DNA from: an uncultured beta proteobacterium
GTDB taxonomy: Bacteria > Pseudomonadota > Gammaproteobacteria > Burkholderiales > SG8-39
Direction of reading: 5' to 3'
NCBI GenBank assembly: GCA_903859155.1
Contig: CAIOLO010000019.1
Location: 74,472 to 138,471 of the forward strand
DNA: 64,000 nucleotides
Shown here: one piece after another, positions 1 through 64,000 of the stretch
How the letters are laid out: each line of letters begins with the position of its first letter
Numbering within the stretch: the stretch's first letter is position 1
The notes under the pieces: model-generated
The model's input: only the letters and a program-made list of their open reading frames with translations
Told to the model about the DNA's origin: nothing
Database searches by the model: none
Position numbers and translations under genes: made by a program

Positions 1-1
1 A

Positions 2-982
2 ATGACCCGCCGCACAATGCCATGGTGGCGCAAAGGGCTGGTGTTGTGCTCCATGCTTGCCGCCTCCGCATCTGCCGTGGCGCAGAGCTATCCCTCCAAA
101 CCGGTGCGTATCGTCGTCGGGTTTGCTGCGGGCGGTTCGGTGGATGTGCTGGCGCGCATCGTCGGGCAGAAGCTGGGCGAGATCTGGGGCCAGTCGGTGA
201 TCGTGGAAAACCGCGTCGGTGCCGGCGGCAACATCGCCACCGAAGTCGTGGCGAAATCAGCCGCCGACGGCTATACGCTGCTGCTGCACACATCTGCAAT
301 CGCGGTGAACGTCAGCCTGTACAAGAACCTGCCCTTCGATACGCAGAAGGACCTGACGCCAGTCATGACCGTCGGTTCGACCAACGGCGTTTTCCTGGTT
401 CCGTCGTCCGTGCCGGCCCAATCGATCAAGGAAATGATTGCGCTGGCAAAGACCCAGTCTGGCAAGGTTTCCTATGCCACCACGGGCAACGGGTCATCCG
501 GGCACCTGTTCATGGCGCTGTTCATGACCCTCGCCGGAGTGGAGGCCGTGCACGTTCCCTACAAGAACATTTCGCAGATGTATACCGATCTCATCTCCGG
601 CCGCATTCAGATGTCGATCAACACCCTGCCGGGCGCGATACCCCACATCAATTCCGGCAAACTGCGGGCCCTGGCGGTCACCGGCAGCAGACGCGCGGAA
701 CTGTACCCGGACCTGCCCACCATGCAGGAGGCGGGCGTGTCAGGCTACGAGGCAAGCACCTGGTATGGTGCTTTCGCGCCGGCGGGAACCCCTGGTGCGG
801 TGATATCCCGAGTTCACGGCGACATCCAGCGCCTGCTCGGAATGGCGGATGTCCGGCAGCGCTTCGCCGCTGCGGGCCTCGATCCCCAGGGCGATACGCC
901 AGAGCAGTTCGCGAAGTATTTCCGCAATGAAATTGCAAAGTGGGCCAATGTCATCAAGGCCACCGGCATGCAGGTGGATTGA
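2..982 (+). CDS. Bug/TctC-family tripartite tricarboxylate transporter periplasmic substrate-binding protein (copy 1 of 10)
   Basis: 326-aa ORF. Signal peptide ends 'ASAVAQ' and is followed by the family-typical 'YPSKPVRIVVGFAAGGSVD'. Length and motif pattern are shared with nine paralogs in the window. Confidence 0.85.
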   Translation: MTRRTMPWWRKGLVLCSMLAASASAVAQSYPSKPVRIVVGFAAGGSVDVLARIVGQKLGEIWGQSVIVENRVGAGGNIATEVVAKSAADGYTLLLHTSAIAVNVSLYKNLPFDTQKDLTPVMTVGSTNGVFLVPSSVPAQSIKEMIALAKTQSGKVSYATTGNGSSGHLFMALFMTLAGVEAVHVPYKNISQMYTDLISGRIQMSINTLPGAIPHINSGKLRALAVTGSRRAELYPDLPTMQEAGVSGYEASTWYGAFAPAGTPGAVISRVHGDIQRLLGMADVRQRFAAAGLDPQGDTPEQFAKYFRNEIAKWANVIKATGMQVD

Positions 983-1082
983 TCGCGGCGCTGTGCCGCG
1001 GTACAGGGTTATGCGCAGTGAGGTACCGGTGGCGCGCAGGTTCGCCTGTCGTTTCTCTCGTTAATCGTCAGTGGGGTCAGCG

Positions 1083-2114
1083 ATGAAAAAAATTTCGTTC
1101 GAAGAGCACTTCTTTACCAACAGCCATCTCGATGCCCTGCGCGCGCACAAGGGCTATCCGCGGCTCGAAAAATTCACCGACCAGAATGGCAACACCGCAG
1201 ATCGTTTGATGCGCATGCCCGGCAGCTTCCAGGACATGTCTGCGACCATCGTCGGCCGCCTCCTCGATTTGGGCGAAGGTCGCGTGGCGGCGATGGACGC
1301 GGCGGGCATCGACATGCAGGTGCTCAGCATGGCAGGGCCGGGAATTGAAGAACTGGACCTGCCAACCGGGCGGGCGCTGGCAAAAGACATCAATGACGAA
1401 CTGGCCGAAGCCATCGCGCGCCGGCCGGATCGATTCACCGGCCTTGCAACGCTGGCCTATGGCGACCCTGAAGGCGCTGCGGCCGAACTCGAACGCGCCG
1501 TAACCAAGCTCGGTTTGAAAGGGGGCAAGCTCAACTCGCACCTTGCCGGGGAGTATTTGGACCACCGCAAATACCGGGTGCTCTGGGAGACCGCCGAGCG
1601 GCTTGGGGTGCCGATGATGCTGCACCCTAAGGATCCGCCCGCCGGCGTACTGACCGCCCTGGCGGATTATCCGGGGCTTACGCAGGCGGCCTGGGGTTTC
1701 GCCTTCGACGCGGCCACGCACTCTCTGCGGCTCATCGCCAGCGGACTTTTCGATGCCTGTCCAAAGCTGAAGATCGTGCTCGGACACCTGGGCGAATCGA
1801 TTCCATTCTGGCTGTGGCGCATCGACAACCATTGGACCCGGTCGCCGATGACCGTCGCGCTGCAGCGCCGGCCGAGTGAATATTTCCTCGACAACTTTCT
1901 GGTCAGCACCAGCGGGATGTTTCACGACCCGCAGTTTCAGTGCGTCTACCAGACGCTCGGGGCGGACCGGATCATGTTTGCAGTGGACTACCCCTACGAG
2001 GCCATGGAGCAGGGCGCGCGCTTCATCGAAGGCATCGTCATCCCGGAGGGCGACAAGCGCAAGATCTGCAGCGGTAACGCGGAGAAATTGCTGGGCCTGA
2101 AGTCCGTTGAGTAG
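1083..2114 (+). CDS. Amidohydrolase-2 family non-oxidative decarboxylase-like protein (gamma-resorcylate / 2,3-dihydroxybenzoate decarboxylase, LigW-like)
   Basis: ORF 1071..2114; ATG at 1083 preferred. N-terminal 'KISFEEHF' metal-ligand motif, 'MLHP', 'LGHLGE' and 'FAVDYPY' match the ACMSD/gamma-RSD superfamily pattern as I remember it. Confidence 0.7.
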   Translation: MKKISFEEHFFTNSHLDALRAHKGYPRLEKFTDQNGNTADRLMRMPGSFQDMSATIVGRLLDLGEGRVAAMDAAGIDMQVLSMAGPGIEELDLPTGRALAKDINDELAEAIARRPDRFTGLATLAYGDPEGAAAELERAVTKLGLKGGKLNSHLAGEYLDHRKYRVLWETAERLGVPMMLHPKDPPAGVLTALADYPGLTQAAWGFAFDAATHSLRLIASGLFDACPKLKIVLGHLGESIPFWLWRIDNHWTRSPMTVALQRRPSEYFLDNFLVSTSGMFHDPQFQCVYQTLGADRIMFAVDYPYEAMEQGARFIEGIVIPEGDKRKICSGNAEKLLGLKSVE

Positions 2115-2178
2115 CAGCCCGCCCAGGGGCCGCTGATTTTCGGGATCAAGGCATATTTTTATTGATTGGAGATGAGAA

Positions 2179-3609
2179 ATGGCGTTCAAGGATTTGCGGG
2201 ACTTTGTCGCGCGGCTGGAAAAAGAAGGCGAACTGAAAACATTCAAGGAGGAAGTGGACTGGAACCTGGAAGCAGGTGCCATTACGCGCCGCGCCCTTGA
2301 GACCGGATTGCCGGCGCCGTTTTTCGAAAAGGTCACCGGCTATCCGCAGGGCTACCGGCTGACAAGCTCGGTGCTTGCCAACGTCAAGCGCATTGCGATC
2401 GCGATGGACATGAACGTGGAAACGCCGATGCGGGAACTCATCGAAGAGTATCTGCGCCGCCAGAAAAAGCCGATCAAGCCCGTGACGGTCAAGACCGGTG
2501 CGTGCAAGGAAAACATTCTTCTTGGCGACAAGGCCGACCTGCTGAAGTTTCCGGTGCCATTCATCCATGACGGCGACGGCGGCCGGTATCTGGGCACCTG
2601 GCACCTGACTGTCACCAAGGACCTGGACAGCGACTGGCAGAACTGGGGCATGTATCGCCACATGCTGCACGACAGCCACTCCTTCGGCGTGCTCGCGCCT
2701 TCACCGAAGCACCTGGGCATCATGGCCGACCAGAAGTACGGCGCCAAGAACATCGGCATGCCGGTGGCCGTGGTCATCGGTACCGAGCCGATCTGCACCT
2801 TCTGCGCCGCTACGCCGCTTCCCTACGGCGTCTCGGAGGTGGACGTGGCCGGCGGACTGCGCGGCCAACCGGTGGAGATGGTGAAGTGCGAAACCAGCGA
2901 CCTGATGGTGCCCGCCCATGCGGAGATAGTTGTCGAAGGCGAAATCATGCCCGGTGACAGCAAGGACGAGGGGCCCTTTGGCGAGTACACCGGCTATCGC
3001 TCCGGCGCGGCCAGCCCCAAACCGGTCATCCGCGTCAAGGCGATCACCCACCGCAACAACCCGATTTTCACTTTCTCCTGCCCCGGGGTTCCGCTGGACG
3101 ATTCGGCGTCGGTGTTCTCGGTCAACAAGAGCGCCCAGTTCCTCGACGAGCTGCGCTCCAAGGGCCTGCCGGTCACCGGAGCCTACCTGATCGTCGAAGG
3201 CGCGAGCCATGCGATCGCCGTGTCGGTGAAGAACGCCTACTACGGCATCGCCGGAGAAATTGCGCACGTCATCTGGAGCGCGCGCCACGGGCTTCTGACC
3301 CCGAGCGTGATCGTGGTGGAAGACGACGTCGATCCGTGCAACCTGCAGCAGGTGTTCCACGCGCTGATGACCAAGTGCCACCCCGGGCGCGGCATCAACA
3401 AGATCGATCATGCCACCGCCTGGCCGCTGATTCCCTGGCTGAGCGAGTACGAGCGCGAGCATCGCATCGGCGCACGCGTGTATTACGACTGCACCTGGCC
3501 GGTGGAATGGCCCCTCGCGGACCGGCCGGTACGCCAGTCATTCAGCGAGTGCTATTCGAAGGAAGTGCAGGAGAAGGCGCTGGCGAAGTGGCGCGCGCAG
3601 GGTTATTGA
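2179..3609 (+). CDS. UbiD-family (prFMN-dependent) decarboxylase, copy 1
   Basis: 476 aa. N-terminus 'FKDLRDFVARLEKEGEL', 'NWGMYR' Arg motif and 'EGPFGEYTGY' acid-base motif. Confidence 0.85.
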   Translation: MAFKDLRDFVARLEKEGELKTFKEEVDWNLEAGAITRRALETGLPAPFFEKVTGYPQGYRLTSSVLANVKRIAIAMDMNVETPMRELIEEYLRRQKKPIKPVTVKTGACKENILLGDKADLLKFPVPFIHDGDGGRYLGTWHLTVTKDLDSDWQNWGMYRHMLHDSHSFGVLAPSPKHLGIMADQKYGAKNIGMPVAVVIGTEPICTFCAATPLPYGVSEVDVAGGLRGQPVEMVKCETSDLMVPAHAEIVVEGEIMPGDSKDEGPFGEYTGYRSGAASPKPVIRVKAITHRNNPIFTFSCPGVPLDDSASVFSVNKSAQFLDELRSKGLPVTGAYLIVEGASHAIAVSVKNAYYGIAGEIAHVIWSARHGLLTPSVIVVEDDVDPCNLQQVFHALMTKCHPGRGINKIDHATAWPLIPWLSEYEREHRIGARVYYDCTWPVEWPLADRPVRQSFSECYSKEVQEKALAKWRAQGY

Positions 3610-3654
3610 TCACTTCATCAACCGCAAACGCGATTCGGGAGCGAAACCGGACGA

Positions 3655-3688
3655 TTTAAAACTCTCAGGACGCGGAACGTCGCGTCCT
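3655..3688 (-). terminator. Candidate intrinsic terminator for the minus-strand operon ending at 3688
   Basis: 8-bp stem AGGACGCG/CGCGTCCT (3667-3674 / 3681-3688). On the minus strand it is followed by GAGAGUUUUAAA. It sits between convergent genes. The U-tract is separated from the stem by 5 nt, so the call is only moderate. Confidence 0.4.
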
Positions 3689-4650
3689 CAATCGGCGACG
3701 AGCACGAACTTGCAACGCGCGCCGCGATGCAGTTCGCCGTAGGTTTCGACCCCTCGTACCAAGGGGCGTTCCTCCATGCCGCTCGGTGGCGTGAGCTGTC
3801 CGGCGTCGAACGCCGGCTGCAGGCGCGACAGGATTGCGGCGCAGTCGGTCGCGCTCAAGAGCAGTGAATTGATGCCGACGATGCTGCCCGCGCGCCGGTA
3901 CAGATCGCGCGTCGGCACGTTGACCATGCCGTCGCCGTGCGCGACGATGATGGCGACGCGCCCGTAGGGTGCCAGGACCGCAATGGCTTCGGCCAGGCAG
4001 GAGCCGGTGGTGTCGAACACCACGTCAAAGCCGCTGCCCAGGGTCGCTTTTGCGGAATTGGCGAGGCTTTCGCCCGGAGCCATCAGCACCGTCGGCACTC
4101 CCTGCGCCTGGAGCGCGGAGGCCTGGCCGGGTTTTCTTACCGCAGCGGTAACTTCGGCGCCCAGCCACCGGGCCAGGGTGAGCGCAGCGCTGCCGACGCC
4201 GCCGGCTGCGCCGATGACGAGCAGGCGGCACTCCTTGCCCACACCGCAGCGCTGGAGGGCGCTCCAGGCGGTCGTATAGGGCACCCCGCAAGCCGCCGCC
4301 TGGGAAAACGACAGTGACTCTGGTTTGAGTGCGACCCCGCCTGTCGGGGCGGTGATGAACTCCGCGTGGCTGCCGTTGCGGGTGAAGCCGAATTCCTTGC
4401 CGGTGCCCCACACGGCGCGGCCGGCGAACTCAGGCGGCCCCTCGATGACGATGCCGGAGAAATCCCTGCCGGGCGTGCGCGGCAGCGTGGTGTAGGGATG
4501 CTTGCCCAGGACATTGGATACATCGCTGGTGTTCAGCCCCGCAGCAGCGACGCGCACCAGCACTTCGTCTGTGCCTGCCTTCGGCCGCGGGCGCTCGATC
4601 AGTTCGAGCTCGGCGAGCGTACCCGTGACATTGAACTGCAGTGCCTTCAC
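3688..4650 (-). CDS. Zn-independent MDR-family NAD(P)H:quinone oxidoreductase-like protein
   Basis: 320 aa. GroES-like N-terminal domain ('EVLVRVAAAGLN') and Rossmann motif 'GAAGGVGSAA'. It is the last gene of the 8909->3688 operon. Confidence 0.7.
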   Translation of the reverse strand: MKALQFNVTGTLAELELIERPRPKAGTDEVLVRVAAAGLNTSDVSNVLGKHPYTTLPRTPGRDFSGIVIEGPPEFAGRAVWGTGKEFGFTRNGSHAEFITAPTGGVALKPESLSFSQAAACGVPYTTAWSALQRCGVGKECRLLVIGAAGGVGSAALTLARWLGAEVTAAVRKPGQASALQAQGVPTVLMAPGESLANSAKATLGSGFDVVFDTTGSCLAEAIAVLAPYGRVAIIVAHGDGMVNVPTRDLYRRAGSIVGINSLLLSATDCAAILSRLQPAFDAGQLTPPSGMEERPLVRGVETYGELHRGARCKFVLVAD

Positions 4651-4656
4651 TGCGGC

Positions 4657-4887
4657 CTACTTCTGCCGCCGCAGCGGGGGAATGGGGGGTTTGTCGCTCA
4701 TCTGGCGAATTCTCTCATCGTTGAGTTTGAAGTCGGGGTCATAGAGATCCGGCCGGATGACTTCTTCTTCCTCGGTACTGCGCCAGACGAAGAAGCAGCG
4801 CGGGCAGCGGTACAACTCCCAGGCGCCCTTTTCGGGCGACTCGAAGAACTGAAAGGCCGTGGCATCGTCGCAGCGGGGGCATATCAT
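4657..4887 (-). CDS. Hydroxyarylic acid decarboxylase small subunit D (BsdD/VdcD/ShdD family)
   Basis: 76 aa. 'CPRCD...GAWELYRCPRCFFVWRS...DPDFK' matches the four-Cys Zn-ribbon pattern of BsdD-type subunits. The start overlaps the stop of the C subunit (ATGA at 4884-4887). Confidence 0.8.
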   Translation of the reverse strand: MICPRCDDATAFQFFESPEKGAWELYRCPRCFFVWRSTEEEEVIRPDLYDPDFKLNDERIRQMSDKPPIPPLRRQK

Positions 4888-6296
4888 GGCTTGGCCATCC
4901 TTTTCTGGATCTCTTCTATCCAGAACGGCACGCCGGTGGGGATCACCACGCTGGCCGCGTCGGACAGGGGGATATCGGGATAGGCGGGTCTGGCGGCATC
5001 GATGATGATCTTGGTGCCCAGACCACGCACCAGGTGCGCCGGGTCGAGCGTCGAGGCGGGTGCGTTGGGAATGATCACCAGATCGCGTTCGGGCCGGAAA
5101 CGCACCGTCATCGCCCAGATCACCTGGTTGAGATCGAACGGATCGACATCTTCGTCAACGATGATGATGATCTTGGGATAGGTGACCCCGTGCGGCGTGG
5201 AGAGCAGCCTGCATCCGAGCGTCTTGGCGAAGCCGCCAAAGCGCATCTTCGCCGAGATGATGGTGCAATAGCCGTGCGTGTACATGGCGTTGACCGCCTC
5301 GACCTCGGCAAAGTCCGCCTTCATCTGCTTGTAGATGGTGGCGCAGGTGTTCAGGCCCTGCAGGTAGTCGATTTCGGTCCAGGGTTCGCCGGTGTAGAGA
5401 TTTTCGAAAATCAGCGTGTCGCGCCGCCGCGTGATGGTATCGACCTCGATTTCCACCTGCATCATGGAAGTGGAATAGGAGCCCGGATACTCGGCAAACG
5501 GCCCTTCGATAAAGCGCTTGCGCGGCGTGATGGCGCCTTCGATGACGATCTCGGCATGGGCCGGAACGTCGAGGTCGCCATGTTCGGAGGCGACCGTCTC
5601 CAGGGCCTCGCCGCGGATTGCGCCCATCATCGAGTATTCGTCCTCGTTGTACTTGAGCGGCGAGACGGCGACGAAAGGCACTGACGGGTCGTTCGAGATC
5701 GACACCGCGACGCGCAGCGGCTGATTGATCTCCTCGGCCTTGCGCAGGAATATCGCGAGGTCGTGCTGCGCCGAGATCTGGATGCCCAGGCGCTTGTGGT
5801 CTTTCACCTGCATGCGGTACATGCCGACGTTCTGGTTCGAAGGATCTTCGGGGTCGCGGGCGGCGACGCAGGCCTTGGACAGGTAAAACCCGCCGTCCAT
5901 GGGATTGACGCGGAACAGCGGCAGTTCCTTGAACAGGCTGAAGTCATCCTTGAGAATGACCTGCTTCACCGGCGCATTGGTGATGCGCTTCGGTTTCAAG
6001 GGGTAGCGGTCCCAGCGGCGCAGAATCTCGAAGAACTGCGCTTTCACCGGGGTGTGCTTGGGCATCTCCAGCGATAGCGCGTGATTCGCCCAGGAACCAT
6101 GCACGTTCATCGCAATCTGCTTGTCGGGATAACCGCGCAGCTTTTCAAACAGTATCGCCGGACCTGTGGCGGATTTGGTTGCAGCGCAGGCGATGGTGCG
6201 CACATCGGGTTCGAGGCTGACCTCTTCCTTGATGCGCAGCAGTTGTCCCTCTTCCTCGAGGCGGCGCAGGAAGTCTCTCAGGCTGTTGTAGGCCAT
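4884..6296 (-). CDS. Hydroxyarylic acid (4-hydroxybenzoate/vanillate/protocatechuate-type) decarboxylase subunit C, UbiD family, copy 2
   Basis: 470 aa. Near-colinear with Bacillus BsdC as I remember it ('MAYNSLRDFL..EEEGQLL', 'IAMNV.GSW.NHA', 'QNVGMYRMQVK', 'EGPFAEY', 'VNAMYTHG', 'VDEDVDPF'). Confidence 0.85.
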   Translation of the reverse strand: MAYNSLRDFLRRLEEEGQLLRIKEEVSLEPDVRTIACAATKSATGPAILFEKLRGYPDKQIAMNVHGSWANHALSLEMPKHTPVKAQFFEILRRWDRYPLKPKRITNAPVKQVILKDDFSLFKELPLFRVNPMDGGFYLSKACVAARDPEDPSNQNVGMYRMQVKDHKRLGIQISAQHDLAIFLRKAEEINQPLRVAVSISNDPSVPFVAVSPLKYNEDEYSMMGAIRGEALETVASEHGDLDVPAHAEIVIEGAITPRKRFIEGPFAEYPGSYSTSMMQVEIEVDTITRRRDTLIFENLYTGEPWTEIDYLQGLNTCATIYKQMKADFAEVEAVNAMYTHGYCTIISAKMRFGGFAKTLGCRLLSTPHGVTYPKIIIIVDEDVDPFDLNQVIWAMTVRFRPERDLVIIPNAPASTLDPAHLVRGLGTKIIIDAARPAYPDIPLSDAASVVIPTGVPFWIEEIQKRMAKP

Positions 6297-6297
6297 G

Positions 6298-6654
6298 TCA
6301 GATGGGGGTGAAAAGCGCGGCGTGCGGCCGGCTTTCCATCAGTTCTGCAAGCTTTTTGACGCTGCCGTAGTGGATGCAACTCGCCTGGCAATGCTTGACG
6401 CAGGACGGGGATTCCCCGTCGTTCGTCCGGGACTTGCACAGGTTGCAGTACATGGTGGGAAACGGCAGGTAATCGATGCGCAGGGACTTGTCGGGCCGCT
6501 CGGTGAGGAACTCGGTGAGTTTGAGGCCGCCGCGCCCTACCGGGTAATTATGTTCCTGCTTGCAGGCGATTTCGCAGGAATGGCAGCCGGTGCAGTATTC
6601 ATAATCGATCAGCAGGCCCATGCGTTTCACAGGTTTTTTGGCTGTGGCGTTCAT
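6298..6654 (-). CDS. Small 2x[4Fe-4S] ferredoxin-like subunit (mini DmsB-type)
   Basis: 118 aa. 'CTGCHSCEIAC' (CxxCxxCxxxC) plus 'CNLC..x11..CVKHCQASC'. ATGA overlap with the upstream Mo enzyme (6651-6654) and a 1-nt gap to the downstream UbiD gene. Confidence 0.7.
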   Translation of the reverse strand: MNATAKKPVKRMGLLIDYEYCTGCHSCEIACKQEHNYPVGRGGLKLTEFLTERPDKSLRIDYLPFPTMYCNLCKSRTNDGESPSCVKHCQASCIHYGSVKKLAELMESRPHAALFTPI

Positions 6655-8909
6655 ACGGTGGCTTCCTCATCCTTGACCTTGTAGACCTTGCACAACATCG
6701 TCTTGGTGGCCGCGCCGCCGAAGCCGGAAGTGCTCTGTTCGCCCATTGGGATGAGCTGGTTCACGTTGAGATCCCATACGCCGTAGAAATTGGGCGAGGT
6801 GCCGTCAGTCTCCGGCAGCCACCAGCCATGCAGGGCGTGGATCATCTGGCGGTGCATGGTCGGTGTGAGCCTGGCGCGGCGCTTGACCTTGCCGCGCACG
6901 CCTTCAATCCACACCATGTCGCCGTCCTTGATGCCCAGTGGCGCGGCGGTCTCGGGATGCATTTCCATTTCCGGAAAAGGCGACAGTTCGCGCAGCCAGG
7001 GAATCTGCCGGTGCTCGCTGTGGAAGAACGCGCTGTTGCGCCGGCCCGTGATCATGATCAGAGGGTATTTCTCCCAAATCTCGGGTGTGCTCAGCGGACT
7101 CTCGATGGGTTCGCGGTGATAGGGCAGCGGATCCAGGCCGTACTTCTCGTAGTTGGTGCAGTACAACTCGACCTTGCCGGTGTTGGTTCTGAAGCCGGGC
7201 TGGCCGTCGGGCCGCAACTGCCCCTTCTCATGGCGGCGGTATGGCACGGTGCCGGACTTGTGGTTCTTCGGCGCCATCGTCCAGGACTGCTCGGCAAGCT
7301 GCTCGAAAGTGAGACCCGTAGCCTTGAGCCGGAGTGTCATCAGCTCGCGCACGTTGGCCCAGGGGACGGCTTGGGGATTAAGGCGCTTGGCCAGTTCGAA
7401 GTTGATTTCCCAGTCGGAGCGGCACTCGCCGACTTGAATGACTTTCTGGATCGCGTTGATCGGCACGCCGGTGGTGAACACCGAATCCTTCTCCGGGAAA
7501 CTGCCCGCCGGAAGGATGATGTCGGCAATTGCCTGCGCCGTTGGCGTCATGAAGGTGTCGACCACCACGTTGAACTCGAGCTTGCGCACCGCTTCGTAGT
7601 GGCGCTTGGGGTCCTGGGCTGTGTTGGCGAGAAAATTGTTCGTCTGGCACCACAGGCCCTTGATCGGGTAAGGCTTCTGCGTTTCCATCTGCTCGAGCAC
7701 CATGTCCGAGAGGGCCCAGGCACGGAAGTTCTTGACCAGCGGAAAGCGGTCCGCGCCGATGCGTTTCTTGGTGAGGTTGGCAACGAACTCCTCGCCGTAG
7801 AGATCGATAACCTCCTGCGTCGAGTACGGGTAGATGGTGACCCCGAAAGGCGGGCGGGTGATGACGTTGCCGCCGGGGATGTCGATGTTGCCGGTAATGG
7901 CCCACAGGCAGTTGAGCGCGTGTATGGTGCTGGTCGCTTCGCGGTTGCTGTCAAGGGGCTGGCCGAAGCGCATCCCCGCCGGCTTGGCCGTGGCATACAT
8001 GCGCGCGGCCTTGACGATCTTTTCCGCCGGCACCCAGGTGATCGCGGCGGCCTTTTCCGGTGTGTATTCCTGCACGCGCTGCTTCAGTTCCTCGAAGCCG
8101 TGCGTCCACTTGGTGACGAACTCCTTGTCGTAGAGGTTCTCGTTGATGATGACGTTGAGCATGGCCAGCGCCAGCGCGCCGTCGGTGCCCGGGCGGATCT
8201 GCAGCCACAGCTCGGCGCGCGAGGCTTCCCAGGAGCACACCGGGTCGATGACGATGAGCTTGGTGCCGCGCTTCATCATGTCCACGGCCCAGTGGCCGGA
8301 GAAGTAATGGTCGGTGCAGCCGCTGCCCGCAAGATTGCGCGCCCAGGACACCAGCACCTCCGGTGCCTTCCATTCCGGATCGTCGTAGCGCTGCGGCGAG
8401 AACTGCGCGGCATCGGGGAAGGTGAAATCACCCATCACCATCGACATCGCCGCCAGGCGCGGCGTGAAACAGGAAATGCCCGACAGTCCGAACAGCGTCC
8501 AGTTCGGGCTGCCATAGGCATACGCCAGGAAAATGATGTAGCCGCCGGCGTCACGCCCGGTACCCTGCCCGAATACCATGGATTCAGGGCCGTATTTGTC
8601 GCGGATGGTGCGCATCTTGTCCTCGCAGGTATCGAGCGCCTCGTCCCAGGAGATGCGTGCCCACTTGCCTTCACCGCGCGCCCCGACCCGTTTCATCGGG
8701 TACTGCAGGCGATCCGGGTGATAGATGTACTGCGTGAGCGCCAGCGCTCGAGGGCACAAGCGTCCCTGCAAATAGGGATGATCCTCATCGCCCTCGCATT
8801 TGGTCAGCTTGCCATCCTTGATGGTCACTTTGACCCCGCAACCGCCGTGACAGCCCGGACCGGCGGACCAGGCCCCCATCCTGACAACGCGTTCGCCCAT
8901 TTCGCCCAT
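6651..8909 (-). CDS. Cytoplasmic molybdopterin (bis-MGD, DMSO reductase superfamily) enzyme, acetylene-hydratase-like
   Basis: The ORF runs to 9251, but ATG 8909 has the RBS GAGGGAGG 7 nt upstream and family homology starts there ('MGAWSAGPGCHGGCGVKV...LCPR' Fe-S domain). Other family features: 'LQYPMKRVG.RGEGKW.RISWDEAL', 'GTDGALALAMLNVIINENLYDKEFV', 'TPTAQ.ADIILP'. No twin-arginine signal. Confidence 0.8.
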   Translation of the reverse strand: MGEMGERVVRMGAWSAGPGCHGGCGVKVTIKDGKLTKCEGDEDHPYLQGRLCPRALALTQYIYHPDRLQYPMKRVGARGEGKWARISWDEALDTCEDKMRTIRDKYGPESMVFGQGTGRDAGGYIIFLAYAYGSPNWTLFGLSGISCFTPRLAAMSMVMGDFTFPDAAQFSPQRYDDPEWKAPEVLVSWARNLAGSGCTDHYFSGHWAVDMMKRGTKLIVIDPVCSWEASRAELWLQIRPGTDGALALAMLNVIINENLYDKEFVTKWTHGFEELKQRVQEYTPEKAAAITWVPAEKIVKAARMYATAKPAGMRFGQPLDSNREATSTIHALNCLWAITGNIDIPGGNVITRPPFGVTIYPYSTQEVIDLYGEEFVANLTKKRIGADRFPLVKNFRAWALSDMVLEQMETQKPYPIKGLWCQTNNFLANTAQDPKRHYEAVRKLEFNVVVDTFMTPTAQAIADIILPAGSFPEKDSVFTTGVPINAIQKVIQVGECRSDWEINFELAKRLNPQAVPWANVRELMTLRLKATGLTFEQLAEQSWTMAPKNHKSGTVPYRRHEKGQLRPDGQPGFRTNTGKVELYCTNYEKYGLDPLPYHREPIESPLSTPEIWEKYPLIMITGRRNSAFFHSEHRQIPWLRELSPFPEMEMHPETAAPLGIKDGDMVWIEGVRGKVKRRARLTPTMHRQMIHALHGWWLPETDGTSPNFYGVWDLNVNQLIPMGEQSTSGFGGAATKTMLCKVYKVKDEEATV

Positions 8910-8940
8910 AGCTTTGCCTCCCTCTGATATTGCCCTGCGG

Positions 8941-8960
8941 TTCGCCGCATCATCGGCGAA
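8941..8960. promoter_or_regulatory. Inverted repeat TTCGCCG-N6-CGGCGAA in a divergent intergenic region (candidate operator)
   Basis: Perfect 7-bp arms read directly. It lies about 30 bp upstream of the Mo-enzyme start codon, between divergent genes 8909(-) and 9060(+). Confidence 0.25.
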
Positions 8961-9059
8961 CAGGGGGCGGGCTACCTTGATCCATGTCAACGAAGCGGGA
9001 GGCGCCCGCGGCGCGGTGTGCGTACACTGTGGCGCTTGCCACAGGTGAGGACGAATACC

Positions 9060-9581
9060 ATGGGTGCAACCGGTCCCGGTGATGCATGGACTGTGCCCGC
9101 TCTGCGGGCCGAGATCGAGGCTTTTCTGGCCGCCTGGCACACGCTGGCGCTGGCCACCGTGGCCGAGGACGGCAGCGCGCATGCCGCGTCGCTGCTCTAT
9201 GCGCCGGATGGTTTGGGCCTGGTCTGGACATCGGATCCGCGCAGCCGGCACTCGCAGTATCTCGATGCGCGTCCCCGGGTTACGGCAACCGTTGCGCCGG
9301 ATTACAGCGACTTCGCAGCGATTCGCGGCCTGCAGATGGCAGGTGAGGCCGTCCGCCTTAGCGGCCCCATGGAAATGGCGCGCGCCGGTGCGTTGCTGAC
9401 GACACGCTATCTGTTTCTTGCGAAGCTCTCAGGCGCACCCGCGGTATTGCGCGCAGCCTGGGACAAGGCGAGCTTTTACCGTTTCAAGCCATCGCGCATC
9501 ACGCTGATCGACAATACCCGCGGGTTCGGGCACAAGGCGACTTTGCTGGTCGCCGCCGACGGTACCCTGGCCCTGGGGTAA
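9060..9581 (+). CDS. Pyridoxamine 5'-phosphate oxidase-family FMN-binding split-barrel protein
   Basis: ORF 9018..9581; ATG 9060 preferred. The pattern 'LATVAEDGSAHAASLLYA....LVWTSDPRSRHSQ' is typical of PNPOx-like small flavoproteins. Confidence 0.5.
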   Translation: MGATGPGDAWTVPALRAEIEAFLAAWHTLALATVAEDGSAHAASLLYAPDGLGLVWTSDPRSRHSQYLDARPRVTATVAPDYSDFAAIRGLQMAGEAVRLSGPMEMARAGALLTTRYLFLAKLSGAPAVLRAAWDKASFYRFKPSRITLIDNTRGFGHKATLLVAADGTLALG

Positions 9582-9624
9582 GTTGTCCTGGGCGGTCAGG
9601 CGTACCGATGCATTGCAACTGCCC

Positions 9625-10905
9625 TTAACCCGCTGCGCCCCCGCCGATTGCGGCCTTCGGCTTTTCCTTCAATGCGACCAGCAGAAACATCGCCAGTTGC
9701 AGCGCCACCAGCACGGCAAAGATCGCCTGGTAGCCCTCGGCCGCGTATCGTCCGTTGACCGCAGGCCACTGGTCTAGCGTCGCGCCGACGCTCCACTGGA
9801 ACAGGAACGCAAGTGAAAAGATCAGCAGGTTGGCGGCCGTATTGACCCGCCCGGCGAATTCCGGAGGAAACTGGCGCGAGAGCATGGCCAGCACCATCGG
9901 GCTGCCCGAACCCATTAAGAAATAAGCGAACCAGATCGGCGTTGCTTTGTCTCCGAGCAGCACGATGAGGGCAAACAGGATGGTGATGATGCCGCTCTGT
10001 ATTTTGTAGAGTGTCAGGGCGCGCACGCCGCGACGGATCAGCCGGTCGCAGATGGCTCCGCTCACGACCAATCCGGTTACCGCGGTGCCGGCATACCAGG
10101 TCATCAGTGCAAGTGCCTGCGGCCGCTGGTATCCGCCCACGTCGCGCAACCAGGGGCCGATCCACAGGCTTTGCAGGGCCCAATTGGTGCCGGCGATCAT
10201 CGCCATCAGCATCGACAGGCGCCAGAACGTGCCGTTTGCGGCAATTCTGCCGAATCCCGCCGCCAGTGCGGTGAGCGACTGTTCCGGGTCGGCGTCGCGG
10301 TGCTCGGGCACAACCAGGTAGAGCAGGGCCGAGGCAAATATCAGCAGCCCTGCAGCCACCGAGAAGACAACGCGCCAGGATACGTATTCCAGCGACCATC
10401 CCACCGGGCCGGCGGCCATGATCGCGCCCAGGCCGCCGAACGCCATCAGCAGGTTCAGTGACAGAGGCACGCGCGGCAAAGCGAACCATTGGGTGAACGC
10501 TTTCGCCGCCCCCATCAACCCCACCGCCAGTCCCAGTCCGATCAGCGCACGCCCTGTGGCGATGGCAATGAAGCTGCTGCCGATGGCATGCAGCGCGCAG
10601 CCCAGTGCCGCGAGCAGCAGCAGCGATGCATGCACCCGCCGCGATCCGTAGCGGTCCAGCAGGATGCCCGCCGGCAGTTGGGTAAGCGAGAAACCGACGA
10701 AAAAGACGCTGGTCAGCAGCCCCAGATCCGAGGCGCTCAGCACGAATTCCGCCGTCAGCTCCGGCACCAGGACGGCATTGATATTGCGCAGGGCATTGGA
10801 GAGAAAATAGCCCAGCGCATAGGGCAGCCAGATCGAAGCCACCAGCCGCGGCCCCTTCGCGCCTGCCGAGGGCGGTTGCGGCGGCCCATAGGCGGAGGAC
10901 TTCAT
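9625..10905 (-). CDS. MFS transporter
   Basis: 426 aa and hydrophobic throughout. The loop motif 'LPAGILLDRYGSRR' between TM2 and TM3 is typical of MFS proteins. It lies downstream of transhydroxylase-like pair 1 on the same strand. Confidence 0.8.
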   Translation of the reverse strand: MKSSAYGPPQPPSAGAKGPRLVASIWLPYALGYFLSNALRNINAVLVPELTAEFVLSASDLGLLTSVFFVGFSLTQLPAGILLDRYGSRRVHASLLLLAALGCALHAIGSSFIAIATGRALIGLGLAVGLMGAAKAFTQWFALPRVPLSLNLLMAFGGLGAIMAAGPVGWSLEYVSWRVVFSVAAGLLIFASALLYLVVPEHRDADPEQSLTALAAGFGRIAANGTFWRLSMLMAMIAGTNWALQSLWIGPWLRDVGGYQRPQALALMTWYAGTAVTGLVVSGAICDRLIRRGVRALTLYKIQSGIITILFALIVLLGDKATPIWFAYFLMGSGSPMVLAMLSRQFPPEFAGRVNTAANLLIFSLAFLFQWSVGATLDQWPAVNGRYAAEGYQAIFAVLVALQLAMFLLVALKEKPKAAIGGGAAG

Positions 10906-11044
10906 GCGGCGTGTCCGCCGTGCCGGCGCTGCGCTGCTTCAGGCGTCACCGCGGGCGCCGCTGGCATGGGCGGGCGGCCAGTTGCCGCAAACGCGCGATT
11001 CTGTCGCAGGCGGAAGTGGTCAAGCGGATGGCCCGCCCGGCAAT

Positions 11045-11908
11045 CTATGCCGCCTTCGCAGCTTTGGGTTCGAGCGCGATGGCACCCAGATGGCAGCTTT
11101 TTTTCAAAGCGAACTCCAGCGTTTTGCTGCTGAAACGCGGATCGCTCACCTCGATGCGGTAGCTGGCGCCGTCTGCATCCAGCCGGCGGAAACGGAAATC
11201 CCCGTAGGTGTCGCTCACCGTTTCGGCCAGCTTCTGCGTACCCTTCCACAGAACGATGTGAGCATCCGCGATGCATTCGATTGCCCCGTTGAGCATTCCT
11301 TCCAGTGTACCGCCGACGAAGGACTTGAAATAGCTGTCGAGGTTCTTGTAATACACGCGCGGCTTGTTGCCGAATTCGGGGTGAAGCACCTCGAGCTTCT
11401 CGTCGCGCACCATGCGCTGCATTTCCTCGTCTTCCAGATGCAATGTCTGGAAGGCATTGGTCGGACACACCTGCGAGGCGCGCGTCTGCGTCCACCCCTT
11501 GTCGAGCAGGTGCGCGTCGAACGGCCAGGTCTGCGGCAGCTGTTTTTCTTCGTTCCACCAGATCATGCCGTAGGGGCAGGACTTGACCAGTTCCGGGTGC
11601 CCCTTGGAGCGCACCGGGTCGAAAATCACGATGCCGTCGGCGCGCTTGCTGATCGCGCCCTCGGGTGCGCCCTTCATGCAGCTGGGTTCGTCGCAGTGGT
11701 TGCAGGTTACCGGCAGATAGGCCACCTCCACCATGGGATATTCGCCCTGTTCGCGCTGCCGGATCTCGATCCAGCGATGTCCCTGACGCGGCATCTCTTC
11801 GGCATAGCCGGGGAATGAATTGCCGCAGTACTCGTCGTGTACGGCGAGCGCGCAGTTGTTGCAGTTAAAGCACTTCGCTACGTCGATGAGCAGGTTCCAC
11901 TTTTTCAT
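11045..11908 (-). CDS. Pyrogallol hydroxytransferase/resorcinol hydroxylase-like small (beta, Fe-S) subunit, paralog 1
   Basis: True start is '[19 protein letters not shown]' at 11908, overlapping the alpha stop (ATGA). It has 'CNHCDEPSC', 'SCPYG' and a C-terminal carboxypeptidase-regulatory-like beta-sandwich ('YGDFRFRRL'). Only 8 canonical cluster cysteines are present. Confidence 0.8.
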
Positions 11909-14900
11909 GACGGCATCGCCTCCTTGGCTGCGGCTGCATTGGCCGCCACTTTTTCGCTGGTACCAGCGCGCGCGCCCAGGGCCGTCGAGCCGTCCCAGAG
12001 TTCCACCTCCACCAGGCAGGAATTGGGCGCCATCCCCAGCACCTTGCTGGCGATGGAGCGCTTGGGCGTGAGATTGTTGATGCAACCGCCGCGGTCGACC
12101 GAATTCCCCGGTTCGCCCAGAGGGTCGTACACCGCCGAGGAAGAGTAGGAGTGCGCCGTCCCTTGCCCCAGCCGGCTGGTTACATGCGCAGCGCACAGGA
12201 CCGCGCCGCGATCATTGTGCACTTTGACCAGGTCGTGGTGTTTGATGCCGCGCGCCCGGGCGTCCTGGGCGTTGATCCGCACCACCCAGTAGTAGTAGCC
12301 CTTCACCAGTACGCGGTGTTCGGCGATGTCGTTGGTCGAGCATTGCTTGCCGTCGGCGAAGGTGTGAAAACTGAAGCGCGAGTGCGGCGAGAGCAGTTGC
12401 AGCGGAAAACGCCCGAACAGCTCCTTGGTCTGCGGGCCTTCCCAGGACTGCAGGTATCTTACGATCGGCGGGCGCTCCGGATCGTTTGCATCGAAATGCT
12501 TGAGACTGGAGCACTCGAACTCGAACTTGCCGCTCTGGGTCTGCAGCCCCATCAGGAACTGCTTGCGGTAGTCGCCCGGCAGGGGAGAGGGCTCGGGCAC
12601 GTCCTTCTTGCGGCCCTCGTAGAACCAGCGCATCGCCACCGGGTCGCGCTTGCCCTCTTCGAGCGGCGGCACGACGTAATAGCCCTTTTTCAGGAACTCC
12701 TTCCACGAGATGACTTTGGGCAGATCGGAGGCGTCGAACACGCGCTTCACCCAGTCGAGCTCGTTCATGCCTTCGCAGAAATAAGTGCCCAGGCCCAGCC
12801 GGCTGCAGATCTCGGTGAAAATCCGGATGTCGGACTTCGATTCGCCCAGCGGCTCTATGCATTTGTGCTGCAGCATGATGACGCGGTGGTTCATCTGCGT
12901 CTGATAGTGCATCCCATAGCCGCCCGCGTGGGCCAGATCGCTGATGTCCCAGCGCTCGAACTGGGTGCAGGCGGGCAGCAGAACGTCGGCGAACTTCGCT
13001 TCGCCTTCGAACCAGATTGATTGATTTACGACGAACTCGAGCTTGTCGGTACGGTACATGTTCACGTAGCGGTTGGTCTCGGTCATGGTGCCGATGGACG
13101 CACCGCCGTACTTGTAGAGCATCTTGATGGGCGAATGGCCGGGCGCCGGATAGGAAAACTTCATGAACTGGCCTTCGATGGTGAAGCCGTTCCATGGATA
13201 GCCCTCGGCCTTGCCATCCATGATGGCCTCCGGAATGCGCAGGCGCGGCACTTTCTGCATCGAAGGGCCGTAGCTGGGCAGCTGCGGCATGCGCTGATAG
13301 AGGCTGACCGGGATGCCCGTGTTCTGGATGTCGCCCGACATACCGCCCTCGGCGTAGCCGGGGAAATAGAAGCGGATGTCGATAGGCCCGCCGTACTGCA
13401 GGTTGCCGTAGTTCACGCCGGGCTTGCCCATGCCCTGCATGCCCATGAGGCAGGCCAGCGCGCGAGCAAACTGGATGCCGTTGGCGGCGCGGCAGGCGCC
13501 GCCGTGCCCGTTGCCCGGGCCTCCGGCCGCGAGGTAGGTCTTTGTCTTGCCCCACTTGCGCGCAAGGGCTCGCACTTCCTTCGCCGGGACCCCCGTTTCC
13601 GCCTGTTGCCATTCAGGGGTTTTCGGCACACCGTCTTCCTTGCCCAGGACGTAGTCGCTCCAGACATCGAAGCCCACGCAGCGGTCGGCGACGAATTTCT
13701 TGTCGTACAGCCCCTCGGTCATCCAGACGTGCGCGATTGCCAGGGCGAGCGCGGTGTCGGTGCCGGGTTTGGGCGCCATCCATTTCCCGCCCAGCAGCGC
13801 CGCCGTGTGGTTGAAGTAGGGATCGATGTGCACCAGCTCGATGCCCAGGTCCTTGAGCCACTGCCTGCGGATGGTGGCCTCGAACCCGCCGTAAGCGCCA
13901 TTGGTGGCTTCCGGGTCGGACGACCAGAACACCATCATTTCGCATTCCTTCATGCAGTCTTCGATGGTGTTGTAGAACTCCACCTGCCCCAGGCGCATGC
14001 TGTAGCCGTAATGATGCGTGGCGCCCCAGTACCAGCCCTCCCAGCTGTCGGGGTTGTGCGCCACGCGCGAGGCGCCGATGGTGTTGAAGAACTTGTAGGC
14101 CGCGCTGATGTAGTAGCCGATGTTGCCCCACATGTGGTGCGAGCCGTGGTTGCCCAGGATGGCGCCCTGTCCATGCTCCGTCTTGACGCGGGTGATCTCG
14201 CCGGCGACGATGTCGAGGGCCTCTTCCCAGCTGATCCGCTCATACCCGGAGATGCCGCGATTCTGGGGGTTGCGTTCGCCTTTCGGATCGAAATCGACGC
14301 GTTTCATGGGGTAGAGCAGCCGGTCCGGCGAGTAGAGCGTCGATTTCACGCTGACGCCGTGGGGCGAAAGCGTGGTCTTGTGCGGAGGGGTGAAGCTCTT
14401 GCCGCGCGCCTTGATGGTCCACGCCGGGGCATCCTGGTCGGTGAATTCCATCGGTGTGGTGCGAATGACCTTGCCGTCCTTCACGTAGACGAACAAGGGG
14501 CCGCCATTGGTATTGGTGACATAGCGTTTGGTCCCGTCGCCCATGTCGATGCCGTACTCGACCTCCGGGTTCTGCATCAGCATCATGGTCTGGGTGAACC
14601 AGACGATCAGTTCGTCCGAGCCGTCGGCGCCGAACTGATAGTTCTTCATCGCCTCGATGCGCTCCAGTTGGTCCACCCAGGGCACGAACAGCCGCGCGCC
14701 GATCTTCGCCGAGGCGACGCTGATGGTGATGTCCGGTTTCGGGTGGAGGCCGCTCTCTGAGCTGACCCGCCCGTCATTGAAGGTGTAGTACCGGGCTATC
14801 GACTTATCCGCCGTCGCGATCTGGCAGGTGAAGTTCTTTTCCTTGAGCCTTTTTGCGAACTCGGGGAAGCGGCTCGCCTGGAAATTGAGCGCATGGGTCA

Positions 14901-14943
14901 TGCCGTACAGGATCACGGAAAACTTGGTGGCCGCGAGACTCAT
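11905..14943 (-). CDS. Pyrogallol hydroxytransferase/resorcinol hydroxylase-like large (alpha, Mo-bis-MGD) subunit, paralog 1, with an SCP2-like N-terminal extension
   Basis: ORF 11905..14958. ATG 14943 has the RBS AAGAGG. The core is colinear with paralogs 2 and 3 ('[34 protein letters not shown]', '[16 protein letters not shown]', 'VFWSSDPE'). The extra ~140 aa at the N-terminus is absent from paralog 3. Confidence 0.8.
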
Positions 14944-14994
14944 GGTCGCCTCTTTCATCTGGGTTGAGCATAGGTGAGGAACTGATGCGCGCGA

Positions 14995-15105
14995 ACTTTA
15001 TGGCAATATTGGCAAATTGTCAATATAAGACAATATTGCAATATTTTATGGGATAATAATTGGCATTAATGTATTTAAATTATCCATATTGGATAAAGAA
15101 ATCAA
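14995..15105. promoter_or_regulatory. AT-rich divergent promoter/operator region with repeated CAATATTG palindromes
   Basis: Lies between alpha-1 (minus) and the IclR gene (plus). Perfect CAATATTG at 15004-15011 and 15031-15038; CAATATT at 15039-15045; CAATATA at 15021-15027. Conspicuously A+T-rich in a GC-rich genome. Confidence 0.5.
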
Positions 15106-15873
15106 TTGAGCCGTTCGAAAATGCTCTCGATTCTGGATCTGTTTGACAAGGCTTCGCCGGCCTGGTCAGCGGATGCCATTTGTGCGCGCCTGGGCTGCTC
15201 AACCTCGAGCGGCTATCGCTACATCCGCGAGTTGTGCGCGGTTGGACTGCTGACCCGCATCTCGGGTGGGACCTATGTGCTGGGGCCGAGAATCGTGCAG
15301 CTGGAACTGGTCATGAGGGAAATCGATCCGGTGTCAAAAACCGGCCTGCCGCTCATCGCCGACCTGGTGCGCCAGACCGGCTGCGACGTGTTGCTGGCCA
15401 ATATGTACGGCGACCATATCGTCAATGTGCTGCACGAACGCGGCGCAGAACAGCTGCCCCTCAGCTATGAGCGCGGCCGCCCGCACCCCTTGTTTCGCGG
15501 CGCCATGTCGAAAGCCATCCTTGCGTTTCTGCCGCGCGCGCGCGCGCTGCGCCTGTACAACGCGCATGCGGCCCTGGCCGCAGAGAGCGGCATGGGCCAC
15601 AGCTGGCGCGAGTTCTGGCAGGCGCTGCAGCAGATCCGTAAGAAAGGCTTCAGCGAGAGCGACGGCGAGCTCGATGCGGGCGTGATCGGCATAGGCGCCC
15701 CGGTGCTCAACGGTGACGAAATCATGGGCAGCATCTCGATCGGCTGCTCGCGCGCCCGGCTGGCCTTGCTGAACAAGGCGAATCTGACCGAGTTGCTGCT
15801 GTCAACCGCAAGGCAGATCAGCCAGGAGGTGGAACGGATTTCGCATGCGGAGCCCACGCCAGGCGCGGTGTAG
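15106..15873 (+). CDS. IclR-family transcriptional regulator
   Basis: 255 aa (TTG 15106, or ATG 15121). N-terminal wHTH 'LSILDLF......SADAICARLGCSTSSGYRYIRELCAVGLL' and a C-terminal IclR effector domain ('GVIGIGAPV...GSISI'). Confidence 0.85.
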   Translation: MSRSKMLSILDLFDKASPAWSADAICARLGCSTSSGYRYIRELCAVGLLTRISGGTYVLGPRIVQLELVMREIDPVSKTGLPLIADLVRQTGCDVLLANMYGDHIVNVLHERGAEQLPLSYERGRPHPLFRGAMSKAILAFLPRARALRLYNAHAALAAESGMGHSWREFWQALQQIRKKGFSESDGELDAGVIGIGAPVLNGDEIMGSISIGCSRARLALLNKANLTELLLSTARQISQEVERISHAEPTPGAV

Positions 15874-16046
15874 TCGCTTGTCCGCCAAATGTCGACAAAT
15901 CTGGCGCAGAACCCGGGTGTATTCACATCCCGTGAATTTCATAAGTTGCGTTTTTGCAACTTCTGAAATTCATGGGAAAAGCGGATGCCAAAACAAGGCA
16001 AGCTGTTTGATTGCGGGTCATCCGCCCCAGGTGAATCCGGCGCAGT

Positions 16047-17003
16047 TCAGTCTGGCTGTATGCCCGCTTCCTTGATCGACTGCGCCCAAACCTTGCGCTG
16101 CGCCGTGAGGAAGGCAGCGAATGCCTCTGGCGTTGAACCTTCGGCATGGAAGCCGGTGCGATCGGAACCTTCGCGCACCTCCGCGCGCTTCAGGATGACA
16201 TTGAGCTCGCGTGCCAGCCGGTCAATGATGGGCTTGGGCAATTGCGCCGGTCCGAACAAGCCCACAAACGAGGTGATCGAAGCAGGCGGTATCCCGGCTT
16301 CTGCCGCGGTGGGAATATCCGGGGCGAGTGAACTGCGCTGGTCGAGCATCACGGCAAGTCCTCTGAGTTTGCCTTCCTTGACCAGCGGAAGCGCGGCGCC
16401 GCTGGAAAAATTGGCATGCACGCGACCGGTCATGAGTTCGGTGAAGGTCTGCACTTCGCTCTTGAAGGGTATCTGCACCATGTTGATGCCCGCCCCCTTG
16501 TTCAGTGCCTCGGCCAGAACGATGCCGCTGATATTGGCGCCTGCATAGTTGATCTTGCCGGCGTTGGTGCGCGCATAGGCGACGAAATCAGCGGCTGTCT
16601 TGACCGGCAGGTCCGGCGCGACCACCAGGAACACCGGGAATTTGGCCAGCAGCATGATCGAGGTGAGATCTTTCGATGGCTCGTAGGGCGGATTCTTGCG
16701 CAGCAGCGGCGCCGAGAGCACGGCGGTCGGTGTAGACAGGAACAGGGTGAGGCCGTCGGGCGGGGATTTGATCACCACGTCGGCGCCGATTGCCCCGTCG
16801 GCCCCCGGGCGATTGTCGATGATCACCGGCTGGCCCAGTTCCCTGGCCAGCGGCGGCGCGATCACGCGCGCGAAGTTGTCGCTGGAGGAGCCGCCCGGGA
16901 ACGGAATCACCATGCGGATGGGCTTGCTCGGATACTGCGCGGCTGCGCCGGCTGATAGCGCAGCCGCGCATATGACGAGGACGGATCGGGTTATTGCAAG
17001 CAT
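16047..17003 (-). CDS. Bug/TctC-family substrate-binding protein (copy 2)
   Basis: 318 aa. Signal peptide followed by 'QYPSKPIRMVIPFPGGSSSD'. Confidence 0.85.
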   Translation of the reverse strand: MLAITRSVLVICAAALSAGAAAQYPSKPIRMVIPFPGGSSSDNFARVIAPPLARELGQPVIIDNRPGADGAIGADVVIKSPPDGLTLFLSTPTAVLSAPLLRKNPPYEPSKDLTSIMLLAKFPVFLVVAPDLPVKTAADFVAYARTNAGKINYAGANISGIVLAEALNKGAGINMVQIPFKSEVQTFTELMTGRVHANFSSGAALPLVKEGKLRGLAVMLDQRSSLAPDIPTAAEAGIPPASITSFVGLFGPAQLPKPIIDRLARELNVILKRAEVREGSDRTGFHAEGSTPEAFAAFLTAQRKVWAQSIKEAGIQPD

Positions 17004-17231
17004 GTTTTGCCTTCCTGGAAAATGGGAACCGGCCGCAGCGGGGAACGCACCGTTATTTCGGGCGAGGCCGCGTCCGCGTTTGGACGGTTATAGTTAGCCG
17101 AATCGCACTTGCGTATCTTGATGCAGGTCAACACTTTTCGGAGGCGGACTTCACTTTTCCCGCCCGCCGCCGCTACCGGCGCGCTTTCCCGGTTAGCAAG
17201 CCGGGGGTGATCAGGCGCGCCACAAAGCGCG

Positions 17232-17765
17232 TCACGCGGCCAGCACCGACTTCAGGATAGCCTCGAACGCGTCGTCGGCGAGCTTGCGCAGTTCCGCGTC
17301 GGTGCGGTCCTGGATCGGGGGCGGGATGAACACCACCGCCGGCTCGAAGGCGAGCGTTTTGCACTGTGCCACGGCACCGTCTCGGAATAGTTCCGTCACC
17401 ACGCCCACGCTCACCACGCCGCGCGCCTCCAGGTCTGTGATGTCGTGCATACAGCACGACGTGCAGGACCCTCAATCGGCCAGGCCTTCGACAACGATAT
17501 CGCACTCCGCGGCGATGGTCTGCTTCAGCTCGGTCGGGGCTTCCCAGGAGAAATGCGGCTTGGCGTAGCGCTTCACCTTGACGCCGCGCTCTGTGAATAA
17601 TTCGTCCAGCCGGTCGAGGAATATCTCCCCCGGATCTTTTCTGATGTCCATGATGCCCACCGTGAGCCCTTCGAGTGATTGCGGCCGCTGCAGACGGTCG
17701 CGGAATTCGCGGTGCAGTTCGCTCGTCGGGTCGACCAGTACCAGATCCTGAAGTTCTTCGTTCAT
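17232..17765 (-). CDS. UGSC-motif selenoprotein (Sec encoded by in-frame TGA at 17472-17474); function unknown
   Basis: ORFs 17472..17819 and 17232..17450 are in the same frame. Read-through gives '...IVVEGLAD-U-GSCTSCCMHD...'. A SECIS-like hairpin begins just downstream. ATG 17765 has the RBS GGAAGGA. Confidence 0.7.
17432..17470 (-). other. Bacterial SECIS-like stem-loop
   Basis: Upper stem GUCGUGC/GCACGAC (17460-17454 / 17448-17442) with loop UGUAU. Lower stem GGUC(C)UG/CAGACC. The upper stem starts exactly 11 nt after the UGA. Confidence 0.65.
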
Positions 17766-17797
17766 GCGGTGATTTCCTTCCACTTGATAGCCGAAAA

Positions 17798-19255
17798 CTA
17801 TGGTTTTATTTCTGCCCAATCCATGCCGATGTCCAGGCTCAACCCGGCGATGACAGCCGCCATCATTCCCGCCTCGCCGCCCGCGGCCACGATGTTCAGT
17901 CCATCGGGCAGGAACTTCGGGATGGTGAGCGTGGGGTCGTCGAGCCGCGCGCGCTGCTCGGGCGTGATGCGGCGCAGCCCCTCGTCGTCGTCGTTGTAAC
18001 CGGGCATCAGCTCGCGCACCGGAATCTGCAGCCGCTCGAGAATCGCCGCCTTGAGCCGCTGCTTCGACCAGCCCGCCTCGCGAAAGTGGACGGTGTGCTC
18101 AGGCGCGATCAGCAGCAGCGCGGTGGAGTAGGTGATCTTCGGGTGGTGCACTACCCGCAGGCACTGCGCGTAGGTCGCCACCAGGCCTTCGGGTGTGCGC
18201 GAGCGGTGATCGTGCAGGCCCTGCACGCCATTGCCGGTGAAGATGTGCACCACGTTCTGATCGGGTCGGAAGCCGCGCTCGACCGCGAGCGATTCCCACG
18301 GGCTGCCCAGTTCATCCTCGGCGAAGCACATGGTGTACTTGCCCTGGTGCCCGATGGTGCAGCGGTCGATGCCCCCGGGGCCCGGCCGGCCGCCGCCGAC
18401 GTTGCGGATGATCAGTTGCAGCGCGCGCCCGATGGATGCATTCGCCCGGTTGGCCTGGCCCAGCACATTGCGTCCGGAGTTCATGCCGATCGCCCGGCTG
18501 ATCGGGCCGCTCACCACGATCATCGGCGTCGCGAAGGAAGTCGTGCACAGCACCCCATGCATGCCGAATTTCGGACCGCAGGCCGTCTCGATAGCCGCCA
18601 GCACCACCGGAAAGTATTCGGGTTTGCAGCCGGCCATGACGGCATTGACCGCCGCTTTTTCCACCGTGCATGCGGCGCGGTCCGGCGGAACGATGGCAAT
18701 CACTTCGTCGGGCCTGCGGCGCGTGCCCTTCAACATGCGCAGCACCCGCGCCTCCGTCGGCGGGGTGACCGGCAGGCCATCGGTCCAGCCGCGATCGAAC
18801 ATCGCCTCCATGGGATCGACGTGGGCCGGCACGTGCACGCGGCGCGAGACGATGCCGGTGTCGCCAAAGCGCGCGGCCAGTTCCTCGGCCATGCCCGGCT
18901 CGATGTTGATCGCGCCGCAGCCCGGGCGGTTCTCCGGGAGCTTGTCGCCCAGGCCTTTGACGCCGGTGATCGCCTGCCATTCGCCACGGTTCCAGCCGAT
19001 CACACGTTCGACCTCGCGGCCCTGCTCGAAGCGGATCAGCGTGGGGACGATCTCGATTTTCTGCCGGTAGGAAAACGCAAGCCCGCGGTCGTCGATGACT
19101 CCGGGCACGCCTTCGGGAAAGGCGGGATCGTCCTGGGTGTACACCGACAGCGGCCCACCCTTATCCGTCAACTCGCGCAATATCGGTTGCACCAGTTCGC
19201 AGGTGGGGCAGTCGCGCTTGACGACGGCGACCAGTCCATTGACGATTTCATTCAT
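17798..19255 (-). CDS. Thioredoxin-fold (CPTC) domain fused to a ~380-aa domain of unknown function
   Basis: The ORF extends to 19876, but the true start 'MNEIVNGLVAVVKRDCPTCELVQPIL' at 19255 overlaps the stop of the upstream FAD gene (ATGA). I do not recognise the C-terminal part. Confidence 0.6.
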   Translation of the reverse strand: MNEIVNGLVAVVKRDCPTCELVQPILRELTDKGGPLSVYTQDDPAFPEGVPGVIDDRGLAFSYRQKIEIVPTLIRFEQGREVERVIGWNRGEWQAITGVKGLGDKLPENRPGCGAINIEPGMAEELAARFGDTGIVSRRVHVPAHVDPMEAMFDRGWTDGLPVTPPTEARVLRMLKGTRRRPDEVIAIVPPDRAACTVEKAAVNAVMAGCKPEYFPVVLAAIETACGPKFGMHGVLCTTSFATPMIVVSGPISRAIGMNSGRNVLGQANRANASIGRALQLIIRNVGGGRPGPGGIDRCTIGHQGKYTMCFAEDELGSPWESLAVERGFRPDQNVVHIFTGNGVQGLHDHRSRTPEGLVATYAQCLRVVHHPKITYSTALLLIAPEHTVHFREAGWSKQRLKAAILERLQIPVRELMPGYNDDDEGLRRITPEQRARLDDPTLTIPKFLPDGLNIVAAGGEAGMMAAVIAGLSLDIGMDWAEIKP

Positions 19256-20619
19256 GCGGGGTCCTTGACAAGTTCTTCTCTGCCCAGATAGGCGCCATCG
19301 GTTTCCAGTTGCCGCTGCAGCTTGTTCACCTCGATCCGGCGGGGCTGGACGCCCGACTGCAACGCAAGGTGTGCGGCGGTACCCGCGGCCTGTCCCATGA
19401 CGAAGCAGGGGCCCGAGACCCGCGCCGAAGCCTGGCCGTCGTGCGTCATCGAGGCGCAGCGGCCGGCGACAAACAGGTTGTCCACATTCCTGGGTACGAT
19501 CATCCGGTAGGGCAGATGGTTGAAGCCGCGTGATTCGGGGATCTTCGGGAACTTGATGACGACGGTGTCCGCCACATGCGCCTCCACCGGCCAGCCGTTG
19601 ACACCGATGCTGTCCTCGAAGCTGGCGCACTCGAGGATGTCCCGCTCCGAGAGCATGTAATCGCCGACCACGCGCCGCGTTTCGCGGATGCCCAGTTGCG
19701 GAGCGATCTCGACGATGTAGGAATTCTCGAATCCGGGGGCCATGCGGCGTACGAACTCGAACACCTCCATGCACTGGCGGCGCCCCTCGACCTCGCCGTA
19801 ACTCAATTGCTCCGCGTCGATGCCGCTGACAGCCGAACCGTCGGGGTTCTTGATAAGCGTGGCATTGGCGCTCCACTCCATGGGATTCATCTGCGGCCTG
19901 AAGATTGCGCCGCGGCGCGGGAAGCGGCGTCCCTGCCGTTCGGCCTCCTCCATCAGCCTGGGGATCTCCTCCCGGGCATTGCGGGCCCTGACCGGATCGA
20001 CGTTGTTGATGCGGATTTTTGCCGATGGATAGTAGCCGCTGCCGGCGCCATCGCCGACTTCAAAGGGCGCCCCGGCCCACGCGGCGAGATCGCCGTCGCC
20101 CGAGCAGTCGATGAACATCCGCCCGCGGATGGCGCCACGCCCGGATTTGCTCTCGACCAGCAGCGCATCGATGCTGCGATCGGCACCCATGCACACGCCC
20201 ACGCCGAAAGCGTGAAACAGCACCTTGACGCGCGTGGCCGCCATCAACTGGTCGGCTACGACCTTGTAGGCCGAGATGTCATACAGCTGCGCATTGATCT
20301 TGCCGCCCAGTGACAGGTGCGGGGGATTGAGGCCACCGAGGCGATCGAGCCGCGCGAGGATTTCGTCGGCCAGGCCGTGCACGACCTGTTTGATTTCTCC
20401 GTGAACATTGGCATGCAGTCCGCAGAAATTGGAAATGCTTGCCGCCGTGCCGCCGCCGCCCAGAAATCCGTAACGCTCGACCAGCACGGTGGAACGTCCG
20501 CTTTTGCCGGCGGCCGCGGCGGCCGCAATCCCGGCCGGCCCGCCGCCGAGGACTACAACGTCGAATTCCCCCAATACCGGTGTCTGCCGGCCGGGCTCCG
20601 CAATCGTGCTGTTGACCAT
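19252..20619 (-). CDS. FAD-dependent oxidoreductase (GIDA/FAD_oxidored-like)
   Basis: Start 'MVNSTIAE' at 20619 with a GGAGG RBS. Dinucleotide motif 'DVVVLGGGPAGIAAAAAA' and 'ERYGFLGG'. Confidence 0.7.
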   Translation of the reverse strand: MVNSTIAEPGRQTPVLGEFDVVVLGGGPAGIAAAAAAGKSGRSTVLVERYGFLGGGGTAASISNFCGLHANVHGEIKQVVHGLADEILARLDRLGGLNPPHLSLGGKINAQLYDISAYKVVADQLMAATRVKVLFHAFGVGVCMGADRSIDALLVESKSGRGAIRGRMFIDCSGDGDLAAWAGAPFEVGDGAGSGYYPSAKIRINNVDPVRARNAREEIPRLMEEAERQGRRFPRRGAIFRPQMNPMEWSANATLIKNPDGSAVSGIDAEQLSYGEVEGRRQCMEVFEFVRRMAPGFENSYIVEIAPQLGIRETRRVVGDYMLSERDILECASFEDSIGVNGWPVEAHVADTVVIKFPKIPESRGFNHLPYRMIVPRNVDNLFVAGRCASMTHDGQASARVSGPCFVMGQAAGTAAHLALQSGVQPRRIEVNKLQRQLETDGAYLGREELVKDPA

Positions 20620-20660
20620 GTTGATGCCTCCGAGTGGCTTGTCTTCAGGGGGAGGTGCGC

Positions 20661-21629
20661 CTAGTCGGCCGTGATTCCCGCGGCTTTCACGACCTTTGCC
20701 CATTTTTCGAGTTCTGTGCGGATGAAGGCATCGAATTGCTCCGGCGAATTGCCGACCGACTCCAGGCCCAGCTCGGCCATGCGTGATTTGACTTCAGGCG
20801 CCTGCACCGTGGCGACGAACGCCGCATTGATCCGGTTGACGATGGCGCGAGGCGTCGCACTGGGCACCACTGTGCCGTTGATGCTGAGCACGCTGAATCC
20901 GGGCAGGAGTTCGCCGACCGTCGGAATGTTCGGCGCAATCGCGGCGCGCTGCGGACTGGCTGTCGCAATGGCCTTGAGCTTGCCCGACTTGATATAGGCC
21001 ATGGCCGAGTGCAGCGGGTCTATCATGATTTGAACGCGCCCGGCCATGACGTCGGGGTATGCCGGTCCGCTTCCCTTGTAGGGGATGTGGACCATGTCGA
21101 TGCCGGTGTTGATCTTCAGCAACTCCCCGGTGAGGTGCATGGAACTGCCGGCCCCGGCTGTCGCGTAGCTCAATTTGCCCGGCATCTTTTTCGCCAGGGC
21201 GATCAGCTCGGCAAGCGTGTTTGCCTCCAGCGCGTGGTTCGCAGTGATCACCACGTGCGAAATCGTATTCATGGTGACGCCCGACAGATCCTTGACCGTG
21301 TCGAAAGGCATGTCCGGGCGCACGCTCGGGTTGATGACATGGGGCATCGCCACCTGACCAATGGTGTAACCGTCGGGTGCGGACTTGGCGACATAATTGG
21401 TGCCCACGACCATGCCGGCACCGGGCTTGTATTCGAGGACGACCGGTTGTCCCCAGATCTCCTGCAGCTTTTGCGCGAGCAGGCGCGCCATCACGTCGGA
21501 CCCGCCGCCGGGCGCATTGGCCACCACGAGAGTGACCCGTTTGTTGGGAAAATCCTGCGCGTGCCCGAGAGGCACGAGCACCGTGCCAAGTATCAGTGCA
21601 GCGCAGATTGCTTTGCCGGGACAGGTCAT
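20661..21629 (-). CDS. Bug/TctC-family substrate-binding protein (copy 3)
   Basis: 322 aa. Signal peptide followed by 'DFPNKRVTLVVANAPGGGSD'. Confidence 0.85.
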   Translation of the reverse strand: MTCPGKAICAALILGTVLVPLGHAQDFPNKRVTLVVANAPGGGSDVMARLLAQKLQEIWGQPVVLEYKPGAGMVVGTNYVAKSAPDGYTIGQVAMPHVINPSVRPDMPFDTVKDLSGVTMNTISHVVITANHALEANTLAELIALAKKMPGKLSYATAGAGSSMHLTGELLKINTGIDMVHIPYKGSGPAYPDVMAGRVQIMIDPLHSAMAYIKSGKLKAIATASPQRAAIAPNIPTVGELLPGFSVLSINGTVVPSATPRAIVNRINAAFVATVQAPEVKSRMAELGLESVGNSPEQFDAFIRTELEKWAKVVKAAGITAD

Positions 21630-21753
21630 AATAGTCTCCTCGCGGTGCGGCCGATTCCGTCACCAGGGGGCGGAAGGCAGGTTGCAGTCTGCCACACCTG
21701 GCGACATGGCGTAGTTCAATGCCGGCGCGGCGAATAACCATTCTGGAGTGAAG

Positions 21754-22716
21754 ATGAATTTCAAACTATCGTTGCTATCGACAGCTATCGTAACGGCCAG
21801 CCTGCTGGCAGGCGGCGCGCTCGCGCAGGGCGTGTATCCCTCCAAGCCGGTGCGCTGGATCGTTCCTTTTCCGCCCGGCGGTCCGACCGACGTGGTGGCG
21901 CGCGTGGTGGGCCCCAAGCTCGGCGAGCGGCTGGGCCAGCCTGTCATCATCGAGAACCGCGCCGGCGCCGGTGGCAATGTCGGCAATGATGCGGTGGCGA
22001 AATCCGCCCCCGACGGCTACAACATCGCCTTCGTCATTCCGGGGCTGATCACCAATCCGTTCTTCATGAAGTCGAGCATGGATCCGGCCGAGTTGATCTC
22101 GATTACGCAATTGACGCGTGTGTCCCTGGTGATGCTGGCCAATCCGGGCGTGCCGGCAAACTCCACGCGCGAAGTGGTCGATCTGATCAGGGCGAAGCCG
22201 GGCACGGTGAGCTGCGGGTCATCGGGATCCTTGCCCACGGTGGGCTGCGCGCTGCTCCAGTCCTACGCGAAGAGCGACATGATCATGGTGAATTACAAGG
22301 GCAATGCGCCGGCCCTGACCGGCCTGATGGGCGGCGAGATCAACCTCCTGTTCGACGTGGTCAACACCGCGTTATCGCAAGTCAAGAGCGGGCGGGTGCG
22401 CGCCATCGCCTCGACCAATCCGAAGCGCGGCAGCCCGCCCTTTGCCGATCTTCCGGTGGTTGCCGAAACCATTCCCGGATTTGATCTGGTGAGCTGGCAG
22501 GCCGCCATGGTGGCCCGCGCCACGCCACGGCAGCTGGTACAGCGCCTCAATCGCGATTTTCTGGCGGTGCTCGACATGCCCGATGTGCGGCAGCGGATGA
22601 TCGATACCGGATTGGAGTCGGCAGGGAGCACTCCCGAGGCTTTCGACGAATTCCTGGCGCGCGAATACGCCAAGTACGGCCAGGTGCTCAAGGAAGCGGG
22701 CATCAAGCCCGAATGA
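21754..22716 (+). CDS. Bug/TctC-family substrate-binding protein (copy 4)
   Basis: ORF from GTG 21748; ATG 21754 is better spaced from the GGAG. 'VYPSKPVRWIVPFPPGGPTD'. Confidence 0.85.
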   Translation: MNFKLSLLSTAIVTASLLAGGALAQGVYPSKPVRWIVPFPPGGPTDVVARVVGPKLGERLGQPVIIENRAGAGGNVGNDAVAKSAPDGYNIAFVIPGLITNPFFMKSSMDPAELISITQLTRVSLVMLANPGVPANSTREVVDLIRAKPGTVSCGSSGSLPTVGCALLQSYAKSDMIMVNYKGNAPALTGLMGGEINLLFDVVNTALSQVKSGRVRAIASTNPKRGSPPFADLPVVAETIPGFDLVSWQAAMVARATPRQLVQRLNRDFLAVLDMPDVRQRMIDTGLESAGSTPEAFDEFLAREYAKYGQVLKEAGIKPE

Positions 22717-22746
22717 ACGAGCGGCGAATGTTCCGGAGGACGTGGA

Positions 22747-24285
22747 ATGAGTGACAGAAGTGGTGCGCCCGATTGCGAGCGGTTTCGCCTGAGGCGCTTT
22801 CTCGAACTGCTCGGCCCTGAGGAGTTGGAGCGGCGCGATGCGCCGGTCGAGCTTGCCGATGTTGCCGCGGCGCTGGAGGGCAATCCCAGGGCCGTTCTGT
22901 TTGCGAGCGCCGGGCCCGAAGGCGCACAGCTTTGCGCCAACGTGCTGGCAAGCCGCAGTCGCATGGCACGCGCCTTCGGCACCACGCGCGAGGGCCTGCT
23001 GCCCGAATTGCTGCGGCGGCTTAAGACGCCTCCCCGGATTGAGGAGGTTTCGCGCGATGCCGCGCCGGTGCAAAGCGTGGTGCTCGAGGGCGACGCTGCC
23101 GATCTGACGGCGCTGCCGGCGCATCTGCAGCACCGGCTCGACGGCGCGCCCTATATTTCGGCATCAGTGGATTACAGCATTGATCCGTCCACCGGCTGGA
23201 CCAATGTGGGCATACGGCGCCTGATGCTGCGCGGGCGCCGCAAGGCGGGCGTGGACTGCACCGTGCCCTCGGACCTGCGCGCCATCATGGAGGCGCACAC
23301 CCGGCGCGGCGAGCCGGTACCGATCGCCTTTGTCATCGGCTCGTATCCGACCGACTACGTCGCCGCCACCATGCGCATTCCCGTCGATGAACTGGGCCTG
23401 GTGGCCTCGCTGCGGGGGGCGCCTTTGCCGGTGGTCAAGTGCATCACCAGCGAAATCCGCGTGCCCGCGGATGCGGAGATGGTGCTCGAGGGTTTTATCG
23501 ACACCGTATCGCCGGTGGAACCCGAAGGGCCCTATGGTGAATTCCTCGGCTATTACGGCGAGGTGAAGCGCAACCCGTTTTTCCGCCTGACCGCGATCAC
23601 CCGCCGCAGGGACGCGCTGTTCCAGACGGCGACCATCAGCGGGCGCACGCTCGCGTGCACCGACACCGCGCAGCTGAATGCGCTGCGCGTCGAGGCCGTG
23701 GCCTGGTCGGCTCTCGAGACCGCGGTGCGCGGGGTCAAAGCCGTATATGCCACTGCGGCCAGCGGTGGCTCGTTTCACCTTCGCATCGCCATGACCCAGC
23801 ACGTGCCCGGCGAGGCGCGCAACGCCATCGCCGCAGTGATGGGCTGTCTTGCCAACGTCAAGCACGTGTTCGTCGTCGATCCGGACATCGACATCTATTC
23901 GGACCAGCAGGTCGAGTGGGCGATGGCCACGCGCTTCCAGGCCGACCGCGACCTGATGGTGCAAGCGGGCATGCGTTCGATGCCGCTGGACCCCTCGGTG
24001 GCCGGAGGACGTTCCTGGGCGAAGGCAGGTTTCGATCTGACGCTTCCGTTCATGCCGCTGGGGCAGGCGCGGCCGATCGCGTTGCGGGTTCCCGAACCGC
24101 CGCGTTACGAGGGTGCCCGCCATGCGTCGCTTGCCGCGGCGCTGGCCGAGGGACCCAAGTACTTCGAAGAACTGATGGCGGCCACCGGCAGCCGTGACGG
24201 CCGCGAAATCGTTCTCGCCCTGGAAATTCTGGAGGAGGGCGGCAGCGTGACGCGCGACGCCGAAGGCCGGTATTTCCGCCAATGA
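22747..24285 (+). CDS. Divergent UbiD-family decarboxylase-like protein, copy 3, with a C-terminal extension
   Basis: 512 aa. 'EGPYGEFLGYYG' is retained, but the 'G.YR' motif reads 'NVGIRR'. About 60 extra C-terminal residues. Confidence 0.7.
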   Translation: MSDRSGAPDCERFRLRRFLELLGPEELERRDAPVELADVAAALEGNPRAVLFASAGPEGAQLCANVLASRSRMARAFGTTREGLLPELLRRLKTPPRIEEVSRDAAPVQSVVLEGDAADLTALPAHLQHRLDGAPYISASVDYSIDPSTGWTNVGIRRLMLRGRRKAGVDCTVPSDLRAIMEAHTRRGEPVPIAFVIGSYPTDYVAATMRIPVDELGLVASLRGAPLPVVKCITSEIRVPADAEMVLEGFIDTVSPVEPEGPYGEFLGYYGEVKRNPFFRLTAITRRRDALFQTATISGRTLACTDTAQLNALRVEAVAWSALETAVRGVKAVYATAASGGSFHLRIAMTQHVPGEARNAIAAVMGCLANVKHVFVVDPDIDIYSDQQVEWAMATRFQADRDLMVQAGMRSMPLDPSVAGGRSWAKAGFDLTLPFMPLGQARPIALRVPEPPRYEGARHASLAAALAEGPKYFEELMAATGSRDGREIVLALEILEEGGSVTRDAEGRYFRQ

Positions 24286-25839
24286 CGAGCTACATCGGAC
24301 GATCGATTCCGCGCGTCGAGGACCTGCGCTTTATCACCGGGCGCGGCTGCTACAGCGACGATGTGTTCCTCGAGGGCCAGGCGTACTGCGCTTTCGTGCG
24401 TTCGCCGCACGCGCACGCGCGCATCGCGGGGATCGAGATCGCGGCGGCGGCGGAATCCCCCGGCGTATTCGCGGTGCTCACCGGCGCGGACTCCACCGCG
24501 GACGGACTGCTCGGCATGGCGCACCTGCCCAATCCCGCTGACGCCCTCGATGTGTCGCTGCGTGCCTTCACCGCATCGCCAACTGTCAGATCGAGCCGCG
24601 CGCGGCTGTCGGCGATTAGGACAAGGCAAGCGGACTGCACACGCTGATCTCGGGCAGGCCAGGGCGCTTTTTTGCACAAGATGACGCTCGCACGCGTTTT
24701 CAGTGTCGAGATGGAAAAAGTGCGCGTGATCTGCCCCGATGTCGGCGGCGGTTTCGGGCCGCGCACCAACATGTATCCGGAGCAGGTGGTGGTGCTGTGG
24801 GCGGCCAAGAGGCTCGGCAGGCCGGTCAAATGGACCGGCGATCGCAGCGAAGCGTTCGTCTCGGACTATCAGGGACGCGACGGTGCGATGCGCACCGCGT
24901 TTGCGCTCGATAGCGAGGGCCGCATCCTTGCCTACGACATGCAATGGTTGGGCAATGTCGGCGCGCACACGGTGTCGTTTGTGACCATGTCCAACGGGCG
25001 TCGCATGCTGCCCACGGTGTATCACGTCCCGATGGCGCATTTCCAGGTGCAGGCGGTGTTCACCAACAGCGTGCCGACCGCACCGTACCGCGGCGCGGGC
25101 AGGCCCGAGGCCACGCACATGATCGAGCGCCTGCTCGACATGGCGGCTGCGCGCCTCAATATCGACAGGGTGGATATCCGCAGGCGCAATCTGGTGGGAT
25201 TGGACAGGCTGCCGTATCGCTCGGTGTCAGGGCTCTTGTACGACAGCGGTGATTTCGCCGGCTACGTGGAGAGCGCGCCTTGCGGGCACGCTGCTGGTGC
25301 AGGGATGCGGCGAAGTGATCGAGCAGGGTCGTGCGGCCGCGGGCGCACTGCTGGAGGTGGCCTCGGGCGATATCGTCTATGCAGAGGGTGTCTACCGCGT
25401 CAACGGCACCGATCGTTCTCTCGGGCTTTTCGAGGTGGCGCGCGCGCTGCAGGCGGGCAAACCCGGCGCAGGCTCTCGCCAGTCGCTCGCCGCCACCTGC
25501 GATTTCAAAGGCCGCACGCCCGCCTATCCGGCGGGCTGCGCGGTCTGCGAACTTGAAATCGATGCGCAGACCGGCCAGGTGCTCTCGGGTTCCTTCCTCG
25601 ATTACGGCATCAGCCGTGCCGACGACCTGCCTTCTTTGCGCGTCGAACACGCCGAACATCCCACCGCGGGCAATCCGCTGCGGATCAAGGGAGGCGGCGA
25701 AGGCGGCATCGTTCCCGCAACCGCAGCGGTGCTCAACGCCCTGTGCGACGCGCTAGTGCGGGCGCGGGTGAACGATCTTCCGATGCCCGCGACTGCGGCG
25801 GCGGTGTGGCAGAAGACGCGTGGGATCGACACTCCCTAG
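24282..25839 (+). pseudogene. Decayed xanthine dehydrogenase/CO dehydrogenase-family molybdopterin (CoxL-like) large subunit
   Basis: Three fragments lie in different frames: 24282..24647, 24672..25556 and 25249..25839. They carry the N-terminal ('IGRSIPRVEDLRFITGRG'), middle ('VGGGFGPR','APYRGAGRPEA') and C-terminal ('IKGGGEGGIVPATAAVLNAL') family motifs. About 520 codons remain where about 770 are expected. Confidence 0.8.
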
Positions 25840-25866
25840 CACTGCGGTGCGGGCGGCACAGCACGC

Positions 25867-25894
25867 CCCGTGGCGCATCTTGCGCCGCCACGGG
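25867..25894. terminator. GC-rich hairpin between convergent genes (weak terminator candidate)
   Basis: CCCGTGGCG...CGCCACGGG arms with one bulge. No U-tract on either strand. Confidence 0.25.
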
Positions 25895-25977
25895 CATACC
25901 AGATCGGGATGTAAATTTTGCATTTAGTCAGGTGTAATGGTTATTTGTATTACATAATCTTTGAGATTATGGCGTTT

Positions 25978-26973
25978 CTATTCCGGCTGTATGCCGAGCG
26001 CCTTGACCGCCTGCTGGAAGCGCGGCACGTCGCGCTTGACGATTTCGTTCATCTCCTCGGGAGTGCTGCCAAAGGGTTCAAGGCCGGCTTCAATCAGGCG
26101 CTGCGCCGTTTCTTTGGAATTCACGATGCGATGGATTTCGCTGCTCAGCTTGGCGACGATGGGTTTGGGGGTGCCGGCCGGCAGCGCGAAGGCGAAAAAG
26201 GTGGGCGGCAGCAGGTCCTCGCCCAAGCCGGCCTCGAGCAGCGTCGGGACATTCGGCAATAGCGGCGAGCGCCGCGGTGAGCCGATGGCAATCGGCACCA
26301 GTTTTCCGGCGCGTATCTGTCCGATGACGCCGGCCGCCGACGAGGCCGTGACGCTCACCTCGCCGGCAAGCGCGCCGGTCACCGCCAGTGAGGCTCCCTT
26401 GTACGGGATATGCAACAGGTCGATGCCCATTTTCGCGTTGAGCGCCTCGAAACCGATCTGCGGAAAGCTGCCCGCGCCAAAGCTGCCGTAGGTGAGTTCG
26501 CGGGGTTTTGCCTTGGCCAGCGCGACCAGTTCTTTCAGGCTGGTGACCGGCACTTTGGGGTTCACCACGATCACATAGGGTCCCCACGCCGCAACGCCCA
26601 CGAAATCAAAACTGGTGAGCGAATCGTAGACCAGTTTCTTGTACAGGCTGGGGTTGACGCCCAGCGTGTCGCGGGCGGTCAGCAGCAGGGTGTAACCGTC
26701 GGGTGCCGAGCGCATCGCGGTCTCGGAACCGAGGATGCCGTTGGCGCCGGGACGATTCTCCACCACCACCGGCTGCGCAAACGTTTCGGACAATTTCTGT
26801 CCGACCGTACGCGCGGTCAGATCGGCGCCGGCGCCCGGTGCGAAGGGCACGATCAAGCGTATCGCGCGGCTGGGGTAGGCGTCCTGCGACTTCGCGGGGG
26901 CCTGCGCCTGGCAGGTGGCCGCCAGCAGCAGACCGGCTGTTATCGAGAATGCGTGAATACCGAGAATCTTCAT
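25978..26973 (-). CDS. Bug/TctC-family substrate-binding protein (copy 5)
   Basis: 331 aa. Signal peptide followed by 'AYPSRAIRLIVPFAPGAGAD'. Lies 49 bp downstream of UbiD copy 4. Confidence 0.85.
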   Translation of the reverse strand: MKILGIHAFSITAGLLLAATCQAQAPAKSQDAYPSRAIRLIVPFAPGAGADLTARTVGQKLSETFAQPVVVENRPGANGILGSETAMRSAPDGYTLLLTARDTLGVNPSLYKKLVYDSLTSFDFVGVAAWGPYVIVVNPKVPVTSLKELVALAKAKPRELTYGSFGAGSFPQIGFEALNAKMGIDLLHIPYKGASLAVTGALAGEVSVTASSAAGVIGQIRAGKLVPIAIGSPRRSPLLPNVPTLLEAGLGEDLLPPTFFAFALPAGTPKPIVAKLSSEIHRIVNSKETAQRLIEAGLEPFGSTPEEMNEIVKRDVPRFQQAVKALGIQPE

Positions 26974-27022
26974 GGCCGCTCCAAAATTTGAAAGCCGAGG
27001 TTGTGGCGCATTGCCGGATGCA

Positions 27023-28510
27023 CTAGATCAATCCGGCAAGCACTGTTTTCCATTTCTGCAGCGTTTTGTCCCGCAATTCGTTGCTCATCCTGGCCACCGG
27101 ATACCAATCCTCCTTCCAGGACAAATCCCTGCAGGCGTCGATGACCACCCGCGCCGAGGTGAGCATTTTCTTTTTTCCATCCTGCATTTTTTCGTCGGGA
27201 GGAATGGCCGGATTCACGCTGTTGGTGTGGCAGTGCGGGATGACATGCATCTGCCGGTCCAGGCGCGTGCGGGTCACCATCGCCCAGAGCACCTGGTCCA
27301 TGTTGGAGGGGTCGATGTCGTCGTCGACCACCACGGTGAAGGCGCCCATTTCGGCCGAATACTGCGAGGCGAGGATGCCCGCCTGCAGCGCGTGGCCGGA
27401 ATACAGTTGCTCCAGCGCAATCACATTGAACAGCCCGCCGCTGCCGCTGAAGTTCGACCACACGCCCTTGACGCCGGGCAGGCCGTATTCCTCCAGGCGG
27501 CGCCTGATGCCCACCGAATCGGCCATGGCCAGCATCAGGGTGAAGGTGTGCGGCGGCACCGAGGGCATGGAGCAGGTCAGTATCGGGTCGTTGCGATAAT
27601 GGATCGCCTTGACCCGGATGACCGGTTCGGGAACCGGTTTCAATCCGCGGTTGGCGTAGTAGCCGGACCACTCGCCGAACGGACCCTCGTCGGTTTCTTC
27701 GTTCGGATGGCATTCGCCCTCGATGACGATCTCCGCATGCGCGGGGAAGGGCAGGCCGCTGAAAGGCCCGTTGATCAGTTGCAGCGGCTCGCCGCTGATG
27801 CCGCCGGCCGCTTCGTATTCGGACATGCCCCAGGGCGTATCGGGCTGGCAGGCGAGCCACCACAGCACCGGATCCATGCCGATGACGATGGCAATGGGCA
27901 TCACCTGTCCCTTGGCAAAGTACTTGTTCGAGATGATGTTGCCGTGCTTGCCCGGCGTTGCGTGCAGCGCGAGCCGGTCTTTGCCCGCCACCATGACGCG
28001 GTAGGTGCCGACGTTGACCCAGCCGGTATCCGGGTCCTTCTGTATCACCGCATGCGCGGTGCCGATGTAGCGGCCGCCGTCCATCTCGTGAAAACGCGGC
28101 ACGGGAAATTTCAGCAGATCGATGTCGGCGCCGCTCACCGTGTTTTCCATGACCGGTCCGGTGGAAACAATTCGCGGTGCAAGCGGCCGGATCTCCTTCT
28201 GCCGGCGGTACCAGTTGTGATGCAGTTGCATCGGCGCGATCTCGTCTTCGGGCAGGCCGAGCGTTTTCGCCAGCCGCCAGGTCGAGGCGAGCATGCCGAA
28301 TGCCGTCCGGAAGCCGCGCGGAAAGCCGGGAATATCGTCGAACACCATCACCGGCTTCGGGTCCTTGGCCTCGCGATAGACCAGTTCCACGATGGCGCCC
28401 ATTTCCAGGTCCCAGTGAGCACCGCTCACGTGACGCAATTCGCCGTGGCTTTCCACCGCCGCCAGGTACTGTCGCAGGTCGAGAAAATTCGTCATTACTG
28501 TTTCATTCAT
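27023..28510 (-). CDS. UbiD-family (prFMN-dependent) decarboxylase, copy 4
   Basis: 495 aa. 'LRQYLAAVESHGEL', 'NVGTYRVMV' and 'EGPFGEWSGYY'. Confidence 0.85.
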   Translation of the reverse strand: MNETVMTNFLDLRQYLAAVESHGELRHVSGAHWDLEMGAIVELVYREAKDPKPVMVFDDIPGFPRGFRTAFGMLASTWRLAKTLGLPEDEIAPMQLHHNWYRRQKEIRPLAPRIVSTGPVMENTVSGADIDLLKFPVPRFHEMDGGRYIGTAHAVIQKDPDTGWVNVGTYRVMVAGKDRLALHATPGKHGNIISNKYFAKGQVMPIAIVIGMDPVLWWLACQPDTPWGMSEYEAAGGISGEPLQLINGPFSGLPFPAHAEIVIEGECHPNEETDEGPFGEWSGYYANRGLKPVPEPVIRVKAIHYRNDPILTCSMPSVPPHTFTLMLAMADSVGIRRRLEEYGLPGVKGVWSNFSGSGGLFNVIALEQLYSGHALQAGILASQYSAEMGAFTVVVDDDIDPSNMDQVLWAMVTRTRLDRQMHVIPHCHTNSVNPAIPPDEKMQDGKKKMLTSARVVIDACRDLSWKEDWYPVARMSNELRDKTLQKWKTVLAGLI

Positions 28511-28730
28511 GATTGTGTTGGCAGACCCGCAAAGTGGCGCACATGGACCGGCAACACATTGATCTACGTCAATCCGCTACGCTTATTTGAACGCCCGCCC
28601 GATGGGCCAGGCTGCGATCGATGCGCCTGACCGGAGCACCCCGTGTTTGTTATAGTTCGCGACCACGGCCCGCCGTCCGAATGACGTGTTTGCGTCCTTC
28701 CGCGAGACGCGGGTCAGCCAGGAAATCGAA

Positions 28731-29603
28731 ATGGAAAATCAGATCAGTTTTGAATCATCGGGAATCGCGCTGCGCGGCACGCTGCATGTGCCTGACGGGC
28801 CGGCGCTGTCGCGTCCGGGGTTGATTCTTTGTCACGGCTTTGGCGGCACCAGCAACGGCGCCGGCCATCCGGAGCTGGCGCGCCGGCTCGAGCAGGCCGG
28901 CTACGCGGTGCTGCGCTTCGATTTTCGCGGCTGCGGCGCCAGCGACGGCGAGCGCGGCCGGGTCATCTGCATGGAAGAGGTCGACGACGTGCGCACGGCG
29001 ATTGGCTTTCTGCAGGTGCAGGCGGGTATCGACCCGGCGAAGATCGGGCTGATAGGCGCGAGCCTGGGCGGTTCGGTGGTGTTGGTCGCGGCGGCGCAGG
29101 ACGAGCGCGTGCGCGTGTGCGCGGCCAATGGGTCCATCGGCAATGGCGAGCGGCGCTTCCGCTACCAGTACCGGGACGATGCGGACTGGAAAAAATTCCT
29201 CGGGCGGCTGGACCAAGCCAGACGCGTGCGGCGTGAAACCGGGCGCTCGGTGATGATCAACCGTTTCGAGATCGTGCAGATTCCACAGTACCTGCGCACC
29301 GGACTGCCGCCCGGGGCAAGCATGGATTTTCCGGCGGAGACCGCGATCAGCATGCTTGAATTTTCACCCGAGACCGTGGTGCGGCAGATCTCCCCGCGGC
29401 CGCTGCTGCTGGTGCATCCGCGCGGCGACGACGTGGTGCCGGCCTCGGAATCCGAACATCTGGCCGCGGCCGCGGGCGAACCTTGCGAATTGCACCTCAT
29501 TGACATCAACGATCATTTCGCGTCGGGGGATCCCGGGCTGCAAAAAATCACGCTCGACTGGCTCGCGCGCCACCTTCCCGCCCCGCTTGCCGCCGGAAAA
29601 TGA
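28731..29603 (+). CDS. Alpha/beta-fold hydrolase
   Basis: Start at 'MENQISFES'. 'LCHGFGG' oxyanion region and nucleophile elbow 'GASLGGS'. Confidence 0.7.
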   Translation: MENQISFESSGIALRGTLHVPDGPALSRPGLILCHGFGGTSNGAGHPELARRLEQAGYAVLRFDFRGCGASDGERGRVICMEEVDDVRTAIGFLQVQAGIDPAKIGLIGASLGGSVVLVAAAQDERVRVCAANGSIGNGERRFRYQYRDDADWKKFLGRLDQARRVRRETGRSVMINRFEIVQIPQYLRTGLPPGASMDFPAETAISMLEFSPETVVRQISPRPLLLVHPRGDDVVPASESEHLAAAAGEPCELHLIDINDHFASGDPGLQKITLDWLARHLPAPLAAGK

Positions 29604-29824
29604 AGCGGCGCAAAATCGCGTGAACTGCGGCGCCAGCTTGCTCTCGATGCGACATGTTTGACACAGGTCAATTGCCCAATTGCAGCGTCCTTTTACCCTG
29701 CCTTGTCCGCTGCCAGGACCCACGGGGCATTCCGGCCGCGAAGGCGAGGCGACCGAAGTCACGCCGCGGCGGGCTTCCCGGCAGTCAATTTTGTACGTGA
29801 ACATCCGATCTGGAAGGTGGTGAT

Positions 29825-30802
29825 ATGGATTTGATCAAGCAGGTGTGCACCGCGTTGGCTGCCGTGATGGCTTTTTTCATGGCCTCAGAACGTGTGGATG
29901 CACAGACCTGGCCGGTCAAACCGGTCACCGTGGTGGTTGCCACCACTCCAGGCTCGGGTCTGGACGTGATCACCCGATTCCTCAATGAGGGACTGCATGA
30001 GCGCCTGGGCCAGCCCTTCATCGTGGAGAACCGCGCGGGCGCCAACGGCGCCATTGGCGCGCAGGCGGTGGCGCGCGCCGCCCCCGACGGCTACACGCTG
30101 CTGGTGGGCACGGCTTCATCGCACGGCATCAACCCGTATTTCATCAAGGGCCTGGGCTACGATCCGGTGAAGGATTTCCAGCCGATCACGACGATTTTCG
30201 CCATCGGACTGGTGCTGGTGGTCAATCCGCAGACGACGCCGGTATCCACGCTGGCCGAACTGAGCGCCTACATGAAGGCGCGTCCGGGCAAGATCTCCTA
30301 TGCCAGCGGCAATGCATTCGGGCGCATCACGGCGGAGTGGTACAAGCAACGCGCGGATTTTGACGCATTGAATATTCCCTATCCGGGCGTGCCGCAGGCC
30401 CTCAACGACCTTCTGGGAGGCCGGGTGCACTTCCTGTTCGCCGATGCCACCGCCGGGCTGGCCGCCGCCGCCTCGGGGAAGGTGCGCGCCATCGCCGTCA
30501 CCAATCCGAAGCGTGTCGGCAGCGCGCCCACGGTGCCGACGATGGTGGAATCGGGCCTTGCCGAATTCGTCTCCTATTCCTGGGTCGGGCTTTTCTATCC
30601 GGCGAAGACCCCTATCGCCATCGCGCGGCGTTTGTCCGACGCCGCCAACGCGGTCATGACCAGTGAAAAGGGCAGCACCTACCTTGCCAAGATGGGCGCG
30701 GAGCCCTATCCGAGTTCGCCGGAAATGCTGGGCAGGTTTGTGGTGGAAGAACTCGATCGCTGGGGGAAGATCGCCGAGCGCGCCCGCATCCAGCCGGAAT
30801 GA
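29825..30802 (+). CDS. Bug/TctC-family substrate-binding protein (copy 6)
   Basis: 325 aa. 'WPVKPVTVVVATTPGSGLD'. Confidence 0.85.
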   Translation: MDLIKQVCTALAAVMAFFMASERVDAQTWPVKPVTVVVATTPGSGLDVITRFLNEGLHERLGQPFIVENRAGANGAIGAQAVARAAPDGYTLLVGTASSHGINPYFIKGLGYDPVKDFQPITTIFAIGLVLVVNPQTTPVSTLAELSAYMKARPGKISYASGNAFGRITAEWYKQRADFDALNIPYPGVPQALNDLLGGRVHFLFADATAGLAAAASGKVRAIAVTNPKRVGSAPTVPTMVESGLAEFVSYSWVGLFYPAKTPIAIARRLSDAANAVMTSEKGSTYLAKMGAEPYPSSPEMLGRFVVEELDRWGKIAERARIQPE

Positions 30803-30838
30803 CGCAGGTTCTGAAGTTCTTCGGCGTCTCCGGGCCTC

Positions 30839-32371
30839 ATGCTGACCGGTGAAATCCTTGCCGGCAACGCCCGGCGCTTTCCGCTGCGGACGGCCTGGTT
30901 CTTCCAGGGCGAATCCTGGACCTGGCGCCAGGTAAACGAGCGCGTCAACCGGCTCGCCAACGCGCTGCTCGCGTGCGGTCTCAAAGCGCAGGATCGCGTT
31001 GCATTTCTGGCGGAGAATTCGCACCGGCTCGCAGAAATCTATTTCGCCATCGCCAAGGCCGGCCTGATTGCGGTGCCGATCAATGCGCGTTCGGTGGCGC
31101 GTGAAATCGATTTTCTGCTCAAGGATGTGGAGGCGCGCGGCCTGCTCGTTTCAGCGGTGCTGGTCCCCCGGCTCAAGGGCATTGCGAGCGATCTTTCGCA
31201 GTATGCCGCGGTGATCGGAATGGGCGAAAATCATGGACTGTCATGCGACTACGAGACGCTGCTGGCCGGCGCCAGTGCCGCCGAGCCCGTTGCCGCGACA
31301 TCGGGCGATGCCATCCGCGCGATCAAATACACCAGCGGCACCACCGGGGCGCCCAAAGGCGTCATCAGCACCCATTACCAGTACCATCTGAGCACCCTCA
31401 ACTACCTTCTGCACAGCCCCTTCACCGAAGATGACCGCTGCCTGCTCGCGCTGCCGATGACTTCAGGCGTGGGCATACAGATGCTCACCGCGTATGCCTA
31501 CCGCACCTGCGTCACCACCATATTGTCGCGTTTCGACGCGGCCCAGGTGCTCGAAGCGATCGAACGCGAGAGGATTACCCGCCTGTATGTTGTGCCCACC
31601 ATGCTGGCCGCCATCACCGATGCGCAAAGCGCCGGGGCGCGCGACCTTTCGTCGCTGCGCATGATCGAATATGCCGGCGGGCCGGCGCCGCTCTCGCTGG
31701 TGCGCCGCGCCGCGGAAATGCTGCGCGCACCGCTCGCACAGACTTACGGATCGAGTGAGTCCGGCGGTCAACTGGCCTTTCTTCCTCCCCAGGACCACCA
31801 GCGGCTGCTTGCCGCCTCCGGCTCACGCCGCGCCAGCGAATCGCTTCCGTTCGGGCGCGAGATGCCCGGTTATCACATCCGCATCGTCGATGAACAGGGG
31901 CGCGATGTGGCAGAGGGCGAGAGCGGCGAGATGATCATCCGTTCGGAGTCGCTGATGTCCGGATACTGGAATCAGCCGGCCCAGACCGCCGATGCGATTC
32001 GCGACGGCTGGTTGTTTACCGGCGACCTGGTGAGCCGGGACGCCGAGGGCTGGCTCACGATTCTCGACCGCAAGCGCGATACCATCGCCTCGGGTGGATT
32101 CAAGGTCTACTCGGCGGAAGTCGAAGGCGTGCTTGGCGAGCACCCGGCGGTGCGCGAGGCCGCGGTCATCGGCGAAAAGGACGACTATTGGGGCGAGGTC
32201 ATCGTCGCATGCGTGGTGCTCCATGAGCACGCCGTCTGCGATGCGGAGGAACTGGCGCGGTTTTGCGAGCAGAATCTCTCCAGCTACAAGCGGCCGAAGC
32301 GCTATCGCTTCGTCGGCGACCTGCCCAAGACCAGCACCGGCAAGGTGCGCAAGGTGGAACTGAGGAGATGA
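30839..32371 (+). CDS. AMP-dependent acyl-CoA synthetase/ligase
   Basis: 510 aa. AMP-binding core 'YTSGTTGAPKG' and C-terminal 'GKVRK'. Confidence 0.85.
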   Translation: MLTGEILAGNARRFPLRTAWFFQGESWTWRQVNERVNRLANALLACGLKAQDRVAFLAENSHRLAEIYFAIAKAGLIAVPINARSVAREIDFLLKDVEARGLLVSAVLVPRLKGIASDLSQYAAVIGMGENHGLSCDYETLLAGASAAEPVAATSGDAIRAIKYTSGTTGAPKGVISTHYQYHLSTLNYLLHSPFTEDDRCLLALPMTSGVGIQMLTAYAYRTCVTTILSRFDAAQVLEAIERERITRLYVVPTMLAAITDAQSAGARDLSSLRMIEYAGGPAPLSLVRRAAEMLRAPLAQTYGSSESGGQLAFLPPQDHQRLLAASGSRRASESLPFGREMPGYHIRIVDEQGRDVAEGESGEMIIRSESLMSGYWNQPAQTADAIRDGWLFTGDLVSRDAEGWLTILDRKRDTIASGGFKVYSAEVEGVLGEHPAVREAAVIGEKDDYWGEVIVACVVLHEHAVCDAEELARFCEQNLSSYKRPKRYRFVGDLPKTSTGKVRKVELRR

Positions 32372-32444
32372 CGTTATGGAAACATTTATTAATTGCCTAG
32401 ACTGAGGTGATCCAAATTGTTTCCCCTGAATTGGGGGAGTTACG

Positions 32445-32465
32445 AGGGGGCGTAGCCCCCTTGTT
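32445..32465 (+). terminator. Candidate intrinsic terminator after the acyl-CoA ligase gene
   Basis: Stem AGGGGGC/GCCCCCT with loop GTA, followed by TGTT. Preceded by a second hairpin TCCCC-N6-GGGGA at 32422-32437. Confidence 0.5.
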
Positions 32466-32493
32466 CAGCAATAAAATGAGAGGAGCTTAACCC

Positions 32494-33378
32494 TTGGAAA
32501 GAAAAAGCAAGGTCAAATCGCTGCAGGAAGCATTTGCAGTGTTGAAGGACGGAATGTCCCTGTCGATGACCACGACCCACTACAACAGCACGCCTCTGGC
32601 GGCCATGCGCCAGATCGCCCGGCAAGGCGTCAAAAACCTGACCATCATGCCCACGCCGAGCGCGGGTATCGCCATCGATCTGTTGATCGCAGCCGGGTGT
32701 GTGGAGACTGTGTTCGCGTCCTACGTCGGCCTGGAGTTCCTCGGCCTTGCCCCCAATTTCCGTCGCGCGGTGCTGGAGAAGAAAGTCCGGTTGCGCGAAT
32801 CCGACGAGGCATCGCTGGTGATGGGTTACCGCGCCGGGGCCTCCGGGATTCCCTTCATGGCGATGCCCAAATACTACGAACTGACCGATCTGCCGCGCGC
32901 CAATCCGGAGAGTTTCAAGAAGATCATCGATCCTTACACGGGCGAGCCCTGTTATGCCGTGCCGGCATTGCAGCCTGACGTCGCGGTCATCCATGTGCAG
33001 GAGTGCGATCCCTATGGCAACGCGCGGCAGCTGGGCGGCAACCATATGGAAGGCATCATCGCCAAGGCGGCAAAGCACCTCATCATCACCACCGAGCAGG
33101 TGCGCCCGGTCGAGGAAACGCGCGCCCAGCCGACGCGCACCACCATCCCGGGCATCATAGTGAACTCGGTGGTGGAGCTGCCCTTTGGCGCCCATCCCGG
33201 CGCCTGCCCGGCGCGTTACAGCTATGACCGGGAGCATCTGGAAAAATATGCGGAGCTGGCCAGGGAGGGCCGCAGCGAAGAGTACTTGCGGGAGTTCGTC
33301 TTCGGCCCGAAGGACCATGGCGCCTATCTGGACATGATAGGTGCGGCCCGGTTGATGGCACTGCGCACAGAGTACTGA
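32494..33378 (+). CDS. Family-I CoA-transferase subunit A (glutaconate CoA-transferase GctA-like)
   Basis: 294 aa. TTG start 8 nt after GAGAGGAG. 'LKDGMSL......' N-terminus and the paired downstream B subunit fit the AtoD/GctA architecture. Confidence 0.7.
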   Translation: MERKSKVKSLQEAFAVLKDGMSLSMTTTHYNSTPLAAMRQIARQGVKNLTIMPTPSAGIAIDLLIAAGCVETVFASYVGLEFLGLAPNFRRAVLEKKVRLRESDEASLVMGYRAGASGIPFMAMPKYYELTDLPRANPESFKKIIDPYTGEPCYAVPALQPDVAVIHVQECDPYGNARQLGGNHMEGIIAKAAKHLIITTEQVRPVEETRAQPTRTTIPGIIVNSVVELPFGAHPGACPARYSYDREHLEKYAELAREGRSEEYLREFVFGPKDHGAYLDMIGAARLMALRTEY

Positions 33379-33390
33379 GGAGTGAAAACA

Positions 33391-34197
33391 ATGAATATGC
33401 AGCAAAAGAGCTCAGTGAGTAGCGATGACGTGGCGCCGGCGGAATTGATCGCCTGCGTGCTGGCGAGGCAACTCGAGGATGATGAAATCGCGGCGCTGGG
33501 CGCTGCATCGCAGCTGGCCATGGCGGCGGTGAAGCTGGCGCGCAGAATGCACGCGCCCAACCTGTCCTGGCTGTGCGGCGGTTCGGGCGCGATCAACTCG
33601 CAACTGCCGCTGCTGCTGGAGTCGGCGGCCGACCCGCGCAACCTGTTCGGCGCGGAGTACCGCTACAGCATGGAGGACGCCGTCGACCTGCAGATGCGCG
33701 GCCGGGTCGGCACCGTGTTCCTCGGCGGCATCCAGGTGGACAAGTTCGGCAACCTCAACATGGTTTGCGTGGGCGACTACGACAAGCCGAAGATGCGCGG
33801 CCCGGGCTCGGTGGGTCTGCCTTTCGCGGCCAGTTTTCGCCGCACCATCATTTATATCCAGCACCATGATCCGCGCGTGCTGGTCGACAAGGTCGATTTT
33901 GTCAGTGGGCCCGGCCATTCGCCTGAGCGCGCCAAATGGGCCGTTCCCACTTCACAAGGGCCTTTTCTGCTGGTGACGCCGCTCGCGGTGTTCGACTTCG
34001 ACACGCCGGACAAGCGCGCCAGGCTGGTGTCGGTGCATCCTGGCGTGAGCGTCGATGAGGTGCTCGCCAAGACCGGCTTCAAACCGGTGCTGGCGGACTC
34101 GGTCGCCGAAACGCAATCACCGGGCGCGGAGGAGTTGCGCATCCTGCGCGAGGAGATCGACATCAACGGCGTGCTGCGCCGGCTGATTCCGCATTGA
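33391..34197 (+). CDS. Family-I CoA-transferase subunit B (GctB-like)
   Basis: ORF from GTG 33382; ATG 33391 preferred. Size (~268 aa) and the adjacent A subunit fit; 'GGIQVDKFGNLN' is typical of beta subunits. Confidence 0.65.
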   Translation: MNMQQKSSVSSDDVAPAELIACVLARQLEDDEIAALGAASQLAMAAVKLARRMHAPNLSWLCGGSGAINSQLPLLLESAADPRNLFGAEYRYSMEDAVDLQMRGRVGTVFLGGIQVDKFGNLNMVCVGDYDKPKMRGPGSVGLPFAASFRRTIIYIQHHDPRVLVDKVDFVSGPGHSPERAKWAVPTSQGPFLLVTPLAVFDFDTPDKRARLVSVHPGVSVDEVLAKTGFKPVLADSVAETQSPGAEELRILREEIDINGVLRRLIPH

Positions 34198-34206
34198 GGC
34201 GAAGAC

Positions 34207-35379
34207 ATGATACGCAGCAGCGAGCGGATTTTGACCACGCACGCGGGTGCATTGCCGCGCAGCGAGGATCTGCGCCAGGGCGTGTTTGCCCGCGCCGCGG
34301 GCGAACCGCATGATCAGGCGGAACTCGCGCAGAAACTCAAGCGCGAAGTTGCCGCAGTGGTGCGCAAGCAGGCCGATTGCGGCGTGGACATCGTCAACGA
34401 CGGCGAGTTCGGCAAGACCACCTTCACCACCTATGTTCGGGAGCGTCTGAGCGGCTTCGAGGTGCGCCAGTTCAAGCCGGGTGATCCGCCGCCGCTGTTC
34501 ATCGCCAGCCGCGAATTGAAAAAATTTCCCGAATATTTCACCGGAGGCCGTGGCTTCAGCGCTTTCGCCGGCACCGGGACAGGCAAGCCGCGCATGATCT
34601 GCGTCGCGCCGCTGCAATACATCGGGCAGGCGGCGCTCGAGGAGGACCTCGCCAATTTCCGCGCCGCGCTGGATGGTGTCAGCGTACAGGGCGCGTTCCT
34701 GCCGGCGAACACTCCCGGGACCATCGAGCACTGGCTGCACAACGCCCATTATCCGGGCGAGGAGGCGTTTCTTCAGGCGATAGCCGAGGTGATGCGGGTG
34801 GAATACCGGGCCATTGTCGAGGCCGGCTTCACGCTGCAGATCGACGACCCGGACCTGCCTGATGCCTGGCAGATGTACCCCGATATGAGCCTCGCCGACT
34901 ATCGCCGTTATGCCACGCTCAGGGTGGAGGCGCTGAATTACGCCTTGCAGGATATCCCGCGGGAGAAGATCCGGTTGCACGTGTGCTGGGGCAGCTTCCA
35001 CGGGCCGCACCAGTTCGACATTCCGCTCAAGGACATCGTCGACATCGTCTTTCGCGTGCGCGCGGGCAGCTACTCGATCGAGGCTTCCAATCCCTGCCAC
35101 GAGCACGAATGGCAGGTATTCGAGACGGCAAAGATCCCCGAGGGCGCCGTGCTGATTCCCGGTGTCATCGGGCACTGCAGCGATTTCATCGAGCATCCTG
35201 AACTGGTGGCACAGCGCCTGGTGCGCTACGCCAATCTGGTGGGCCGCGAAAACGTGGTGGCGGGCACCGATTGCGGCCTGGGGCCGCGGGTCGGGCACGC
35301 GAATATCGCCTGGGCCAAGCTCGAGGCGATGGCCGAAGGGGCGCGCATCGCCACCCGGCAGTTGTGGGGTGGGCGTTGA
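34207..35379 (+). CDS. Cobalamin-independent methionine synthase C-terminal-domain (MetE-like, Meth_synt_2 / URO-D fold) Zn protein
   Basis: 390 aa. Candidate Zn ligands 'HVCWG' (His-x-Cys), 'IEASNP' Glu and 'GTDCGLGPR' Cys, in MetE-like order. Confidence 0.65.
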   Translation: MIRSSERILTTHAGALPRSEDLRQGVFARAAGEPHDQAELAQKLKREVAAVVRKQADCGVDIVNDGEFGKTTFTTYVRERLSGFEVRQFKPGDPPPLFIASRELKKFPEYFTGGRGFSAFAGTGTGKPRMICVAPLQYIGQAALEEDLANFRAALDGVSVQGAFLPANTPGTIEHWLHNAHYPGEEAFLQAIAEVMRVEYRAIVEAGFTLQIDDPDLPDAWQMYPDMSLADYRRYATLRVEALNYALQDIPREKIRLHVCWGSFHGPHQFDIPLKDIVDIVFRVRAGSYSIEASNPCHEHEWQVFETAKIPEGAVLIPGVIGHCSDFIEHPELVAQRLVRYANLVGRENVVAGTDCGLGPRVGHANIAWAKLEAMAEGARIATRQLWGGR

Positions 35380-35407
35380 AGATAAGTCGTTCAATGGAGG
35401 AGGCGAA

Positions 35408-36376
35408 ATGAATACGATCCTGAAACTTGTTGCGGCAGGCGTGATGCTCTCTGCGGCTTGCGCGTTTGCGCAGGAATGGCCCGCAGCCAGGCCGATCCGG
35501 TTCCTCAATCCGAATGCCGCCGGCGGTCTGGGCGAGTTGGTTACCCGTTTCATTGCGCCTGTTGTGGAGCCGCGGCTGGGCCAGCGGCTGATCGTCGAGA
35601 GCAAACCGGGAGCAGACGGCGCCATCGGCGCGACGGAAATCGCCCGCGCCGCCCCCGACGGCTATAACTTTCTGATTGCGCCCACCAACGTCTACGTCGT
35701 CATACCCCACATCCGCAAGAGCGTCCCTTACGAACCTATCGACGGCTTTGCTCATGTCAGCATGATCGTCGACGCGCCGCTGATCGCGGTTGTCAACAAT
35801 GCGCTGCCGGTGAAAACACTCAGGGAACTGGCCGCCTACATCCGTGCCAATCCGGGCAAGCTCAATGTCGGTTCGCCGGGCGCGGGATCGCCGGCCCATA
35901 TCCTCGGTGAGTTCTTCGGCAAGATGAACGGCGGCATGACGCATGTGCCGTATAAGGGAGCGCAACCGGTCGGGCTTGCACTCCAGACCAACGAGGTGCA
36001 GGTGTTGTTCCCGACCGTTGCCGCCATCCAGGCGCAGTTAAAGGGCACCAGCGTTCGCGTGATCGGCTCCCTCACTCGAGCGCGCATGCCCGAGTTTCCC
36101 GAGGCGCCTACCGCCGTGGAATCCGGGTTTTCAGAGCTTGGAGAAGCCGGTAACTGGTGGGGTCTCTCGGCGCCCAAGGGAACCGATGCGCGCATCATCG
36201 ATCGCATGGCCATGGAAATCCGCAATGCCCTTGCGGACCCCTCGGTCAAAAAACGCTTCGCCGACGTGGGCATGGTGACCATCGGTTCCACTCCCGCAGA
36301 ATTCGCTCAATTCATCCGTTCCGAGTCGGCACGCTGGAAGGGCATTGTCGAACGCACCGGCATCACGCCCGATTGA
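35408..36376 (+). CDS. Bug/TctC-family substrate-binding protein (copy 7)
   Basis: True start 'MNTILKLVAAG' after a GGAGGAGG RBS. 'WPAARPIRFLNPNAAGG'. Confidence 0.8.
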   Translation: MNTILKLVAAGVMLSAACAFAQEWPAARPIRFLNPNAAGGLGELVTRFIAPVVEPRLGQRLIVESKPGADGAIGATEIARAAPDGYNFLIAPTNVYVVIPHIRKSVPYEPIDGFAHVSMIVDAPLIAVVNNALPVKTLRELAAYIRANPGKLNVGSPGAGSPAHILGEFFGKMNGGMTHVPYKGAQPVGLALQTNEVQVLFPTVAAIQAQLKGTSVRVIGSLTRARMPEFPEAPTAVESGFSELGEAGNWWGLSAPKGTDARIIDRMAMEIRNALADPSVKKRFADVGMVTIGSTPAEFAQFIRSESARWKGIVERTGITPD

Positions 36377-36467
36377 AATCTTTACCGGAAAGTGTCGCGG
36401 GCCAGTTGCGTCGGGCGTGGCAACTACGGCGACGATCACAGTAGCCATTACAGCGGCGATTACAGCA

Positions 36468-37280
36468 ATGAATACAACGCCGAATCCCGGCAAGGTCGTG
36501 CTGATTACCGGCGCTTCAAAAGGGTTGGGGCGAGTCATGGCCCTGGGGCTTGCCGCAGCCGGCGCCAATGTCGCTATAACCGCCAGGCCCGGCAGCGAGG
36601 CCGCACTTGCTGGCGTCGTCGATGCCGCAGTTGCGGCAGGATCGGGGGGGCGCGTGGCGGCATTTATCGGGGATATCACCGACCCTGCGGCATGCGCGTC
36701 CATCGTCGCTAAAACCCTGGAGCGATTCGGTGCTCTGCATGTTTTGTTCAACAACGCCGCGCTGGGCATGGGTGAAGTCGGCCCGCATGTCTCGAAAAAC
36801 ATTCCCTTCTACGAGGTTCCTGTCGACACCTGGCACAGGATTGTCGACACCAATGTCAACGGAACCTTTCACATGGCGTTGGCCGTAGTGCCGCTGCTGC
36901 TCAAGCAGAAGTGGGGTCGCATCATCAATCTGTCGACGGGCATGCGCACCATGGTGCACTCCGGGTTTTCTCCCTACGGGCCGTCCAAGGCCGCCGTGGA
37001 GTCGATGACCGCAATCTGGGCGCAGGATCTTGCCGGCAGCGGCGTCAGCGTCAACGCGCTGCTGCCGGGTTGGGCATCGGATACCGGCATGGTTCTGCCA
37101 GAGGATTATCCGGATCGCTCCCGCCTGGTGCCGCCAGCGGCGATGGTGCCGCCGGCCGTGTGGCTCGCATCCGGGGATTCGGATGGCGTGACCGGGATGC
37201 GCATCCTTGCCAGGGACTGGAATGCAGCGCTGCCGCCGGCAGAGGCGTACCGGGGAGCTTCTGCCAAGGCGGCGTGGTGA
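36468..37280 (+). CDS. Short-chain dehydrogenase/reductase (SDR)
   Basis: Start at 'MNTTPNPGKVVLITGASKGLG' (TGxxxGxG). Catalytic 'YGPSK'. Confidence 0.8.
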   Translation: MNTTPNPGKVVLITGASKGLGRVMALGLAAAGANVAITARPGSEAALAGVVDAAVAAGSGGRVAAFIGDITDPAACASIVAKTLERFGALHVLFNNAALGMGEVGPHVSKNIPFYEVPVDTWHRIVDTNVNGTFHMALAVVPLLLKQKWGRIINLSTGMRTMVHSGFSPYGPSKAAVESMTAIWAQDLAGSGVSVNALLPGWASDTGMVLPEDYPDRSRLVPPAAMVPPAVWLASGDSDGVTGMRILARDWNAALPPAEAYRGASAKAAW

Positions 37281-37314
37281 GAGGCGTTGTTGCTATTGCA
37301 TCGCTTTGCGTAAA

Positions 37315-37554
37315 TCAGAGAAATACGGCCGACGAAACCTTGAAGCGCCTGGCCAATGCTTTCACCTGGCGGGTGTTGAGTTCGCGTTTGCCGTTCAGGA
37401 CTGCGGAGACGACGCCTTGCCCGCCCAATTCCACAGTAAGATCAGATTGCTTTAGTCCGTGCTCCCGCATCAGGTACGCAAGGACCGACGCAGGCGGTGC
37501 TTCCCGCAGCGCATGATGCTCTGATTCGGGATCATGTCTCGGTATTGGCGGCAT
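37315..37554 (-). CDS. HigA/XRE-type HTH antitoxin-like remnant (C-terminal two-thirds only; possibly non-functional)
   Basis: 'LAYLMREHGLKQSDLTVELGGQGVVSAVLNGKRELNTRQVKALARRFKVSSAVFL' matches the HTH half of COG5499-type antitoxins. The N-terminal domain is missing, the 5' end overlaps the nitrilase 3' end, and no toxin gene is adjacent. Confidence 0.35.
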   Translation of the reverse strand: MPPIPRHDPESEHHALREAPPASVLAYLMREHGLKQSDLTVELGGQGVVSAVLNGKRELNTRQVKALARRFKVSSAVFL

Positions 37555-38551
37555 GATTATCGGGATCTTCGGCGTCAGGCGCCGTCCGCCCTGGCTGTCG
37601 TATGCCCTGCCCATGCGCTTCGCGATTGACCTTCAAGGAAAACACATCGAAGCGCTGATAGTGCCCGGTCACGTCTTGAAGGATCCTGCCGCGCGCCACC
37701 TGTTCGAAATCCAGATCGGCATAGAGAATGGTCTCGCCTTCGTCCTGCGGCCCCGCGATGTAATCCCCCATGGGGTTGAGGATGCCCGAATGGCCTCCCT
37801 GCCCGAAGAAGCGGGCGCGGGCGCTGGCGTCCAGTTCCAGCACGTCCTTCATCGCCTCGGTCCATACCGCTGCGGATGAGATGACAAATATGCGCCCCTC
37901 GAAAGCGTAGTAGCGCATGCGTATGTCGATGCTGTGGGCCAGTTGTTCCATGCCGCGGATGCCAAAGGCAGGCCAGCTGGCCACGTGCAGGACTTCCCCA
38001 TCCAATAGCAGAGAGGTGCGCGCCAGGCTGTTGATGTTTTCGCCGCAGATCAGACCCGACAGGCCGCCAAACGGCGTGTCGTAGGTGGCAAGCGTGCTGC
38101 CATCGCCGGCGCTGTGAATCAGGCGTTCGCCGGCAGTCGGTTGCAGCTTGCGGTGTTTGCCGAGGACGGTTCCATCCGGCCCGAAAATGATCTGGGTGTT
38201 GTACAGGGTGGCGAAACTGCCGGCGTCCTTTTCGGCACAACCCATCACCACATAGGCCTTGGCGCGCTTTGCCGCTATTCCCAAGGCGTCGGTGGCGGGG
38301 CCGGGGACGACTATCGCGTTTTTGAAAAGCTCGACGTTGAAGCGTGCGCAGATCGGATCGTTGATCCGGTAGAAGTCATACCAGTAGGGATGGGCCGGGA
38401 TATAGCCCTCGGGGAAACCGATGACCCGTGCGCCGGCGTCACCGGCTTCTTCAATGAGGCGACAAGCCTTGGCGACTGTCGCCTCCCGATCCAGCAGCAC
38501 CGGTGCTGCCTGTACCGCGGCGGCCTTGATCTTTGCGAATGTATCGCCCAT
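37532..38551 (-). CDS. Nitrilase / carbon-nitrogen hydrolase family protein
   Basis: 339 aa. Glu-Lys-Cys triad context 'GFPEG', 'HRKLQPT' and 'LICGEN'. Confidence 0.8.
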   Translation of the reverse strand: MGDTFAKIKAAAVQAAPVLLDREATVAKACRLIEEAGDAGARVIGFPEGYIPAHPYWYDFYRINDPICARFNVELFKNAIVVPGPATDALGIAAKRAKAYVVMGCAEKDAGSFATLYNTQIIFGPDGTVLGKHRKLQPTAGERLIHSAGDGSTLATYDTPFGGLSGLICGENINSLARTSLLLDGEVLHVASWPAFGIRGMEQLAHSIDIRMRYYAFEGRIFVISSAAVWTEAMKDVLELDASARARFFGQGGHSGILNPMGDYIAGPQDEGETILYADLDFEQVARGRILQDVTGHYQRFDVFSLKVNREAHGQGIRQPGRTAPDAEDPDNHAANTET

Positions 38552-38577
38552 GGAACACCTCCCGGGCAGACTATGCC

Positions 38578-39564
38578 TTAAACCGGCAGGCGCAGCAGCT
38601 TCCTTGCATTGCCCTCAAAAATCATTTTCTTTTCCGCATCCGAAATGTTCATGTCTTTCACCGCCTGTATGGTGCGCTTGGTGCCGTAATCGCCCATCTG
38701 CGCGTCAAACGGCGAATCGGTGCCAAACAGCATCTTTTCCGCACCGTAGAATTCGTGGGCGCACATCAGCGCCGAGGTGTTGCCGATCAGCGCGGTGTCG
38801 GTATAGAACCTGCGGAAGTAATCGACCGGCATTTCGGTGAGGCCGACGGTGAATTTGGTCTTGTTGCGCATTTCGGACTGGTTGTAATGATTGGTGATCC
38901 GTTCGCCGAAATACGGGACCATCGCACCGCAGTGGTGGATGATGATTTTCAGTTTCGGATATTTTTCCATGATGCCGCTGAACACCAGGCGCGTCATGGC
39001 GTAGGTCGATTCCACCATCAGGCCCCAGGTGTGCCAGATCAGGTACTTGGATTCGGTCTCGTCCGGATAGTCAGGCACATTGGGATTCCTGTGCGGGTGA
39101 AACCAGATCGGCAGGTTCAGTTCGCACATTTTCTGGTAGATGGGCAGGAACTCCGGCCGGTCCACCGGTTTGCCGTTGATGGGAGTGCGCAGCAGGATGC
39201 CTCGCAGTTTCAGGTCATTGACCGCCCGGTCTATTTCCCGCAGTGACGCGTCGATGTCGCTGGTGGGCAGAACCGCCACGGCGCCCGCGAAGCGCCAGGG
39301 ATAGCGGTCGACCAGTTCGGCCAGTTCGTCATTGGTTCGTCTGGCGAGGTCGACCGCCCCCGCGGGGCCGGCCAGTTCGTCCGGGGTGGCCCCCGGCACG
39401 GTCAGCACCTGAATCAGTTCCGGATACCGGTCCATGAAGCGGAAGCGCTCATCGAGGTTATACAAACACACATTGGTCTGCAGTTCCTTGATTGTCTTTT
39501 GCTTCTCGAACATCAGTTCTTTGAGCTTGGGCGGGATGAGATGGCAGTAGATGTCGATCATCAT
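38578..39564 (-). CDS. Amidohydrolase-2 family (ACMSD/LigW-like decarboxylase-type) protein
   Basis: True start 'MMIDIYCHLIP' with an AAGGAG RBS. 'WFHPH', 'IIHHCG' and 'FGTDSPF'. Confidence 0.65.
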   Translation of the reverse strand: MMIDIYCHLIPPKLKELMFEKQKTIKELQTNVCLYNLDERFRFMDRYPELIQVLTVPGATPDELAGPAGAVDLARRTNDELAELVDRYPWRFAGAVAVLPTSDIDASLREIDRAVNDLKLRGILLRTPINGKPVDRPEFLPIYQKMCELNLPIWFHPHRNPNVPDYPDETESKYLIWHTWGLMVESTYAMTRLVFSGIMEKYPKLKIIIHHCGAMVPYFGERITNHYNQSEMRNKTKFTVGLTEMPVDYFRRFYTDTALIGNTSALMCAHEFYGAEKMLFGTDSPFDAQMGDYGTKRTIQAVKDMNISDAEKKMIFEGNARKLLRLPV

Positions 39565-39730
39565 GGTCGTGCTCCTTGAAGGCGTGATTGCTTGTATCTT
39601 TTGTGGCAATGCGCTTGCTTGTCCGTCGCTTGCTTGTCCGACGCTAGCGGACACGCGACCGCAGCCCATGCTTCGCCGCCTGACGCGGTCAATGCGCCGC
39701 AGAAGCGGGCCGCAGTTATGCTAGAAACGG

Positions 39731-40708
39731 CTACTCACCCTTGATGTTTGCCGCCCTGGCGACCGCGGTCCAACGGGCGATGTCCTCGGCAATGAATTTG
39801 GCAAACTGATCCGGCTGGCTGGCCGACAAGGCCAGACCAAGGGCGTTCAGGCGCTCGCGTGCATCCGGTTCTGCAATGCCTTTGGCAACTTCATCGCGCA
39901 GTCGTTGCACGATCGGTCGCGGTGTCGCCGCCGGAAGAAACAGACCCATGAAGATGGTAACCACCATGTCGGGCACGCCGGCTTCAGCCATGGTCGGGAC
40001 GTCCGGCCAGAACGGATGGCGCGTTGCCGAGGTGACCGCAAGTCCGCGGATCTTGCCCGATTTGATCAGTCCGATTGCCGGGGGCGGATCGGCAAAAGCA
40101 ATGGTGATTTCACCGGTCATGGCCGCGGTGGTGAAGTCCGAGCTGCTCTTGTACGGGATATGCTCGAAATGGGTTCCGGTTTTCAGGTTGAACAGTTCGG
40201 AGGTCAACTGGAAGGTGGCTGCGGTCGATCCGTAGTTGACCTGGGTCGGCCGCGCCTTGGCGTATTGCACCAGTTCCGCGACGTTGCGAGCCGGCAGCGA
40301 TGAACTCACCACCAGAATCAAGGGGTAGGAACCGATCATGGTGACCGGCGCCAGATCCTTCAGAGGGGAATAGGGCATTTTCTCGAAAATCGCCGGGCTG
40401 ATGGATATCGGTCCGCTCGGTCCCATCAGTATGGTGTAGCCATCCGGTGCGGCATCGACCGCCAGCTTTGCGCCGATGAATCCGTTGTTCCCCGGGCGAT
40501 TCTCCGCGATCACCGGTTGTCCGAAAGTTTGTGCCAGTTTTCCCGCAACCACGCGTCCGACCACGTCGTTGCCGCCGCCCGCGGCGAACGGGATGATCAT
40601 GCGCATGGGCTTGCCCGGGTAGCCGCGCAGCACGTCGGTCTGCGCCTGGGATGCCGCGCAGCCCAGCAGCAGAATCAGAAAGCTTGTCAAACGAATCGGG
40701 AATCGCAT
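39731..40708 (-). CDS. Bug/TctC-family substrate-binding protein (copy 8)
   Basis: True start 'MRFPIRLTSF' with an AAGGAGGGA RBS. 'YPGKPMRMIIPFAAGGGND'. Confidence 0.85.
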   Translation of the reverse strand: MRFPIRLTSFLILLLGCAASQAQTDVLRGYPGKPMRMIIPFAAGGGNDVVGRVVAGKLAQTFGQPVIAENRPGNNGFIGAKLAVDAAPDGYTILMGPSGPISISPAIFEKMPYSPLKDLAPVTMIGSYPLILVVSSSLPARNVAELVQYAKARPTQVNYGSTAATFQLTSELFNLKTGTHFEHIPYKSSSDFTTAAMTGEITIAFADPPPAIGLIKSGKIRGLAVTSATRHPFWPDVPTMAEAGVPDMVVTIFMGLFLPAATPRPIVQRLRDEVAKGIAEPDARERLNALGLALSASQPDQFAKFIAEDIARWTAVARAANIKGE

Positions 40709-40968
40709 GGTCCCTCCTTGCTTACGGATGGTTTGGTTGAATTGGCCTGCGCACGACAGGGCACAGCGGATATGCGACTGTCTGGGACAGTCGCGCTTAC
40801 GCTGCATTGGCGAATGATGGGCGCAAGCGGCGCGCAGGCATTGATCTTGGTCAAAGGCACGGAAATCGCCTTGCAGTGAATGCGAAGCTCGCGTGCGAGT
40901 GCGATACGTTTTTCTGAAACAGGCCCGCATTCACTGCTGCCGAATCTGCGGCGACCAGTCCTGCTAAT

Positions 40969-42636
40969 TCAGGCAATCCGGTGCCACTGCCCATCCATCT
41001 CGCTGGCGCGTCCGTCTGCCTTTAGCTTGATGAGATGCGCATGCAGCGAGCGTATCGCCACCGGATGCATCCGGCTCGGGACGTCCTTGTAGACGGTCGG
41101 CAACAAGCCATCCAGCGTCGCTGGCCCGAGTTCGCGCAACGCCTTGAGCACCTTGTTTTCCCGTTCCATGCGGTGCAGCAGGAGTCGCTCGAGCATTTCC
41201 TGCGGCTTGTCCATGAGAAAGCCGTGTCCCGGCGCCAGATAGGCAATATCTTCCTGCTGCAGCAGGCGCAGCGACGCAAAGTAGGCCGCCATGTCGCCCT
41301 GGGGCGGGCTGATCACGACGGTCGATCCCTGCATGATGTGGTCGCCCGTGAACAGCAGTTTTTCGTCCTCCAGCAGGTAGCAAAGGTGGTTGGATGCGTG
41401 TCCCGGTGTGTTAATGACCCGCAGGGTGCAACCTGCCACGCTGATGCGATCGCCATGGGCGAGCACCCGGTCGGGCCGAAAACTCTGGTCATAGCGGGCA
41501 TCGTCCGGCGAGGGCAGACCGAGCAGTTGCGCGCCGGTTTTTTGCCTTAGCAGGTCGGCCGCAGGCGAGTGGTCCATGTGGGTGTGGGTGACCAGGATCC
41601 AGCGAATGCGCCCCTTTGTTTCCTCAAGCAGCACCTGCACGTGGCCGTCGTTCGGCGGCCCGGGATCGATCAATGCAATATCGTCGCCCGCTCCCAGCAG
41701 GTAGGTGTTCGTTCCGGGGCCGGTCATGAATCCGGGATTGGGCGCGGTAATGCGCCGCACCTTGGCGGAGAGCCGTGTGACCACCCCGGGCAGTATTTCG
41801 TAGGCAATGTTCCCGGCGTTCTCCGGATCGAGTTTGCCGACTTCGGCATAGGCAAAATCGCCGGCGAAAAGCAGGCGCGGGCCGTCGCGGCCGCTGGCAG
41901 AGCGTGGCGACATCCACGGCGTGGGGCGCGGCGCGCGCGCGTATGCCATCGCGGCGCCTGCGCTATCGAAACCGGCGAGCATCTCCAGTGATTTGAAGGT
42001 GGGGAAGATGAGCTCGATTTCACCGGCGCGGTAACGCGCCAGCGCCTCAGCGGGGCGGATCCAGATATTGCTCACGGTTTCGCCGTCGTCATGCGAGGGG
42101 CTCTGGGCGTCAGGGGCCACGGCAATGAAAAAGCGCGTGTCATAGCGGCGCGGACGCCCCGCCCCGGTTATCCAGTGATCCCAATAGGCCATGCGATCGG
42201 TGGCCAGGCGCAGATTGTGGGTCCGGCACAGGTCGGCAAAAAGGGTCTCGCCGGCATTCAGCCGCTTGCGCAAGTCGGCATAGCGGCTGCCGCTGTCGGT
42301 GTTGTCGAGATCCAGGAGTGCGTCATGTTCATCATAGGCAAGCAGCAGGCCCGCCTCTTCGAAGCACTCGCGAAGTGCCGCGATCCAGTAGGCAATTCCG
42401 CCGCGCTCCAGATTGATCAGGCGGCTGGCGGTCGCGTCGGAAATGCCGACACAGCGTGAGACGAGGGATTCGTCCTGGTCGGATGGGTCAAGCACGCCGC
42501 CGGGAAAGACGAAAGCGCCGCCGCCTACCGCCGCGTCCATGCCGCGCTGCATCAGCAATACTTCGATTCCCTGCGCCGCGTCCCGCACGAGAATCAAGGT
42601 TGCGGCAGGCCTTGGGATAAGCACTGTCTTGGCCAT
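40969..42636 (-). CDS. NUDIX hydrolase - MBL-fold metallo-hydrolase fusion protein
   Basis: 555 aa. N-terminal Nudix box '...LRECFEEAGLL' and C-terminal 'LVTHTHMDH' (HxHxDH). Confidence 0.75.
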   Translation of the reverse strand: MAKTVLIPRPAATLILVRDAAQGIEVLLMQRGMDAAVGGGAFVFPGGVLDPSDQDESLVSRCVGISDATASRLINLERGGIAYWIAALRECFEEAGLLLAYDEHDALLDLDNTDSGSRYADLRKRLNAGETLFADLCRTHNLRLATDRMAYWDHWITGAGRPRRYDTRFFIAVAPDAQSPSHDDGETVSNIWIRPAEALARYRAGEIELIFPTFKSLEMLAGFDSAGAAMAYARAPRPTPWMSPRSASGRDGPRLLFAGDFAYAEVGKLDPENAGNIAYEILPGVVTRLSAKVRRITAPNPGFMTGPGTNTYLLGAGDDIALIDPGPPNDGHVQVLLEETKGRIRWILVTHTHMDHSPAADLLRQKTGAQLLGLPSPDDARYDQSFRPDRVLAHGDRISVAGCTLRVINTPGHASNHLCYLLEDEKLLFTGDHIMQGSTVVISPPQGDMAAYFASLRLLQQEDIAYLAPGHGFLMDKPQEMLERLLLHRMERENKVLKALRELGPATLDGLLPTVYKDVPSRMHPVAIRSLHAHLIKLKADGRASEMDGQWHRIA

Positions 42637-42740
42637 TTAACACCACCCGCTGAGGCGCCGATTATGCGAAGTCGGCTATCGCCTGGTACGCGGAGAATAA
42701 CATCCCGGATGCATTTCCCGCGGCGCCCCTGCCGGAAAAT

Positions 42741-43589
42741 TCAGGCTGGTTCGAGCCGGATTTCTCCCAGCCAGCGGCTGTTGCCCACTTCAATGTCCAG
42801 AACCTGTTCGCGGTAACCCGGCGCCGTTATTCTGATGCGCAGGTCGGTCGAACGCGGGATCAGGTCGTCGAAGCGGAAGTCGCCGAAGTCGTCGCTGGAG
42901 GCCTCGGCGACGCGCTCGGTGCCTCGCGTGAGGGTTACGCTGGCGCCGACCACACAGTCTTCGATGCCGTTCTTCGTGACGGTCAGTGTGCCGGCGACAA
43001 AGGCGCGCATGTAGCGGTAAAGGTTGCGCATGTGAACGCGGCTCTTGGTCATGCTGCCCGGTTCGATGTGTTCGAGTTTCTCGTCGGCAATGATGCGCTG
43101 CATTTCTTCGTCTTCGACTTTAAGCGAGCGCAGCGCGCCGGTCGGGCAGGACTGTACCGGGCGGGGTTCGGTCCAGCCCGCGTCGAGCAGATGCGAATCG
43201 AAGGTCCAGTGCTGCGGCAGCTGCAATTCCTCGTTCCAGTATGCCGCCCGGAAAGGGCAGGCTTCGACGATGGCCTTCTGGCCTTTGGCGCGCTCGGGAT
43301 GAAACTGCACCAGTCCGTCGGGGCGCTTGGTGATGGCGCCGTTCTTGGCCGCCTGCATGCAGGGCGCGTCGTCGCAGTGCTGGCAGCTGTGGAACAGGTT
43401 GGTCACGTCGACCGCTGGAAACTGGCCGCGCTCGCGCGCGCGGATCTGCACCCAGCCGGGGCCGTGGCGCGGCATTTCCGCGGTGTATCCGGCATGGGTA
43501 TTGCCGACGTATTCGTCCTTGACCGCCATCTCGCAGTTGCGGCAACCGGTGCACAGTGCGACATCGAAAATCAGGTTCCATTTTTTCAT
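42741..43589 (-). CDS. Pyrogallol hydroxytransferase/resorcinol hydroxylase-like small (beta) subunit, paralog 2
   Basis: 282 aa. 'MKKWNLIFDVALCTGCRNC', 'CQHCDDAPC', 'ACPFRA' and a C-terminal 'FGDFRFDDL' beta-sandwich. ATGA overlap with the alpha stop. Confidence 0.8.
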   Translation of the reverse strand: MKKWNLIFDVALCTGCRNCEMAVKDEYVGNTHAGYTAEMPRHGPGWVQIRARERGQFPAVDVTNLFHSCQHCDDAPCMQAAKNGAITKRPDGLVQFHPERAKGQKAIVEACPFRAAYWNEELQLPQHWTFDSHLLDAGWTEPRPVQSCPTGALRSLKVEDEEMQRIIADEKLEHIEPGSMTKSRVHMRNLYRYMRAFVAGTLTVTKNGIEDCVVGASVTLTRGTERVAEASSDDFGDFRFDDLIPRSTDLRIRITAPGYREQVLDIEVGNSRWLGEIRLEPA

Positions 43590-46500
43590 GCTCGGTTCTC
43601 CCTTGGCGCGCTCGCCGCAGACTTGGTGGCCAGATATTTCGCGTGCATGTCATCCGCGCCATCCCAGGGTTCCACCTCCACCAGGCAATTGCTGTTGCCC
43701 ATGGCGTCGCCCTTTTCAAACTGACTCTTTTTGGGCGTGATCAGGTTGAGCATGCCGCCACGGTCTGGCGATTTGCCGGGTTCGCCCAGGGGTTCGTAGG
43801 TTGCCGAGGATTCATAGCCGTGCACCACGCCGGGTCGCGCGCACTCGGTGAGCCGCGCCGCGCAGATCACCGAGCCCAGTTCGTTGAAAACACGCACCAG
43901 CATGCCCTCCTCGATGCCGCGCTTCTCCGCATCCGAGGGATGCAGTCGCATGATCAGGTAATAGTGCCCGTCTATCAGCAGGCGGTGGTCGGCAATGTCG
44001 TTCAAGAAGCTGTCCTTGCGGTCGCCCTGGGTGTGGAAGGTGAAGCGCGGATGCGGTGTCAGCATCTGCAGCGGATAGCGGCTGGCGCGTTCGGTCTCGA
44101 TGCTTTCGCTGGAGCGCCGGTATTTGAGGATCGGGGGGCGCTCCTGGTCATTGGCGTCAAAGCGCTTGAGGGTTTCGCAATCGAATTCGAATTTGCCCGA
44201 GGGCGTCTGCATGCCCTCGAGGTAGTTCTCCTTGTATTCCGAGGGCAGGGGGTGCGGCTCGGGAAGATCCTTCTTGCGCCCTTCGTAGAACCAGCGGTAG
44301 GCGGTCTTGGCGCGCAGCCGTTCCGAGGGCGCCGGCACCACGTAATAGCCCTTGTGAAGGAACTCCTTCCAGGACATGCGTGCCGATACATCCGAGGCGA
44401 GGAACATGCGCTGCACCCAGTCGAGCTCGCTCATGCCTTCGGAGAAATAGACGCCCAGGCCCAGCTTGTGGCCCAGTTCACGGAAGATGGTGTAATCGGA
44501 CTTGGATTCGCCCAGCGGTTCGATGACCTTGTGCTGCATGGTGATGACCCGATGGTTCAACTGCACCTGGCAGTTGGTCATGAAGCCCGAGACATTGCTC
44601 CATTCGCTGATGTCCCAGCGCTCGAAGTTGGTGCAGGCGGGCAGGATGACGTCGGCGAACTTGGCCTCGCCTTCGAACCAGATCGACTGGTTGACCACGA
44701 ATTCGAGTTTGTCCGACTGGTACATGTCGATGTAGCGCTTGCTGTCGGGCATGGTGCCGATGTTCGAGCCGCCATAGCGGTAGAACATCTTGACTGGAGA
44801 GTGTGCCGGCGCCGGGTAGCGGATTTTGAAGAACTGGCCTTCGATGGAGCGCGAGTCGCGCGGATAGCCCTCGGCGTGGCCCTCCAGGATCGCCTCGGGC
44901 AGCTTGGTTCGCGGGACGCCCTGCAGGTGCGTGTTGACGCTGGGGAAGTGCGGCATGCGCTGGTACAGGGAGATCGACGAAGCGGTGAAGTTGATGTCGC
45001 CCGACATGCCGCCTTCGCCGTAGCCGGGGAAGTAGAACGAGGTATCGATCGGTGTTCCCCACTGCAAATTGCCAAAATTGACACCGGGACGCCCCAGGCC
45101 CTGCATGGCTGTAAGGCACACCATGGCGCGCGACCATTCGACGCCGGTCGGTCCGCGGCAGGCGCCGCCCCAGCCGGTTCCCAGGCCGCCCGCACCGAGG
45201 TAGGTGCGCTTCTTGCCCCAGGCGCGCGCCAGCGCACGCACTTCGCGTGCGGCTACGCCGGTTTCGGCGAATTGCCATTCGGGCGTCTTGGCCACGCCAT
45301 CGGAGACACCGTTAATGTAGTCTTTCCAGACGTCGAAGCCGACGGTGCGCTTTTCAACGAAGCTCTTGTCGTAAAGCCCTTCGGCGATCCACACCCAGGC
45401 AATGGCCAGCGCCAGCGCCGCGTCGGTGCCCGGCCGCGGTGCGATCCACTTGCCGTCCATGAACGAGGCGGAGGCGTTGCGGTAGGGTTCGATATGTACT
45501 GTGGGTATGCCAAGCCGCTTGAGCCAGCTGCGCCGCAGCGAGCCTTCGTAGCCGGCGTAGATGCCGCTGGTTGCTTCCGGGTCGCTGGACCAGAACACCA
45601 CCATTTCCGCCTCTTTGAGCAGATCTTCGACGGTGCCGTAGGGTTCGGCACAACCCAGGCGCATGCTGTTGCCCCAGTGGTGCATGGCGCCCCAGTACCA
45701 GCCTTCCCAGCTGTCAGGATTGTGGTTGACCCGCGTCGCGCCGACGGCGTTGATGAAGCGATAGAGAGCCGAGGTCCAGTAGCCGATGTTGCCCCACTGA
45801 TGGTGGGACGGATGATTGAATAGGATGCCTCCCGGGCCGTGCTTGGACTTGACGCGTTTGATTTCGTTGGCCACCAGGTCAAGTGCCTCGTCCCAGCTGA
45901 TGCGCACATATCCGGATTTGCCGCGGTTCTCCGGGTGGCGCTCCCCTTTCGGGTCGAAATCGACGCGCTTCATCGGGTAGAGCATCCGGTCGGGCGAGTA
46001 AATCATCGATTTGGTTGCCAGGCCGTGCACGGCGATGGTGGTTTTGCGCGGCGGGGTGAAACTCTGGCCGCGCGCCTCGATGGTCCAGGGTTGGGCATCG
46101 GTGGTGTCGAAATCGATGGGGGTGATGCGAACGACCTTTCCATCCTTCACATAGACAAAGCACGGGCCGCCGTTGGTCATGCTGACATAGCGGCGTTCGC
46201 CATTGCTGGCGGGGATGCCGAAGGTCCATCCCAGGCGTCGCGTGCCGAGCATCGCCTGGGTGAAGTGGTACACCAGTTCATCCGGGCCGTCGACGCGCAG
46301 CATGAAGGACTTCGCCGCTTCCACCTGTGCCTGCCAGTCGATGGGGGGCATCATCAGCTTAACCGCCGCCTTCGCGGTTTCGTAGGAAAGCGTGATGTCC
46401 GGGTTCGGATGAAGCCCGGCACCGGAGCGCACGCGTCCGCCCCTGAGTTCGAACCACCTGCCGCTGTCCGAATCAATGAGGCGGATCTGCGCGATCACAT

Positions 46501-46600
46501 CGTACACGGCCAGTTGTGCGCGGTACTCGGGGTTGCGCCAGATGCCGAAGCGCATCAGCGCGTAAAGCCCGGTCAGCATGGTGCAGAATAATGCGTTCAC
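43586..46600 (-). CDS. Pyrogallol hydroxytransferase/resorcinol hydroxylase-like large (alpha) subunit, paralog 2, with an SCP2-like N-terminal extension
   Basis: 1004 aa (GTG 46600, GGAG RBS). Colinear with paralog 1, including the ~135-aa N-terminal extension ('GLHPNPDITLS...DGPDELVYHFTQAM'). Confidence 0.8.
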   Translation of the reverse strand: MNALFCTMLTGLYALMRFGIWRNPEYRAQLAVYDVIAQIRLIDSDSGRWFELRGGRVRSGAGLHPNPDITLSYETAKAAVKLMMPPIDWQAQVEAAKSFMLRVDGPDELVYHFTQAMLGTRRLGWTFGIPASNGERRYVSMTNGGPCFVYVKDGKVVRITPIDFDTTDAQPWTIEARGQSFTPPRKTTIAVHGLATKSMIYSPDRMLYPMKRVDFDPKGERHPENRGKSGYVRISWDEALDLVANEIKRVKSKHGPGGILFNHPSHHQWGNIGYWTSALYRFINAVGATRVNHNPDSWEGWYWGAMHHWGNSMRLGCAEPYGTVEDLLKEAEMVVFWSSDPEATSGIYAGYEGSLRRSWLKRLGIPTVHIEPYRNASASFMDGKWIAPRPGTDAALALAIAWVWIAEGLYDKSFVEKRTVGFDVWKDYINGVSDGVAKTPEWQFAETGVAAREVRALARAWGKKRTYLGAGGLGTGWGGACRGPTGVEWSRAMVCLTAMQGLGRPGVNFGNLQWGTPIDTSFYFPGYGEGGMSGDINFTASSISLYQRMPHFPSVNTHLQGVPRTKLPEAILEGHAEGYPRDSRSIEGQFFKIRYPAPAHSPVKMFYRYGGSNIGTMPDSKRYIDMYQSDKLEFVVNQSIWFEGEAKFADVILPACTNFERWDISEWSNVSGFMTNCQVQLNHRVITMQHKVIEPLGESKSDYTIFRELGHKLGLGVYFSEGMSELDWVQRMFLASDVSARMSWKEFLHKGYYVVPAPSERLRAKTAYRWFYEGRKKDLPEPHPLPSEYKENYLEGMQTPSGKFEFDCETLKRFDANDQERPPILKYRRSSESIETERASRYPLQMLTPHPRFTFHTQGDRKDSFLNDIADHRLLIDGHYYLIMRLHPSDAEKRGIEEGMLVRVFNELGSVICAARLTECARPGVVHGYESSATYEPLGEPGKSPDRGGMLNLITPKKSQFEKGDAMGNSNCLVEVEPWDGADDMHAKYLATKSAASAPRENRA

Positions 46601-46695
46601 GGCGGTGACTCCTGTTCCAGGGTGATATTCCTGCCATTAAACGGAAAGCGGTTCATGGCAGTGTCGGTGTAACTCGGCGTCCGCGTGCAGCGAAT

Positions 46696-47994
46696 CTATT
46701 TCATCGTTTCCGGCAGCCACAGCGCAATCTGCGGAAAAAACATCAGCAGGATGGTGGTGGCCAGGATGGCGAACATCAGCACGCTGGTGCCCTTGTACAC
46801 GCTGGTCAGGGGAACTTTGCCGGCAGCGCTTACGACGAACGCGATCATTCCCACGGGTGGGAACACCAGCCCCATCGATACCATCAGCATGGAGATGACG
46901 CCGAACCAGACCGCGTCGAAACCCAGAGAAGTGATCAAGGGGAACGTCAGTTGAAGGGTGAGCAGCAGCAGCGGGATTTCGTCCATGAACATGCTGATGA
47001 TGAAATACGCCACTACGATCGCGATAATCACCACCCAGCGGTTGAGGTTCATTGCGGCCACCACTTCCACGGCGTGCTGCGGAATGCGGCTGAGCGCCAT
47101 GAAATAGCCGAAGATGGTCGCGCCGATCAGGATAAGAAAGATCATGGCGGAGGTGGCGAGCGTGTCCTTCACCGCTTTCAGCGCGCTATCGAGGTTCAAT
47201 CTGCCGGTGACGAAGCCGATCAAACCGGCGGCAAAAGCGCCGATGGCCCCGGTCTCGGTCGGCGTGGCGACACCCGAATAGAGCAGGCCTATCACCACCA
47301 GGATCAGCAGCAGGCTTGGCCACACGCGCCAGGTTGATGCCCATTTTTCACTGGAGGACACCTTGGGTGTGCGCGGCGCATCCTGCGGTCTGAGTACCGC
47401 CCACCCGTAAATGATCACTGCAAGCAGAATGCCCACGACGATGCCCGGGATGATGCCGGCGATCAGCAGTTTGCCGATCGAGGTCTGAGTCGCGACGGCG
47501 TAGATCACCATCGCGATGCTGGGGGGGATCAGTATGTCGAGGGTTGCCCCGACGCCGATGGCGCCGGCGGCCAGCGCGTCGGAATAGCCGTGGCGCCGCA
47601 TCTCTGGCATGGCGATCTGTGACATGGCCGAAGCTGCCGCGGTACTCGCGCCAGACATGGCGCCGAAGATGCCGCAGGCGAATACCGTGGCGATGGCCAG
47701 GCCGCCGCGTATCGGCGACATCCAGCTTGCCGCCGCCGCATACAGGTCGCGGGCGAGGCCGCCACCGGCAGACAGGTAGGCCATCAGTATGAACGTCGGA
47801 ATCGTCGACAGCGAATAGTCGGCAACGCTGCTGAAAGGGGTCATGCTGACAATGCCCATCACCCGGGTGATGTCACCGCTGACAAGGAAGATGCCCAGCA
47901 TGCCGGAGACGGCAAGCGATACCGCTATGGGCACGCCGAACAGCATCAACGCCAGCAGCAGTATGAAGGGCATAAGGGCCATGGTGTTGCTCAC
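46696..47994 (-). CDS. TRAP transporter large permease (DctM family)
   Basis: 432 aa and highly hydrophobic. Follows the small permease with a 4-nt overlap (GTGA). Confidence 0.85.
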   Translation of the reverse strand: MSNTMALMPFILLLALMLFGVPIAVSLAVSGMLGIFLVSGDITRVMGIVSMTPFSSVADYSLSTIPTFILMAYLSAGGGLARDLYAAAASWMSPIRGGLAIATVFACGIFGAMSGASTAAASAMSQIAMPEMRRHGYSDALAAGAIGVGATLDILIPPSIAMVIYAVATQTSIGKLLIAGIIPGIVVGILLAVIIYGWAVLRPQDAPRTPKVSSSEKWASTWRVWPSLLLILVVIGLLYSGVATPTETGAIGAFAAGLIGFVTGRLNLDSALKAVKDTLATSAMIFLILIGATIFGYFMALSRIPQHAVEVVAAMNLNRWVVIIAIVVAYFIISMFMDEIPLLLLTLQLTFPLITSLGFDAVWFGVISMLMVSMGLVFPPVGMIAFVVSAAGKVPLTSVYKGTSVLMFAILATTILLMFFPQIALWLPETMK

Positions 47995-48497
47995 AAGGCG
48001 GCCTCTTCAGACTGGAACATGGGAGTCTCGCCGCTGTAGGCGTGGCGCAGGTCGATGAGCATCAGCAAACTGAGAAAACCAAGGCCCAGCGGCGCCAGCC
48101 AGTAGCCGGGAGCGAGCAGCCAGGGCAGGGTCGACAGTGTGGTGGCGTCGGCGGTGACCCGCATTGATTGCTGCGCCGTGGCATAGACCAGCAGCGCACA
48201 GAAGGCGAGCGACAACCCCTGCGCGAGCACATAGGTCCACGCCTTCACGGCGTCGGGCAGCATGTCCACGCAAAACGTGACACGAATGAATGCGCCGCCG
48301 CGGTAGGCCGCCGCGAAGCCTGGAAAGATCGCGGCTGCCATCAGGTACTTCTCGGTGATTTCGTAGGCGCCGGCAATGGGACTGTTGAGGAGATAGCGGC
48401 TCGCCGCATCCACCGTGCCCAGGCAGGTCATGGCGACAACCGCCACGACCCCCAGGTATGTCAGTCCGGTTTCAAAACGTTCGAGCCACTTGGTCAC
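47991..48497 (-). CDS. TRAP transporter small permease (DctQ family)
   Basis: 168 aa with four hydrophobic segments. Positioned between the P and M components. Confidence 0.75.
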   Translation of the reverse strand: MTKWLERFETGLTYLGVVAVVAMTCLGTVDAASRYLLNSPIAGAYEITEKYLMAAAIFPGFAAAYRGGAFIRVTFCVDMLPDAVKAWTYVLAQGLSLAFCALLVYATAQQSMRVTADATTLSTLPWLLAPGYWLAPLGLGFLSLLMLIDLRHAYSGETPMFQSEEAAL

Positions 48498-48503
48498 GCG
48501 TTT

Positions 48504-49541
48504 CTACCGCTGTTTGAGCAGTTCGAGCGCCGTATCGAGAATCTGTTGCGCCTCGGGCCGACCTTTGCTCTTCTGGGTATTCACCCATTCGCTCCACAGC
48601 GGGTCGCCCGCCACTTTGCGCCAGCGTGCCAGTTCATCGGGCGGCAGGGTGTAGCTGTCCATGGGGTGCTTGCCCTTCTTGATAAGCTCCAGCACCGCGC
48701 CCTCGGCCTCATCGAACCACTGCTTGCCGAATTCCTTGGAACCTTCCAGCCCGCTCACGCTCATGAGGCTGTCGCGGACTTCCTTGGGCAGGCTGTCCCA
48801 TTTCGGTTTGTTGGCGCACATGGAGAAATACACCGCCGAGAGCGGCACGCGTGTGTAGTATTTCAGCACTTCGTAGAGGCGGAAGCCGTGCAGCGCCTCC
48901 CAGGGTGCGGCCATGCCGTCGATGGTGCCTTTGTCCAGGGCCAGGTAGTTGTCTGGCATCGGAACGGCTGTCGGTACGGCGCCCAGCGCGCGCATCTGCG
49001 CGGTGGGTGGTCCGCCGGTCACGCGGATCTTCATGCCCTTCAGGTCCTCGATCGTTTTGACCTGTTTCTTGGTGGTGACCAGCATGTAGGGATTGCTGGT
49101 CCAGAGCATCAGGATCTGCGCATCCTTGTATTCGCGTTGGATTGAGGGAAACTTCTCGTACAGTTTCCAAAGCACTTCGCTGCCTTTTTCGGCAGTGTTA
49201 TAGGGCAGGAATGGCAGGGTGATCACGTCTGACAGCGGTGTCATCTCCGGCCAGTAACCGTGGAAGCACCAGCCGAAGTCGGCGACGCCGCTCTTGACTG
49301 CGTTCCACATGTCGGGGCCCTTGGCGAGCGTCTGGGTCGGGTAGACGTCGAACTTCACCCGTCCCTTGGTCGCCGCTTCGGCTTTTTTCACCCAGCCCAA
49401 CATGGCATGCTGGTGGCCCCAGGACGTGGGCGGGTTCTGGTCGGCGATGGTGAGTTTGATCGCCTGGGCGACCGATGCCTGAGGCGCGCACAGCGCTGCG
49501 GCGGAGACTGCTAGGATTGCTAGTGCATTGCGCGTGACCAT
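48504..49541 (-). CDS. TRAP transporter substrate-binding protein (DctP family)
   Basis: 345 aa with a signal peptide and a GGAGGA RBS. First gene of the P-Q-M order. Confidence 0.8.
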   Translation of the reverse strand: MVTRNALAILAVSAAALCAPQASVAQAIKLTIADQNPPTSWGHQHAMLGWVKKAEAATKGRVKFDVYPTQTLAKGPDMWNAVKSGVADFGWCFHGYWPEMTPLSDVITLPFLPYNTAEKGSEVLWKLYEKFPSIQREYKDAQILMLWTSNPYMLVTTKKQVKTIEDLKGMKIRVTGGPPTAQMRALGAVPTAVPMPDNYLALDKGTIDGMAAPWEALHGFRLYEVLKYYTRVPLSAVYFSMCANKPKWDSLPKEVRDSLMSVSGLEGSKEFGKQWFDEAEGAVLELIKKGKHPMDSYTLPPDELARWRKVAGDPLWSEWVNTQKSKGRPEAQQILDTALELLKQR

Positions 49542-49876
49542 CTCGTCCTCCTCTGGGCATAAGATTCGGCGATGCTAGAAGAACGCCCCGCCAAGTGATT
49601 TGACCTGAGTCAACAAATATCGGGATAGACTCCGGATGGCCTGAAAGGCGTTGCCCGCTGATATTTTTCGAGTCGCGTCGGGAGTCCGGTGCTGGTGTTC
49701 CGGAACGGCCCAGCGTCGCGGCAAAGCCTCAGGGCTCCGGGCGTGATTCTGCGTCGTGCCGGCGTGACAACAAGCCAGGCTGCGTTCCGAAATGCCGTGA
49801 CCGGCACCCGCTTGATCCAGGTCAAAGCCGCCTGGCGGGGGCAGGCGCACTCTCGGGGGCAGGAGGGTTTACCATC

Positions 49877-51577
49877 ATGCCGGTCCAATACCCGACGCAG
49901 CTCGAGGAAGCTCGTCTGCCGCGCGGCGCGTTGCCCGATATCCGCTTTACGCTCGCCGCCTGCCAGTTTCCGGACACGCTGAATGTCGCCGATCACCTGC
50001 TCGAGCGCAATCTGTCGATTGCGCAGGCCGGGCGCAGCGCATTTTTCTGCGGCGCGCGCGCCATTACCTATGCCCAACTGAACGAATCGGTAAATCGCAT
50101 CGGCAGCGCGCTGCGCGGCCTCGATATCGGCCCCGGCGATCGCGTGGTGCTGCGTCTGCCCAATTCGATCGAGTTTGCGGTGTGTGCCCTGGCGCTGCAC
50201 CGGTTGGGCGCGGTGGTGGTGCCCACCAACGTGCTGCTGCGCGAGCCGATAGTCACCCATATAGTCAACCGCACCGCGGCAAAAGCGATCATCGTTCACC
50301 ATGAATTCCTCGACGCCGTGGAGCGCGGGCGTGCCGCGCAACCGGCACTTCAGTGGTGCATCGTGGCCGGTGGCGGGCCGTTGCCGGCGGGCGGCGCCGC
50401 TACCCTTTCCTACGAGCGTCTGCTCGAATCCGGCAGCCCCTCGCTGTCGAGCGCTGCGGTGCGGCGCGATGCGCTCGCCGCGATTTTTTTTACCTCAGGC
50501 ACCACCGGTTTGCCCAAAGGCTGCATGCATCTTGCCGGCACGCTGCTCGCCGGTGCGCATGCCGGCTTGGCCATGTATGACACCATCCGGCCGGACGACG
50601 TGGTCAGCGGCACGCCGCCGCTCGCCTTCACCTTCGGCTACGGTCATGTGATGCTGCTGCCGTTGCTGGCCGGGGTGCCGGGGGCGTTCATCGAGGGGCG
50701 CGCAACGCCGCAGAACGTGTTCCGCACCATCGAGCAGCACCGCGTGACGCTGTTTCACAGTGTTCCCTCGGCTTATATTCAGATGCTGGGCGCTGCAGAG
50801 GATGCCAACCGCCACGACTTGTCGTCGCTGCGCGCCACGCTCGCCGCCGGCGCGCCTACTCCACCGACAGTGTTTCGCTCCTGGCAGGAGCGCTTTGGCA
50901 CGCCCATCGCCAACGCCATGGGATCGAGCGAGTCGTTCGTGAGCATATTCAGCCGCTCGATGGCAGATCCGCCGCCGGGTGCCATGGGTCTGCCCCTGCC
51001 CGGGTGGGAGGTGCGTGTGCTGGACGAAAGCGGCCGCGACGCGGCGCCCGGCGTCATCGGCCGCCTTGCGGTTCGCGGACCGGCCGGTACGCTCTACTGG
51101 TGCGATCCGGAAAAGCAGGCCGAAGCGGTTATTGATGGCTGGAGCCTGACCGGTGATCTGGTGCGGCAGGATGGTGATGGCTGCTACTGGCACGAATGCC
51201 GCAACGATGACGTGATCAAGAGTCGCGGCTACCGCATTTCTCCCGGGGAGGTCGAGGACGCGTTGCTCGCGCACGCGGCGGTGCTGGAGCCGGCCGTGGT
51301 TGGCGCACCCGATGCGGTGCACGGCCAGAAAGTCAAGGCATTCATCACGCTGCACGGCGGTTACCAGGCTTCGGCTGCGCTGGCCGAGGAATTGCGCAGC
51401 TTTGCGCGCGAACGTCTTGCGCCCTACCAGGTGCCGGCCGAAATCGAATTCATCGACGCAATGCCCAAGACCGAGACCGGCAAGATCCTGCGCCGCGAAT
51501 TGCGCGACCGCACCCGCAGCGAGACCTCGATGCGCGAAGCCGTCCTGCAAACCCCGGTTGCTGCGGAGAATTCATGA
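49877..51577 (+). CDS. Aryl-CoA (benzoate-CoA ligase-like) AMP-dependent ligase
   Basis: 566 aa. 'FFTSGTTGLPKG' and C-terminal 'TETGKILRRELR'. The N-terminal region resembles benzoate/aminobenzoate-CoA ligases. The stop overlaps the next start (ATGA at 51574-51577). Confidence 0.75.
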   Translation: MPVQYPTQLEEARLPRGALPDIRFTLAACQFPDTLNVADHLLERNLSIAQAGRSAFFCGARAITYAQLNESVNRIGSALRGLDIGPGDRVVLRLPNSIEFAVCALALHRLGAVVVPTNVLLREPIVTHIVNRTAAKAIIVHHEFLDAVERGRAAQPALQWCIVAGGGPLPAGGAATLSYERLLESGSPSLSSAAVRRDALAAIFFTSGTTGLPKGCMHLAGTLLAGAHAGLAMYDTIRPDDVVSGTPPLAFTFGYGHVMLLPLLAGVPGAFIEGRATPQNVFRTIEQHRVTLFHSVPSAYIQMLGAAEDANRHDLSSLRATLAAGAPTPPTVFRSWQERFGTPIANAMGSSESFVSIFSRSMADPPPGAMGLPLPGWEVRVLDESGRDAAPGVIGRLAVRGPAGTLYWCDPEKQAEAVIDGWSLTGDLVRQDGDGCYWHECRNDDVIKSRGYRISPGEVEDALLAHAAVLEPAVVGAPDAVHGQKVKAFITLHGGYQASAALAEELRSFARERLAPYQVPAEIEFIDAMPKTETGKILRRELRDRTRSETSMREAVLQTPVAAENS

Positions 51578-52458
51578 GCCTGCCGCAATTCACCCACCTG
51601 CGTCCTGCGGACTTGCGCGAAGCCTCGGCCATGCTGCTCGAGCTGCCCGGTGAATCCCGGGTGCTGGCAGGCGGCACCGACATGCTTGTAAAGATGAAGC
51701 TGCGCCGGCAGGTGCCGCGCTACCTGATCAACTTGAAGAAGATCGCGGGACTGGAAGGGTTGCGCGACGAGCCCGGCGGCGGGCTGAGCATAGGCCCGCT
51801 CACCACCCTCGAGGCCTTGAAAACCTCGGTCGTGGTGCGGAAAAAATATCCGCTGTTGCACGACGCCGTCGCGCGCATGGGAACGCTGGAGATCCGCAAC
51901 TGCGGCACGGTGGGCGGCAACCTGTGCAATGCCTCGCCTGCCGCCGAGACCGTTCCGGCGCTGCTGCTGCTCGGGGCGACTCTCCACCTGGTGAGCCGCG
52001 ACACGCAGCGCAGCGTGGCGCTTGAAGCGTTCATCCAGGGGCCGGGCCGCACGCAGCTGGCGCGCGGCGAATTGCTCGCCACCATCCACGTTCCGGAGCC
52101 TGTACAGGGCAGTTTCGGCGCCTACGAAAAGCACAGCCTGCGGCGCATGGATCTCGCGGTTGTCGGCGCCGCCGTCCTCCTCGGCACGGAGGGTCCGCTA
52201 TGCCGCTGGGCGAAGATCGCGCTGAGTGCCGTCGGTCCGACTGCTCTGCGCGCGCACCATGCCGAGTCGCTGCTTGCGGGCCGCGAGGTGGACGAGGCGT
52301 GCATGCAGTCGGCTGCGCGCGCCGCCGCCGCCGAGGTTCAGCCGCAGGCGGATCTTCACGGCACCGTCGAACAGAAGCGCGAGATGGCCGCGGCGCTCAC
52401 CGCACGAGTCATCGCGCGCGCGCTAGAGCGCGCCGGTTTGCACCCGGGGAGGGCCTGA
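51574..52458 (+). CDS. CoxM/XdhB-like FAD-binding subunit of the xanthine oxidase/CO dehydrogenase family
   Basis: 294 aa. 'LAGGTDMLVKMK', 'CGTVGGNLCNASPAAE' and a CO_deh_flav_C-like tail. Confidence 0.8.
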   Translation: MSLPQFTHLRPADLREASAMLLELPGESRVLAGGTDMLVKMKLRRQVPRYLINLKKIAGLEGLRDEPGGGLSIGPLTTLEALKTSVVVRKKYPLLHDAVARMGTLEIRNCGTVGGNLCNASPAAETVPALLLLGATLHLVSRDTQRSVALEAFIQGPGRTQLARGELLATIHVPEPVQGSFGAYEKHSLRRMDLAVVGAAVLLGTEGPLCRWAKIALSAVGPTALRAHHAESLLAGREVDEACMQSAARAAAAEVQPQADLHGTVEQKREMAAALTARVIARALERAGLHPGRA

Positions 52459-52459
52459 T

Positions 52460-54895
52460 ATGGCCTGGCGCACGCACACGGCCGAACGCCCGGATGCCCC
52501 GGCGAAGCAGCGCGTCCAGATCACGGTCAACGGCCGGCGCCACCGGTTCACACTCGATCCGGGCACCACGCTCATAGAAGTCCTGCGCGACAAGCTGAAG
52601 TTCACCAATACCAAGGAAGGCTGCGGCGTGGGCGAATGCGGCACCTGCGCGGTGGTCATGAACGGCCGCGCGGTTAATTCCTGCCTGGTGCTGGCGCTCG
52701 ATGCGGACGGCGCGGACATCGTCACGCTCGAGGGCATGGCCACTTCGCTCGGACCACAGCCGGCGCAGGAATCGTTTGTCGACCAGGAGGCGCTGCATGC
52801 GCGCGTCGATGGCGGCGCGCCCGCGGAACGTCGCGAAACGCTGACCTTCTGCCACATTTGTGCGGGCCGCTGCGCGGTGCGCGTCACTTCGGCCGACGGT
52901 GTCATCGTCGACATGGCGCCCGAAACCGAGAGCGGCCTGCCCAATGAGCAGTGCGTGGTGCGCAAGGGCCGCATGTCCATCCCAGAAATCCACAGCCACC
53001 GCGACCGGCTGCTGTATCCGCAGAAGCGCATCGGCGAGCGCGGCGAAGGCAAGTGGCAGCGCATCTCCTGGGACGAGGCGCTCGATACCATCGCCGAGCG
53101 CTTTCGTGAGGTCAAGGAACAGCACGGTCCGGAGTATGTCGTCATGGGGCTGGGCGAGCCCAAGGGCATGGAGTTCGCCTTCGGCCAGCGCTTTGCCTCG
53201 GTGTTCGGCACGCCCAATGTCATCACGCCGGCATGGATGTGCGGCATCAGCTTCGGCCTGGCACAGGCCTACACGTTTGGCAAGGGCGCGGTGCCCGAGG
53301 AGGAGCACGATCCGGCGCTCATCGTGTGCTGGGGCATCAACCCTAATCACACCAGCGGCAGCCTGCGGCGCCAGACCTTCAGCCGCGACATGAAGGCGGG
53401 CGCGAAGCTCGTCACCATCGATCCCAAAAAGACCGACATGGCGGCGCTTGCCGATCTGTGGATCAAGCCGCGCCCGGGCGCCGATGGCGCGCTGGCGCTG
53501 GGGGTGCTCAAAGTCATCGTCGAGGAGCGCCTCTACGACAAGGCTTTCGTGGAGCGCTGGACCGTCGGATTCGCGGAACTGGAGGCGGAACTGCGCACCT
53601 TCACGCTGGAGGAGGTCGAGCGCATCACCTGGGTGCCCCGCGAGCAGGTGCGCAAATTTGCGCGCCTGTTTGGCGAATTGCGTCCGGCGTGCGTGCAATG
53701 GGGCAACGCGCTCGACCAGGGTTTGAACGGCTTCCAGTTGCACCGCACCATTTCGATCATCGTCGCCATCACCGGCAATCTCAACGTGCCCGGCGGCCTG
53801 GTATTTGTCGACTCGCGCCACAACCATGTTCGGCCGGGCAAGTTCTACATCCCTTCGCGGGAACTCAGAAATTCCGAGCGCGCCATCGGCGCGCGGGAGT
53901 ATCCGCTGTCGATCCGCTCGGCGGTGCTGCCTTCGCGACTGTTCGTCAAGGCGATGCTCGAGGGCGTTCCCTACCGGCCGAAGGCTGCGCTGTTCATCCT
54001 CACCAATCCGGTGGTCAGCTATCCGGGGTCGCAGAATGCCGTTGCCGCGCTCAAGAAGCTGGAATTCATCGCCGTGGCGGAGATTTTCATGACGCCGACG
54101 GCGGCGCTCGCAGACATCGTGCTGCCGGCGGCCACCGGCATGGAGCATGACGAGATCGGCTACTGGCCGGGCTGGTACGGAGAAGTGCGCGCGCATCCGA
54201 AAATTGTCGAGCCGCCGGGAGAGTGCCGCGGCGACACCGACATGTTGAATGACCTGGCGGGGCGATTGGGCCTGAAGCACTTCTGGAAAAAGGACGAAGA
54301 CGCGCTCGACGAGTGGCTCGGGCCGAGCGGCCTCAGCTTCGAGGACCTGAAGCGCCGCCGCACCCTGCTGCCGAAAATCAGCTATGGCTGGTCGGATTTT
54401 TCCACGCCGTCGGGCAAGGTCGAGATCCTTGCCGAACGGCTCACCGAGCACGGCGTCGCCACGCTGCCGCGCTGGCGCGATTTGTGCCAGTTGCCGGTCA
54501 TTCCCGCGGAGTACCCGCTGTTGATGACCAACGGCAAGGAAGAAGTGTTCATGAACACCGGCTTCAAGAACATCGGCGCACTGCGCGCGATGAAGCCCGA
54601 ACCAGTGGTGCAGATGAACCCGCAGACCGCACGCGCAGCCGGCCTGGCTGACGGCGACATGGTGAACATCGAGAGCAAGAGCGGCTGCATCCGGCAGCGC
54701 CTTCAGTTCGAGGCCAGCCTCGACCCGCGCGTGGTGATCGCCTCGTTCGGCTGGTGGTTCCCCGAGGACCGCGACGATAAATTCGGCTGGGACCGGGCCA
54801 ACATCAACATGCTCACCTGCGACGAAGGTCCGTACGACCCGGTATCCGGATGCATGGTGTTGAAAGGCGTTCCCTGCCGAGTGACACGGGCCTGA
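52460..54895 (+). CDS. Fusion protein: CoxS-type plant-like [2Fe-2S] domain + [4Fe-4S] domain + bis-MGD molybdopterin catalytic domain (acetylene-hydratase-like)
   Basis: 811 aa. C55-x4-C60-x2-C63-x11-C75 ('GCGVGECGTCAV...NSC'). The second CoxS cluster motif (QCGFCTPG) is absent. C131-x2-C134-x3-C138-x26-C165 follows. After that it is colinear with the 6651..8909 enzyme ('LLYPQKRIGERGEGKWQRISWDEAL','GADGALALGVLKVIVEERLYDKAFV','TPTAALADIVLP'). Confidence 0.8.
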   Translation: MAWRTHTAERPDAPAKQRVQITVNGRRHRFTLDPGTTLIEVLRDKLKFTNTKEGCGVGECGTCAVVMNGRAVNSCLVLALDADGADIVTLEGMATSLGPQPAQESFVDQEALHARVDGGAPAERRETLTFCHICAGRCAVRVTSADGVIVDMAPETESGLPNEQCVVRKGRMSIPEIHSHRDRLLYPQKRIGERGEGKWQRISWDEALDTIAERFREVKEQHGPEYVVMGLGEPKGMEFAFGQRFASVFGTPNVITPAWMCGISFGLAQAYTFGKGAVPEEEHDPALIVCWGINPNHTSGSLRRQTFSRDMKAGAKLVTIDPKKTDMAALADLWIKPRPGADGALALGVLKVIVEERLYDKAFVERWTVGFAELEAELRTFTLEEVERITWVPREQVRKFARLFGELRPACVQWGNALDQGLNGFQLHRTISIIVAITGNLNVPGGLVFVDSRHNHVRPGKFYIPSRELRNSERAIGAREYPLSIRSAVLPSRLFVKAMLEGVPYRPKAALFILTNPVVSYPGSQNAVAALKKLEFIAVAEIFMTPTAALADIVLPAATGMEHDEIGYWPGWYGEVRAHPKIVEPPGECRGDTDMLNDLAGRLGLKHFWKKDEDALDEWLGPSGLSFEDLKRRRTLLPKISYGWSDFSTPSGKVEILAERLTEHGVATLPRWRDLCQLPVIPAEYPLLMTNGKEEVFMNTGFKNIGALRAMKPEPVVQMNPQTARAAGLADGDMVNIESKSGCIRQRLQFEASLDPRVVIASFGWWFPEDRDDKFGWDRANINMLTCDEGPYDPVSGCMVLKGVPCRVTRA

Positions 54896-54920
54896 ATCGG
54901 CGCGCATCGCTCCGGAGGCG

Positions 54921-56204
54921 CTACTCCCGGCGCATCAGCGTCAGGGCCGGCAGTTCGTCTTCGACCACGTAGCCGAAGCGCTGCCGGAAATCCGCCGGGG
55001 ACAGGCCCGCGGCCTGCGCCAGCCGGGCGAGCTTCTGCGGATTGTCGAAATCGTCGCGCCGCAACCGCACCATGTAGCGCCGGGCGATCGCATAACGCGT
55101 TGAACCGATATCGACGGTGCGCACCCGCGTCCTTCCGGTTGCGGGGTCGAGCATGCTCGAGAACGGCACCGGCACGAATTGCCCGCCCTGCAAAGTAACC
55201 ATGGCGTTCGCGCCGCCTTCGATGAGAAATTTAGCCGCGCAGTAACCGAGGTCGCGCGTGTACTCGATATCGTAGGGTATCGGGTCCGCGCAGCGCAGTT
55301 CGTAGCCGATGTCTTTGGCGGTGATGGTGATCTTGAGGCCGAGGCCGGTGACGCGGTCCTGCACCACTTTTTTGATTCCGCGTCCCAGGTCGATCTCGGA
55401 GATGCGGATGTGGTCGTGCTCGTCGCGTTCGATGGCCCCCAGGCGATCGAGTTCCGCTTCGGGAATGCTCTCGGCCAGGCCCTCGGCGAGGATCGCCACG
55501 CCGTCGACGCGGCCCCCGGAGGCGCGCTTGACGATCGCGCCGGTCAGAATGTCGGCGATCTTGTCCAGGGTTGCCTTGCCGCCGGCAAACTCCTCCGGGA
55601 TGACCGCAAGCGTGGCCCCCGAGGCCTTGGCGATGCCCAGGGCGAGGTGGCCCGCCTTGCGGCCCATGGCGACGACAAAATACCAGCGACCCGCGGACTG
55701 CGCATCGACCATCAGGTTCTTCACCAGTGCGACACCCAGGTGCCGCGCTGTCTGGAATCCGAAGGTGTCGATGTGGGAGGGAAGCGCAAGATCGTTGTCG
55801 ATGGTCTTGGGCACATGCACCACGCGCAGCGCGGCTGCGGCCCGTTCGGCGACTTTCATCGCCGCGAAGGCCGTGTCGTCCCCGCCGATGGTGATCAGTT
55901 GTCCCACGCCGAGTTCGTGCAGGGACTTCACCACCTGATCCAGATGCCCGGATTGCTTGGTCGGATTCGCCCTTGATGTGCCCAGGCAGGTTCCGCCGAG
56001 GAAATGAATGCGGCTCACTTCGTCGATGTCCAGGCTGCGCGCGCAATCCAGCCGGCCCTGCATGAGTTCGGAGAATCCGTTGCGTATGCCAAGGACCTCG
56101 ATGCCCTGGAGCCGGGCGCGGATGGTGGCCGCGCTGATCACACTGTTGATTCCGGGCGCCGGTCCGCCGCCTACCAGGATCGCGAGCTTCTGGGGATTTG
56201 TCAT
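54921..56204 (-). CDS. 6-phosphofructokinase, probably PPi-dependent
   Basis: 427 aa. 'GGGPAPGIN', 'IGGDDT' (Asp rather than Gly), 'PKTIDND' (Lys rather than Gly) and 'MGRKAG'. Confidence 0.75.
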   Translation of the reverse strand: MTNPQKLAILVGGGPAPGINSVISAATIRARLQGIEVLGIRNGFSELMQGRLDCARSLDIDEVSRIHFLGGTCLGTSRANPTKQSGHLDQVVKSLHELGVGQLITIGGDDTAFAAMKVAERAAAALRVVHVPKTIDNDLALPSHIDTFGFQTARHLGVALVKNLMVDAQSAGRWYFVVAMGRKAGHLALGIAKASGATLAVIPEEFAGGKATLDKIADILTGAIVKRASGGRVDGVAILAEGLAESIPEAELDRLGAIERDEHDHIRISEIDLGRGIKKVVQDRVTGLGLKITITAKDIGYELRCADPIPYDIEYTRDLGYCAAKFLIEGGANAMVTLQGGQFVPVPFSSMLDPATGRTRVRTVDIGSTRYAIARRYMVRLRRDDFDNPQKLARLAQAAGLSPADFRQRFGYVVEDELPALTLMRRE

Positions 56205-56431
56205 GCCTTGCCTCCAAATGTTGTATGGGTTCGACCATTCCTTCGCATGTCAGGTCAGGAGCGGTGCCGCCAGTGGCCGTTCCTTGGTACGCAGCTTCTT
56301 GCAAGACCTCGTGCCGTGATTGCGCACCAATCGGTATTTGGGTAGATTGACGCGTCCTGCTGCCGCTCCGTTCATCTCCGATCGCTTCACCGTACATATG
56401 GAAACATTATCTGGTGGCGCACCGCAAGTCT

Positions 56432-56453
56432 TGCAACTCAAATGCAACTCAAA
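56432..56453. repeat. Perfect 11-bp tandem duplication TGCAACTCAAA x2
   Basis: Read directly in the 427-bp divergent intergenic region between the pfk-like gene and Bug copy 9. Confidence 0.6.
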
Positions 56454-56631
56454 TGGTGGGGCTTTTATTCCCCAGTATAAATGTAGCCTTGCTTAGAATT
56501 TTCTGTCCGCTATTGCGTTGCTGAGGTAATGAATAATGGGCGCGGAGTCAAATCAGTACAATGCGCTGCTTTAGCGCTGGTTTCACCGGGCATGCCGCAC
56601 TCTTGCCAGGTACACACGAGGAATCCTTCTC

Positions 56632-57609
56632 ATGAAGCGGGCGTTGTTCATTCTGTTCGGAGCCGGCATGGCGTTTTGCGTCATGTCACCGCTTCCCGTG
56701 CTGTCGCAGGCTTATCCGACCAAACCGGTGCGGGTGGTCGTTCCCTATCCTCCTGGCGGCGCACCGGACCTTGTGACCAGGCTTATTGCGCAGAAAATCA
56801 GTGTTCCGCTGGGGCAGTCCGTGGTGGTGGAGAATCGCGCTGGCGCCAGCAGCATCATCGGTGCTGAAAATGTCGCGCGCTCGGCCCCGGATGGCTACTC
56901 CATATTGCTTGGGACCACCACCACGCATGTGACCAACATGCTGTTGATAAAAAAACTTCCCTACGATGCATTCAAGGACTTTACGCCCATCAGTGCGGTC
57001 CTGGAGCCGATTACGAGTCTGGTGGTGCATCCGTCCCTTCCCGCGAATTCCGTGCTGGAACTCATCGAATATGCCAGGCGCAATCCGGGAAAGATTTCCT
57101 ACAGCAGCACCGGCGTCGGGTCAGTATTCCACCTGGCGGGCGAAATTTTCAATCTGGTTACCGGGGTGGATATGGTCCATGTGCCCTACAAGGGGGCGGT
57201 GCCCGCGCTCGTGGACAATATCGCCGGTCGCATCGATGTCAGCTATGCGGCCTTGGGAAATGTATTGCCGCATGTGCGCGCCGGAAAATTGAAGATGCTC
57301 GCTGTGCTGGAGGGCACGCGCGTCGCCAGTTTGCCCGAGGTGCCGACGGTGAAGGAATCCGTCCCAAGCTTCGAGAAGCCCTCCGGCTGGTACGCTTTTT
57401 TCGGGCCCGCCGGGCTGCCCCTGCCGATCGTCTCCCGGCTTAATGCGGAGATCGTGAAGGTTCTCCATACGCCGGATGTTCGCTCCGGACTTGAGGCAAA
57501 TGCACAGCTTGTTATCGCTAGCAGCCCCGCAGAGTTGGCTGCACTGATGAAAAGAACCTACGAAACCTTTGTCAAAGCAATAGAGGTGGCCGGTCTCAAA
57601 CCGGAATAG
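56632..57609 (+). CDS. Bug/TctC-family substrate-binding protein (copy 9)
   Basis: 325 aa. 'AYPTKPVRVVVPYPPGGAPD'. Confidence 0.85.
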   Translation: MKRALFILFGAGMAFCVMSPLPVLSQAYPTKPVRVVVPYPPGGAPDLVTRLIAQKISVPLGQSVVVENRAGASSIIGAENVARSAPDGYSILLGTTTTHVTNMLLIKKLPYDAFKDFTPISAVLEPITSLVVHPSLPANSVLELIEYARRNPGKISYSSTGVGSVFHLAGEIFNLVTGVDMVHVPYKGAVPALVDNIAGRIDVSYAALGNVLPHVRAGKLKMLAVLEGTRVASLPEVPTVKESVPSFEKPSGWYAFFGPAGLPLPIVSRLNAEIVKVLHTPDVRSGLEANAQLVIASSPAELAALMKRTYETFVKAIEVAGLKPE

Positions 57610-57684
57610 CCGCCTGCCTCCCGGCGCTACTGAGGCGCCGCTCAATTAGCGATCCCTATAGTCAACAGTGAAAGGAATCATCCC

Positions 57685-58512
57685 ATGTCAGCGAGTTTGC
57701 CGGCCGGTTGGCCAAAAGATCGTCCCATGGCAGTTTGCATCAACATCCCCCTCGAGTGGCAGGACGAGGGCGTGTCTCCCGGCGTTACGCCCATGGGCAA
57801 TCCGATCAAACCCGGCTATGTGGATACGGCTGCGCTGCAGTGGGCAGAGTACGCCTTGAAAAAAGGCATCTACAAGATGCTCGACGTTGCCGAGGGGTGT
57901 GGTGTCAAAGTGACCTGCGCCGCCAGCGGGGTCATCACCGAGAAGTACCCGGAGGCGATACAGCGTGTCCATCGGGGTGGACACGAACTCCAGGCGCATG
58001 CCTGGGTTCAGAATCAGTTGCCGGCTTACATGTCGCGCGAGGAAGAAGACGCCAATATCAAGAAATGCATTGCCGGTTTCGAAAAGTGCATCGGCACTCG
58101 CCCGATCGGCTTCGGCACCCCGCGCGGCACCGTCAGCCCGAACACGGTCGAGTTGCTTGTCCGCAACGGCTTCAAGTACTTCAACGACGACATGAGCACA
58201 GACATGCCTTACTTGCAGCAGACGCCCTGGGGGGCGTTTGTGGTGGTGCCCTATGGAATGGAAATCAACGATCTTCCCTTTCACATGCGCCACGGCAATC
58301 CGCTTCATGGGATGACCGATATGGTTGCCGATATGATCAAGGGCTACCCGGAAATCGGGTCTCCCCCGACCTTGATGGATATCGTATTTCACGCCCAGGT
58401 TTGCGGCCGCGTCACCGGCTTGATCCAATTCAAGCGTGTGCTCGAGATGGTGCGCAAGGTTGACTGGATGTGGGTCACGACGCGCGGGGAAGTAGCCAAA
58501 CTGATGATGTAG
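57685..58512 (+). CDS. Polysaccharide deacetylase (NodB-homology / PuuE-like) family protein
   Basis: 275 aa. 'GGHELQAHAW' His pair and an overall PuuE-like pattern. Recognition is moderate only. Confidence 0.55.
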   Translation: MSASLPAGWPKDRPMAVCINIPLEWQDEGVSPGVTPMGNPIKPGYVDTAALQWAEYALKKGIYKMLDVAEGCGVKVTCAASGVITEKYPEAIQRVHRGGHELQAHAWVQNQLPAYMSREEEDANIKKCIAGFEKCIGTRPIGFGTPRGTVSPNTVELLVRNGFKYFNDDMSTDMPYLQQTPWGAFVVVPYGMEINDLPFHMRHGNPLHGMTDMVADMIKGYPEIGSPPTLMDIVFHAQVCGRVTGLIQFKRVLEMVRKVDWMWVTTRGEVAKLMM

Positions 58513-58608
58513 CCTGCTGCAATTGCGCGGCACGCTGCCGCGCTTCCATGGCGCTATTGGCGCCGGGTCGCAACGACTGTTTTACCAACCTTAGCGGGAA
58601 TCGTATCC

Positions 58609-59154
58609 ATGACACGCCTTGCGCCTTTGCCGAGGAACACAATGAACCAGGATCAGGCCGCGGTGTTCGATGACATCGTGGCCAAAGGGGGGAGGCTGGG
58701 AGGGCCTTACGAGGCCTATATTAGGATCCCGCGGTTCATGCGCCTGAATCAACAGATGGGCGACTATCTGCGCAGCACTTCTCTCACGCCGCGTCTTCGC
58801 CTGCTTGCGGCGCTGCTGGTCATCAGGCACTGGGGGGCGCGTTTCGCTTGGGCGACCAACGCCAAGGAAGCCATAGGCGCGGGGTTGGGGCAACAAATTG
58901 TCGATGCCATAAATCACAAGGTGCGACCGGTGATGGAAAATGCCACCGACCAGCTTGTCTGCGACCTGTTGACAGAACTGCTCGACAAGAAAAAAATCGG
59001 TGACGAGGTCTACTGGCAAGCGGCCGGTGCCCTCGGTGAAACCGTACTGACCGACTTGGTTGTCACAGTCGGGTTCTACGGAATGGTCTGTGCCACCCTG
59101 GTAAGCTTTGACATTGACCCGCCGGCAAACGCCGAACAGTGTCTGATAACCTGA
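58609..59154 (+). CDS. Carboxymuconolactone decarboxylase (AhpD-like) family protein
   Basis: 181 aa all-helical pattern with 'LLVIRHWGARFAW..H' typical of CMD-family proteins. Confidence 0.6.
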   Translation: MTRLAPLPRNTMNQDQAAVFDDIVAKGGRLGGPYEAYIRIPRFMRLNQQMGDYLRSTSLTPRLRLLAALLVIRHWGARFAWATNAKEAIGAGLGQQIVDAINHKVRPVMENATDQLVCDLLTELLDKKKIGDEVYWQAAGALGETVLTDLVVTVGFYGMVCATLVSFDIDPPANAEQCLIT

Positions 59155-59185
59155 CTGCTGTCGGGGCAGCAGGGGTAACGCGGCG

Positions 59186-60178
59186 CTAATCCAGCTTCAT
59201 CCCGATGCTTCGAATATCCCTGTCGTATCGCTCCGCCTCTGTTTCCATCAGGCGTCGAAATTCGGCAGGCGACTTTTCCGAGGACACGTAGTCGTTTCTT
59301 TGATAAAAGGTTTTCATGTCCGGCTCGCGCAATGCGGCGACAAGCGAGCGATTCAATCTGTCGACAATAGCCGCTGACACGCCCGCATGAGTGACAAAAC
59401 CTACCCACGAATCGGTAACGAAGCCCGGCGGCCCCCCCGCTTCCTCAACGGTTGGTACGTCCGGCGCATTGGGTGAGCGTGTCCTGGCTCCCACGGCAAT
59501 AATCTTCAACTCTCCGGCGGCCGCCAGCGGGCTTACCGCCAACAGGTCGGCATTTATCAGGTGAATCTGCCCGGTTCGCAGCGCGGTAATGGCGTCCACC
59601 TGAGCCTTGTAGGGTATGTAGGCGAGATCAAGGGACAATTGTTTCTTGAACATCTCGACCCCGAGCCGCTGGCCAAGCGAAACAACCGCCAGGCCATAAT
59701 TGAATTTGCCAGGATTGGCCTTTGCTACTTTGATCAGTTCGGCAACCGAACTGAAGGGCCCACCCGCCTTTACCGCTAGAAAAAAATTGTTCGAGAAGGC
59801 CAGCGCGACCGGCTCGAAATCTTTCCTGTAGTCGTACGGGAGGGGGCCGGCGAGGCTATCGAGGGCGCCGAGAATCGGATTGATCACCAGCAAAGAGTGT
59901 CCGTCTGCAGGCAATGCTTTGAACGCCTGAACGCCGATGACCCCGTTTGCGCCGGGTCTGTTTTCGACGACGACTTGCCGGCCCCAGGCAGTACTAAGTT
60001 TTTGTGCAAACATGCGGGATACGATGTCCATGCCGCCACCCTGGCCGGTGGTGACCACGATTCGCACCAGTCGGTTGGGGAAATCCTGCGCAAAGCAGGC
60101 GGAGGAGGTCCCCAAGATGCCAAGCGCAACCGGGACCAGGCATGCGAGCAATGCGCGATACGAGGTTTTAAGTGCCAT
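59186..60178 (-). CDS. Bug/TctC-family substrate-binding protein (copy 10)
   Basis: True start 'MALKTSYRALLA'. 'DFPNRLVRIVVTTGQGGGMD'. Confidence 0.85.
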   Translation of the reverse strand: MALKTSYRALLACLVPVALGILGTSSACFAQDFPNRLVRIVVTTGQGGGMDIVSRMFAQKLSTAWGRQVVVENRPGANGVIGVQAFKALPADGHSLLVINPILGALDSLAGPLPYDYRKDFEPVALAFSNNFFLAVKAGGPFSSVAELIKVAKANPGKFNYGLAVVSLGQRLGVEMFKKQLSLDLAYIPYKAQVDAITALRTGQIHLINADLLAVSPLAAAGELKIIAVGARTRSPNAPDVPTVEEAGGPPGFVTDSWVGFVTHAGVSAAIVDRLNRSLVAALREPDMKTFYQRNDYVSSEKSPAEFRRLMETEAERYDRDIRSIGMKLD

Positions 60179-60495
60179 GTTTCTGCCTTTCCTTTTTTGA
60201 TGCGAACCTGGCGCGCAAGAACCCGCGCTCAAGCTCGAGCGAAACCAAGCGTGTTGCCGATCTTAAAAAAACCTGCGCCGCTTTCAAATGAAATGAATGC
60301 TTTTTTCAATATTTTCAGTTGCGCTGCCGCGCCACCTCTGCAACGGGGTGCTTCTTACTTGCCTGATGATTGAAAGGCCTTTCGGTTGCATTAAGCGCTC
60401 GGACAGCGTTGGACATTTGATGCAGATCAAATAGGTGGTGGCCCCTTTAAATGCATAGTTGTCCTTTGAGTCGGTTGGGCCGGGCAAGACCCGGC

Positions 60496-60509
60496 TCGCG
60501 CATGCGCGA
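60496..60509. promoter_or_regulatory. Perfect 14-bp palindrome TCGCGCATGCGCGA upstream of transhydroxylase-like pair 3 (candidate operator)
   Basis: Read directly, 35 bp upstream of GTG 60544. Further palindromes in the same intergenic region are GAAAGGCCTTTC (60372-60383) and TTTGAT-N4-ATCAAA (60416-60431). Confidence 0.3.
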
Positions 60510-60543
60510 CAGGCTTGCGGACCAGTGAAAAGGGAAAATATCC

Positions 60544-63141
60544 GTGGAACAAACCGTGAACGCCGGGACCCGATATTCAACATCGGACGAACAAAGGTTC
60601 GTCAACTGCACGCTCAGCGGGCCGGTGGAGGTGTATGTGAAGGCCGGGCGCATCGTGCGCATCGTTCCCCTCACCTATGGTCAGGACGATGCCGCGGCCT
60701 GGACCATGGAAGCGCGCGGACAGACTTTCACCCGTCCGACCAAGGCGTCGGTTTCCTGCTGGGTGCAGGGATCGAAGCAATATGTCTATACCAAGCAGCG
60801 TCTGCTCACACCGCTCAAGCGCGTCGACTTCGATCCGGATGGCAAACGCAACCCGCAGAACCGCGGCATATCGGGCTATGAGCCGATCAGCTGGGACGAC
60901 GCGCTGGGGATCGTCTCCAAGGAAATCATCCGGCTCAAGCGCGAGCATGGCCCCTCATCTATCGCCGTGACCGGCTCCTCGCACGACTCCTGGGGCAACA
61001 TCGGCTACCGCATGAGCGCGCTGGACCGCTTCTGGAATCTGGTGGGATGCACCTGGATAGACCACAACCCTGAAAGCTGGGAGGGGTTTTTCTGGGGTGC
61101 CATCCACCAGTGGGGCTTTTACTGGCGGCTCGGCCAGCCACCGGCCTACGATCTGTTGCACGATACCTTCCAGAACACCGACATGATCGTGTTCTGGAGC
61201 TCGGATCCGACCACCACTTCCGGCGATTACGCCTGGAACGAGACCGATACCTGGCGCTTCCACATGAAGAAGCTGGGGATCAAGTTCGTGTTCATCGACC
61301 CCTACTGCAACTTCACCGCGGTGATCGGCGCGGACAAATGGCTTTCCCCGAAGCCCGGCACGGATACCGCCCTGGCGCTGGCGATCGCATTCATCTGGAT
61401 GACCGAGCACCGTTACGACCAGGACTACGTCAGGACCCACACCGAAGGGTTCGACAAATGGAAGGCCTATGTGCTGGGCGAGGACGATGGCGTGCCCAAG
61501 ACGCCGCAATGGGCCGAGCAGATATCGGGCGTCGATGCCCGGGACATTATCGCGCTGGCCCGCGAATGGGCCGGCAAGAGGACCACCTTGGCCGCCGGCG
61601 GACGCTCAGGGATGGGGCACGCCGGACGCGCCGCCTACGGCCACGAATGGGCGCGCATGATGGTGCTGTTGGTGGCCATGCAGGGTCTGGGCAAGCCCGG
61701 GGTCAATATGTATTCCACCACCGGCGGTGCGCCGGCGGACTGGAGTTTTTACTTCCCCGGCTATGCCGACGGCGGCATCAGCGGTGGCAGTTCCGGCCCC
61801 CGGGAACTCGGGCCGCGCGGCTTTCCCGACAAGGCGGTCCACGGCACCGTCCGCCAGCGGGTCAATCGCTCGGTGTTTCCCGAGGCGGTGATGAATCCCC
61901 CGGTGAGCTGGACCGGCGTGTACGGCTTCTACGGCCAGAGTACCGAGCAGCAGTTCATGAAATGCACCTTCCCGTTCGAAGGCTACTCGCCCATCAAGAT
62001 GCTGTTTCGCCAGGGTTCTTCGTATATCGGCACCATGATGAACACCAATCGCTGGGTGAACATGTACCGGCATCCGAACCTGGAGTTCACGGTCAACCAG
62101 ACCATTTTCAACGAGCCCGAGGCGCGCTTCTCCGACATCGTGTTTCCGGTGTGCACCAACTTCGAGCGCGTCGACATCGGCGAATGGGCAAGGATCTCCG
62201 GCTACTCGCGCCACTTGAACCCGGTGAACGCGCGCGTGATCGTGCTGCAGCAAAAGTGCATCGAACCGCTGGGCGAATCGAAATCCGATTACAAGATCTT
62301 CTCGCTGCTGGCCGAACGGCTGGGAATCAAGCAGCAATTCACCGAGGGCAGGGACGAACTGCAGTGGGCGCACCGCATGTATGAGGTGAGCGACCTGCCC
62401 AAGGTCATGACCTGGGAGGAGTTCCAGAAGAAGGGCTACTACGTTGTCCCGGTGCCCAAGGACTACAAATACAAGCCGGCCTTCCGCGCCTATTACGAGG
62501 GCCGGGCCAAGGAGAACGACGAGTGGGGCCCGAGCCTGCAGGACCAGCCGGTCAACGAAGGCAAGGGGATGGCGACGCCAAGCGGAAAAATCGAATTCGA
62601 ATCGCAGAGCCTGAAGCGCTTCGATCCGAACGACCCGGAGCGGCCGCTGGTGCCGCACTACATTCCCTCATGGGAAGGGCACACCACCACCGAACTGCTC
62701 GGCAAATATCCGTTGCAGCTGATCACGCCGCACCCGCGTTTTACCTTCCATTCGCAATTCGACGGCAAGGATCTGTGGAACGACGAGATCCCGCATCAGC
62801 GGCGCACCAAGGATGGCTATCGCTACTGGGTGATCCGCCTGCATCCCAAAGACGCCGAGGAGCGCGGTCTAAAGGACGGCGATCTGGTGAAAGTCTTCAA
62901 TGACCGGGGCACGGTCATCCTGATTGTCACGGTGACATTGCGCATGATGGCCGGGGTGGTGCATTCCTACAGTTCCGGCGGCGGCTACGATCCCATGGGG
63001 GAACCGGGCAATCCCAAGACGCCGGACAAGGGCGGCACCATCAACCAGCTGACTTCTTCGCGCTTCAATTCCAAACATGCCTCGGGAATGGGGCCGGGGT
63101 CGTGCCTGGTCGAAGTGCAGAAATGGGAAGGGGCGCACTGA
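60544..63141 (+). CDS. Pyrogallol hydroxytransferase/resorcinol hydroxylase-like large (alpha) subunit, paralog 3 (no N-terminal extension)
   Basis: 865 aa (GTG start). Colinear with paralogs 1 and 2 from their residues ~140 onward ('[34 protein letters not shown]','HNPESWEGFFWGAIHQWG','VFWSSDP'). The length is close to the 875-aa Pelobacter enzyme as I recall it. Confidence 0.8.
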   Translation: MEQTVNAGTRYSTSDEQRFVNCTLSGPVEVYVKAGRIVRIVPLTYGQDDAAAWTMEARGQTFTRPTKASVSCWVQGSKQYVYTKQRLLTPLKRVDFDPDGKRNPQNRGISGYEPISWDDALGIVSKEIIRLKREHGPSSIAVTGSSHDSWGNIGYRMSALDRFWNLVGCTWIDHNPESWEGFFWGAIHQWGFYWRLGQPPAYDLLHDTFQNTDMIVFWSSDPTTTSGDYAWNETDTWRFHMKKLGIKFVFIDPYCNFTAVIGADKWLSPKPGTDTALALAIAFIWMTEHRYDQDYVRTHTEGFDKWKAYVLGEDDGVPKTPQWAEQISGVDARDIIALAREWAGKRTTLAAGGRSGMGHAGRAAYGHEWARMMVLLVAMQGLGKPGVNMYSTTGGAPADWSFYFPGYADGGISGGSSGPRELGPRGFPDKAVHGTVRQRVNRSVFPEAVMNPPVSWTGVYGFYGQSTEQQFMKCTFPFEGYSPIKMLFRQGSSYIGTMMNTNRWVNMYRHPNLEFTVNQTIFNEPEARFSDIVFPVCTNFERVDIGEWARISGYSRHLNPVNARVIVLQQKCIEPLGESKSDYKIFSLLAERLGIKQQFTEGRDELQWAHRMYEVSDLPKVMTWEEFQKKGYYVVPVPKDYKYKPAFRAYYEGRAKENDEWGPSLQDQPVNEGKGMATPSGKIEFESQSLKRFDPNDPERPLVPHYIPSWEGHTTTELLGKYPLQLITPHPRFTFHSQFDGKDLWNDEIPHQRRTKDGYRYWVIRLHPKDAEERGLKDGDLVKVFNDRGTVILIVTVTLRMMAGVVHSYSSGGGYDPMGEPGNPKTPDKGGTINQLTSSRFNSKHASGMGPGSCLVEVQKWEGAH

Positions 63142-63142
63142 C

Positions 63143-63979
63143 ATGGCACGCTATGGAATGGTGGTGAACCTGGACCGCTGCGTCGGCTGTTACAACTGCC
63201 AGATCGCCTGCAAGGACGAGCATGTGGGCAATGATTTCCTGCCGGTGGCCAAATCCCAGCCGGCCTTCGGCCAGTTCTGGATGGCCATCCAGGAAGTCGA
63301 GCGGGTGGTTTCGCCCTCGCATATCCGCGTCAATTACACCCCGGTGTTCTGCCAGCAGTGCCGCGATGCGCCCTGCATCAGCGCGGCAAAGGACGGCGCG
63401 GTCTATCGCCGCGGCGACGGCATCGTGATCATCGATCCGGTCAAGGCGGTCGGGCAGAAGCAGCTGGCGGCCTCTTGTCCCTACGGGGTGATTTTCTGGA
63501 ACGAGGAGCAGCAGCTCGCGCAGAAATGCACCTTCTGCGCGCACCTGCTCGATGACGGCTGGAAGGAACCGCGCTGCGTGCAGACCTGTCCGGCGGGCTG
63601 CCTGAACTTCGGCGATCTGGATGACCCGGCAAGTCCCGCGGCAAAACTGCTGGAGGAAACCCGGGCCGAAACCTGGCATCCGGAGTTCAAGGCGAAGCCT
63701 AATGTCTATTACGCCGGTTTGCCCAAGCCCATGCTCTCGGGGAGGGTGCTGCTCGCGGACAAGAACGAATGGGCCGAGAACGTCAGCGTCACGCTGACCG
63801 ACAAAGCGGGCTTAAAGCGGGATTGCATAACCGACGCGTTCGGGGATTTCGCCTTCGACGGCCTGGAACAGAAGACCTATACGCTGAAACTGGAGGCCCC
63901 CGGTTATGCGGGGCAGAGCAACGAGATCGCGGTGAATCCCGACATCAGTTACCTTGGGAACATCGTGTTGCGCAGGTAG
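63143..63979 (+). CDS. Pyrogallol hydroxytransferase/resorcinol hydroxylase-like small (beta) subunit, paralog 3 (three-cluster type)
   Basis: True start 'MARYGMVVNLDRCVGCYNCQIAC', 1 nt after the alpha stop. 'CQQCRDAPC', 'SCPYG', 'CTFCAHLLDDGWKEPRCVQTCP' and a C-terminal 'FGDFAFDGL' beta-sandwich. Confidence 0.8.
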   Translation: MARYGMVVNLDRCVGCYNCQIACKDEHVGNDFLPVAKSQPAFGQFWMAIQEVERVVSPSHIRVNYTPVFCQQCRDAPCISAAKDGAVYRRGDGIVIIDPVKAVGQKQLAASCPYGVIFWNEEQQLAQKCTFCAHLLDDGWKEPRCVQTCPAGCLNFGDLDDPASPAAKLLEETRAETWHPEFKAKPNVYYAGLPKPMLSGRVLLADKNEWAENVSVTLTDKAGLKRDCITDAFGDFAFDGLEQKTYTLKLEAPGYAGQSNEIAVNPDISYLGNIVLRR

Positions 63980-64000
63980 ATGATCGCAATGAATGCCGGA

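Follow-up and report, generated by a model that had tools for sequence, protein, structure and literature searches.

The DNA analysed here, the window, is a stretch of 64,000 nucleotides from an uncultured beta proteobacterium. Five closely packed minus-strand genes lie near its start (Table 1). All five reading frames were recovered in an ORF check, and three further contigs that carry the same genes have, in independent gene calls, identical product lengths. Read directly from the sequence, the junctions of the Mo enzyme gene with the small Fe-S gene (Fd) and of VdcC with VdcD are ATGA overlaps, the gap between Fd and VdcC is 1 nt, and the gap between VdcD and the MDR gene is 6 nt, in agreement with an earlier note on this DNA. 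The ATG of the Mo gene is preceded at 7 nt by the Shine-Dalgarno sequence GGGAGG. The GC3 of the unit's frames is 0.77–0.84 and other lineages share the Mo-Fd-VdcC-VdcD order, which argues against a chance arrangement. Directly 3' of the MDR stop codon lies a 7-bp GC-rich hairpin (3687-3668). The U-tract ascribed to it in the earlier note comes to only four T, separated from the hairpin by 6 nt. The terminator scan made no call here, and the hairpin is a weak candidate for an intrinsic terminator.

Table 1. Features of the five-gene unit and its surroundings in the window
Feature	Position	Strand	Details
Amidohydro_2/ACMSD-type decarboxylase candidate	1071-2114	+	PF04909 156 bits
UbiD paralog, decarboxylase candidate	2179-3609	+	UbiD domains; phenylphosphate-carboxylase-alpha-like 380 bits, below cutoff
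Hairpin, weak terminator candidate	3658..3687	-	GGACGCG-ACGTTC-CGCGTCC, then TGAGAG, TTTT; sequence read
MDR/quinone-oxidoreductase-like reductase	3688..4650	-	320 aa, GTG start
VdcD/BsdD-type small subunit	4657..4887	-	76 aa
UbiD-family decarboxylase C subunit, VdcC/ShdC-like	4884..6296	-	470 aa
Small Fe-S subunit (Fd)	6298..6654	-	118 aa
Mo enzyme catalytic subunit	6651..8909	-	752 aa, ATG at 8909
PNPOx/YhbP-like FMN-binding-fold gene	9060..9581	+	PF01243 39.9 bits; NF002900 YhbP 47 bits, below cutoff
MFS transporter	9625..10905	-	426 aa; MFS_1 124 bits
BthL-like Fe-S small subunit, pyrogallol-phloroglucinol transhydroxylase	11045..11908	-	Fer4_11 + CarboxypepD_reg
AthL-like large subunit, pyrogallol-phloroglucinol transhydroxylase	11905..14958	-	PF21423 AhtL-like_1st
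IclR/PcaR-family regulator, divergent from AthL gene	15106..15873	+	IclR_C + HTH_IclR; TIGR02431 pcaR_pcaU 68 bits, below cutoff

The earlier note gave the gene content of 3688-8909 correctly and missed the genes on either side, namely AthL/BthL, MFS, and IclR upstream and two decarboxylase genes downstream. Between the five-gene unit and the AthL-BthL-MFS unit upstream lies the opposite-strand PNPOx/YhbP-like gene (GC3 0.74), and the syntenic contig L092 carries this gene at its end as well. The MFS transporter is likely a substrate importer, and a 72% identical copy follows AthL-BthL in L092. The AthL-like subunit matches 4v4c_A with 1027 bits and 53% identity, and bears an N-terminal extension of ~140 aa. 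The equivalents of His144, Asp174, Ser175, and Tyr404 are kept in it, while Arg153 is replaced by Tyr. The BthL-like subunit is 38% identical to a Neomoorella BthL-like protein. The downstream decarboxylase candidates are convergent with the five-gene unit. Paralogs for aromatic catabolism are numerous in the window: 4 UbiD, 2 Amidohydro_2, 3 AthL/BthL pairs, 2 CoA ligases, and ~10 TctC receptors.

The assignments of the three downstream genes of the unit in the earlier note hold. VdcC has UbiD_N/UbiD/UbiD_C domains, scores 607.7 bits against NF041204 VdcC (cutoff 650) and 373 bits against TIGR00148, and has the phenolic acid decarboxylase 7ae4 as its best PDB match (499 bits). It is predicted to be the C subunit of a UbiD-family prFMN-dependent hydroxyarylic-acid decarboxylase. 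VdcD matches NF041205 with 95.6 bits (cutoff 30), its four Cys (C3, C6, C28, C31) stand in a zinc-ribbon arrangement, and the identical product on other contigs matches PF26358 EcdD_BsdD_detox. No UbiX-type prFMN synthase turned up in the scanned ORFs of the window. The fifth gene probably encodes an NAD(P)H-dependent MDR/quinone-oxidoreductase-like reductase, with ADH_N and ADH_zinc_N domains (Pfam), a below-cutoff match to PIG3-family quinone reductase (125 bits), and matches of about 90 bits to quinone oxidoreductases in the PDB.

The small subunit shows weak Fer4 matches, and DmsB/FdhB matches at its N- and C-terminal parts. Compared with four-cluster FdhB/PsrB-type beta subunits, it keeps the first and the last Cys motif and lacks the middle domain. 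Its eight Cys (21, 24, 27, 31, 70, 73, 85, 89) are kept in at least 97% of 68 Mo-adjacent homologs and would suffice for two [4Fe-4S] clusters, so that the protein is predicted, as it was in the earlier note, to be a 2x[4Fe-4S] electron-transfer protein. The pairing is near-universal, with the small partner adjoining the Mo gene in 68/83 loci, and it is found in Chloroflexota, Acidobacteriota, Desulfobacterota, Actinomycetota, and Bacillota. Such a conserved partner argues for a redox reaction.

The Mo enzyme has Molybdop_Fe4S4, Molybdopterin, and Molydop_binding domains (Pfam). Its N-terminal cluster motif, W14-S-A-G-P-G-C20-H21-G-G-C24 plus C52, contains three Cys only, and since it begins at residue 14 there is no space for a Tat signal, consistent with the cytoplasmic enzyme described earlier. 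The metal ligand, which the earlier note wanted identified by alignment, is putatively Cys147, the equivalent of Cys141 of acetylene hydratase (AH) in the residue mapping. A respiratory polysulfide/thiosulfate-type reductase (Psr/Phs) is scarcely credible here. PhsA is the best NCBIfam match and PsrA the second PDB match, but the PhsA score is 296 bits against a cutoff of 694, the unit lacks a Tat signal, an NrfD-type anchor, and a four-cluster subunit, and the neighbourhood is unconnected with sulfur metabolism. The enzyme lies outside the respiratory Psr/Phs clade, the placement by which the reading in the earlier note could have failed.

The likeness to AH proposed in the earlier note holds for the nearest solved structure, AH 2e7z being the best PDB match (333 bits, phmmer) with a similar fold (TM 0.74–0.77, Foldseek), and fails for the nearest characterised relative. 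In full-length BLASTP the Mo enzyme scores 659 bits with Eadh1 (46% identity), 599 bits with Dodh (42%), 597 bits with Cldh (44%), and 528 bits with a Thauera AR-1 homolog (42%), compared with 332 bits (33%) for AH, and the 42–46% identity to the dehydroxylases fixes neither substrate nor reaction direction. The sequence block cited as AH-like in the earlier note is present in AH but is not specific to it, since PsrA has it too. The equivalents of Cys12/16/46 and Cys141 are kept. On the other hand, the catalytic Asp13 of AH is His, the first cluster cysteine Cys9 is Gly, and Ile14, Ile113, Ile142, Trp293, and Trp472 are Gly, Gly, Phe, Phe, and Gly. Besides Asp13, four of the five residues that we take to form the substrate pocket of AH are replaced. 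A non-redox hydratase would need no electron-transfer subunit, so the conserved Fe-S partner argues against AH-like function. The neighbourhood is one of polyphenol catabolism, and no aldehyde dehydrogenase genes were found among the recurrent neighbours of the Mo gene. A true AH-type hydratase is therefore very improbable.

By sequence, the closest characterised relatives are the soluble Gordonibacter catechol dehydroxylases Eadh1, Cldh, and Dodh, gut-bacterial enzymes that have all been characterised biochemically in recent work (PMC12771579, PMC7028382). The window family is sister to them in an NJ tree, a distance tree of ~90 sequences without support values in which AH was preset as the outgroup and not recovered as such. 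The motif W-[ST]-x-P-G-C-H-x-G-C is common to the Mo enzyme, Cldh, Dodh, and Eadh1, and takes the form GPGCHGGC in 64/81 family members; neither AH nor enzymes of the E. lenta Dadh type have it. Gordonibacter-type enzymes lack a signal peptide, a small 4Fe-4S protein is encoded next to them, and MFS genes are among their neighbours (PMC7028382, PMC12771579); the same architecture is seen here. The active-site lining differs, with F/F/G in the window enzyme at the equivalents of AH-142/293/472, and it also differs between two subclades of the environmental family. The Mo enzyme is most likely a bis-MGD (Mo or W) member of the Gordonibacter-type catechol-dehydroxylase radiation.

The surroundings of the Mo/Fd pair are enriched in genes for hydroxybenzoate decarboxylases, pyrogallol-phloroglucinol transhydroxylase, and the phloroglucinol pathway. 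In the window's subclade (n=44), an aromatic-acid decarboxylase is nearby in 14 loci (VdcC 6, Amidohydro_2 7) and AthL/BthL in 9, while the other subclade (n=39) has AthL in 13 and phloroglucinol-pathway genes in 15. These decarboxylase counts support the general idea of the earlier note, that a phenolic acid is decarboxylated and its ring then modified by the Mo enzyme. Mo, VdcC, and VdcD genes occur together in at least five other loci: L001 (Thermodesulfobacteriota), L013 (Desulfatiglandales), L088, L028, and L006 (Korobacteraceae). The order in L006 is MFS-VdcC-VdcD-VdcC-VdcD-Amidohydro_2-UbiD-symporter-Mo-Fd. Whether the five-gene arrangement recurs had been asked in the earlier note; Mo-Fd-VdcC-VdcD does. 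Conservation does not extend to the MDR gene, which has only weak matches (25–30% identity), distant from the Mo gene, in L023 and L032.

Mo-Fd and VdcCD may instead share an operon within a polyphenol catabolic island and take different substrates. The crowding of paralogous aromatic-catabolism genes in the window fits this, as do the variable MDR gene and the adjacency of VdcCD to the Mo gene in only about 6/85 loci. We regard it as unlikely, since the 4-nt overlaps and 1-nt gap imply co-translation, the Mo/Fd/VdcC/VdcD adjacency is found in at least four distant lineages, and the decarboxylase and dehydroxylases of the Gordonibacter eam cluster act in sequence (PMC12771579).

The BthL Fe-S clusters are otherwise unexplained, and the Mo-Fd pair could be an accessory to the transhydroxylase. 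The start of transhydroxylation requires tetrahydroxybenzene or DMSO, and Haddock and Ferry (1993) reportedly concluded that Eubacterium oxidoreducens has a second enzyme, one dependent on DMSO. As an accessory, Mo-Fd would hydroxylate pyrogallol or reduce tetrahydroxybenzene and so make or remove the cosubstrate 1,2,3,5-tetrahydroxybenzene, or would reset the transhydroxylase redox state via the BthL clusters. In 22/83 loci AthL/BthL is found no more than 10 kb from the Mo gene, often as a Mo-Fd-AthL-BthL operon (L049 Neomoorella, L054, L056, L071 Propionivibrio, L075, L079) beside phloroglucinol reductase, cyclase, and BKACE genes, and it is 2.1 kb upstream of the Mo gene in the window. This role is nevertheless doubtful. 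Among 80 metagenome loci taken around close homologs of AthL, none has a member of the Mo family, though many have phloroglucinol genes, indicating that the transhydroxylase does not require Mo-Fd. Purified AthL/BthL is active alone in vitro. Thermodynamics should also disfavour a hydroxylation to tetrahydroxybenzene in which a ferredoxin-type partner takes the electrons, and the window's subclade is tied more to decarboxylases than to the phloroglucinol pathway.

DMSO reductase family chemistry can in principle run in both directions, and the Mo enzyme could work oxidatively, in the manner of resorcinol hydroxylase or ethylbenzene dehydrogenase, as a water-dependent hydroxylase of resorcinol, phenol, 3,5-dihydroxybenzoate, or pyrogallol, with the small Fe-S subunit taking up the electrons. 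The related Thauera AR-1 type homolog is part of the cluster for an oxidative 3,5-dihydroxybenzoate pathway, and normal growth depends on it (PMC7028382); this type adjoins AthL/BthL in L095, L098, and L148. However, the characterised members of the nearest clade are all reductive dehydroxylases (PMC7028382, PMC12771579), the hosts are mainly strict anaerobes and fermenters, and a membrane anchor or quinone-reactive subunit for electron disposal is absent, which makes this direction rather improbable.

With somewhat better than even confidence, we propose that the five genes form one tightly coupled transcription and translation unit with three activities, a two-subunit reductive aryl dehydroxylase of the Cldh/Dodh/Eadh type, a VdcC/VdcD decarboxylase, and an MDR reductase. 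The sequence comparisons show the gene structure, the family placement, the pairing of the subunits, and the recurrence of the neighbourhoods; for the reductive direction, the substrate, the order of steps, and the part played by the MDR reductase we infer the following. The neighbouring MFS or TctC systems would import a galloyl- or protocatechuoyl-type hydroxybenzoate, and VdcCD would decarboxylate it, giving pyrogallol from gallate or catechol from protocatechuate. The Mo enzyme would bind the vicinal-diol (catechol or pyrogallol) motif and receive two electrons from a low-potential donor through the small Fe-S subunit, and one hydroxyl would leave as water. The reaction could yield resorcinol from pyrogallol, phloroglucinol from 1,2,3,5-tetrahydroxybenzene, or phenol from catechol. 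The 2-oxoacid:ferredoxin oxidoreductase genes that adjoin the unit in L013 are consistent with a low-potential electron supply. The MDR reductase may reduce the keto tautomer of a meta-dihydroxy product, and the adjacent AthL/BthL transhydroxylase would provide a parallel route to phloroglucinol. If true, the unit serves anaerobic tannin and polyphenol breakdown, with a dehydroxylase beside a gallate-type decarboxylase.

The classical route from gallate through pyrogallol to phloroglucinol employs a Mo enzyme, the transhydroxylase. Together with the eam cluster (PMC12771579), this route is a precedent against the statement in the earlier note that known B/C/D decarboxylase operons are not linked to molybdoenzymes. 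Besides the decarboxylase Eah and MFS transporters, the eam cluster encodes two dehydroxylases, Eadh1 and Eadh2, each of which has its own Fe-S partner (PMC12771579, PNAS 2025). Clusters of a decarboxylase, MFS transporters, and a dehydroxylase are thus already known, and the unit in the window appears to be an environmental addition to this kind.

Judged by sequence, the nearest relatives of the Mo enzyme are catechol dehydroxylases, not acetylene hydratase (AH). Pfam places three bis-MGD domains in the protein, and its cluster motif starts at residue 14, leaving no room for a Tat signal; the RR motif is absent. In BLASTP comparisons, the highest scores are obtained with three soluble catechol dehydroxylases of Gordonibacter, Eadh1 (46% identity, 659 bits), Dodh (42%, 599 bits), and Cldh (44%, 597 bits), followed by the Thauera AR-1 cluster homolog (42%, 528 bits), an Archaeoglobus homolog (40%, 487 bits), and AH (33%, 332 bits). 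The Cldh, Dodh, and 'eadh1' sequences have been taken from the alignment file of PMC7028382. In an NJ tree with AH set as the outgroup, limited in sampling and without bootstrap support, the Mo family of the window is sister to Cldh/Dodh/Eadh1, and the Thauera and Archaeoglobus types fall outside that pair. Catechol dehydroxylases have been described as the bis-MGD clade closest to AH (Maini Rekdal et al., PMC7028382).

The N-terminal motif of the family, W-S-x-G-P-G-C-H-G-G-C, is invariant in a 16-sequence alignment, and its GPGCHGGC core is found in 64 of 81 family members. Among the related loci of other genomes and metagenomes, three from actinobacteria (L041, L043, and L044) carry the variant GCGCHGGC, and a Dehalococcoidales subgroup (L057, L058, L060, L062, L068, L073, L077, and L080-L082) carries GCGSHGGC, with the Cys shifted by two positions. 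The equivalent motifs are WSGPGCHEGC in Cldh, WTGPGCHNGC in Dodh, WSAPGCHEGC in Eadh1, CQSCDINC in AH, and CRSCHGGC in the Thauera type, while E. lenta Dadh is different. Since the canonical first Cys is absent throughout the Mo family, the proximal cluster would have three Cys ligands or a shifted fourth ligand.

The earlier note had read the enzyme as AH-like, which holds in so far as AH is the closest solved structure by both sequence and fold. The best PDB matches are AH (2e7z, 333 bits) and then PsrA (261 bits), and 2e7z is also the top Foldseek match (TM 0.74–0.77) of an AlphaFold model built from 16 sequences; because this model is only of moderate quality (pLDDT 67, pTM 0.69), it has been used for global fold matching only. 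The INE-LYDKEFV...GFEELK-RVQEY block said to be shared with AH is real, but a similar block appears in the polysulfide reductase alignment too. By alignment, the putative metal ligand is Cys147, the conserved equivalent of AH Cys141, and the cluster ligands Cys12, Cys16, and Cys46 of AH correspond to the conserved Cys20, Cys24, and Cys52.

Membership of AH proper has been rejected on the Asp13 position, the pocket residues, the loss of Cys9, and the conservation of an Fe-S partner. In AH, Asp13, beside the cluster ligand Cys12, reportedly activates the W-bound water, and Ile14, Ile113, Ile142, Trp179, Trp293, and Trp472 are said to form the hydrophobic substrate ring. The Asp13 position is taken by His21 in the Mo enzyme, and a His is found there in 16 of 16 sequences of one alignment. 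In a wider set, 79 of the 80 family members aligned at this column have it (the other has a gap), and so do Cldh, Dodh, Eadh1, and the homologs from Thauera and Archaeoglobus. Trp179 (Trp207 here) is the sole pocket residue kept; Ile14, Ile113, Ile142, Trp293, and Trp472 are replaced by Gly22, Gly118, Phe148, Phe315, and Gly481, respectively. Cys9 is replaced by Gly17, which is invariant across the family.

A respiratory reductase of the Psr/Phs type has likewise been rejected. None of the NCBIfam curated models reaches its cutoff with the Mo enzyme, the PhsA model giving 296 bits where 694 would be needed. The Tat signal and the four-cluster subunit are absent, and Pfam finds no gene for an NrfD-like membrane anchor in the five-gene unit.

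The five minus-strand genes proposed in the earlier note were found exactly where it had placed them (see the table), and direct reading of the junctions bears out their tight packing. The Mo enzyme and ferredoxin (Fd) genes overlap in an ATGA, as do those of VdcC and VdcD, each time by 4 nt; Fd and VdcC are separated by 1 nt (TGA, one base, ATG), and VdcD and the MDR/quinone-oxidoreductase-like reductase by 6 nt (TAG, six bases, GTG). A Shine-Dalgarno sequence, GGGAGG, lies 7 nt ahead of the ATG of the Mo enzyme gene at 8909, and GC3 in the frames of the unit is 0.77–0.84. The same genes, identical, are present on other contigs, where independent calls give products of 752, 118, 470, 76, and 320 aa. 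An 866-aa Mo enzyme ORF reaching to 9251 has been discarded as an artefactual 5' extension, given that homologs and independent gene calls begin at the 8909 ATG. At the other end of the unit, where a hairpin with a U-tract had been claimed, a 7-bp GC-rich stem (3687-3668) does follow the stop codon directly, but the tract is only TTTT, six bases on, and the terminator scan makes no call. The five genes probably have their own promoter because an opposite-strand PNPOx/YhbP-like gene lies between them and the AthL-BthL-MFS unit. The syntenic contig L092 carries this gene too, but breaks off inside it and is therefore uninformative on the presence of the Mo enzyme gene.

Features of the window discussed in the text
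Feature	Position	Strand	Remarks
TctC/Bug-type receptors (about 10 in all, including those listed)	2-982, 16047-17003, 20661-22716, 25978-26973, 29825-30802, 39731-40930, 56632-57609
MDR reductase	3688-4650	-	320 aa
VdcD	4657-4887	-	76 aa
VdcC	4884-6296	-	470 aa
Fd	6298-6654	-	118 aa
Mo enzyme	6651-8909	-	752 aa
PNPOx/YhbP-like gene	9060-9581	+	FMN-binding fold; between MFS and Mo enzyme genes, under the over-long 866-aa ORF
MFS transporter	9625-10905	-	one opposite-strand gene away from the five-gene unit
BthL-like Fe-S subunit	11045-11908	-	Fer4_11 and CarboxypepD_reg
AthL-like large subunit	11905-14958	-	53% identity, 1027 bits to Pelobacter acidigallici 4v4c_A
N-terminal extension of AthL-like protein	14524-14958	-	about 140 aa; no Pfam match
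Two short adjacent ORFs	24282-25556	+	downstream of UbiD paralog; Ald_Xan_dh_C hammerhead and C-terminal part only of MoCoBD_1
Second AthL/BthL pair	42741-46600	-
TRAP DctPQM system	46696-49541
Hybrid bis-MGD gene group	49877-54895	+	811-aa bis-MGD protein, 33% identical to the Mo enzyme
Third AthL/BthL pair	60544-63976	+

The 118-aa Fd aligns with the first and last Cys motifs of the four-cluster FdhB/PsrB-type subunits. Eight Cys, enough for two [4Fe-4S] clusters, are kept across 68 Fd homologs, and 68 of 83 loci have an Fd homolog directly before or after the Mo enzyme gene. In five loci from Chloroflexota, Actinomycetes, and Deltaproteobacteria (L036, L038, L041, L062, and L077), the Mo enzyme and Fd genes (Mo-Fd) are also adjoined by the gene of a ~640-aa protein which, by eye, looks like a member of the aldehyde:ferredoxin oxidoreductase family of tungsten enzymes.

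The 470-aa protein is VdcC-like: it has three UbiD domains and scores 607.7 bits with NF041204, just short of the cutoff of 650, 373 bits with the UbiD subfamily model TIGR00148 (cutoff 245), and 499 bits with PDB 7ae4. VdcD scores 95.6 bits with NF041205 (cutoff 30) and has a four-Cys ribbon formed by Cys 3, 6, 28, and 31. Pfam finds no flavoprotein/UbiX match, such as a B subunit (UbiX-type prFMN synthase) would give, in the unit or among the ~50 ORFs of the window that were scanned; the UbiX gene may be located elsewhere in the genome.

Upstream of the unit, the AthL-like and BthL-like genes have, as far as their sequences can tell, the features of a pyrogallol-phloroglucinol transhydroxylase. 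The large subunit conserves His144, Asp174, Ser175, and Tyr404, and Arg153 is replaced by Tyr; Ser175 is reportedly the Mo ligand of AthL, and His144, Asp174, and Tyr404 are said to have catalytic roles. Its N-terminal extension is lacking in the P. acidigallici enzyme and, judged by match length, is also present in L010, L035, L072, L076, and most of 80 metagenome homologs. An ORF at 10902-11558 (GC3 0.46) is spurious, the true gene being the BthL-like one. An IclR regulator gene lies beyond the AthL-like gene and is divergent from it. Two genes downstream of the five-gene unit converge with it, one belonging to the Amidohydro_2 decarboxylase family and one coding for a second UbiD protein. 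Elsewhere in the window there are two further AthL/BthL pairs, two further UbiD genes, two CoA ligase genes, and one more gene of the Amidohydro_2 type; orthologs of phloroglucinol reductase, the cyclase, and BKACE are not found in the 64-kb window. The large subunits of the three AthL/BthL pairs are 50–59% mutually identical.

The TctC/Bug-type receptors and the TRAP system are interspersed with the catabolic genes, which suggests a proteobacterial-type host importing many aromatic carboxylates. Matches to the window sequence come from metagenome and MAG contigs only. The 811-aa bis-MGD protein has an N-terminal xanthine-dehydrogenase-type [2Fe-2S] domain, and its gene is preceded by those of a CoxM-type FAD-binding subunit and an AMP-forming ligase; the group unusually combines electron modules of the xanthine-oxidase family with a catalytic subunit of the DMSO-reductase family. 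The two short ORFs downstream of the UbiD paralog resemble a gene of the xanthine-dehydrogenase family that has been disrupted.

At E ≤ 1e-30 the Mo enzyme has over 7,000 matches among database proteins, the best 120 being 58–85% identical. A scan of species-representative genomes gave 451 stretches encoding a relative, 80 of which were kept as loci, with neighbours mapped by tblastn and clustered. The hosts of the kept loci include Dehalococcoidales, Korobacteraceae, Rhodospirillaceae MAGs, Desulfobacteraceae, Actinomycetes, Lachnospiraceae/Oscillospiraceae, Neomoorella sulfitireducens, Desulfopila aestuarii, Propionivibrio dicarboxylicus, and a Geopsychrobacteraceae MAG. The plasmid collection holds no relative above 36% identity.

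Two subclades have been distinguished: A (n = 44, including the window), with 61–85% identity to the window enzyme, and B (n = 39), with 54–60%. The active-site lining differs between them, with F/G in A but Y/W in B at the equivalents of AH residues 142 and 472. An aromatic-acid decarboxylase gene is nearby in 14 loci of A (VdcC in 6, Amidohydro_2 in 7) and in 5 of B (VdcC in none). Transhydroxylase genes occur in 9 loci of A (AthL/BthL) and 13 of B (AthL), in the latter often as Mo-Fd-AthL-BthL, and phloroglucinol-pathway genes (SDR reductase, cyclase, and BKACE, as defined in PMC10470551) in 4 and 15 loci, respectively. Genes for 3-hydroxyacyl dehydrogenase and thiolase are also recurrent neighbours in the clustering.

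A check for recurrence of the unit found the Mo enzyme with VdcC and VdcD in at least five other loci. The order is Fd-Mo-VdcC-VdcD in L001 (Thermodesulfobacteriota), Mo-VdcC-VdcD in L013 (Desulfatiglandales), adjoining 2-oxoacid:ferredoxin oxidoreductase genes, and Mo-Fd-UbiD-BsdD in L088, whose Mo enzyme is 84% identical to that of the window. L028 also has the Mo enzyme with VdcC and VdcD, and L006, from a peat Korobacteraceae member, reads MFS-VdcC-VdcD-VdcC-VdcD-Amidohydro_2-UbiD-symporter-Mo-Fd.

After the Fd partner itself, AthL/BthL homologs are the commonest neighbours of Mo-Fd, and a minority reading makes Mo-Fd a helper of the transhydroxylase. A reciprocal scan centred on the AthL type of the window returned 80 metagenome loci, with BthL in 67 and phloroglucinol genes in many, but the Mo family of the window in none of the 80. 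The transhydroxylase therefore does not generally need Mo-Fd, which weakens the case for an obligate helper. In 3 of the 80 loci a Thauera-type AH-like enzyme adjoins AthL-BthL (L095 4881-6938, L098 7773-9845, and L148 7192-9273); these are of the Thauera AR-1 type, with the motif C-x-S/A-C-H-G-G-C, and ~40% identical to the window enzyme. Their position directly beside AthL/BthL means that more than one AH-related clade is linked to (trans)hydroxylases.

The explanation that we favour, with somewhat more confidence than doubt, is that the unit codes for a Gordonibacter-type reductive dehydroxylase, soluble and made of two subunits, together with VdcCD and the MDR reductase, serving the anaerobic catabolism of gallate- or protocatechuate-type acids. 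VdcCD would first decarboxylate such an acid, and Mo-Fd would then dehydroxylate the product, with resorcinol, phenol, and phloroglucinol as candidate products. VdcCD-type enzymes use para-hydroxybenzoic acids. We infer that decarboxylation precedes dehydroxylation because removal of the para-hydroxyl first would leave VdcCD without a substrate, and because in the eam cluster of Gordonibacter the decarboxylase Eah acts ahead of Eadh1 and Eadh2 (PMC12771579).

Two narrower alternatives, even taken jointly, are unlikely. In one, Mo-Fd would supply or consume 1,2,3,5-tetrahydroxybenzene, the transhydroxylase cosubstrate, whose physiological origin has, to our knowledge, been unclear since ~1990. 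In the other, it would dehydroxylate free pyrogallol- or catechol-type phenols for carbon and energy in environmental anaerobes such as peat Acidobacteriota, Dehalococcoidales, and Desulfobacterota, and together with VdcCD would provide a thioester-independent route, e.g., from gallate via pyrogallol to resorcinol or phloroglucinol.

Published work already covers the enzyme class and its soluble form with two subunits, shows that it is widespread in the environment, and includes a cluster of decarboxylase, MFS, and dehydroxylase genes (PMC7028382, PMC12771579). Hug et al. 2013 went no further than recording that AH-like and transhydroxylase genes occur together on scaffolds of Chloroflexi. In the literature searched, we did not find the environmental sister clade as such, the operon fusion of the Mo enzyme with a UbiD-type VdcCD, or a systematic link of Mo-Fd to transhydroxylase and phloroglucinol-pathway genes; the search on dehydroxylase, molybdenum, and UbiD together returned nothing, and searches on tetrahydroxybenzene and hydroxyhydroquinone brought up nothing on this Mo family. 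The catechol dehydroxylases characterised so far are from gut Coriobacteriia only and act on drugs, neurotransmitters, and dietary polyphenols. The sister clade to which the locus belongs is environmental, large, and so far uncharacterised, and it is tied into anaerobic gallate/pyrogallol/phloroglucinol catabolic genes, which offers testable enzyme candidates for pyrogallol, gallate, or tetrahydroxybenzene. If free polyphenols are indeed dehydroxylated, this would be a missing reaction in the anaerobic turnover of tannin- and lignin-derived phenols in aquifers, sediments, and peat, where the 'enzyme latch' question arises (PMC10470551).

Among known systems, AH of Pelobacter acetylenicus (2e7z) resembles the Mo enzyme in being cytoplasmic and in having a Cys at the putative metal-ligand position and an N-terminal cluster domain, though with the Cys9 equivalent missing. 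However, AH is a monomeric, non-redox enzyme, whereas the Mo enzyme has a conserved electron-transfer partner and only 33% identity to AH. AthL/BthL of P. acidigallici (4v4c) is likewise a Mo enzyme of the gallate pathway acting on trihydroxybenzenes, and an AthL homolog lies 2.1 kb upstream of the Mo enzyme. AthL, on the other hand, belongs to a different DMSO-reductase subfamily, with a Ser ligand and no N-terminal cluster (the Mo enzyme scores only 46 bits with 4v4c_A), and the small partner of the Mo enzyme, unlike BthL, would bind two clusters and lacks a carboxypeptidase-regulatory-like domain. The decarboxylase resembles VdcCD/ShdCD/BsdCD and LpdBCD (vanillate, 4-hydroxybenzoate, and gallate decarboxylases) in its three-domain C subunit, its four-Cys D subunit, and the 4-nt overlap of their genes, but differs in that the C and D genes are joined in an operon with a Mo enzyme.

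The Gordonibacter dehydroxylases are soluble and lack a Tat signal, with a small 4Fe-4S partner and adjoining MFS transporters (PMC7028382). Purified Eadh1 removes the C4 hydroxyl of urolithin M5 and, like other characterised catechol dehydroxylases, strictly requires the catechol motif (PMC12771579). The window enzyme shares with this type a bis-MGD catalytic subunit of ~750–800 aa without a signal peptide (42–46% identity over the full length), the W-[ST]-x-P-G-C-H-x-G-C motif, a Cys conserved where the metal ligand is expected, a small 4Fe-4S protein encoded alongside, MFS neighbours, and, as in eam, a decarboxylase in the cluster. It differs in belonging to a separate environmental sister clade (54–85% identity within) with hosts among Chloroflexota, Acidobacteriota, Desulfobacterota, Actinomycetota, Bacillota, and Proteobacteria-like MAGs. 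Its decarboxylase, unlike that of eam, is a UbiD-type VdcCD, its regulator is of the IclR type rather than the LuxR type, and its setting is catabolic, with the transhydroxylase and the phloroglucinol pathway, rather than one of gut biotransformation.

Follow-up and report, generated by a model that had tools for sequence, protein, structure and literature searches.

A putative O2-independent phenol hydroxylase of the DbhLS type, with a predicted SCP2-fold domain, in a lake-water betaproteobacterium

Described relatives and the identity of pair 1

The closest described system is DbhLS of Thauera aromatica AR-1, represented here by the Thauera chlorobenzoica protein P0059 (locus L081), which UniRef calls a 3,5-dihydroxybenzoate hydroxylase, a database name rather than the outcome of an assay on that protein. 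AthL/BthL of Pelobacter acidigallici (4v4c), the pyrogallol-phloroglucinol transhydroxylase, has a large subunit without an Fe-S cluster and a small subunit, BthL, with three [4Fe-4S] clusters held by 12 cysteines. We take AthL His144, Asp174, Ser175 (the Mo ligand) and Tyr404 to be the catalytic residues, while Arg153 and Trp354 presumably belong to the substrate and co-substrate pocket. The resorcinol hydroxylase RhLS/RehLS of Aromatoleum (Azoarcus) anaerobium, compared here by its literature description, is a member of the same family and carries out the O2-independent hydroxylation of a meta-diphenol (PMC10100899, PMC10084136), a reaction of the kind considered here for pair 1.

The 64,000-nt stretch analysed here (the window) comes from a lake-water betaproteobacterium, as opposed to Thauera for DbhLS. 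Pair 1 consists of a catalytic large subunit, alpha1 (11905..14943, minus strand, 1012 aa), and a BthL-like iron-sulfur subunit, beta1 (11045..11908, minus strand), which like BthL ends in a beta-sandwich. The longest open reading frame for alpha1 is 11905..14958, and the ATG at 14943 is the likely start since an AAGAGG Shine-Dalgarno sequence lies just upstream and the same start is used in the public gene calls of a near-identical protein. The two genes overlap in an ATGA read directly from the sequence, through which beta1 is translationally coupled to alpha1. These coordinates, the overlap, the MFS gene downstream and the divergent IclR gene, all given in the initial annotation, are borne out by the open reading frames. 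The pair is intact, with seven nucleotide differences (five of them synonymous) from three independent assemblies, and its DNA recurs in lake-water metagenomes; the alpha1/beta1 gene was absent from the RNA runs searched.

Alpha1 matches the Pfam families AhtL-like_1st (PF21423; 91.3 bits, cut-off 27), Molybdopterin (109.6 bits) and Molydop_binding (54.4 bits), all above their cut-offs, and beta1 matches Fer4_11 (63.5 bits) and, weakly and below cut-off, CarboxypepD_reg (25 bits). When solved structures were searched, alpha1 scored 1027 bits against AthL (4v4c_A) and beta1 aligned end to end with BthL (4v4c_B) at 206 bits, both far beyond chance. The bis-MGD molybdenum part of alpha1 (11905..14568, minus strand) is AthL-like by alignment, AF2 and Foldseek; the full-length AF2 model (pTM 0.83) compares with 4v4c_A at a TM of 0.92, with the same fold and domain order in the two pairs. 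As in AthL, the large subunit lacks an Fe-S (FS0) domain, with no Molybdop_Fe4S4 match in the Pfam scan, and its N-terminus, an SCP2-fold domain by prediction, has no Tat (twin-arginine) export signal; we therefore place the enzyme in the cytoplasm. The resemblance to the Pelobacter enzyme noted earlier thus holds, as Pfam, structure search and tree all place the three pairs in the window within the Ser-ligand AthL/BthL branch of the DMSO-reductase family. None of the three alpha subunits in the window clustered with another characterised clade of that family, an outcome named beforehand as contrary to the assignment.

Within this branch alpha1 is 54% identical to AthL and 71% identical to P0059, and beta1 is 57% identical to the Thauera subunit adjoining P0059. 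In a neighbour-joining tree of 841 core columns alpha1 falls in the long-form clade, in the same subclade as P0059, whereas AthL falls in a short-form subclade, and a putative active-site signature of 11 positions (HHYYIDSWHYY), compared on an 87-sequence alignment, is identical in alpha1 and P0059. As a relative of alpha1, P0059 is outscored by 58 other cluster representatives, and the two may be paralogues. A likeness to transhydroxylase and hydroxylases alike had been claimed; pair 1 comes closest to 3,5-dihydroxybenzoate hydroxylases of the Thauera type, and in the tree alpha1 stands apart from AthL. Because of the 71% identity, the signature, N-terminal extension and loss of Fe-S ligands that it has in common with the Thauera enzyme, and the clustering with P0059 apart from AthL, we propose with moderate confidence that pair 1 is a cytoplasmic bis-MGD enzyme that hydroxylates phenols without O2, belongs to the DbhLS subclade of the AthL/BthL family and works as outlined below, notwithstanding that an identity of 71% does not fix substrate specificity. 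It is best read as hydroxylating a carboxylated meta-diphenol, presumably a phenolic acid of plant origin.

Active site, iron-sulfur ligands and the N-terminal domain

The equivalents of AthL His144, Asp174, Ser175 and Tyr404 are conserved in alpha1, both in the HMMER alignment and in that of 87 sequences, as is the equivalent of Tyr560. In contrast, Arg153 and Trp354 of AthL are replaced in alpha1 by Tyr and His, the same replacements as in the Thauera DbhL-type protein, and an aromatic residue stands in for Arg/Lys at position 153 in all long forms. We envisage that the phenol binds at the Mo centre, which the conserved Ser of NPDSWEGW would hold and the conserved His, Asp and Tyr flank, and that the bound phenol gains a hydroxyl group; the residues are observed, and the chemistry is that suggested by the family. 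Two electrons would then leave via the proximal Fe-S cluster of beta1.

Beta1 retains only eight of the 12 cysteines that bind the clusters in BthL. Val, Trp, Asp and Ala occupy the positions of BthL Cys23, Cys126, Cys129 and Cys145, so that ligands are left for only two clusters, as against three in the AthL/BthL class. The four ligands of one [4Fe-4S] cluster are likewise missing from the beta subunit of pair 2, from 61 of the 77 long-form partners and from Thauera DbhS, which shares the Trp/Asp replacement with beta1, while all 12 cysteines are present in the beta subunit of pair 3. In the literature searched we found no description of such a loss in DbhS-type subunits. The lost cluster may argue against electron transfer through the subunit.

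A lost cluster would be easiest to tolerate if there were no net electron transfer, and this, together with the presence in alpha1 of AthL's catalytic His, Asp, Ser and Tyr, is in keeping with a true redox-neutral pyrogallol-phloroglucinol transhydroxylase. The VdcC/VdcD-type decarboxylase, encoded on the same strand at a distance of 5 kb, would then convert gallate to pyrogallol, and alpha1/beta1 would convert pyrogallol to phloroglucinol; the pgthAB annotation carried by homologues in aerobes points the same way. We nevertheless regard this as unlikely, as alpha1 lies outside the AthL cluster in the tree, its Tyr and His at the Arg153 and Trp354 positions are exactly those of the Thauera protein, and the decarboxylase genes are part of another transcription unit, beyond a convergent gene. 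The phloroglucinol pathway involves PGR, a cyclase-family DPGC and a BKACE lyase (PMC10470551), and no such set of phloroglucinol reductase, cyclase and BKACE families was found among the window ORFs scanned (non-exhaustively for small ORFs), where the sole SDR lies 21 kb from pair 1.

Long forms differ from AthL also at the N-terminus, where alpha1, the alpha subunit of pair 2 and every long-form relative have about 135 extra residues that are missing from AthL and from the alpha subunit of pair 3, both of them short forms without an SCP2 domain. The extension had gone unmentioned in the initial annotation. In alpha1 it spans 14569..14943 (minus strand), comprising a domain of about residues 1-125 and a linker to about residue 139. 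The AF2 model of the domain has a pLDDT of 87 and a pTM of 0.78, and all 30 Foldseek matches to residues 1-125 at E<=1e-3 are SCP2-fold proteins or domains. The best of them (E ~1e-5, probability 1.0) are alkylsulfatase SCP2 domains (2yhe and 2cfu, C-terminal), UbiJ-SCP2 (6h6p) and SCP2 proteins (1c44), with target-normalised TM values of 0.6-0.7 for stand-alone SCP2 domains. By these models, residues 1-125 have the alpha/beta SCP2 fold of lipid- and quinone-binding type. The fold is shared but sequence similarity is not detectable, as three N-terminal domains searched against Pfam, its SCP2 families included, had no hit at E<=1 and a PDB profile search with that of alpha1 gave none. Among the 150 best representatives in a library-wide search the domain occurs solely as a fusion to AthL-like proteins, and the literature searched holds no description of it in long-form AthL relatives.

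Speculatively, the domain could dock the enzyme on the membrane or present a quinone as acceptor. In a broader version, which we put forward as improbable, the long forms (alpha1, the alpha subunit of pair 2, Thauera DbhL and their relatives, which number in the hundreds) would represent a mechanistically distinct subclass. In it SCP2 would hold a membrane quinone or anchor the enzyme to the membrane, and in the proteobacterial members loss of the middle cluster would have interrupted the Fe-S wire of the small subunit, with electrons passing from the proximal cluster directly to an SCP2-bound acceptor. The pair and the adjacent molybdenum enzyme would then move hydroxyls on phenolic acids without O2, even in oxic lake-water bacteria. 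DbhLS- and RhLS-type activities are reported as membrane-associated in the older literature, though these enzymes have no membrane subunit, and a quinone-holding or anchoring role of SCP2, if true, could explain this. A quite different role would be delivery of substrate, as in alkylsulfatases, rather than of acceptor, the long forms acting on lipophilic phenols such as alkylresorcinols and prenylated phenols or quinols. This we consider very unlikely: the best structural matches are indeed substrate-recruiting alkylsulfatase domains and the isoprenoid-quinol-binding UbiJ-SCP2, and the aromatic residue at position 153 of all long forms also suits it, but Thauera DbhL, named for the polar 3,5-dihydroxybenzoate, has the same domain, and the transport proteins encoded nearby (ACS-like MFS, TRAP, TctC) are of kinds suited to small carboxylates.

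Control region, transport and neighbouring genes

Divergent from alpha1 is an IclR-family regulator gene (15106..15873, plus strand; Pfam IclR_C, 72.5 bits, and HTH_IclR), which probably starts at the ATG at 15121 to encode 250 aa, the length of the gene call in near-identical contigs. Its NCBIfam match, to PcaR/PcaU/PobR-like proteins, is weak (68 bits, below cut-off). Sequence reading, a repeat search and a promoter scan define an AT-rich control region (14944..15105) with a putative sigma70-like promoter for alpha1, identified by its match to the consensus (TTGACA-17-TAAAGT, 15023 to 14995, minus strand). Three TGNCAATAT repeats, spaced 17-18 bp apart, overlap this promoter, as does an inverted repeat (14999-15011 / 15031-15043); together they form a candidate IclR operator. 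We suppose that IclR keeps the divergent promoter repressed and releases it on binding a phenolic acid or an intermediate. The gene had been called the only intact regulator in the window; it is the sole regulator detected, and a non-exhaustive scan found no broken one beside it. The one frameshifted gene found, at 24282..25839, belongs to the xanthine-dehydrogenase family.

Downstream of beta1 by 136 nt, with no terminator-like site found in the gap, lies the gene for an MFS_1 transporter (9625..10905, minus strand, 426 aa; Pfam MFS_1, 124 bits). Its best NCBIfam match is TIGR00893 (79 bits, far below cut-off), and the Sterolibacterium locus encodes an MFS protein 40% identical to it, on the strand opposite to that of its pair and some 3.4 kb upstream. 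The initial annotation left open an exporter or an importer; the weak resemblance to anion:cation symporter (ACS) members favours import over export, and the transporter probably takes up an anionic aromatic acid, which on our proposal would be a carboxylated meta-diphenol such as a resorcylate. A carboxylated substrate is suggested by this ACS-like MFS, by the genes for carboxylate uptake, of TRAP or TctC type, that accompany pairs 2 and 3 as well as many homologues, and by the LigW-type or UbiD-type decarboxylases that recur near homologues. The single most likely substrate is 3,5-dihydroxybenzoate, an assignment that we make only tentatively.

The MFS gene converges with a gene for a flavin-binding-like protein of the PNPOx_N family (9018..9581, plus strand, 173 aa; Pfam 39.7 bits), beyond which lies a neighbouring transcription unit on the minus strand. 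The first gene of this unit (6651..8909) encodes a second, unrelated bis-MGD enzyme (752 aa) in which Pfam places an Fe4S4 domain at the N-terminus, of acetylene-hydratase / catechol-dehydroxylase-like type (best PDB match acetylene hydratase, 2e7z, 333 bits). It is followed by genes for a ferredoxin-like protein (6298..6654, 118 aa; weak Fer4 family matches), for a UbiD-family non-oxidative hydroxyarylic-acid decarboxylase (4657..6296) made up of a VdcC-like protein (4884..6296; NCBIfam 608 bits, cut-off 650; Pfam UbiD also matched) and VdcD (4657..4887; 95.6 bits, cut-off 30), and lastly for a medium-chain (Zn-ADH / quinone-oxidoreductase-like) reductase (3688..4650; Pfam ADH_N and ADH_zinc_N; NCBIfam PIG3-type quinone oxidoreductase, 125 bits, below cut-off). 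VdcCD-type decarboxylases usually act on 4-hydroxybenzoates, so gallate or 2,4-dihydroxybenzoate would suit this one better than 2,3,5-trihydroxybenzoate, a point against the DbhLS reading.

We link the second molybdenum enzyme to pair 1 because the Thauera dbh island has an acetylene-hydratase-like homologue 45% identical to it, because homologues stand beside long-form pairs at nine other loci, and because the T. aromatica homologue is required for normal growth on 3,5-dihydroxybenzoate (PMC7028382, eLife). Given this recurrent synteny, the neighbouring unit as a whole (Fe4S4 molybdenum enzyme, ferredoxin, VdcCD and quinone-reductase-like protein) may process the hydroxylated product. The surroundings otherwise differ from those of DbhLS. 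The Thauera and Magnetospirillum loci have the LysR regulator DbdR, a TRAP transporter and cupin, NAD_binding_2, M24 peptidase and E1-type hydroxybenzoquinone dehydrogenase genes, whereas pair 1 has IclR and an MFS in place of LysR and TRAP, and neither LysR nor any of the latter four was found in the gene cluster around it. VdcCD and the quinone-reductase-like gene replace that set, and this missing pathway core speaks against the DbhLS reading.

The window holds four UbiD-family and two Amidohydro_2 decarboxylases, two of each within 10 kb of pair 1. With these, an imported acid, e.g. 2,4- or 2,6-dihydroxybenzoate, could be decarboxylated by VdcCD or an Amidohydro_2 enzyme before alpha1/beta1, acting on a non-carboxylated diphenol, converts resorcinol to hydroxyhydroquinone, as its family kinship with resorcinol hydroxylase would allow. 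We think this doubtful, as the nearest named relative acts on a carboxylated compound, and the btdLS (hydroxyhydroquinone dehydrogenase) and bqdLMS genes and sigma54 regulators of the A. anaerobium cluster have no counterpart detected in the window.

Further pairs and distribution

Pairs 2 and 3, which had also been claimed for the window, are present with the same domain sets. Pair 2 and its TRAP transporter (42741..49541, minus strand) comprise beta2 (42741..43589), the long-form, SCP2-bearing alpha2 (43586..46600), DctM (46696..47994), DctQ (47991..48500) and DctP (48504..49541); alpha2 is 59% identical to alpha1 and falls in a separate long-form subclade. Pair 3 (plus strand) comprises the short-form alpha3 (60544..63141) and beta3 (~63143..63979), with a TctC receptor gene divergent from it (59186..60232). 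The three alpha subunits are mutually 48-59% identical, each falls in a subclade of its own, and the residues at putative substrate-site positions are not the same in them, which makes distinct phenolic substrates, as first supposed, plausible from the sequences.

The enzyme type had been thought to be known from a handful of anaerobes and its density in the window unusual. Close relatives are, however, encoded at more than 600 loci of GTDB species genomes and, with a cut-off of E<=1e-50, make up 4,572 protein clusters; Xanthobacteraceae, Rhodospirillaceae, Burkholderiales, Chloroflexi and Actinomycetota are among their hosts, many of the lineages are not regarded as anaerobes, and the lake-water occurrence of pair 1 is in line with this. 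According to a 2026 preprint, pgthAB homologues occur throughout SAR116 as well. The type is thus widespread, not rare, and pair 1 adds a member of an already known kind. Two pairs at a single locus are seen at two other places in the set, L032 and L076.

Organization of the pair 1 operon

Positions 9625 to 14958 of the minus strand contain three successive ORFs, encoding alpha1 (11905..14943/14958, a 1012/1017-aa ORF), beta1 (11045..11908, 287 aa) and an MFS transporter (9625..10905, 426 aa), and the gene for an IclR-family regulator (15106..15873, plus strand) is divergent from alpha1. Alpha1 and beta1 are translationally coupled, with the stop of the first and the start of the second overlapping in an ATGA. 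The ATG at 14943 of alpha1 is preceded by an AAGAGG Shine-Dalgarno sequence and is also the start assigned to a near-identical protein encoded on public metagenome contigs. In Pfam, alpha1 contains the AhtL-like first domain (PF21423), Molybdopterin and Molydop_binding, and beta1 a 4Fe-4S dicluster domain together with a weak match to a carboxypeptidase-regulatory-like beta-sandwich; pairs 2 (42741..46600) and 3 (60544..63979) have the same domain content. The best solved-structure matches of alpha1 and beta1 are the two subunits of the Pelobacter transhydroxylase (1027 and 206 bits respectively), and the AlphaFold model of full-length alpha1 (pTM 0.83) superimposes on the large subunit, 4v4c_A, with a TM score of 0.92. 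The ORFs, Pfam domains and structure matches confirm in full the locations that the initial annotation gave for pair 1, the MFS gene, the divergent IclR gene and the other two pairs.

Pair 1 is cytoplasmic, and a periplasmic or respiratory reductase is ruled out by the lack of a Tat signal and of an FS0 domain. A pseudogene is likewise ruled out, since each ORF is unbroken and independent assemblies carry near-identical copies. A sequence search found no RNA-seq runs containing the pair 1 gene.

The 162 bp IclR-alpha1 intergenic region is AT-rich and contains a sigma70-like promoter directed at alpha1. Three TGNCAATAT repeats and one inverted repeat overlap this promoter and together represent a candidate operator. 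The IclR protein would control the pair 1 operon, and no other regulator was detected in scans of the window. The transporter, which resembles the ACS type of MFS protein, would import an anionic phenolic acid, its NCBIfam match to TIGR00893 (79 bits) being far under the cut-off.

A near-identical metagenome contig (L083; ENA ERZ18648440) parts from the window sequence inside beta1 or beyond it, at about 10823..11100, and has another gene in place of the MFS gene 3' of beta1. The two beta1 genes have 18 nucleotide differences, seven of them non-synonymous, which hints at a strain-level rearrangement at the 3' end of the operon.

Place of pair 1 among the AthL-like enzymes

Alpha1 is most similar to the large subunit from Thauera chlorobenzoica (P0059; 71% identity), which carries the UniRef name 3,5-dihydroxybenzoate hydroxylase, followed by alpha2 (59%), AthL of Pelobacter (54%) and alpha3 (50%). 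Beta1 has 57% identity to the Thauera small subunit. In a neighbour-joining tree of 87 non-redundant sequences (841 core columns; the resorcinol hydroxylase subunit RhL not among them, nor among the 120 matches listed for alpha1 or alpha3), alpha1 groups with the Thauera protein in a clade of long forms, every member of which has 130-144 additional N-terminal residues. Alpha2 belongs to another long-form subclade, and AthL and alpha3 fall in separate short-form clades, the relatives of alpha3 being from MAGs labelled Acidobacteriota, Bathyarchaeia and Nezhaarchaeales.

We compared eleven alignment positions, which we take to be the lining of the AthL active site; the roles of the AthL residues are likewise in part assumed here, as is the layout of the Thauera aromatica AR-1 cluster. 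The Ser that ligates Mo is near-invariant throughout the family, as are the His, Asp and Tyr residues. AthL position 153 is Arg or Lys in all short forms except one (Leu in P0214, a short-form relative) and Tyr, Trp or Phe in all long forms. The signature of alpha1, HHYYIDSWHYY, is the same as that of the Thauera protein, the others being HHYRHDSWWYY (AthL), HHYWTDSWWYF (alpha2) and HDYRMESWMYY (alpha3). Neither tree nor signatures place the alpha subunits with another characterised clade of the DMSO-reductase family. The initial annotation had likened pair 1 both to the Pelobacter transhydroxylase and to the O2-independent hydroxylases; the likeness to the 3,5-dihydroxybenzoate hydroxylase is the closer one, with 71% identity and a shared clade and signature, AthL lying in another clade. 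Judged by sequence, pair 1 is like DbhLS, the Thauera 3,5-dihydroxybenzoate (3,5-DHB) hydroxylase, and not like AthL.

We therefore consider it somewhat better than an even proposition that pair 1 is a DbhLS-type hydroxylase of a meta-diphenolic acid; that the substrate is 3,5-DHB itself is a tentative suggestion with appreciably lower odds. Pair 1 would carry out Mo-dependent hydroxylation of the acid in the manner proposed for DbhLS. A genuine route from gallate through pyrogallol to phloroglucinol via pair 1 is unlikely, as the clade of alpha1 and the residues at positions 153 and 354 speak against it, and phloroglucinol-pathway families are absent among the window ORFs scanned.

The N-terminal extension of the long forms is kept across phyla, with a mean column identity of 54%, and gives no Pfam match at E<=1 and no PDB sequence match, a 29-sequence profile included. 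Its identity was reached by the structure route only. An AlphaFold model made with 22 sequences (pLDDT 87) gave 30 Foldseek matches at E<=1e-3, every one of them an SCP2-fold protein or domain, including alkylsulfatase C-terminal domains, UbiJ-SCP2 of ubiquinone biosynthesis and archaeal and animal SCP2. The profile of this domain matched 732 proteins among 1.84 billion representatives, mostly truncated fragments, so that this is not a clean count; those inspected were full-length long forms or their fragments, with no alternative architecture, and the SCP2-fold domain appears to be specific to the AthL-like family. We speculate that it might serve as a quinone holder or membrane anchor. That SCP2 instead delivers the substrate, pair 1 being a lipophilic-phenol hydroxylase, seems to us very improbable.

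BthL, the Pelobacter small subunit, and beta3 have 12 cluster cysteines each. In beta1, beta2 and the Thauera subunit the positions of BthL Cys126, Cys129 and Cys145 are occupied by Trp, Asp and Ala/Pro/Gly respectively, and Val replaces Cys23 in beta1 and beta2. The Trp/Asp replacement is present in 61 of 77 long-form partner subunits; in the other 16 both Cys126 and Cys129 are retained, and in 15 of these all 12 cysteines, the sources being mostly MAGs of Desulfobacteraceae, Syntrophales, Chloroflexi and Actinomycetota. Comparison with homologous four-cluster subunits, FdnH and NarH among them, suggests that positions 23, 126, 129 and 145 together bind a single cluster, the second one counted from Mo. 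If this assignment is correct, the second cluster is lost in beta1 and the distal cluster would be electrically isolated. The two electrons of the hydroxylation would exit through the proximal cluster. Like pair 1, DbhLS combines the SCP2 domain with the lost cluster. Neither feature came up in the literature covered, which does not include key original papers. Both are testable handles on how these hydroxylases, which lack a membrane subunit, deliver electrons to the respiratory chain.

Genes adjacent to pair 1 and its relatives

For the layout of the neighbourhood we combined Pfam and NCBIfam scans with the genes called on a near-identical ENA contig of 33.7 kb. A convergent PNPOx-like gene lies between the pair 1 unit and a second minus-strand unit, which encodes an Fe4S4-bearing bis-MGD enzyme of 752 aa (6651..8909; best solved relative acetylene hydratase, 333 bits), followed by a 118-aa ferredoxin-like protein, and also a hydroxyarylic-acid decarboxylase with VdcC-like and VdcD subunits and a quinone-oxidoreductase-like MDR protein. 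Later steps would fall to this second Mo enzyme, VdcCD and the MDR reductase. We give little weight to the proposal that pair 1 is a resorcinol hydroxylase working after decarboxylation.

Most of 80 loci of relatives encode an alpha-beta pair, with no beta ORF detected in about ten, mostly short contigs, and the neighbouring genes differ between loci. The Thauera (L081) and Magnetospirillum SS-4 (L086) loci share LysR-alpha-beta, NAD_binding_2, cupin, a 116-aa protein and an M24 peptidase, with an E1-type dehydrogenase next in L086; this layout is of the oxidative hydroxyhydroquinone-pathway type. The Thauera pathway has the cupin/NAD_binding_2/M24/E1 set but the pair 1 cluster does not, so this cluster is not simply the Thauera pathway. 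In a Burkholderiales MAG (L087; JADLAV010000013.1, 8466..23036) with a 74% identical alpha, the order is DoxX-LysR-alpha-beta, then an Fe4S4 Mo enzyme, Amidohydro_2 (one of two such proteins in the cluster), SDR, a LigB-type extradiol dioxygenase and an aldehyde dehydrogenase; this cluster thus places a hydroxylase that needs no O2 beside a ring-cleavage enzyme that does.

Outside the window, homologues of the acetylene-hydratase-like Mo enzyme accompany long-form pairs in at least nine loci (L005, L008, L030, L045, L049, L057, L073, L081 and L087), and hosts with an acetylene-hydratase/catechol-dehydroxylase-like enzyme in this position are Beta-, Gamma- and Alphaproteobacteria and Desulfobacteraceae. 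The T. aromatica homologue is related to catechol dehydroxylases and is needed for normal growth on 3,5-DHB (PMC7028382). The recurrent adjacency suggests that the two Mo enzymes act in one pathway, perhaps as hydroxylase and dehydroxylase. Xanthobacteraceae loci repeatedly have the order Amidohydro_2-alpha-beta-TctC or MetE-like-TctC-alpha-beta, and the recurrence of carboxylate uptake and non-oxidative decarboxylases near the pairs points to phenolic acids as their substrates.

Distribution of the family and the rest of the window

Phenol hydroxylation that is independent of O2 is usually seen as the province of a few anaerobes that denitrify or ferment, and the initial annotation likewise limited the enzyme type to a handful of them. 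At the sequence level this does not hold, as a scan of one genome per GTDB species gave at least 600 matching stretches and a protein search 4,572 clusters at E<=1e-50. The best 80 of the at least 600 stretches are nearly all full-length long forms, from Burkholderiales, Magnetospirillum, Sterolibacterium, many Xanthobacteraceae, Rhodospirillaceae and other Alphaproteobacteria, and further from Chloroflexi, Actinomycetota, Desulfobacteraceae and Syntrophales. Pair 1 is a solid, correctly located finding of the DbhLS type, and is not rare. A 2026 preprint describes pgthAB homologues throughout the SAR116 clade of marine bacteria, with the remark that the reaction occurs in aerobes too. This very wide spread points to a substantial, little-studied oxygenase-independent route for turnover of phenolic acids from plant and humic matter.

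Lake-water metagenomes of several studies contain the window sequence (word share 0.8-0.95), the nearest named relative being a Betaproteobacteria MAG (94%). The density that had been claimed, three AthL-like pairs in 64 kb, is high even so; loci with two pairs also occur elsewhere (L032 and L076). The ecological setting of pair 1 is a large island of phenolic-acid genes in a betaproteobacterium of lake water; this setting, the SCP2 domain and the lost cluster give pair 1 a moderate interest.

Over the whole window there are five bis-MGD enzymes (the three AthL-like pairs and two further), four UbiD-family decarboxylases (2179..3609, 4884..6296, 22747..24285 and 27023..28510), two Amidohydro_2 (LigW/ACMSD-type) proteins, two AMP-ligases, one TRAP system and ten TctC (Bug-type) receptors. 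Neither a gene for UbiX, the prenyl-FMN synthase, nor a ring-cleavage dioxygenase was found among the window ORFs scanned.

An AMP-ligase, a xanthine-dehydrogenase-type FAD subunit (FAD_binding_5 and CO_deh_flav_C; 51574..52458) and an 811-aa bis-MGD enzyme with an N-terminal 2Fe-2S (Fer2) domain (52460..54895) are encoded in this order on the plus strand at 49877..54895. The Fer2-bearing enzyme has 35% identity to the Thauera acetylene-hydratase-like enzyme, and 51574..54895 is an uncommon mix in which an XDH-type electron module is joined to a DMSOR-type catalytic subunit; five other loci (L013, L025, L045, L052 and L058) likewise have FAD_binding_5 homologues in the vicinity of AthL-like pairs. 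At 24282..25839 (plus strand) a xanthine-dehydrogenase-family Mo subunit is spread over three reading frames (Ald_Xan_dh_C, MoCoBD_1 and MoCoBD_2), and represents a frameshifted pseudogene or else a misassembly. Beside IclR/TctC genes, a minus-strand cluster at 17232..20703 encodes two small UGSC-domain proteins, a PF12831 FAD-dependent oxidoreductase and a 485-aa protein that has a thioredoxin-like CxxC N-terminus and belongs to no Pfam family. Immediately 3' of beta2, at 40969..42636 (minus strand), lies a gene for a 555-aa fusion of NUDIX, metallo-beta-lactamase and winged-helix domains, followed by a TctC receptor, an Amidohydro_2 protein and a nitrilase-like C-N hydrolase.

Follow-up and report, generated by a model that had tools for sequence, protein, structure and literature searches.

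The 64-kb stretch of DNA analysed here in full (64,000 nucleotides from an uncultured beta proteobacterium; hereafter the window) carries on its minus strand a reading frame in which no stop codon occurs from position 17819 to the TGA at 17234-17232, except for a single TGA at 17474-17472. On its 5' side this internal TGA is flanked by ...VVEGLAD, on its 3' side by GGG TCC TGC (G-S-C), and seven sense codons lie between it and the ATG at 17450, which opens an ORF of 72 aa. The likely start of the whole gene is ATG 17765, which matches public gene calls (97-aa fragment P0001); the more distal TTG 17819 falls within the gene upstream. The two short minus-strand ORFs are one gene of 177 codons, the UGSC gene, whose in-frame UGA almost certainly encodes selenocysteine. 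The stop codon of the gene directly upstream, termed the partner below, lies 32 nt ahead of the UGSC start codon, and the module is accompanied by genes for an oxidoreductase and for solute-binding proteins (Table 1). A previous inspection of the nucleotide letters (the sequence-only reading) had located the ORFs, the TGA and the motif correctly to the base. Its expectation that gene callers would split the gene was borne out as well: all public assemblies that carry the gene of the window call products of 97 and 72 aa.

Table 1 Features of the UGSC locus, in window coordinates
Feature	Position	Strand	Remarks
UGSC-family gene, complete; almost certainly a selenoprotein gene	17232..17765	minus	177 codons and stop; Sec is codon 98
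Bounds of the UGSC gene: ATG; terminal TGA	17765-17763; 17234-17232	minus
In-frame UGA at residue 98, proposed to encode selenocysteine	17472..17474	minus	TGA in homologues, Cys in full-length ones
U-G-S-C redox motif, TGA GGG TCC TGC	17463..17474	minus	Column-conserved in alignments
Candidate apical SECIS hairpin, 7-bp stem GUCGUGC/GCACGAC, loop UGUAU	17442..17460	minus	Folds; frozen synonymous sites; compensatory changes
Extended stem-loop with lower stem GGUC(C)UG/CAGACC	17432..17471	minus	Minimum-energy fold
Partner gene, 485-aa protein	17798..19255	minus	N-terminal thioredoxin domain and uncharacterised C-terminal domain of ~330 aa
FAD-dependent oxidoreductase (PF12831)	19252..20703	minus	Stop overlaps partner start (ATGA)
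TctC/Bug-family periplasmic solute-binding protein gene	16047..17003	minus	Downstream of UGSC
Second TctC/Bug-family gene	20661-21629		Upstream of the UGSC module

When the UGA was read through, the product matched the Pfam model PF24696 "UGSC" with 115.3 bits (cutoff 25) over residues 10-173, that is, across the UGA, and scored 122.2 bits against NCBIfam NF041046, narrowly under the cutoff of 125. The homologues P0055, P0064 and P0084 reached 143-157 bits. The gene in the window is an ordinary member of the already described UGSC selenoprotein family. It shares with the known family a full-length profile match, the alignment column of U-G-S-C, a large excess of Sec over Cys forms and a non-marine/environmental origin. 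There is essentially no difference between them; the subgroup of the window has C-C-M rather than C-S-V after the motif, and the hairpin loop described below consequently reads UGUAU instead of (A)GUG(U). Zhang and Gladyshev were reportedly the first to note UGSC, in the Sargasso Sea/GOS selenoproteomes and in Hyphomonas neptunium (ABI76733.1). The family is well established among selenoproteins and abundant (PMC2398784, PMC1976440, PMC13188914), with 255 Sec forms against 21 Cys forms in the GOS data (PMC2398784). The sequence-only reading had referred to UGSC proteins described in selenoproteome surveys, and both the PF24696 match and the established status of the family (PMC2398784) agree with this. 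Its description of the gene as hidden holds for standard gene callers only, because the family has been described and curated models exist.

The codon at the proposed Sec column was TGA in 93 of 93 homologous genes, taken from the first 95 loci, and in 12 genes of a paralogous group. Across four phyla, the stop at this column is TGA in each of the 105 homologous genes that have one, and in all of them the frame beyond it stays open for another 70-80 codons. These TGA-type genes are found in Betaproteobacteria, Acidimicrobiia, Pseudonocardia and Myxococcota, together with the one paralogous group, and a UGSC gene on an Acidovorax plasmid has TGA at the column too. Among cultured organisms, TGA-type genes are carried by Pseudonocardia yuanmonensis, P. 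lacus, P. humida and Acidovorax sp. T1. In full-length homologues with a single ORF (P0055, P0057-P0064 and others), named 'UGSC family (seleno)protein' by their sources, Cys (TGC/TGT) aligns with the TGA. Homologues continue past this position; an end there was what the sequence-only reading had named as refuting its claim. Alignments A1, A3 and A4 show no variation at residues G99, S100 and C101, nor do A1 and A3 at D97 and C/U98. The conservation downstream of the TGA to which that reading had also drawn attention was found: the 72 codons differ from those of locus L016 by 17 synonymous and 6 non-synonymous changes and from those of L012 by 25 and 10, respectively, and are under purifying selection that is stronger than in the N-terminal part.

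These observations bear on an alternative in which translation truly ends at the TGA, the gene being either a pseudogene by nonsense mutation or one for a genuine protein of 97 residues, and the downstream ORF is untranslated. Consistent with such a stop, gene callers report the 97-residue product, and the 64-kb window holds no Sec machinery: selA, selB, selC and selD were all absent from it by a Pfam sweep of ~47 genes and by ARAGORN, which returned zero tRNA. However, over 100 orthologues and paralogues from different phyla would not be expected to have a nonsense mutation in common. Moreover, the downstream codons change mostly synonymously and fit the Pfam model in its C-terminal half, and full-length homologues have Cys at the column. 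We therefore regard a real stop at this position as very improbable. A scan of the window for other in-frame TGA joins with a two-sided coding signal gave ordinary consecutive same-frame genes only; this is a weak negative, since the GC3 threshold of the scan excluded the UGSC gene itself.

Exactly 11 nt (17471-17461) separate the TGA from the hairpin, which consists of GUCGUGC (17460-17454), the loop UGUAU (17453-17449) and GCACGAC (17448-17442). The sequence-only reading had described this 7-bp stem, its 5-nt loop and their distance from the TGA with correct coordinates. Counted from the U of UGA, the loop U-G-U-A-U occupies nt 22-26, with G at nt 23 and U at nt 24. Thermodynamically, the hairpin by itself is weakly better than chance and not significantly so: 16 of 200 shuffles folded as well as the 61-nt segment (z = -1.35) and 8 of 200 as well as the 48-nt segment (z = -2.0). 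Folding energy is accordingly not used as evidence here. What places the hairpin far beyond chance is the comparative evidence, namely the TGA column, the frozen synonymous sites and the compensatory changes. Among 80 distinct genes, conserved residues in the hairpin use one codon each (Thr ACG, 77/77; Ser TCG, 73/73; Ser AGT, 77/77; Val GTG, 74/74; Asp GAC, 80/80), and the conserved residues that flank it use mixed codons (Asp-1, GAT 67/GAC 13; Asp+13, GAT 43/GAC 30). In the covariation analysis, 88% of cells were paired, compared with 20-54% in slid controls, pairs 24-36, 25-35 and 26-34 had changed on both sides, and the score was reached by 0 of 500 shuffles. It is in divergent paralogues that such compensatory changes preserve the hairpin. 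The loop is A-G-U-G-U in the majority type and G-U-U or G-U-G in the paralogues, with G23/U24 in each, and G23-U24 and the spacing are the same in three sequence-divergent hairpin types. The paralogue-type hairpin has a bulged A on its 3' arm. The lower stem noted in the sequence-only reading is present in the minimum-energy fold; homologues pair their flanks too, but in other registers, and it is for this reason unsupported as a conserved element. Searches against Rfam gave zero matches at gathering thresholds over the whole window, and a chance snoRNA match (E=2.9) was the only one obtained with the hairpin region.

The minimal SECIS rule derived from fdhF calls for an apical hairpin 11 nt after the UGA with G23 and U24 in its loop (PMC8659212). 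Like the E. coli fdhF SECIS, the hairpin in the window follows the UGA directly within the coding sequence, has an apical stem-loop that begins at nt 15 and a loop with G23 and U24, and has a lower stem able to take in the UGA region. The two differ in that the window hairpin is devoid of the bulged U17, nt 15-21 (GUCGUGC) being paired without a bulge. In E. coli, the bulged U17 is required by SelB. In addition, the stem consists of 7-8 uninterrupted pairs, and the loop has 5 nt in the window and 3 nt in most relatives. The resemblance to the fdhF type proposed from the sequence is upheld, apart from the missing bulge, by the spacing, the loop and the covariation. Judged from the alignments, the hairpin is conserved beyond the needs of the protein sequence and is a candidate fdhF-type SECIS.

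A conserved hairpin at this place might instead serve translational coupling or re-initiation, as would be the case if the gene were split and its 97-aa and 72-aa products (the latter from ATG 17450) were made apart and then assembled. In the window, an ATG does lie seven codons past the TGA; the corresponding codon is GTG in most homologues, and many assemblies include a gene call for the 72-aa ORF. The seven intervening codons, however, hold the invariant G-S-C and are conserved as protein: Gly is encoded by all four of its codons, and Ser at +2 alternates between AGY and TCN codons among homologues, which indicates a protein-level constraint between the TGA and the internal ATG. Furthermore, the paralogues have TTG or GTG at the position of that ATG and L011 has CTG, a non-start codon; the Cys-type homologues are single chains; and the column is TGA, never TAA or TAG, in the 105 genes. 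With these points against it, we give a split gene very little credence.

It is likewise improbable that the UGA is read without selenium as a standard amino acid (Trp, Cys or Gly), whether by near-cognate decoding or under a reassigned code. The column is indeed W in two database homologues and R in one (P0053, P0056, P0054), but the W calls may stem from gene calling with a code in which TGA is Trp. Within the window, 30 of the 47 other called genes end in TGA, which argues against reassignment. Sec insertion, unlike a reassigned code, needs the conserved hairpin with its GU loop and fdhF-like spacing, and in two relatives, L026 and L030, a tRNA-SeC lies 2.7 kb from the UGSC orthologue. The selenoprotein reading first put forward from the sequence alone is sustained by the PF24696 match across the TGA, the universal TGA column, the Cys homologues and the frozen hairpin codons. 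Every refuting condition set by that reading which was put to the test turned out in its favour. We consider the best explanation as a whole, in which a single minus-strand gene at 17765..17232 encodes a UGSC-family selenoprotein of 177 residues that would act by the mechanism proposed below, to be highly probable. The functional part of this explanation is argued from analogy and gene context.

To describe the protein itself, we turned to an AF2 model of the Cys homologue P0055, which is 54% identical to the window protein; the model had a pLDDT of 91.8. It is a five-stranded parallel alpha/beta structure of repeated beta-alpha units of the flavodoxin type, and the motif occupies the loop that follows strand 3, together with the opening turn of the helix after it. 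A loop after a strand together with the start of a helix is the usual place for a nucleophilic Sec or Cys with a resolving Cys. Foldseek matches of the model in the PDB were to flavodoxin, lumazine synthase and receiver-type structures; they were generic, with TM of about 0.4-0.51, and PDB sequence searches with UGSC profiles gave zero matches. A flavodoxin-like fold is accordingly predicted for the UGSC protein from the model of its Cys homologue. The thioredoxin-like fold guessed for UGSC in the GOS work (PMC2398784) is not borne out by the P0055 model, which is flavodoxin-like instead and represents the homologue, not the window protein.

UGSC genes are in all cases paired with, or fused to, an unannotated protein of ~350 aa, the partner, which in the window has a thioredoxin domain as well; the partner gene is directly upstream of UGSC in 93 of 95 loci. 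Its N-terminal ~100 residues resemble thioredoxin: the C-P-T-C at 19199-19210 corresponds to the C-G-P-C site, the cis-Pro region (vPTL) is conserved, and the partner profile A5 matched PDB thioredoxins with E=1.4e-4, aligning CPTC over CGPC. Unlike thioredoxin, the partner is fused to a domain of ~330 residues that has no known relatives, and the likeness scores weakly (profile E=1e-4). Cys210, Cys226 and Cys310 of the partner are conserved. The partner as a whole belongs to no Pfam or NCBIfam family, its C-terminal domain had zero matches in Pfam, NCBIfam and PDB, and a single-sequence AF2 model of the partner was unusable, with a pLDDT of 36. The partner family comprises ~5,700 cluster representatives, at times fused to UGSC or to thioredoxin. 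Natural UGSC-partner fusions exist, and partner homologues that lack the Trx domain adjoin divergent or Cys-type UGSC genes. In Roseovarius, trxB adjoins the UGSC module. The gene order and the natural fusions show that UGSC is associated with the partner. The FAD-dependent oxidoreductase gene stands beside UGSC only in close relatives, and its membership of the module is uncertain because it is not conserved outside them. TctC genes flank the module also in L012, L016 and the Acidovorax locus L113.

Around the Sec column, nine of 21 UGSC members matched TIGR01917, NF040795, TIGR01918, NF040794 or TIGR04483; the lowest E-value was 1.9e-5, and the nine matches, at 12-24 bits, are sub-threshold with respect to cutoffs of 65-800. 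The window protein had zero matches to the GrdB/PrdB models at E<=10, and Pfam GRDB was matched by no UGSC member searched. UGSC proteins share with GrdB/GrdF/GrdH/PrdB of the glycine/sarcosine/betaine and D-proline reductases a U-x-x-C centre, a weak but repeated profile similarity over ~70-100 residues around Sec, pairing with a second, larger subunit, and a thioredoxin system alongside, here the fused Trx domain and, in Roseovarius, trxB. They differ in size, with 177 aa for UGSC against 240-436 aa, and in their hosts, which are aerobic or facultative Proteobacteria and Actinomycetota and not Stickland-fermenting Clostridia. The partner showed no detectable likeness to PrdA/GrdE, the pyruvoyl-forming partner subunit, and matched nothing beyond the Trx domain. 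By analogy, the weak GrdB/PrdB likeness of some UGSC members suggests a dithiol-dependent reductase.

On the model of E. coli, SelB carrying Sec-tRNA(Sec) would bind the hairpin 11 nt after UGA-98, which would then be read as selenocysteine, not as a stop. The resolving Cys, three residues on from Sec98, would join it in a selenenyl-sulfide. In the mechanism that we consider most likely, UGSC and its partner would constitute a dithiol-dependent reductase, in which the large domain of the partner would bind the substrate, probably an organic acid imported via the flanking TctC systems. Carboxylates that enter through TctC or TRAP systems are the candidate substrates to which the neighbourhood points. 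The UGSC Sec would carry out redox or nucleophilic chemistry, by analogy with GrdB/PrdB, and the thioredoxin domain of the partner would re-reduce the Se-S bond. The broader proposal, that UGSC and its obligatory partner form a widespread two-subunit Sec/Cys reductase of aerobic or facultative hosts, related to GrdB/PrdB, acting on an imported organic acid and drawing its electrons from Trx/trxB, is a tentative one that we think somewhat unlikely to hold in full. If true, it would provide a function for an orphan selenoprotein family that ranks with the most abundant in freshwater and soil metagenomes. Leads to function come from the strict pairing with the partner, the thioredoxin fusion, the flavodoxin-like model and the weak GrdB/PrdB similarity, which bring function within reach of experiments on cultured carriers (Pseudonocardia spp., Hyphomonas, Roseovarius and Acidovorax).

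In abundance UGSC ranks near the top of the prokaryotic selenoproteins, and the gene in the window is an expected member. In essentially every public assembly examined, UGSC genes are miscalled as a 'hypothetical protein' of 93-109 aa and another of ~72 aa, so that downstream analyses miss the true protein together with its redox centre. On plasmid p2-T1 of Acidovorax sp. T1, the annotation table consulted, which omits pseudogenes, reduces a UGSC-partner fusion of the Sec type to its first 97 codons. Elsewhere in the window, a beta-subunit gene at 10.9-11.9 kb had been suspected of being broken, and its ORF proved intact.

On the minus strand, the translation of 17819..17232 is a single frame with one internal stop only, a TGA at 17474-17472 in the context ...AAECDIVVEGLAD-TGA-GSCTSCCMHDITDLEARGVV.... 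As an earlier sequence-only reading had claimed, two ORFs of the mechanical ORF list share this frame, parted by the TGA and the seven sense codons that lead to the ATG of the second. The start codon is likely ATG 17765, because TTG 17819 lies inside the upstream gene (the partner, stop at 17800-17798) and public gene calls begin at the ATG (97-aa fragment P0001). Gene callers do split the gene in two, as had been foreseen, with a first piece of 97 aa and not 115 aa. Elsewhere in the window TGA is an ordinary stop: of the other 47 called genes, 30 end in it. Of practical value is that the gene was found mis-annotated wherever examined.

Coordinates of the features discussed (positions within the window unless a locus is named)
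Feature	Position	Strand	Remark
UGSC gene	17765..17232	-	177 codons, UGA = codon 98
ORF	17472..17819	-	115 aa, from TTG; in mechanical ORF list
ORF	17232..17450	-	72 aa, from ATG; in mechanical ORF list
Spacer	17471-17461	-	11 nt between TGA and stem
Hairpin 5' arm GUCGUGC	17460-17454	-	stem
Hairpin loop UGUAU	17453-17449	-	
Hairpin 3' arm GCACGAC	17448-17442	-	stem
Partner gene	17798..19255	-	485 aa, immediately upstream of UGSC
trxB (thioredoxin-disulfide reductase)	L112 5671-6651, Roseovarius sp. THAF8 plasmid pTHAF8_b		directly downstream of partner-UGSC pair
Sec-type (TGA) UGSC-partner fusion	L113 4923-6320; p2-T1, NZ_CP021650.1, about 69.1-70.5 kb		conjugative IncP plasmid
AhtL-type large + Fer4_11 beta	11905-14958 + about 11063-11908		
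AhtL-type large + Fer4_11 beta	43586-46600 + 42741-43589		
AhtL-type large + Fer4_11 beta	60544-63141 + 63077-63979		
Xanthine-dehydrogenase/CO-dehydrogenase-type large-subunit remnant	24286-25556	+	Ald_Xan_dh_C-like N-terminal and MoCoBD_1 pieces

With Cys put in place of the internal stop, the product matched Pfam PF24696 ('UGSC family') at 115.3 bits (cutoff 25), from residue 10 to residue 173 and across the UGA, and NCBIfam NF041046 ('UGSC family (seleno)protein') at 122.2 bits, slightly under the 125-bit cutoff. The family had thus been named correctly from the sequence, and it is already known: the 'UGSC-containing protein' was described as a selenoprotein of unknown function, earliest in Hyphomonas neptunium and ocean metagenomes (PMC1976440). 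It ranks among the most abundant selenoprotein families in GOS, with 255 Sec forms versus 21 Cys forms, and is the most used selenoprotein family in non-marine samples (PMC2398784). Reviews of 2022 and 2026 still treat the protein as uncharacterised. The gene itself would not surprise a specialist.

The 32 close homologues in protein databases are without exception fragments of 97-109 aa that stop at the same residue, and in 20 clusters the C-terminal piece is called separately as a 71-74-aa protein. On the homologue contigs the two pieces are adjacent and in frame, and each matches PF24696. Eighty loci taken from a collection of genomes (MAGs of betaproteobacteria, Acidimicrobiia, Myxococcota and other groups, plus isolates of Pseudonocardia), together with earlier loci, gave 93 homologous genes. 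Every one carries TGA at the Sec column followed by G-S/T-C, and the frame stays open to a total of 170-203 codons in all 87 genes whose locus reaches far enough. A paralogous subgroup with the motif VGD-U-GSCSAAS adds 12 further TGA genes; neither TAA nor TAG occupies the column in any of the 93 homologous and 12 paralogous TGA-type genes. A profile search recovered full-length, single-ORF homologues with Cys at this position (P0055, P0057-P0064 and others), some of which NCBI lists as 'UGSC family (seleno)protein' (Citricoccus, Pseudoclavibacter, Microbacterium). Cys-type genes were confirmed in DNA from Pseudoclavibacter, two metagenome contigs and a Roseovarius plasmid. The column thus holds TGA or Cys, and the alternative that homologues genuinely end here is contradicted by the open frame and the full-length Cys forms. 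Three database homologues have Trp (P0053, P0056) or Arg (P0054) at the column, which may reflect gene calling under a TGA-as-Trp code, a TGG/CGA variant or sequencing error.

Compared with two nearest relatives, L016 and L012, codon differences downstream of the UGA number 17 synonymous against 6 non-synonymous for L016 and 25 against 10 for L012; the N-terminal part is less biased towards synonymous change (14/12 and 28/21, respectively). A lack of downstream conservation would have spoken against decoding; the differences are mostly synonymous, and judged from this selection the downstream part is translated. Restart of translation at the internal ATG is ruled out, because the seven codons preceding it are constrained at the protein level: across homologues Gly+1 is encoded by all four Gly codons and Ser+2 by AGC, TCG, AGT and TCC.

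The proposed SECIS-like hairpin, with its 7-bp stem, 5-nt loop and 11-nt spacing, is present exactly as described. The lower stem proposed with it, GGUC(C)UG/CAGACC, does form in the minimum-energy structure of the window sequence; homologues, however, pair the hairpin flanks in other registers, and it is therefore left out of the conserved element. By folding energy alone the hairpin hardly stands out (z = -1.35 for 61 nt, equalled by 16/200 shuffles; z = -2.0 for 48 nt, equalled by 8/200), so that the case for the hairpin rests on comparative data. Among 80 distinct sequences the seven codons that form it are nearly invariant: Thr ACG (77/77), Ser TCG (73/73), Cys TGC (79/79), Ser AGT (77/77), Val GTG (74/74) and Asp GAC (80/80), with His as CAC in 72 and CAT in 5, a change that yields a G-U pair. 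AGT is seldom used in these GC-rich genomes. Residues that are just as conserved but lie outside the hairpin draw on mixed codons (Asp-1, GAT 67/GAC 13; Asp+13, GAT 43/GAC 30; Glu-5, GAG 45/GAA 34): the constraint acts on the RNA.

In the window, L012 and L016 the hairpin departs from the majority type in the loop alone (UGUAU in place of AGUGU). Stems differ in the paralogous subgroup and at locus L111 (CGCGGCCA/UGGCUG.CG, CGCCGCCA/UGGCGG.CG and UCGAGCA/UGCUCGA); there are three hairpin types, all equally distant from the UGA. In a covariation count on 24 sequences, 88% of cells were paired, compared with 20-54% when the 3' arm was slid, and 3 of 8 pairs had changed on both sides (GC/GU/CG, UA/GC/AU, GC/CG); none of 500 shuffles reached the observed pairing or covariation score. 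As only about three lineages contribute independent events, covariation supports the synonymous-site evidence and does not replace it. The minimal SECIS of E. coli fdhF is an upper stem-loop at nt 15-31, 11 nt from the UGA, with G23 and U24 essential (PMC8659212). Counted from the U of UGA, all three UGSC types likewise start the stem at nt 15 and carry G and U at nt 23 and 24, in agreement with the fdhF-type geometry first proposed, but they lack the bulged U17. The hairpin has no match in Rfam. These comparisons show a hairpin constrained as RNA, with fdhF-like geometry. The conserved, Cys-aligned TGA, the downstream selection and this hairpin support the selenoprotein interpretation, and we regard the gene as very probably a genuine Sec-encoding gene, in which Sec would be inserted at codon 98 in a SelB-dependent manner.

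The 64-kb window contains no tRNA genes, and a Pfam sweep found no selA, selB or selD among its genes. Two Acidimicrobiia-type MAG loci encode tRNA-SeC (anticodon tca) 2.7 kb upstream of UGSC (L026 229-324, L030 253-348), and their carriers therefore have selC. L030, L035 and L037 carry the label 'uncultured Bifidobacterium sp.', probably wrongly, since their sequences group with Ilumatobacteraceae/Acidimicrobiia loci. An 83-nt 'tRNA-Ala(cgc)' called by ARAGORN in L082 (3453-3535) overlaps the 3' end of the UGSC coding match (3001-3504) and is probably a false positive.

The UGSC gene is obligatorily linked to the partner, and sometimes fused to it. By tblastn the partner lies directly upstream of UGSC in 93 of 95 loci, with about 50% identity across phyla; it has no family in Pfam or NCBIfam. 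A thioredoxin domain makes up its first ~100 residues (profile against PDB thioredoxins, E=1.4e-4, CPTC on CGPC). The remaining ~330 residues match neither solved structures (PDB) nor curated families (Pfam, NCBIfam); their motifs include RGWTDGLPVvPPT and TVEKvAiNAVMAGC, and Cys113, Cys210, Cys226 and Cys310 are conserved. A single-sequence structure model of the partner was unreliable (pLDDT 36). We observed the partner family in the window, L011-L095, L096-L098, L112 and L113, and an exhaustive search returned 5,721 cluster representatives at E<=1e-3, of which 1,301 reach E<=1e-30. In the window, the stop of an FAD oxidoreductase gene and the partner start overlap as ATGA (19252-19255), suggesting translational coupling in this lineage; the oxidoreductase gene is not kept beside the module in other lineages.

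Homologues of the C-domain without thioredoxin (343-373 aa, 35-41% identity) adjoin divergent UGSC genes, in either order. L012 carries such a partner with a second, divergent TGA-type UGSC paralogue (7598-9241, minus strand) 2.4 kb from its first module, with its own TctC gene and a SECIS hairpin of different sequence but the same spacing. Cys-type UGSC genes are paired with thioredoxin-less partners twice in Pseudoclavibacter endophyticus, on the L097/L098 contigs and on the Roseovarius plasmid, where trxB follows; this single example is consistent with a thioredoxin-dependent cycle. In the 549-aa fusion P0269 a UGSC domain (133 bits on NF041046) precedes the partner domain, and on a plasmid of Acidovorax sp. 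T1 the gene ...GSGD-TGA-GSCTSW... reads on uninterrupted into the partner domain. Of this p2-T1 fusion only the first 97 codons appear, as a 'hypothetical protein', in the PLSDB gene table, from which pseudogenes are left out. Such fusions probably correspond to the 'UGSC/Unknown_1 fusion' that the GOS paper mentions (PMC2398784).

A thioredoxin-like fold was guessed earlier for UGSC (PMC2398784). This is not borne out by the model of the Cys homologue P0055 (54% identical to the window protein; mean pLDDT 91.8, pTM 0.85), built with an alignment of 21 full-length members, because the predicted order is five strand-helix repeats and Foldseek against PDB gave generic flavodoxin-like matches only (lumazine synthase, flavodoxins, receiver domains, RecJ DHH domain; TM about 0.4-0.5, E about 3e-4). 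The C/U-G-S-C motif (residues 95-98 of P0055) is placed between strand 87-93 and helix 96-111.

When 21 full-length members were scanned against NCBIfam at permissive thresholds, 9 gave sub-threshold matches to at least one model of the GrdB/PrdB type (reductase selenoprotein B subunits). The best was to TIGR01917, glycine reductase selenoprotein B (E=1.9e-5; P0084 residues 53-156 on profile positions 301-397 of 431), followed by betaine GrdH (E=8e-5), the general 'selenoprotein B' model TIGR01918 (E=2.9e-4), sarcosine GrdF (E=6.7e-4) and D-proline reductase PrdB (E=2.6e-3, profile positions 131-187 of 238). Each match falls on the segment that surrounds the U/C-G-S-C motif. The window protein had no GrdB/PrdB-type match in the same scan, and no member scanned matched Pfam GRDB. 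We therefore treat this sequence similarity as a lead, not as family membership. Glycine and proline reductases are dithiol/thioredoxin-dependent. UGSC resembles them in its U-x-x-C centre, its need for a second, larger subunit and a thioredoxin system built in or neighbouring. By analogy with PrdB/GrdB, U98 and C101 might pass through a selenenyl-sulfide redox cycle, with electrons from the partner's CPTC, in reductase chemistry on a small organic substrate; we put this model forward as a tentative one that may well prove wrong. An abundant orphan selenoprotein family could become open to functional tests through the partner, its thioredoxin fusion, the fold and the GrdB/PrdB lead.

UGSC neighbourhoods are catabolic, with TctC/TRAP/NMT1 binding proteins, CoA ligases and transferases, amidohydrolases, xanthine-dehydrogenase-type enzymes and FAD oxidoreductases. 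The whole 64-kb window is itself a catabolic island, containing 11 TctC/Bug solute-binding genes, 4 UbiD-family decarboxylases, CoA ligases and transferases, and a TRAP transporter. It also has 5 molybdopterin oxidoreductases; a Fer4_11 beta subunit comes after each of the 3 that are pyrogallol-hydroxytransferase-like (AhtL-type) large subunits. The large-subunit remnant on the plus strand, with stops between its N-terminal and MoCoBD_1 pieces and a degraded 3' end, is probably a pseudogene.
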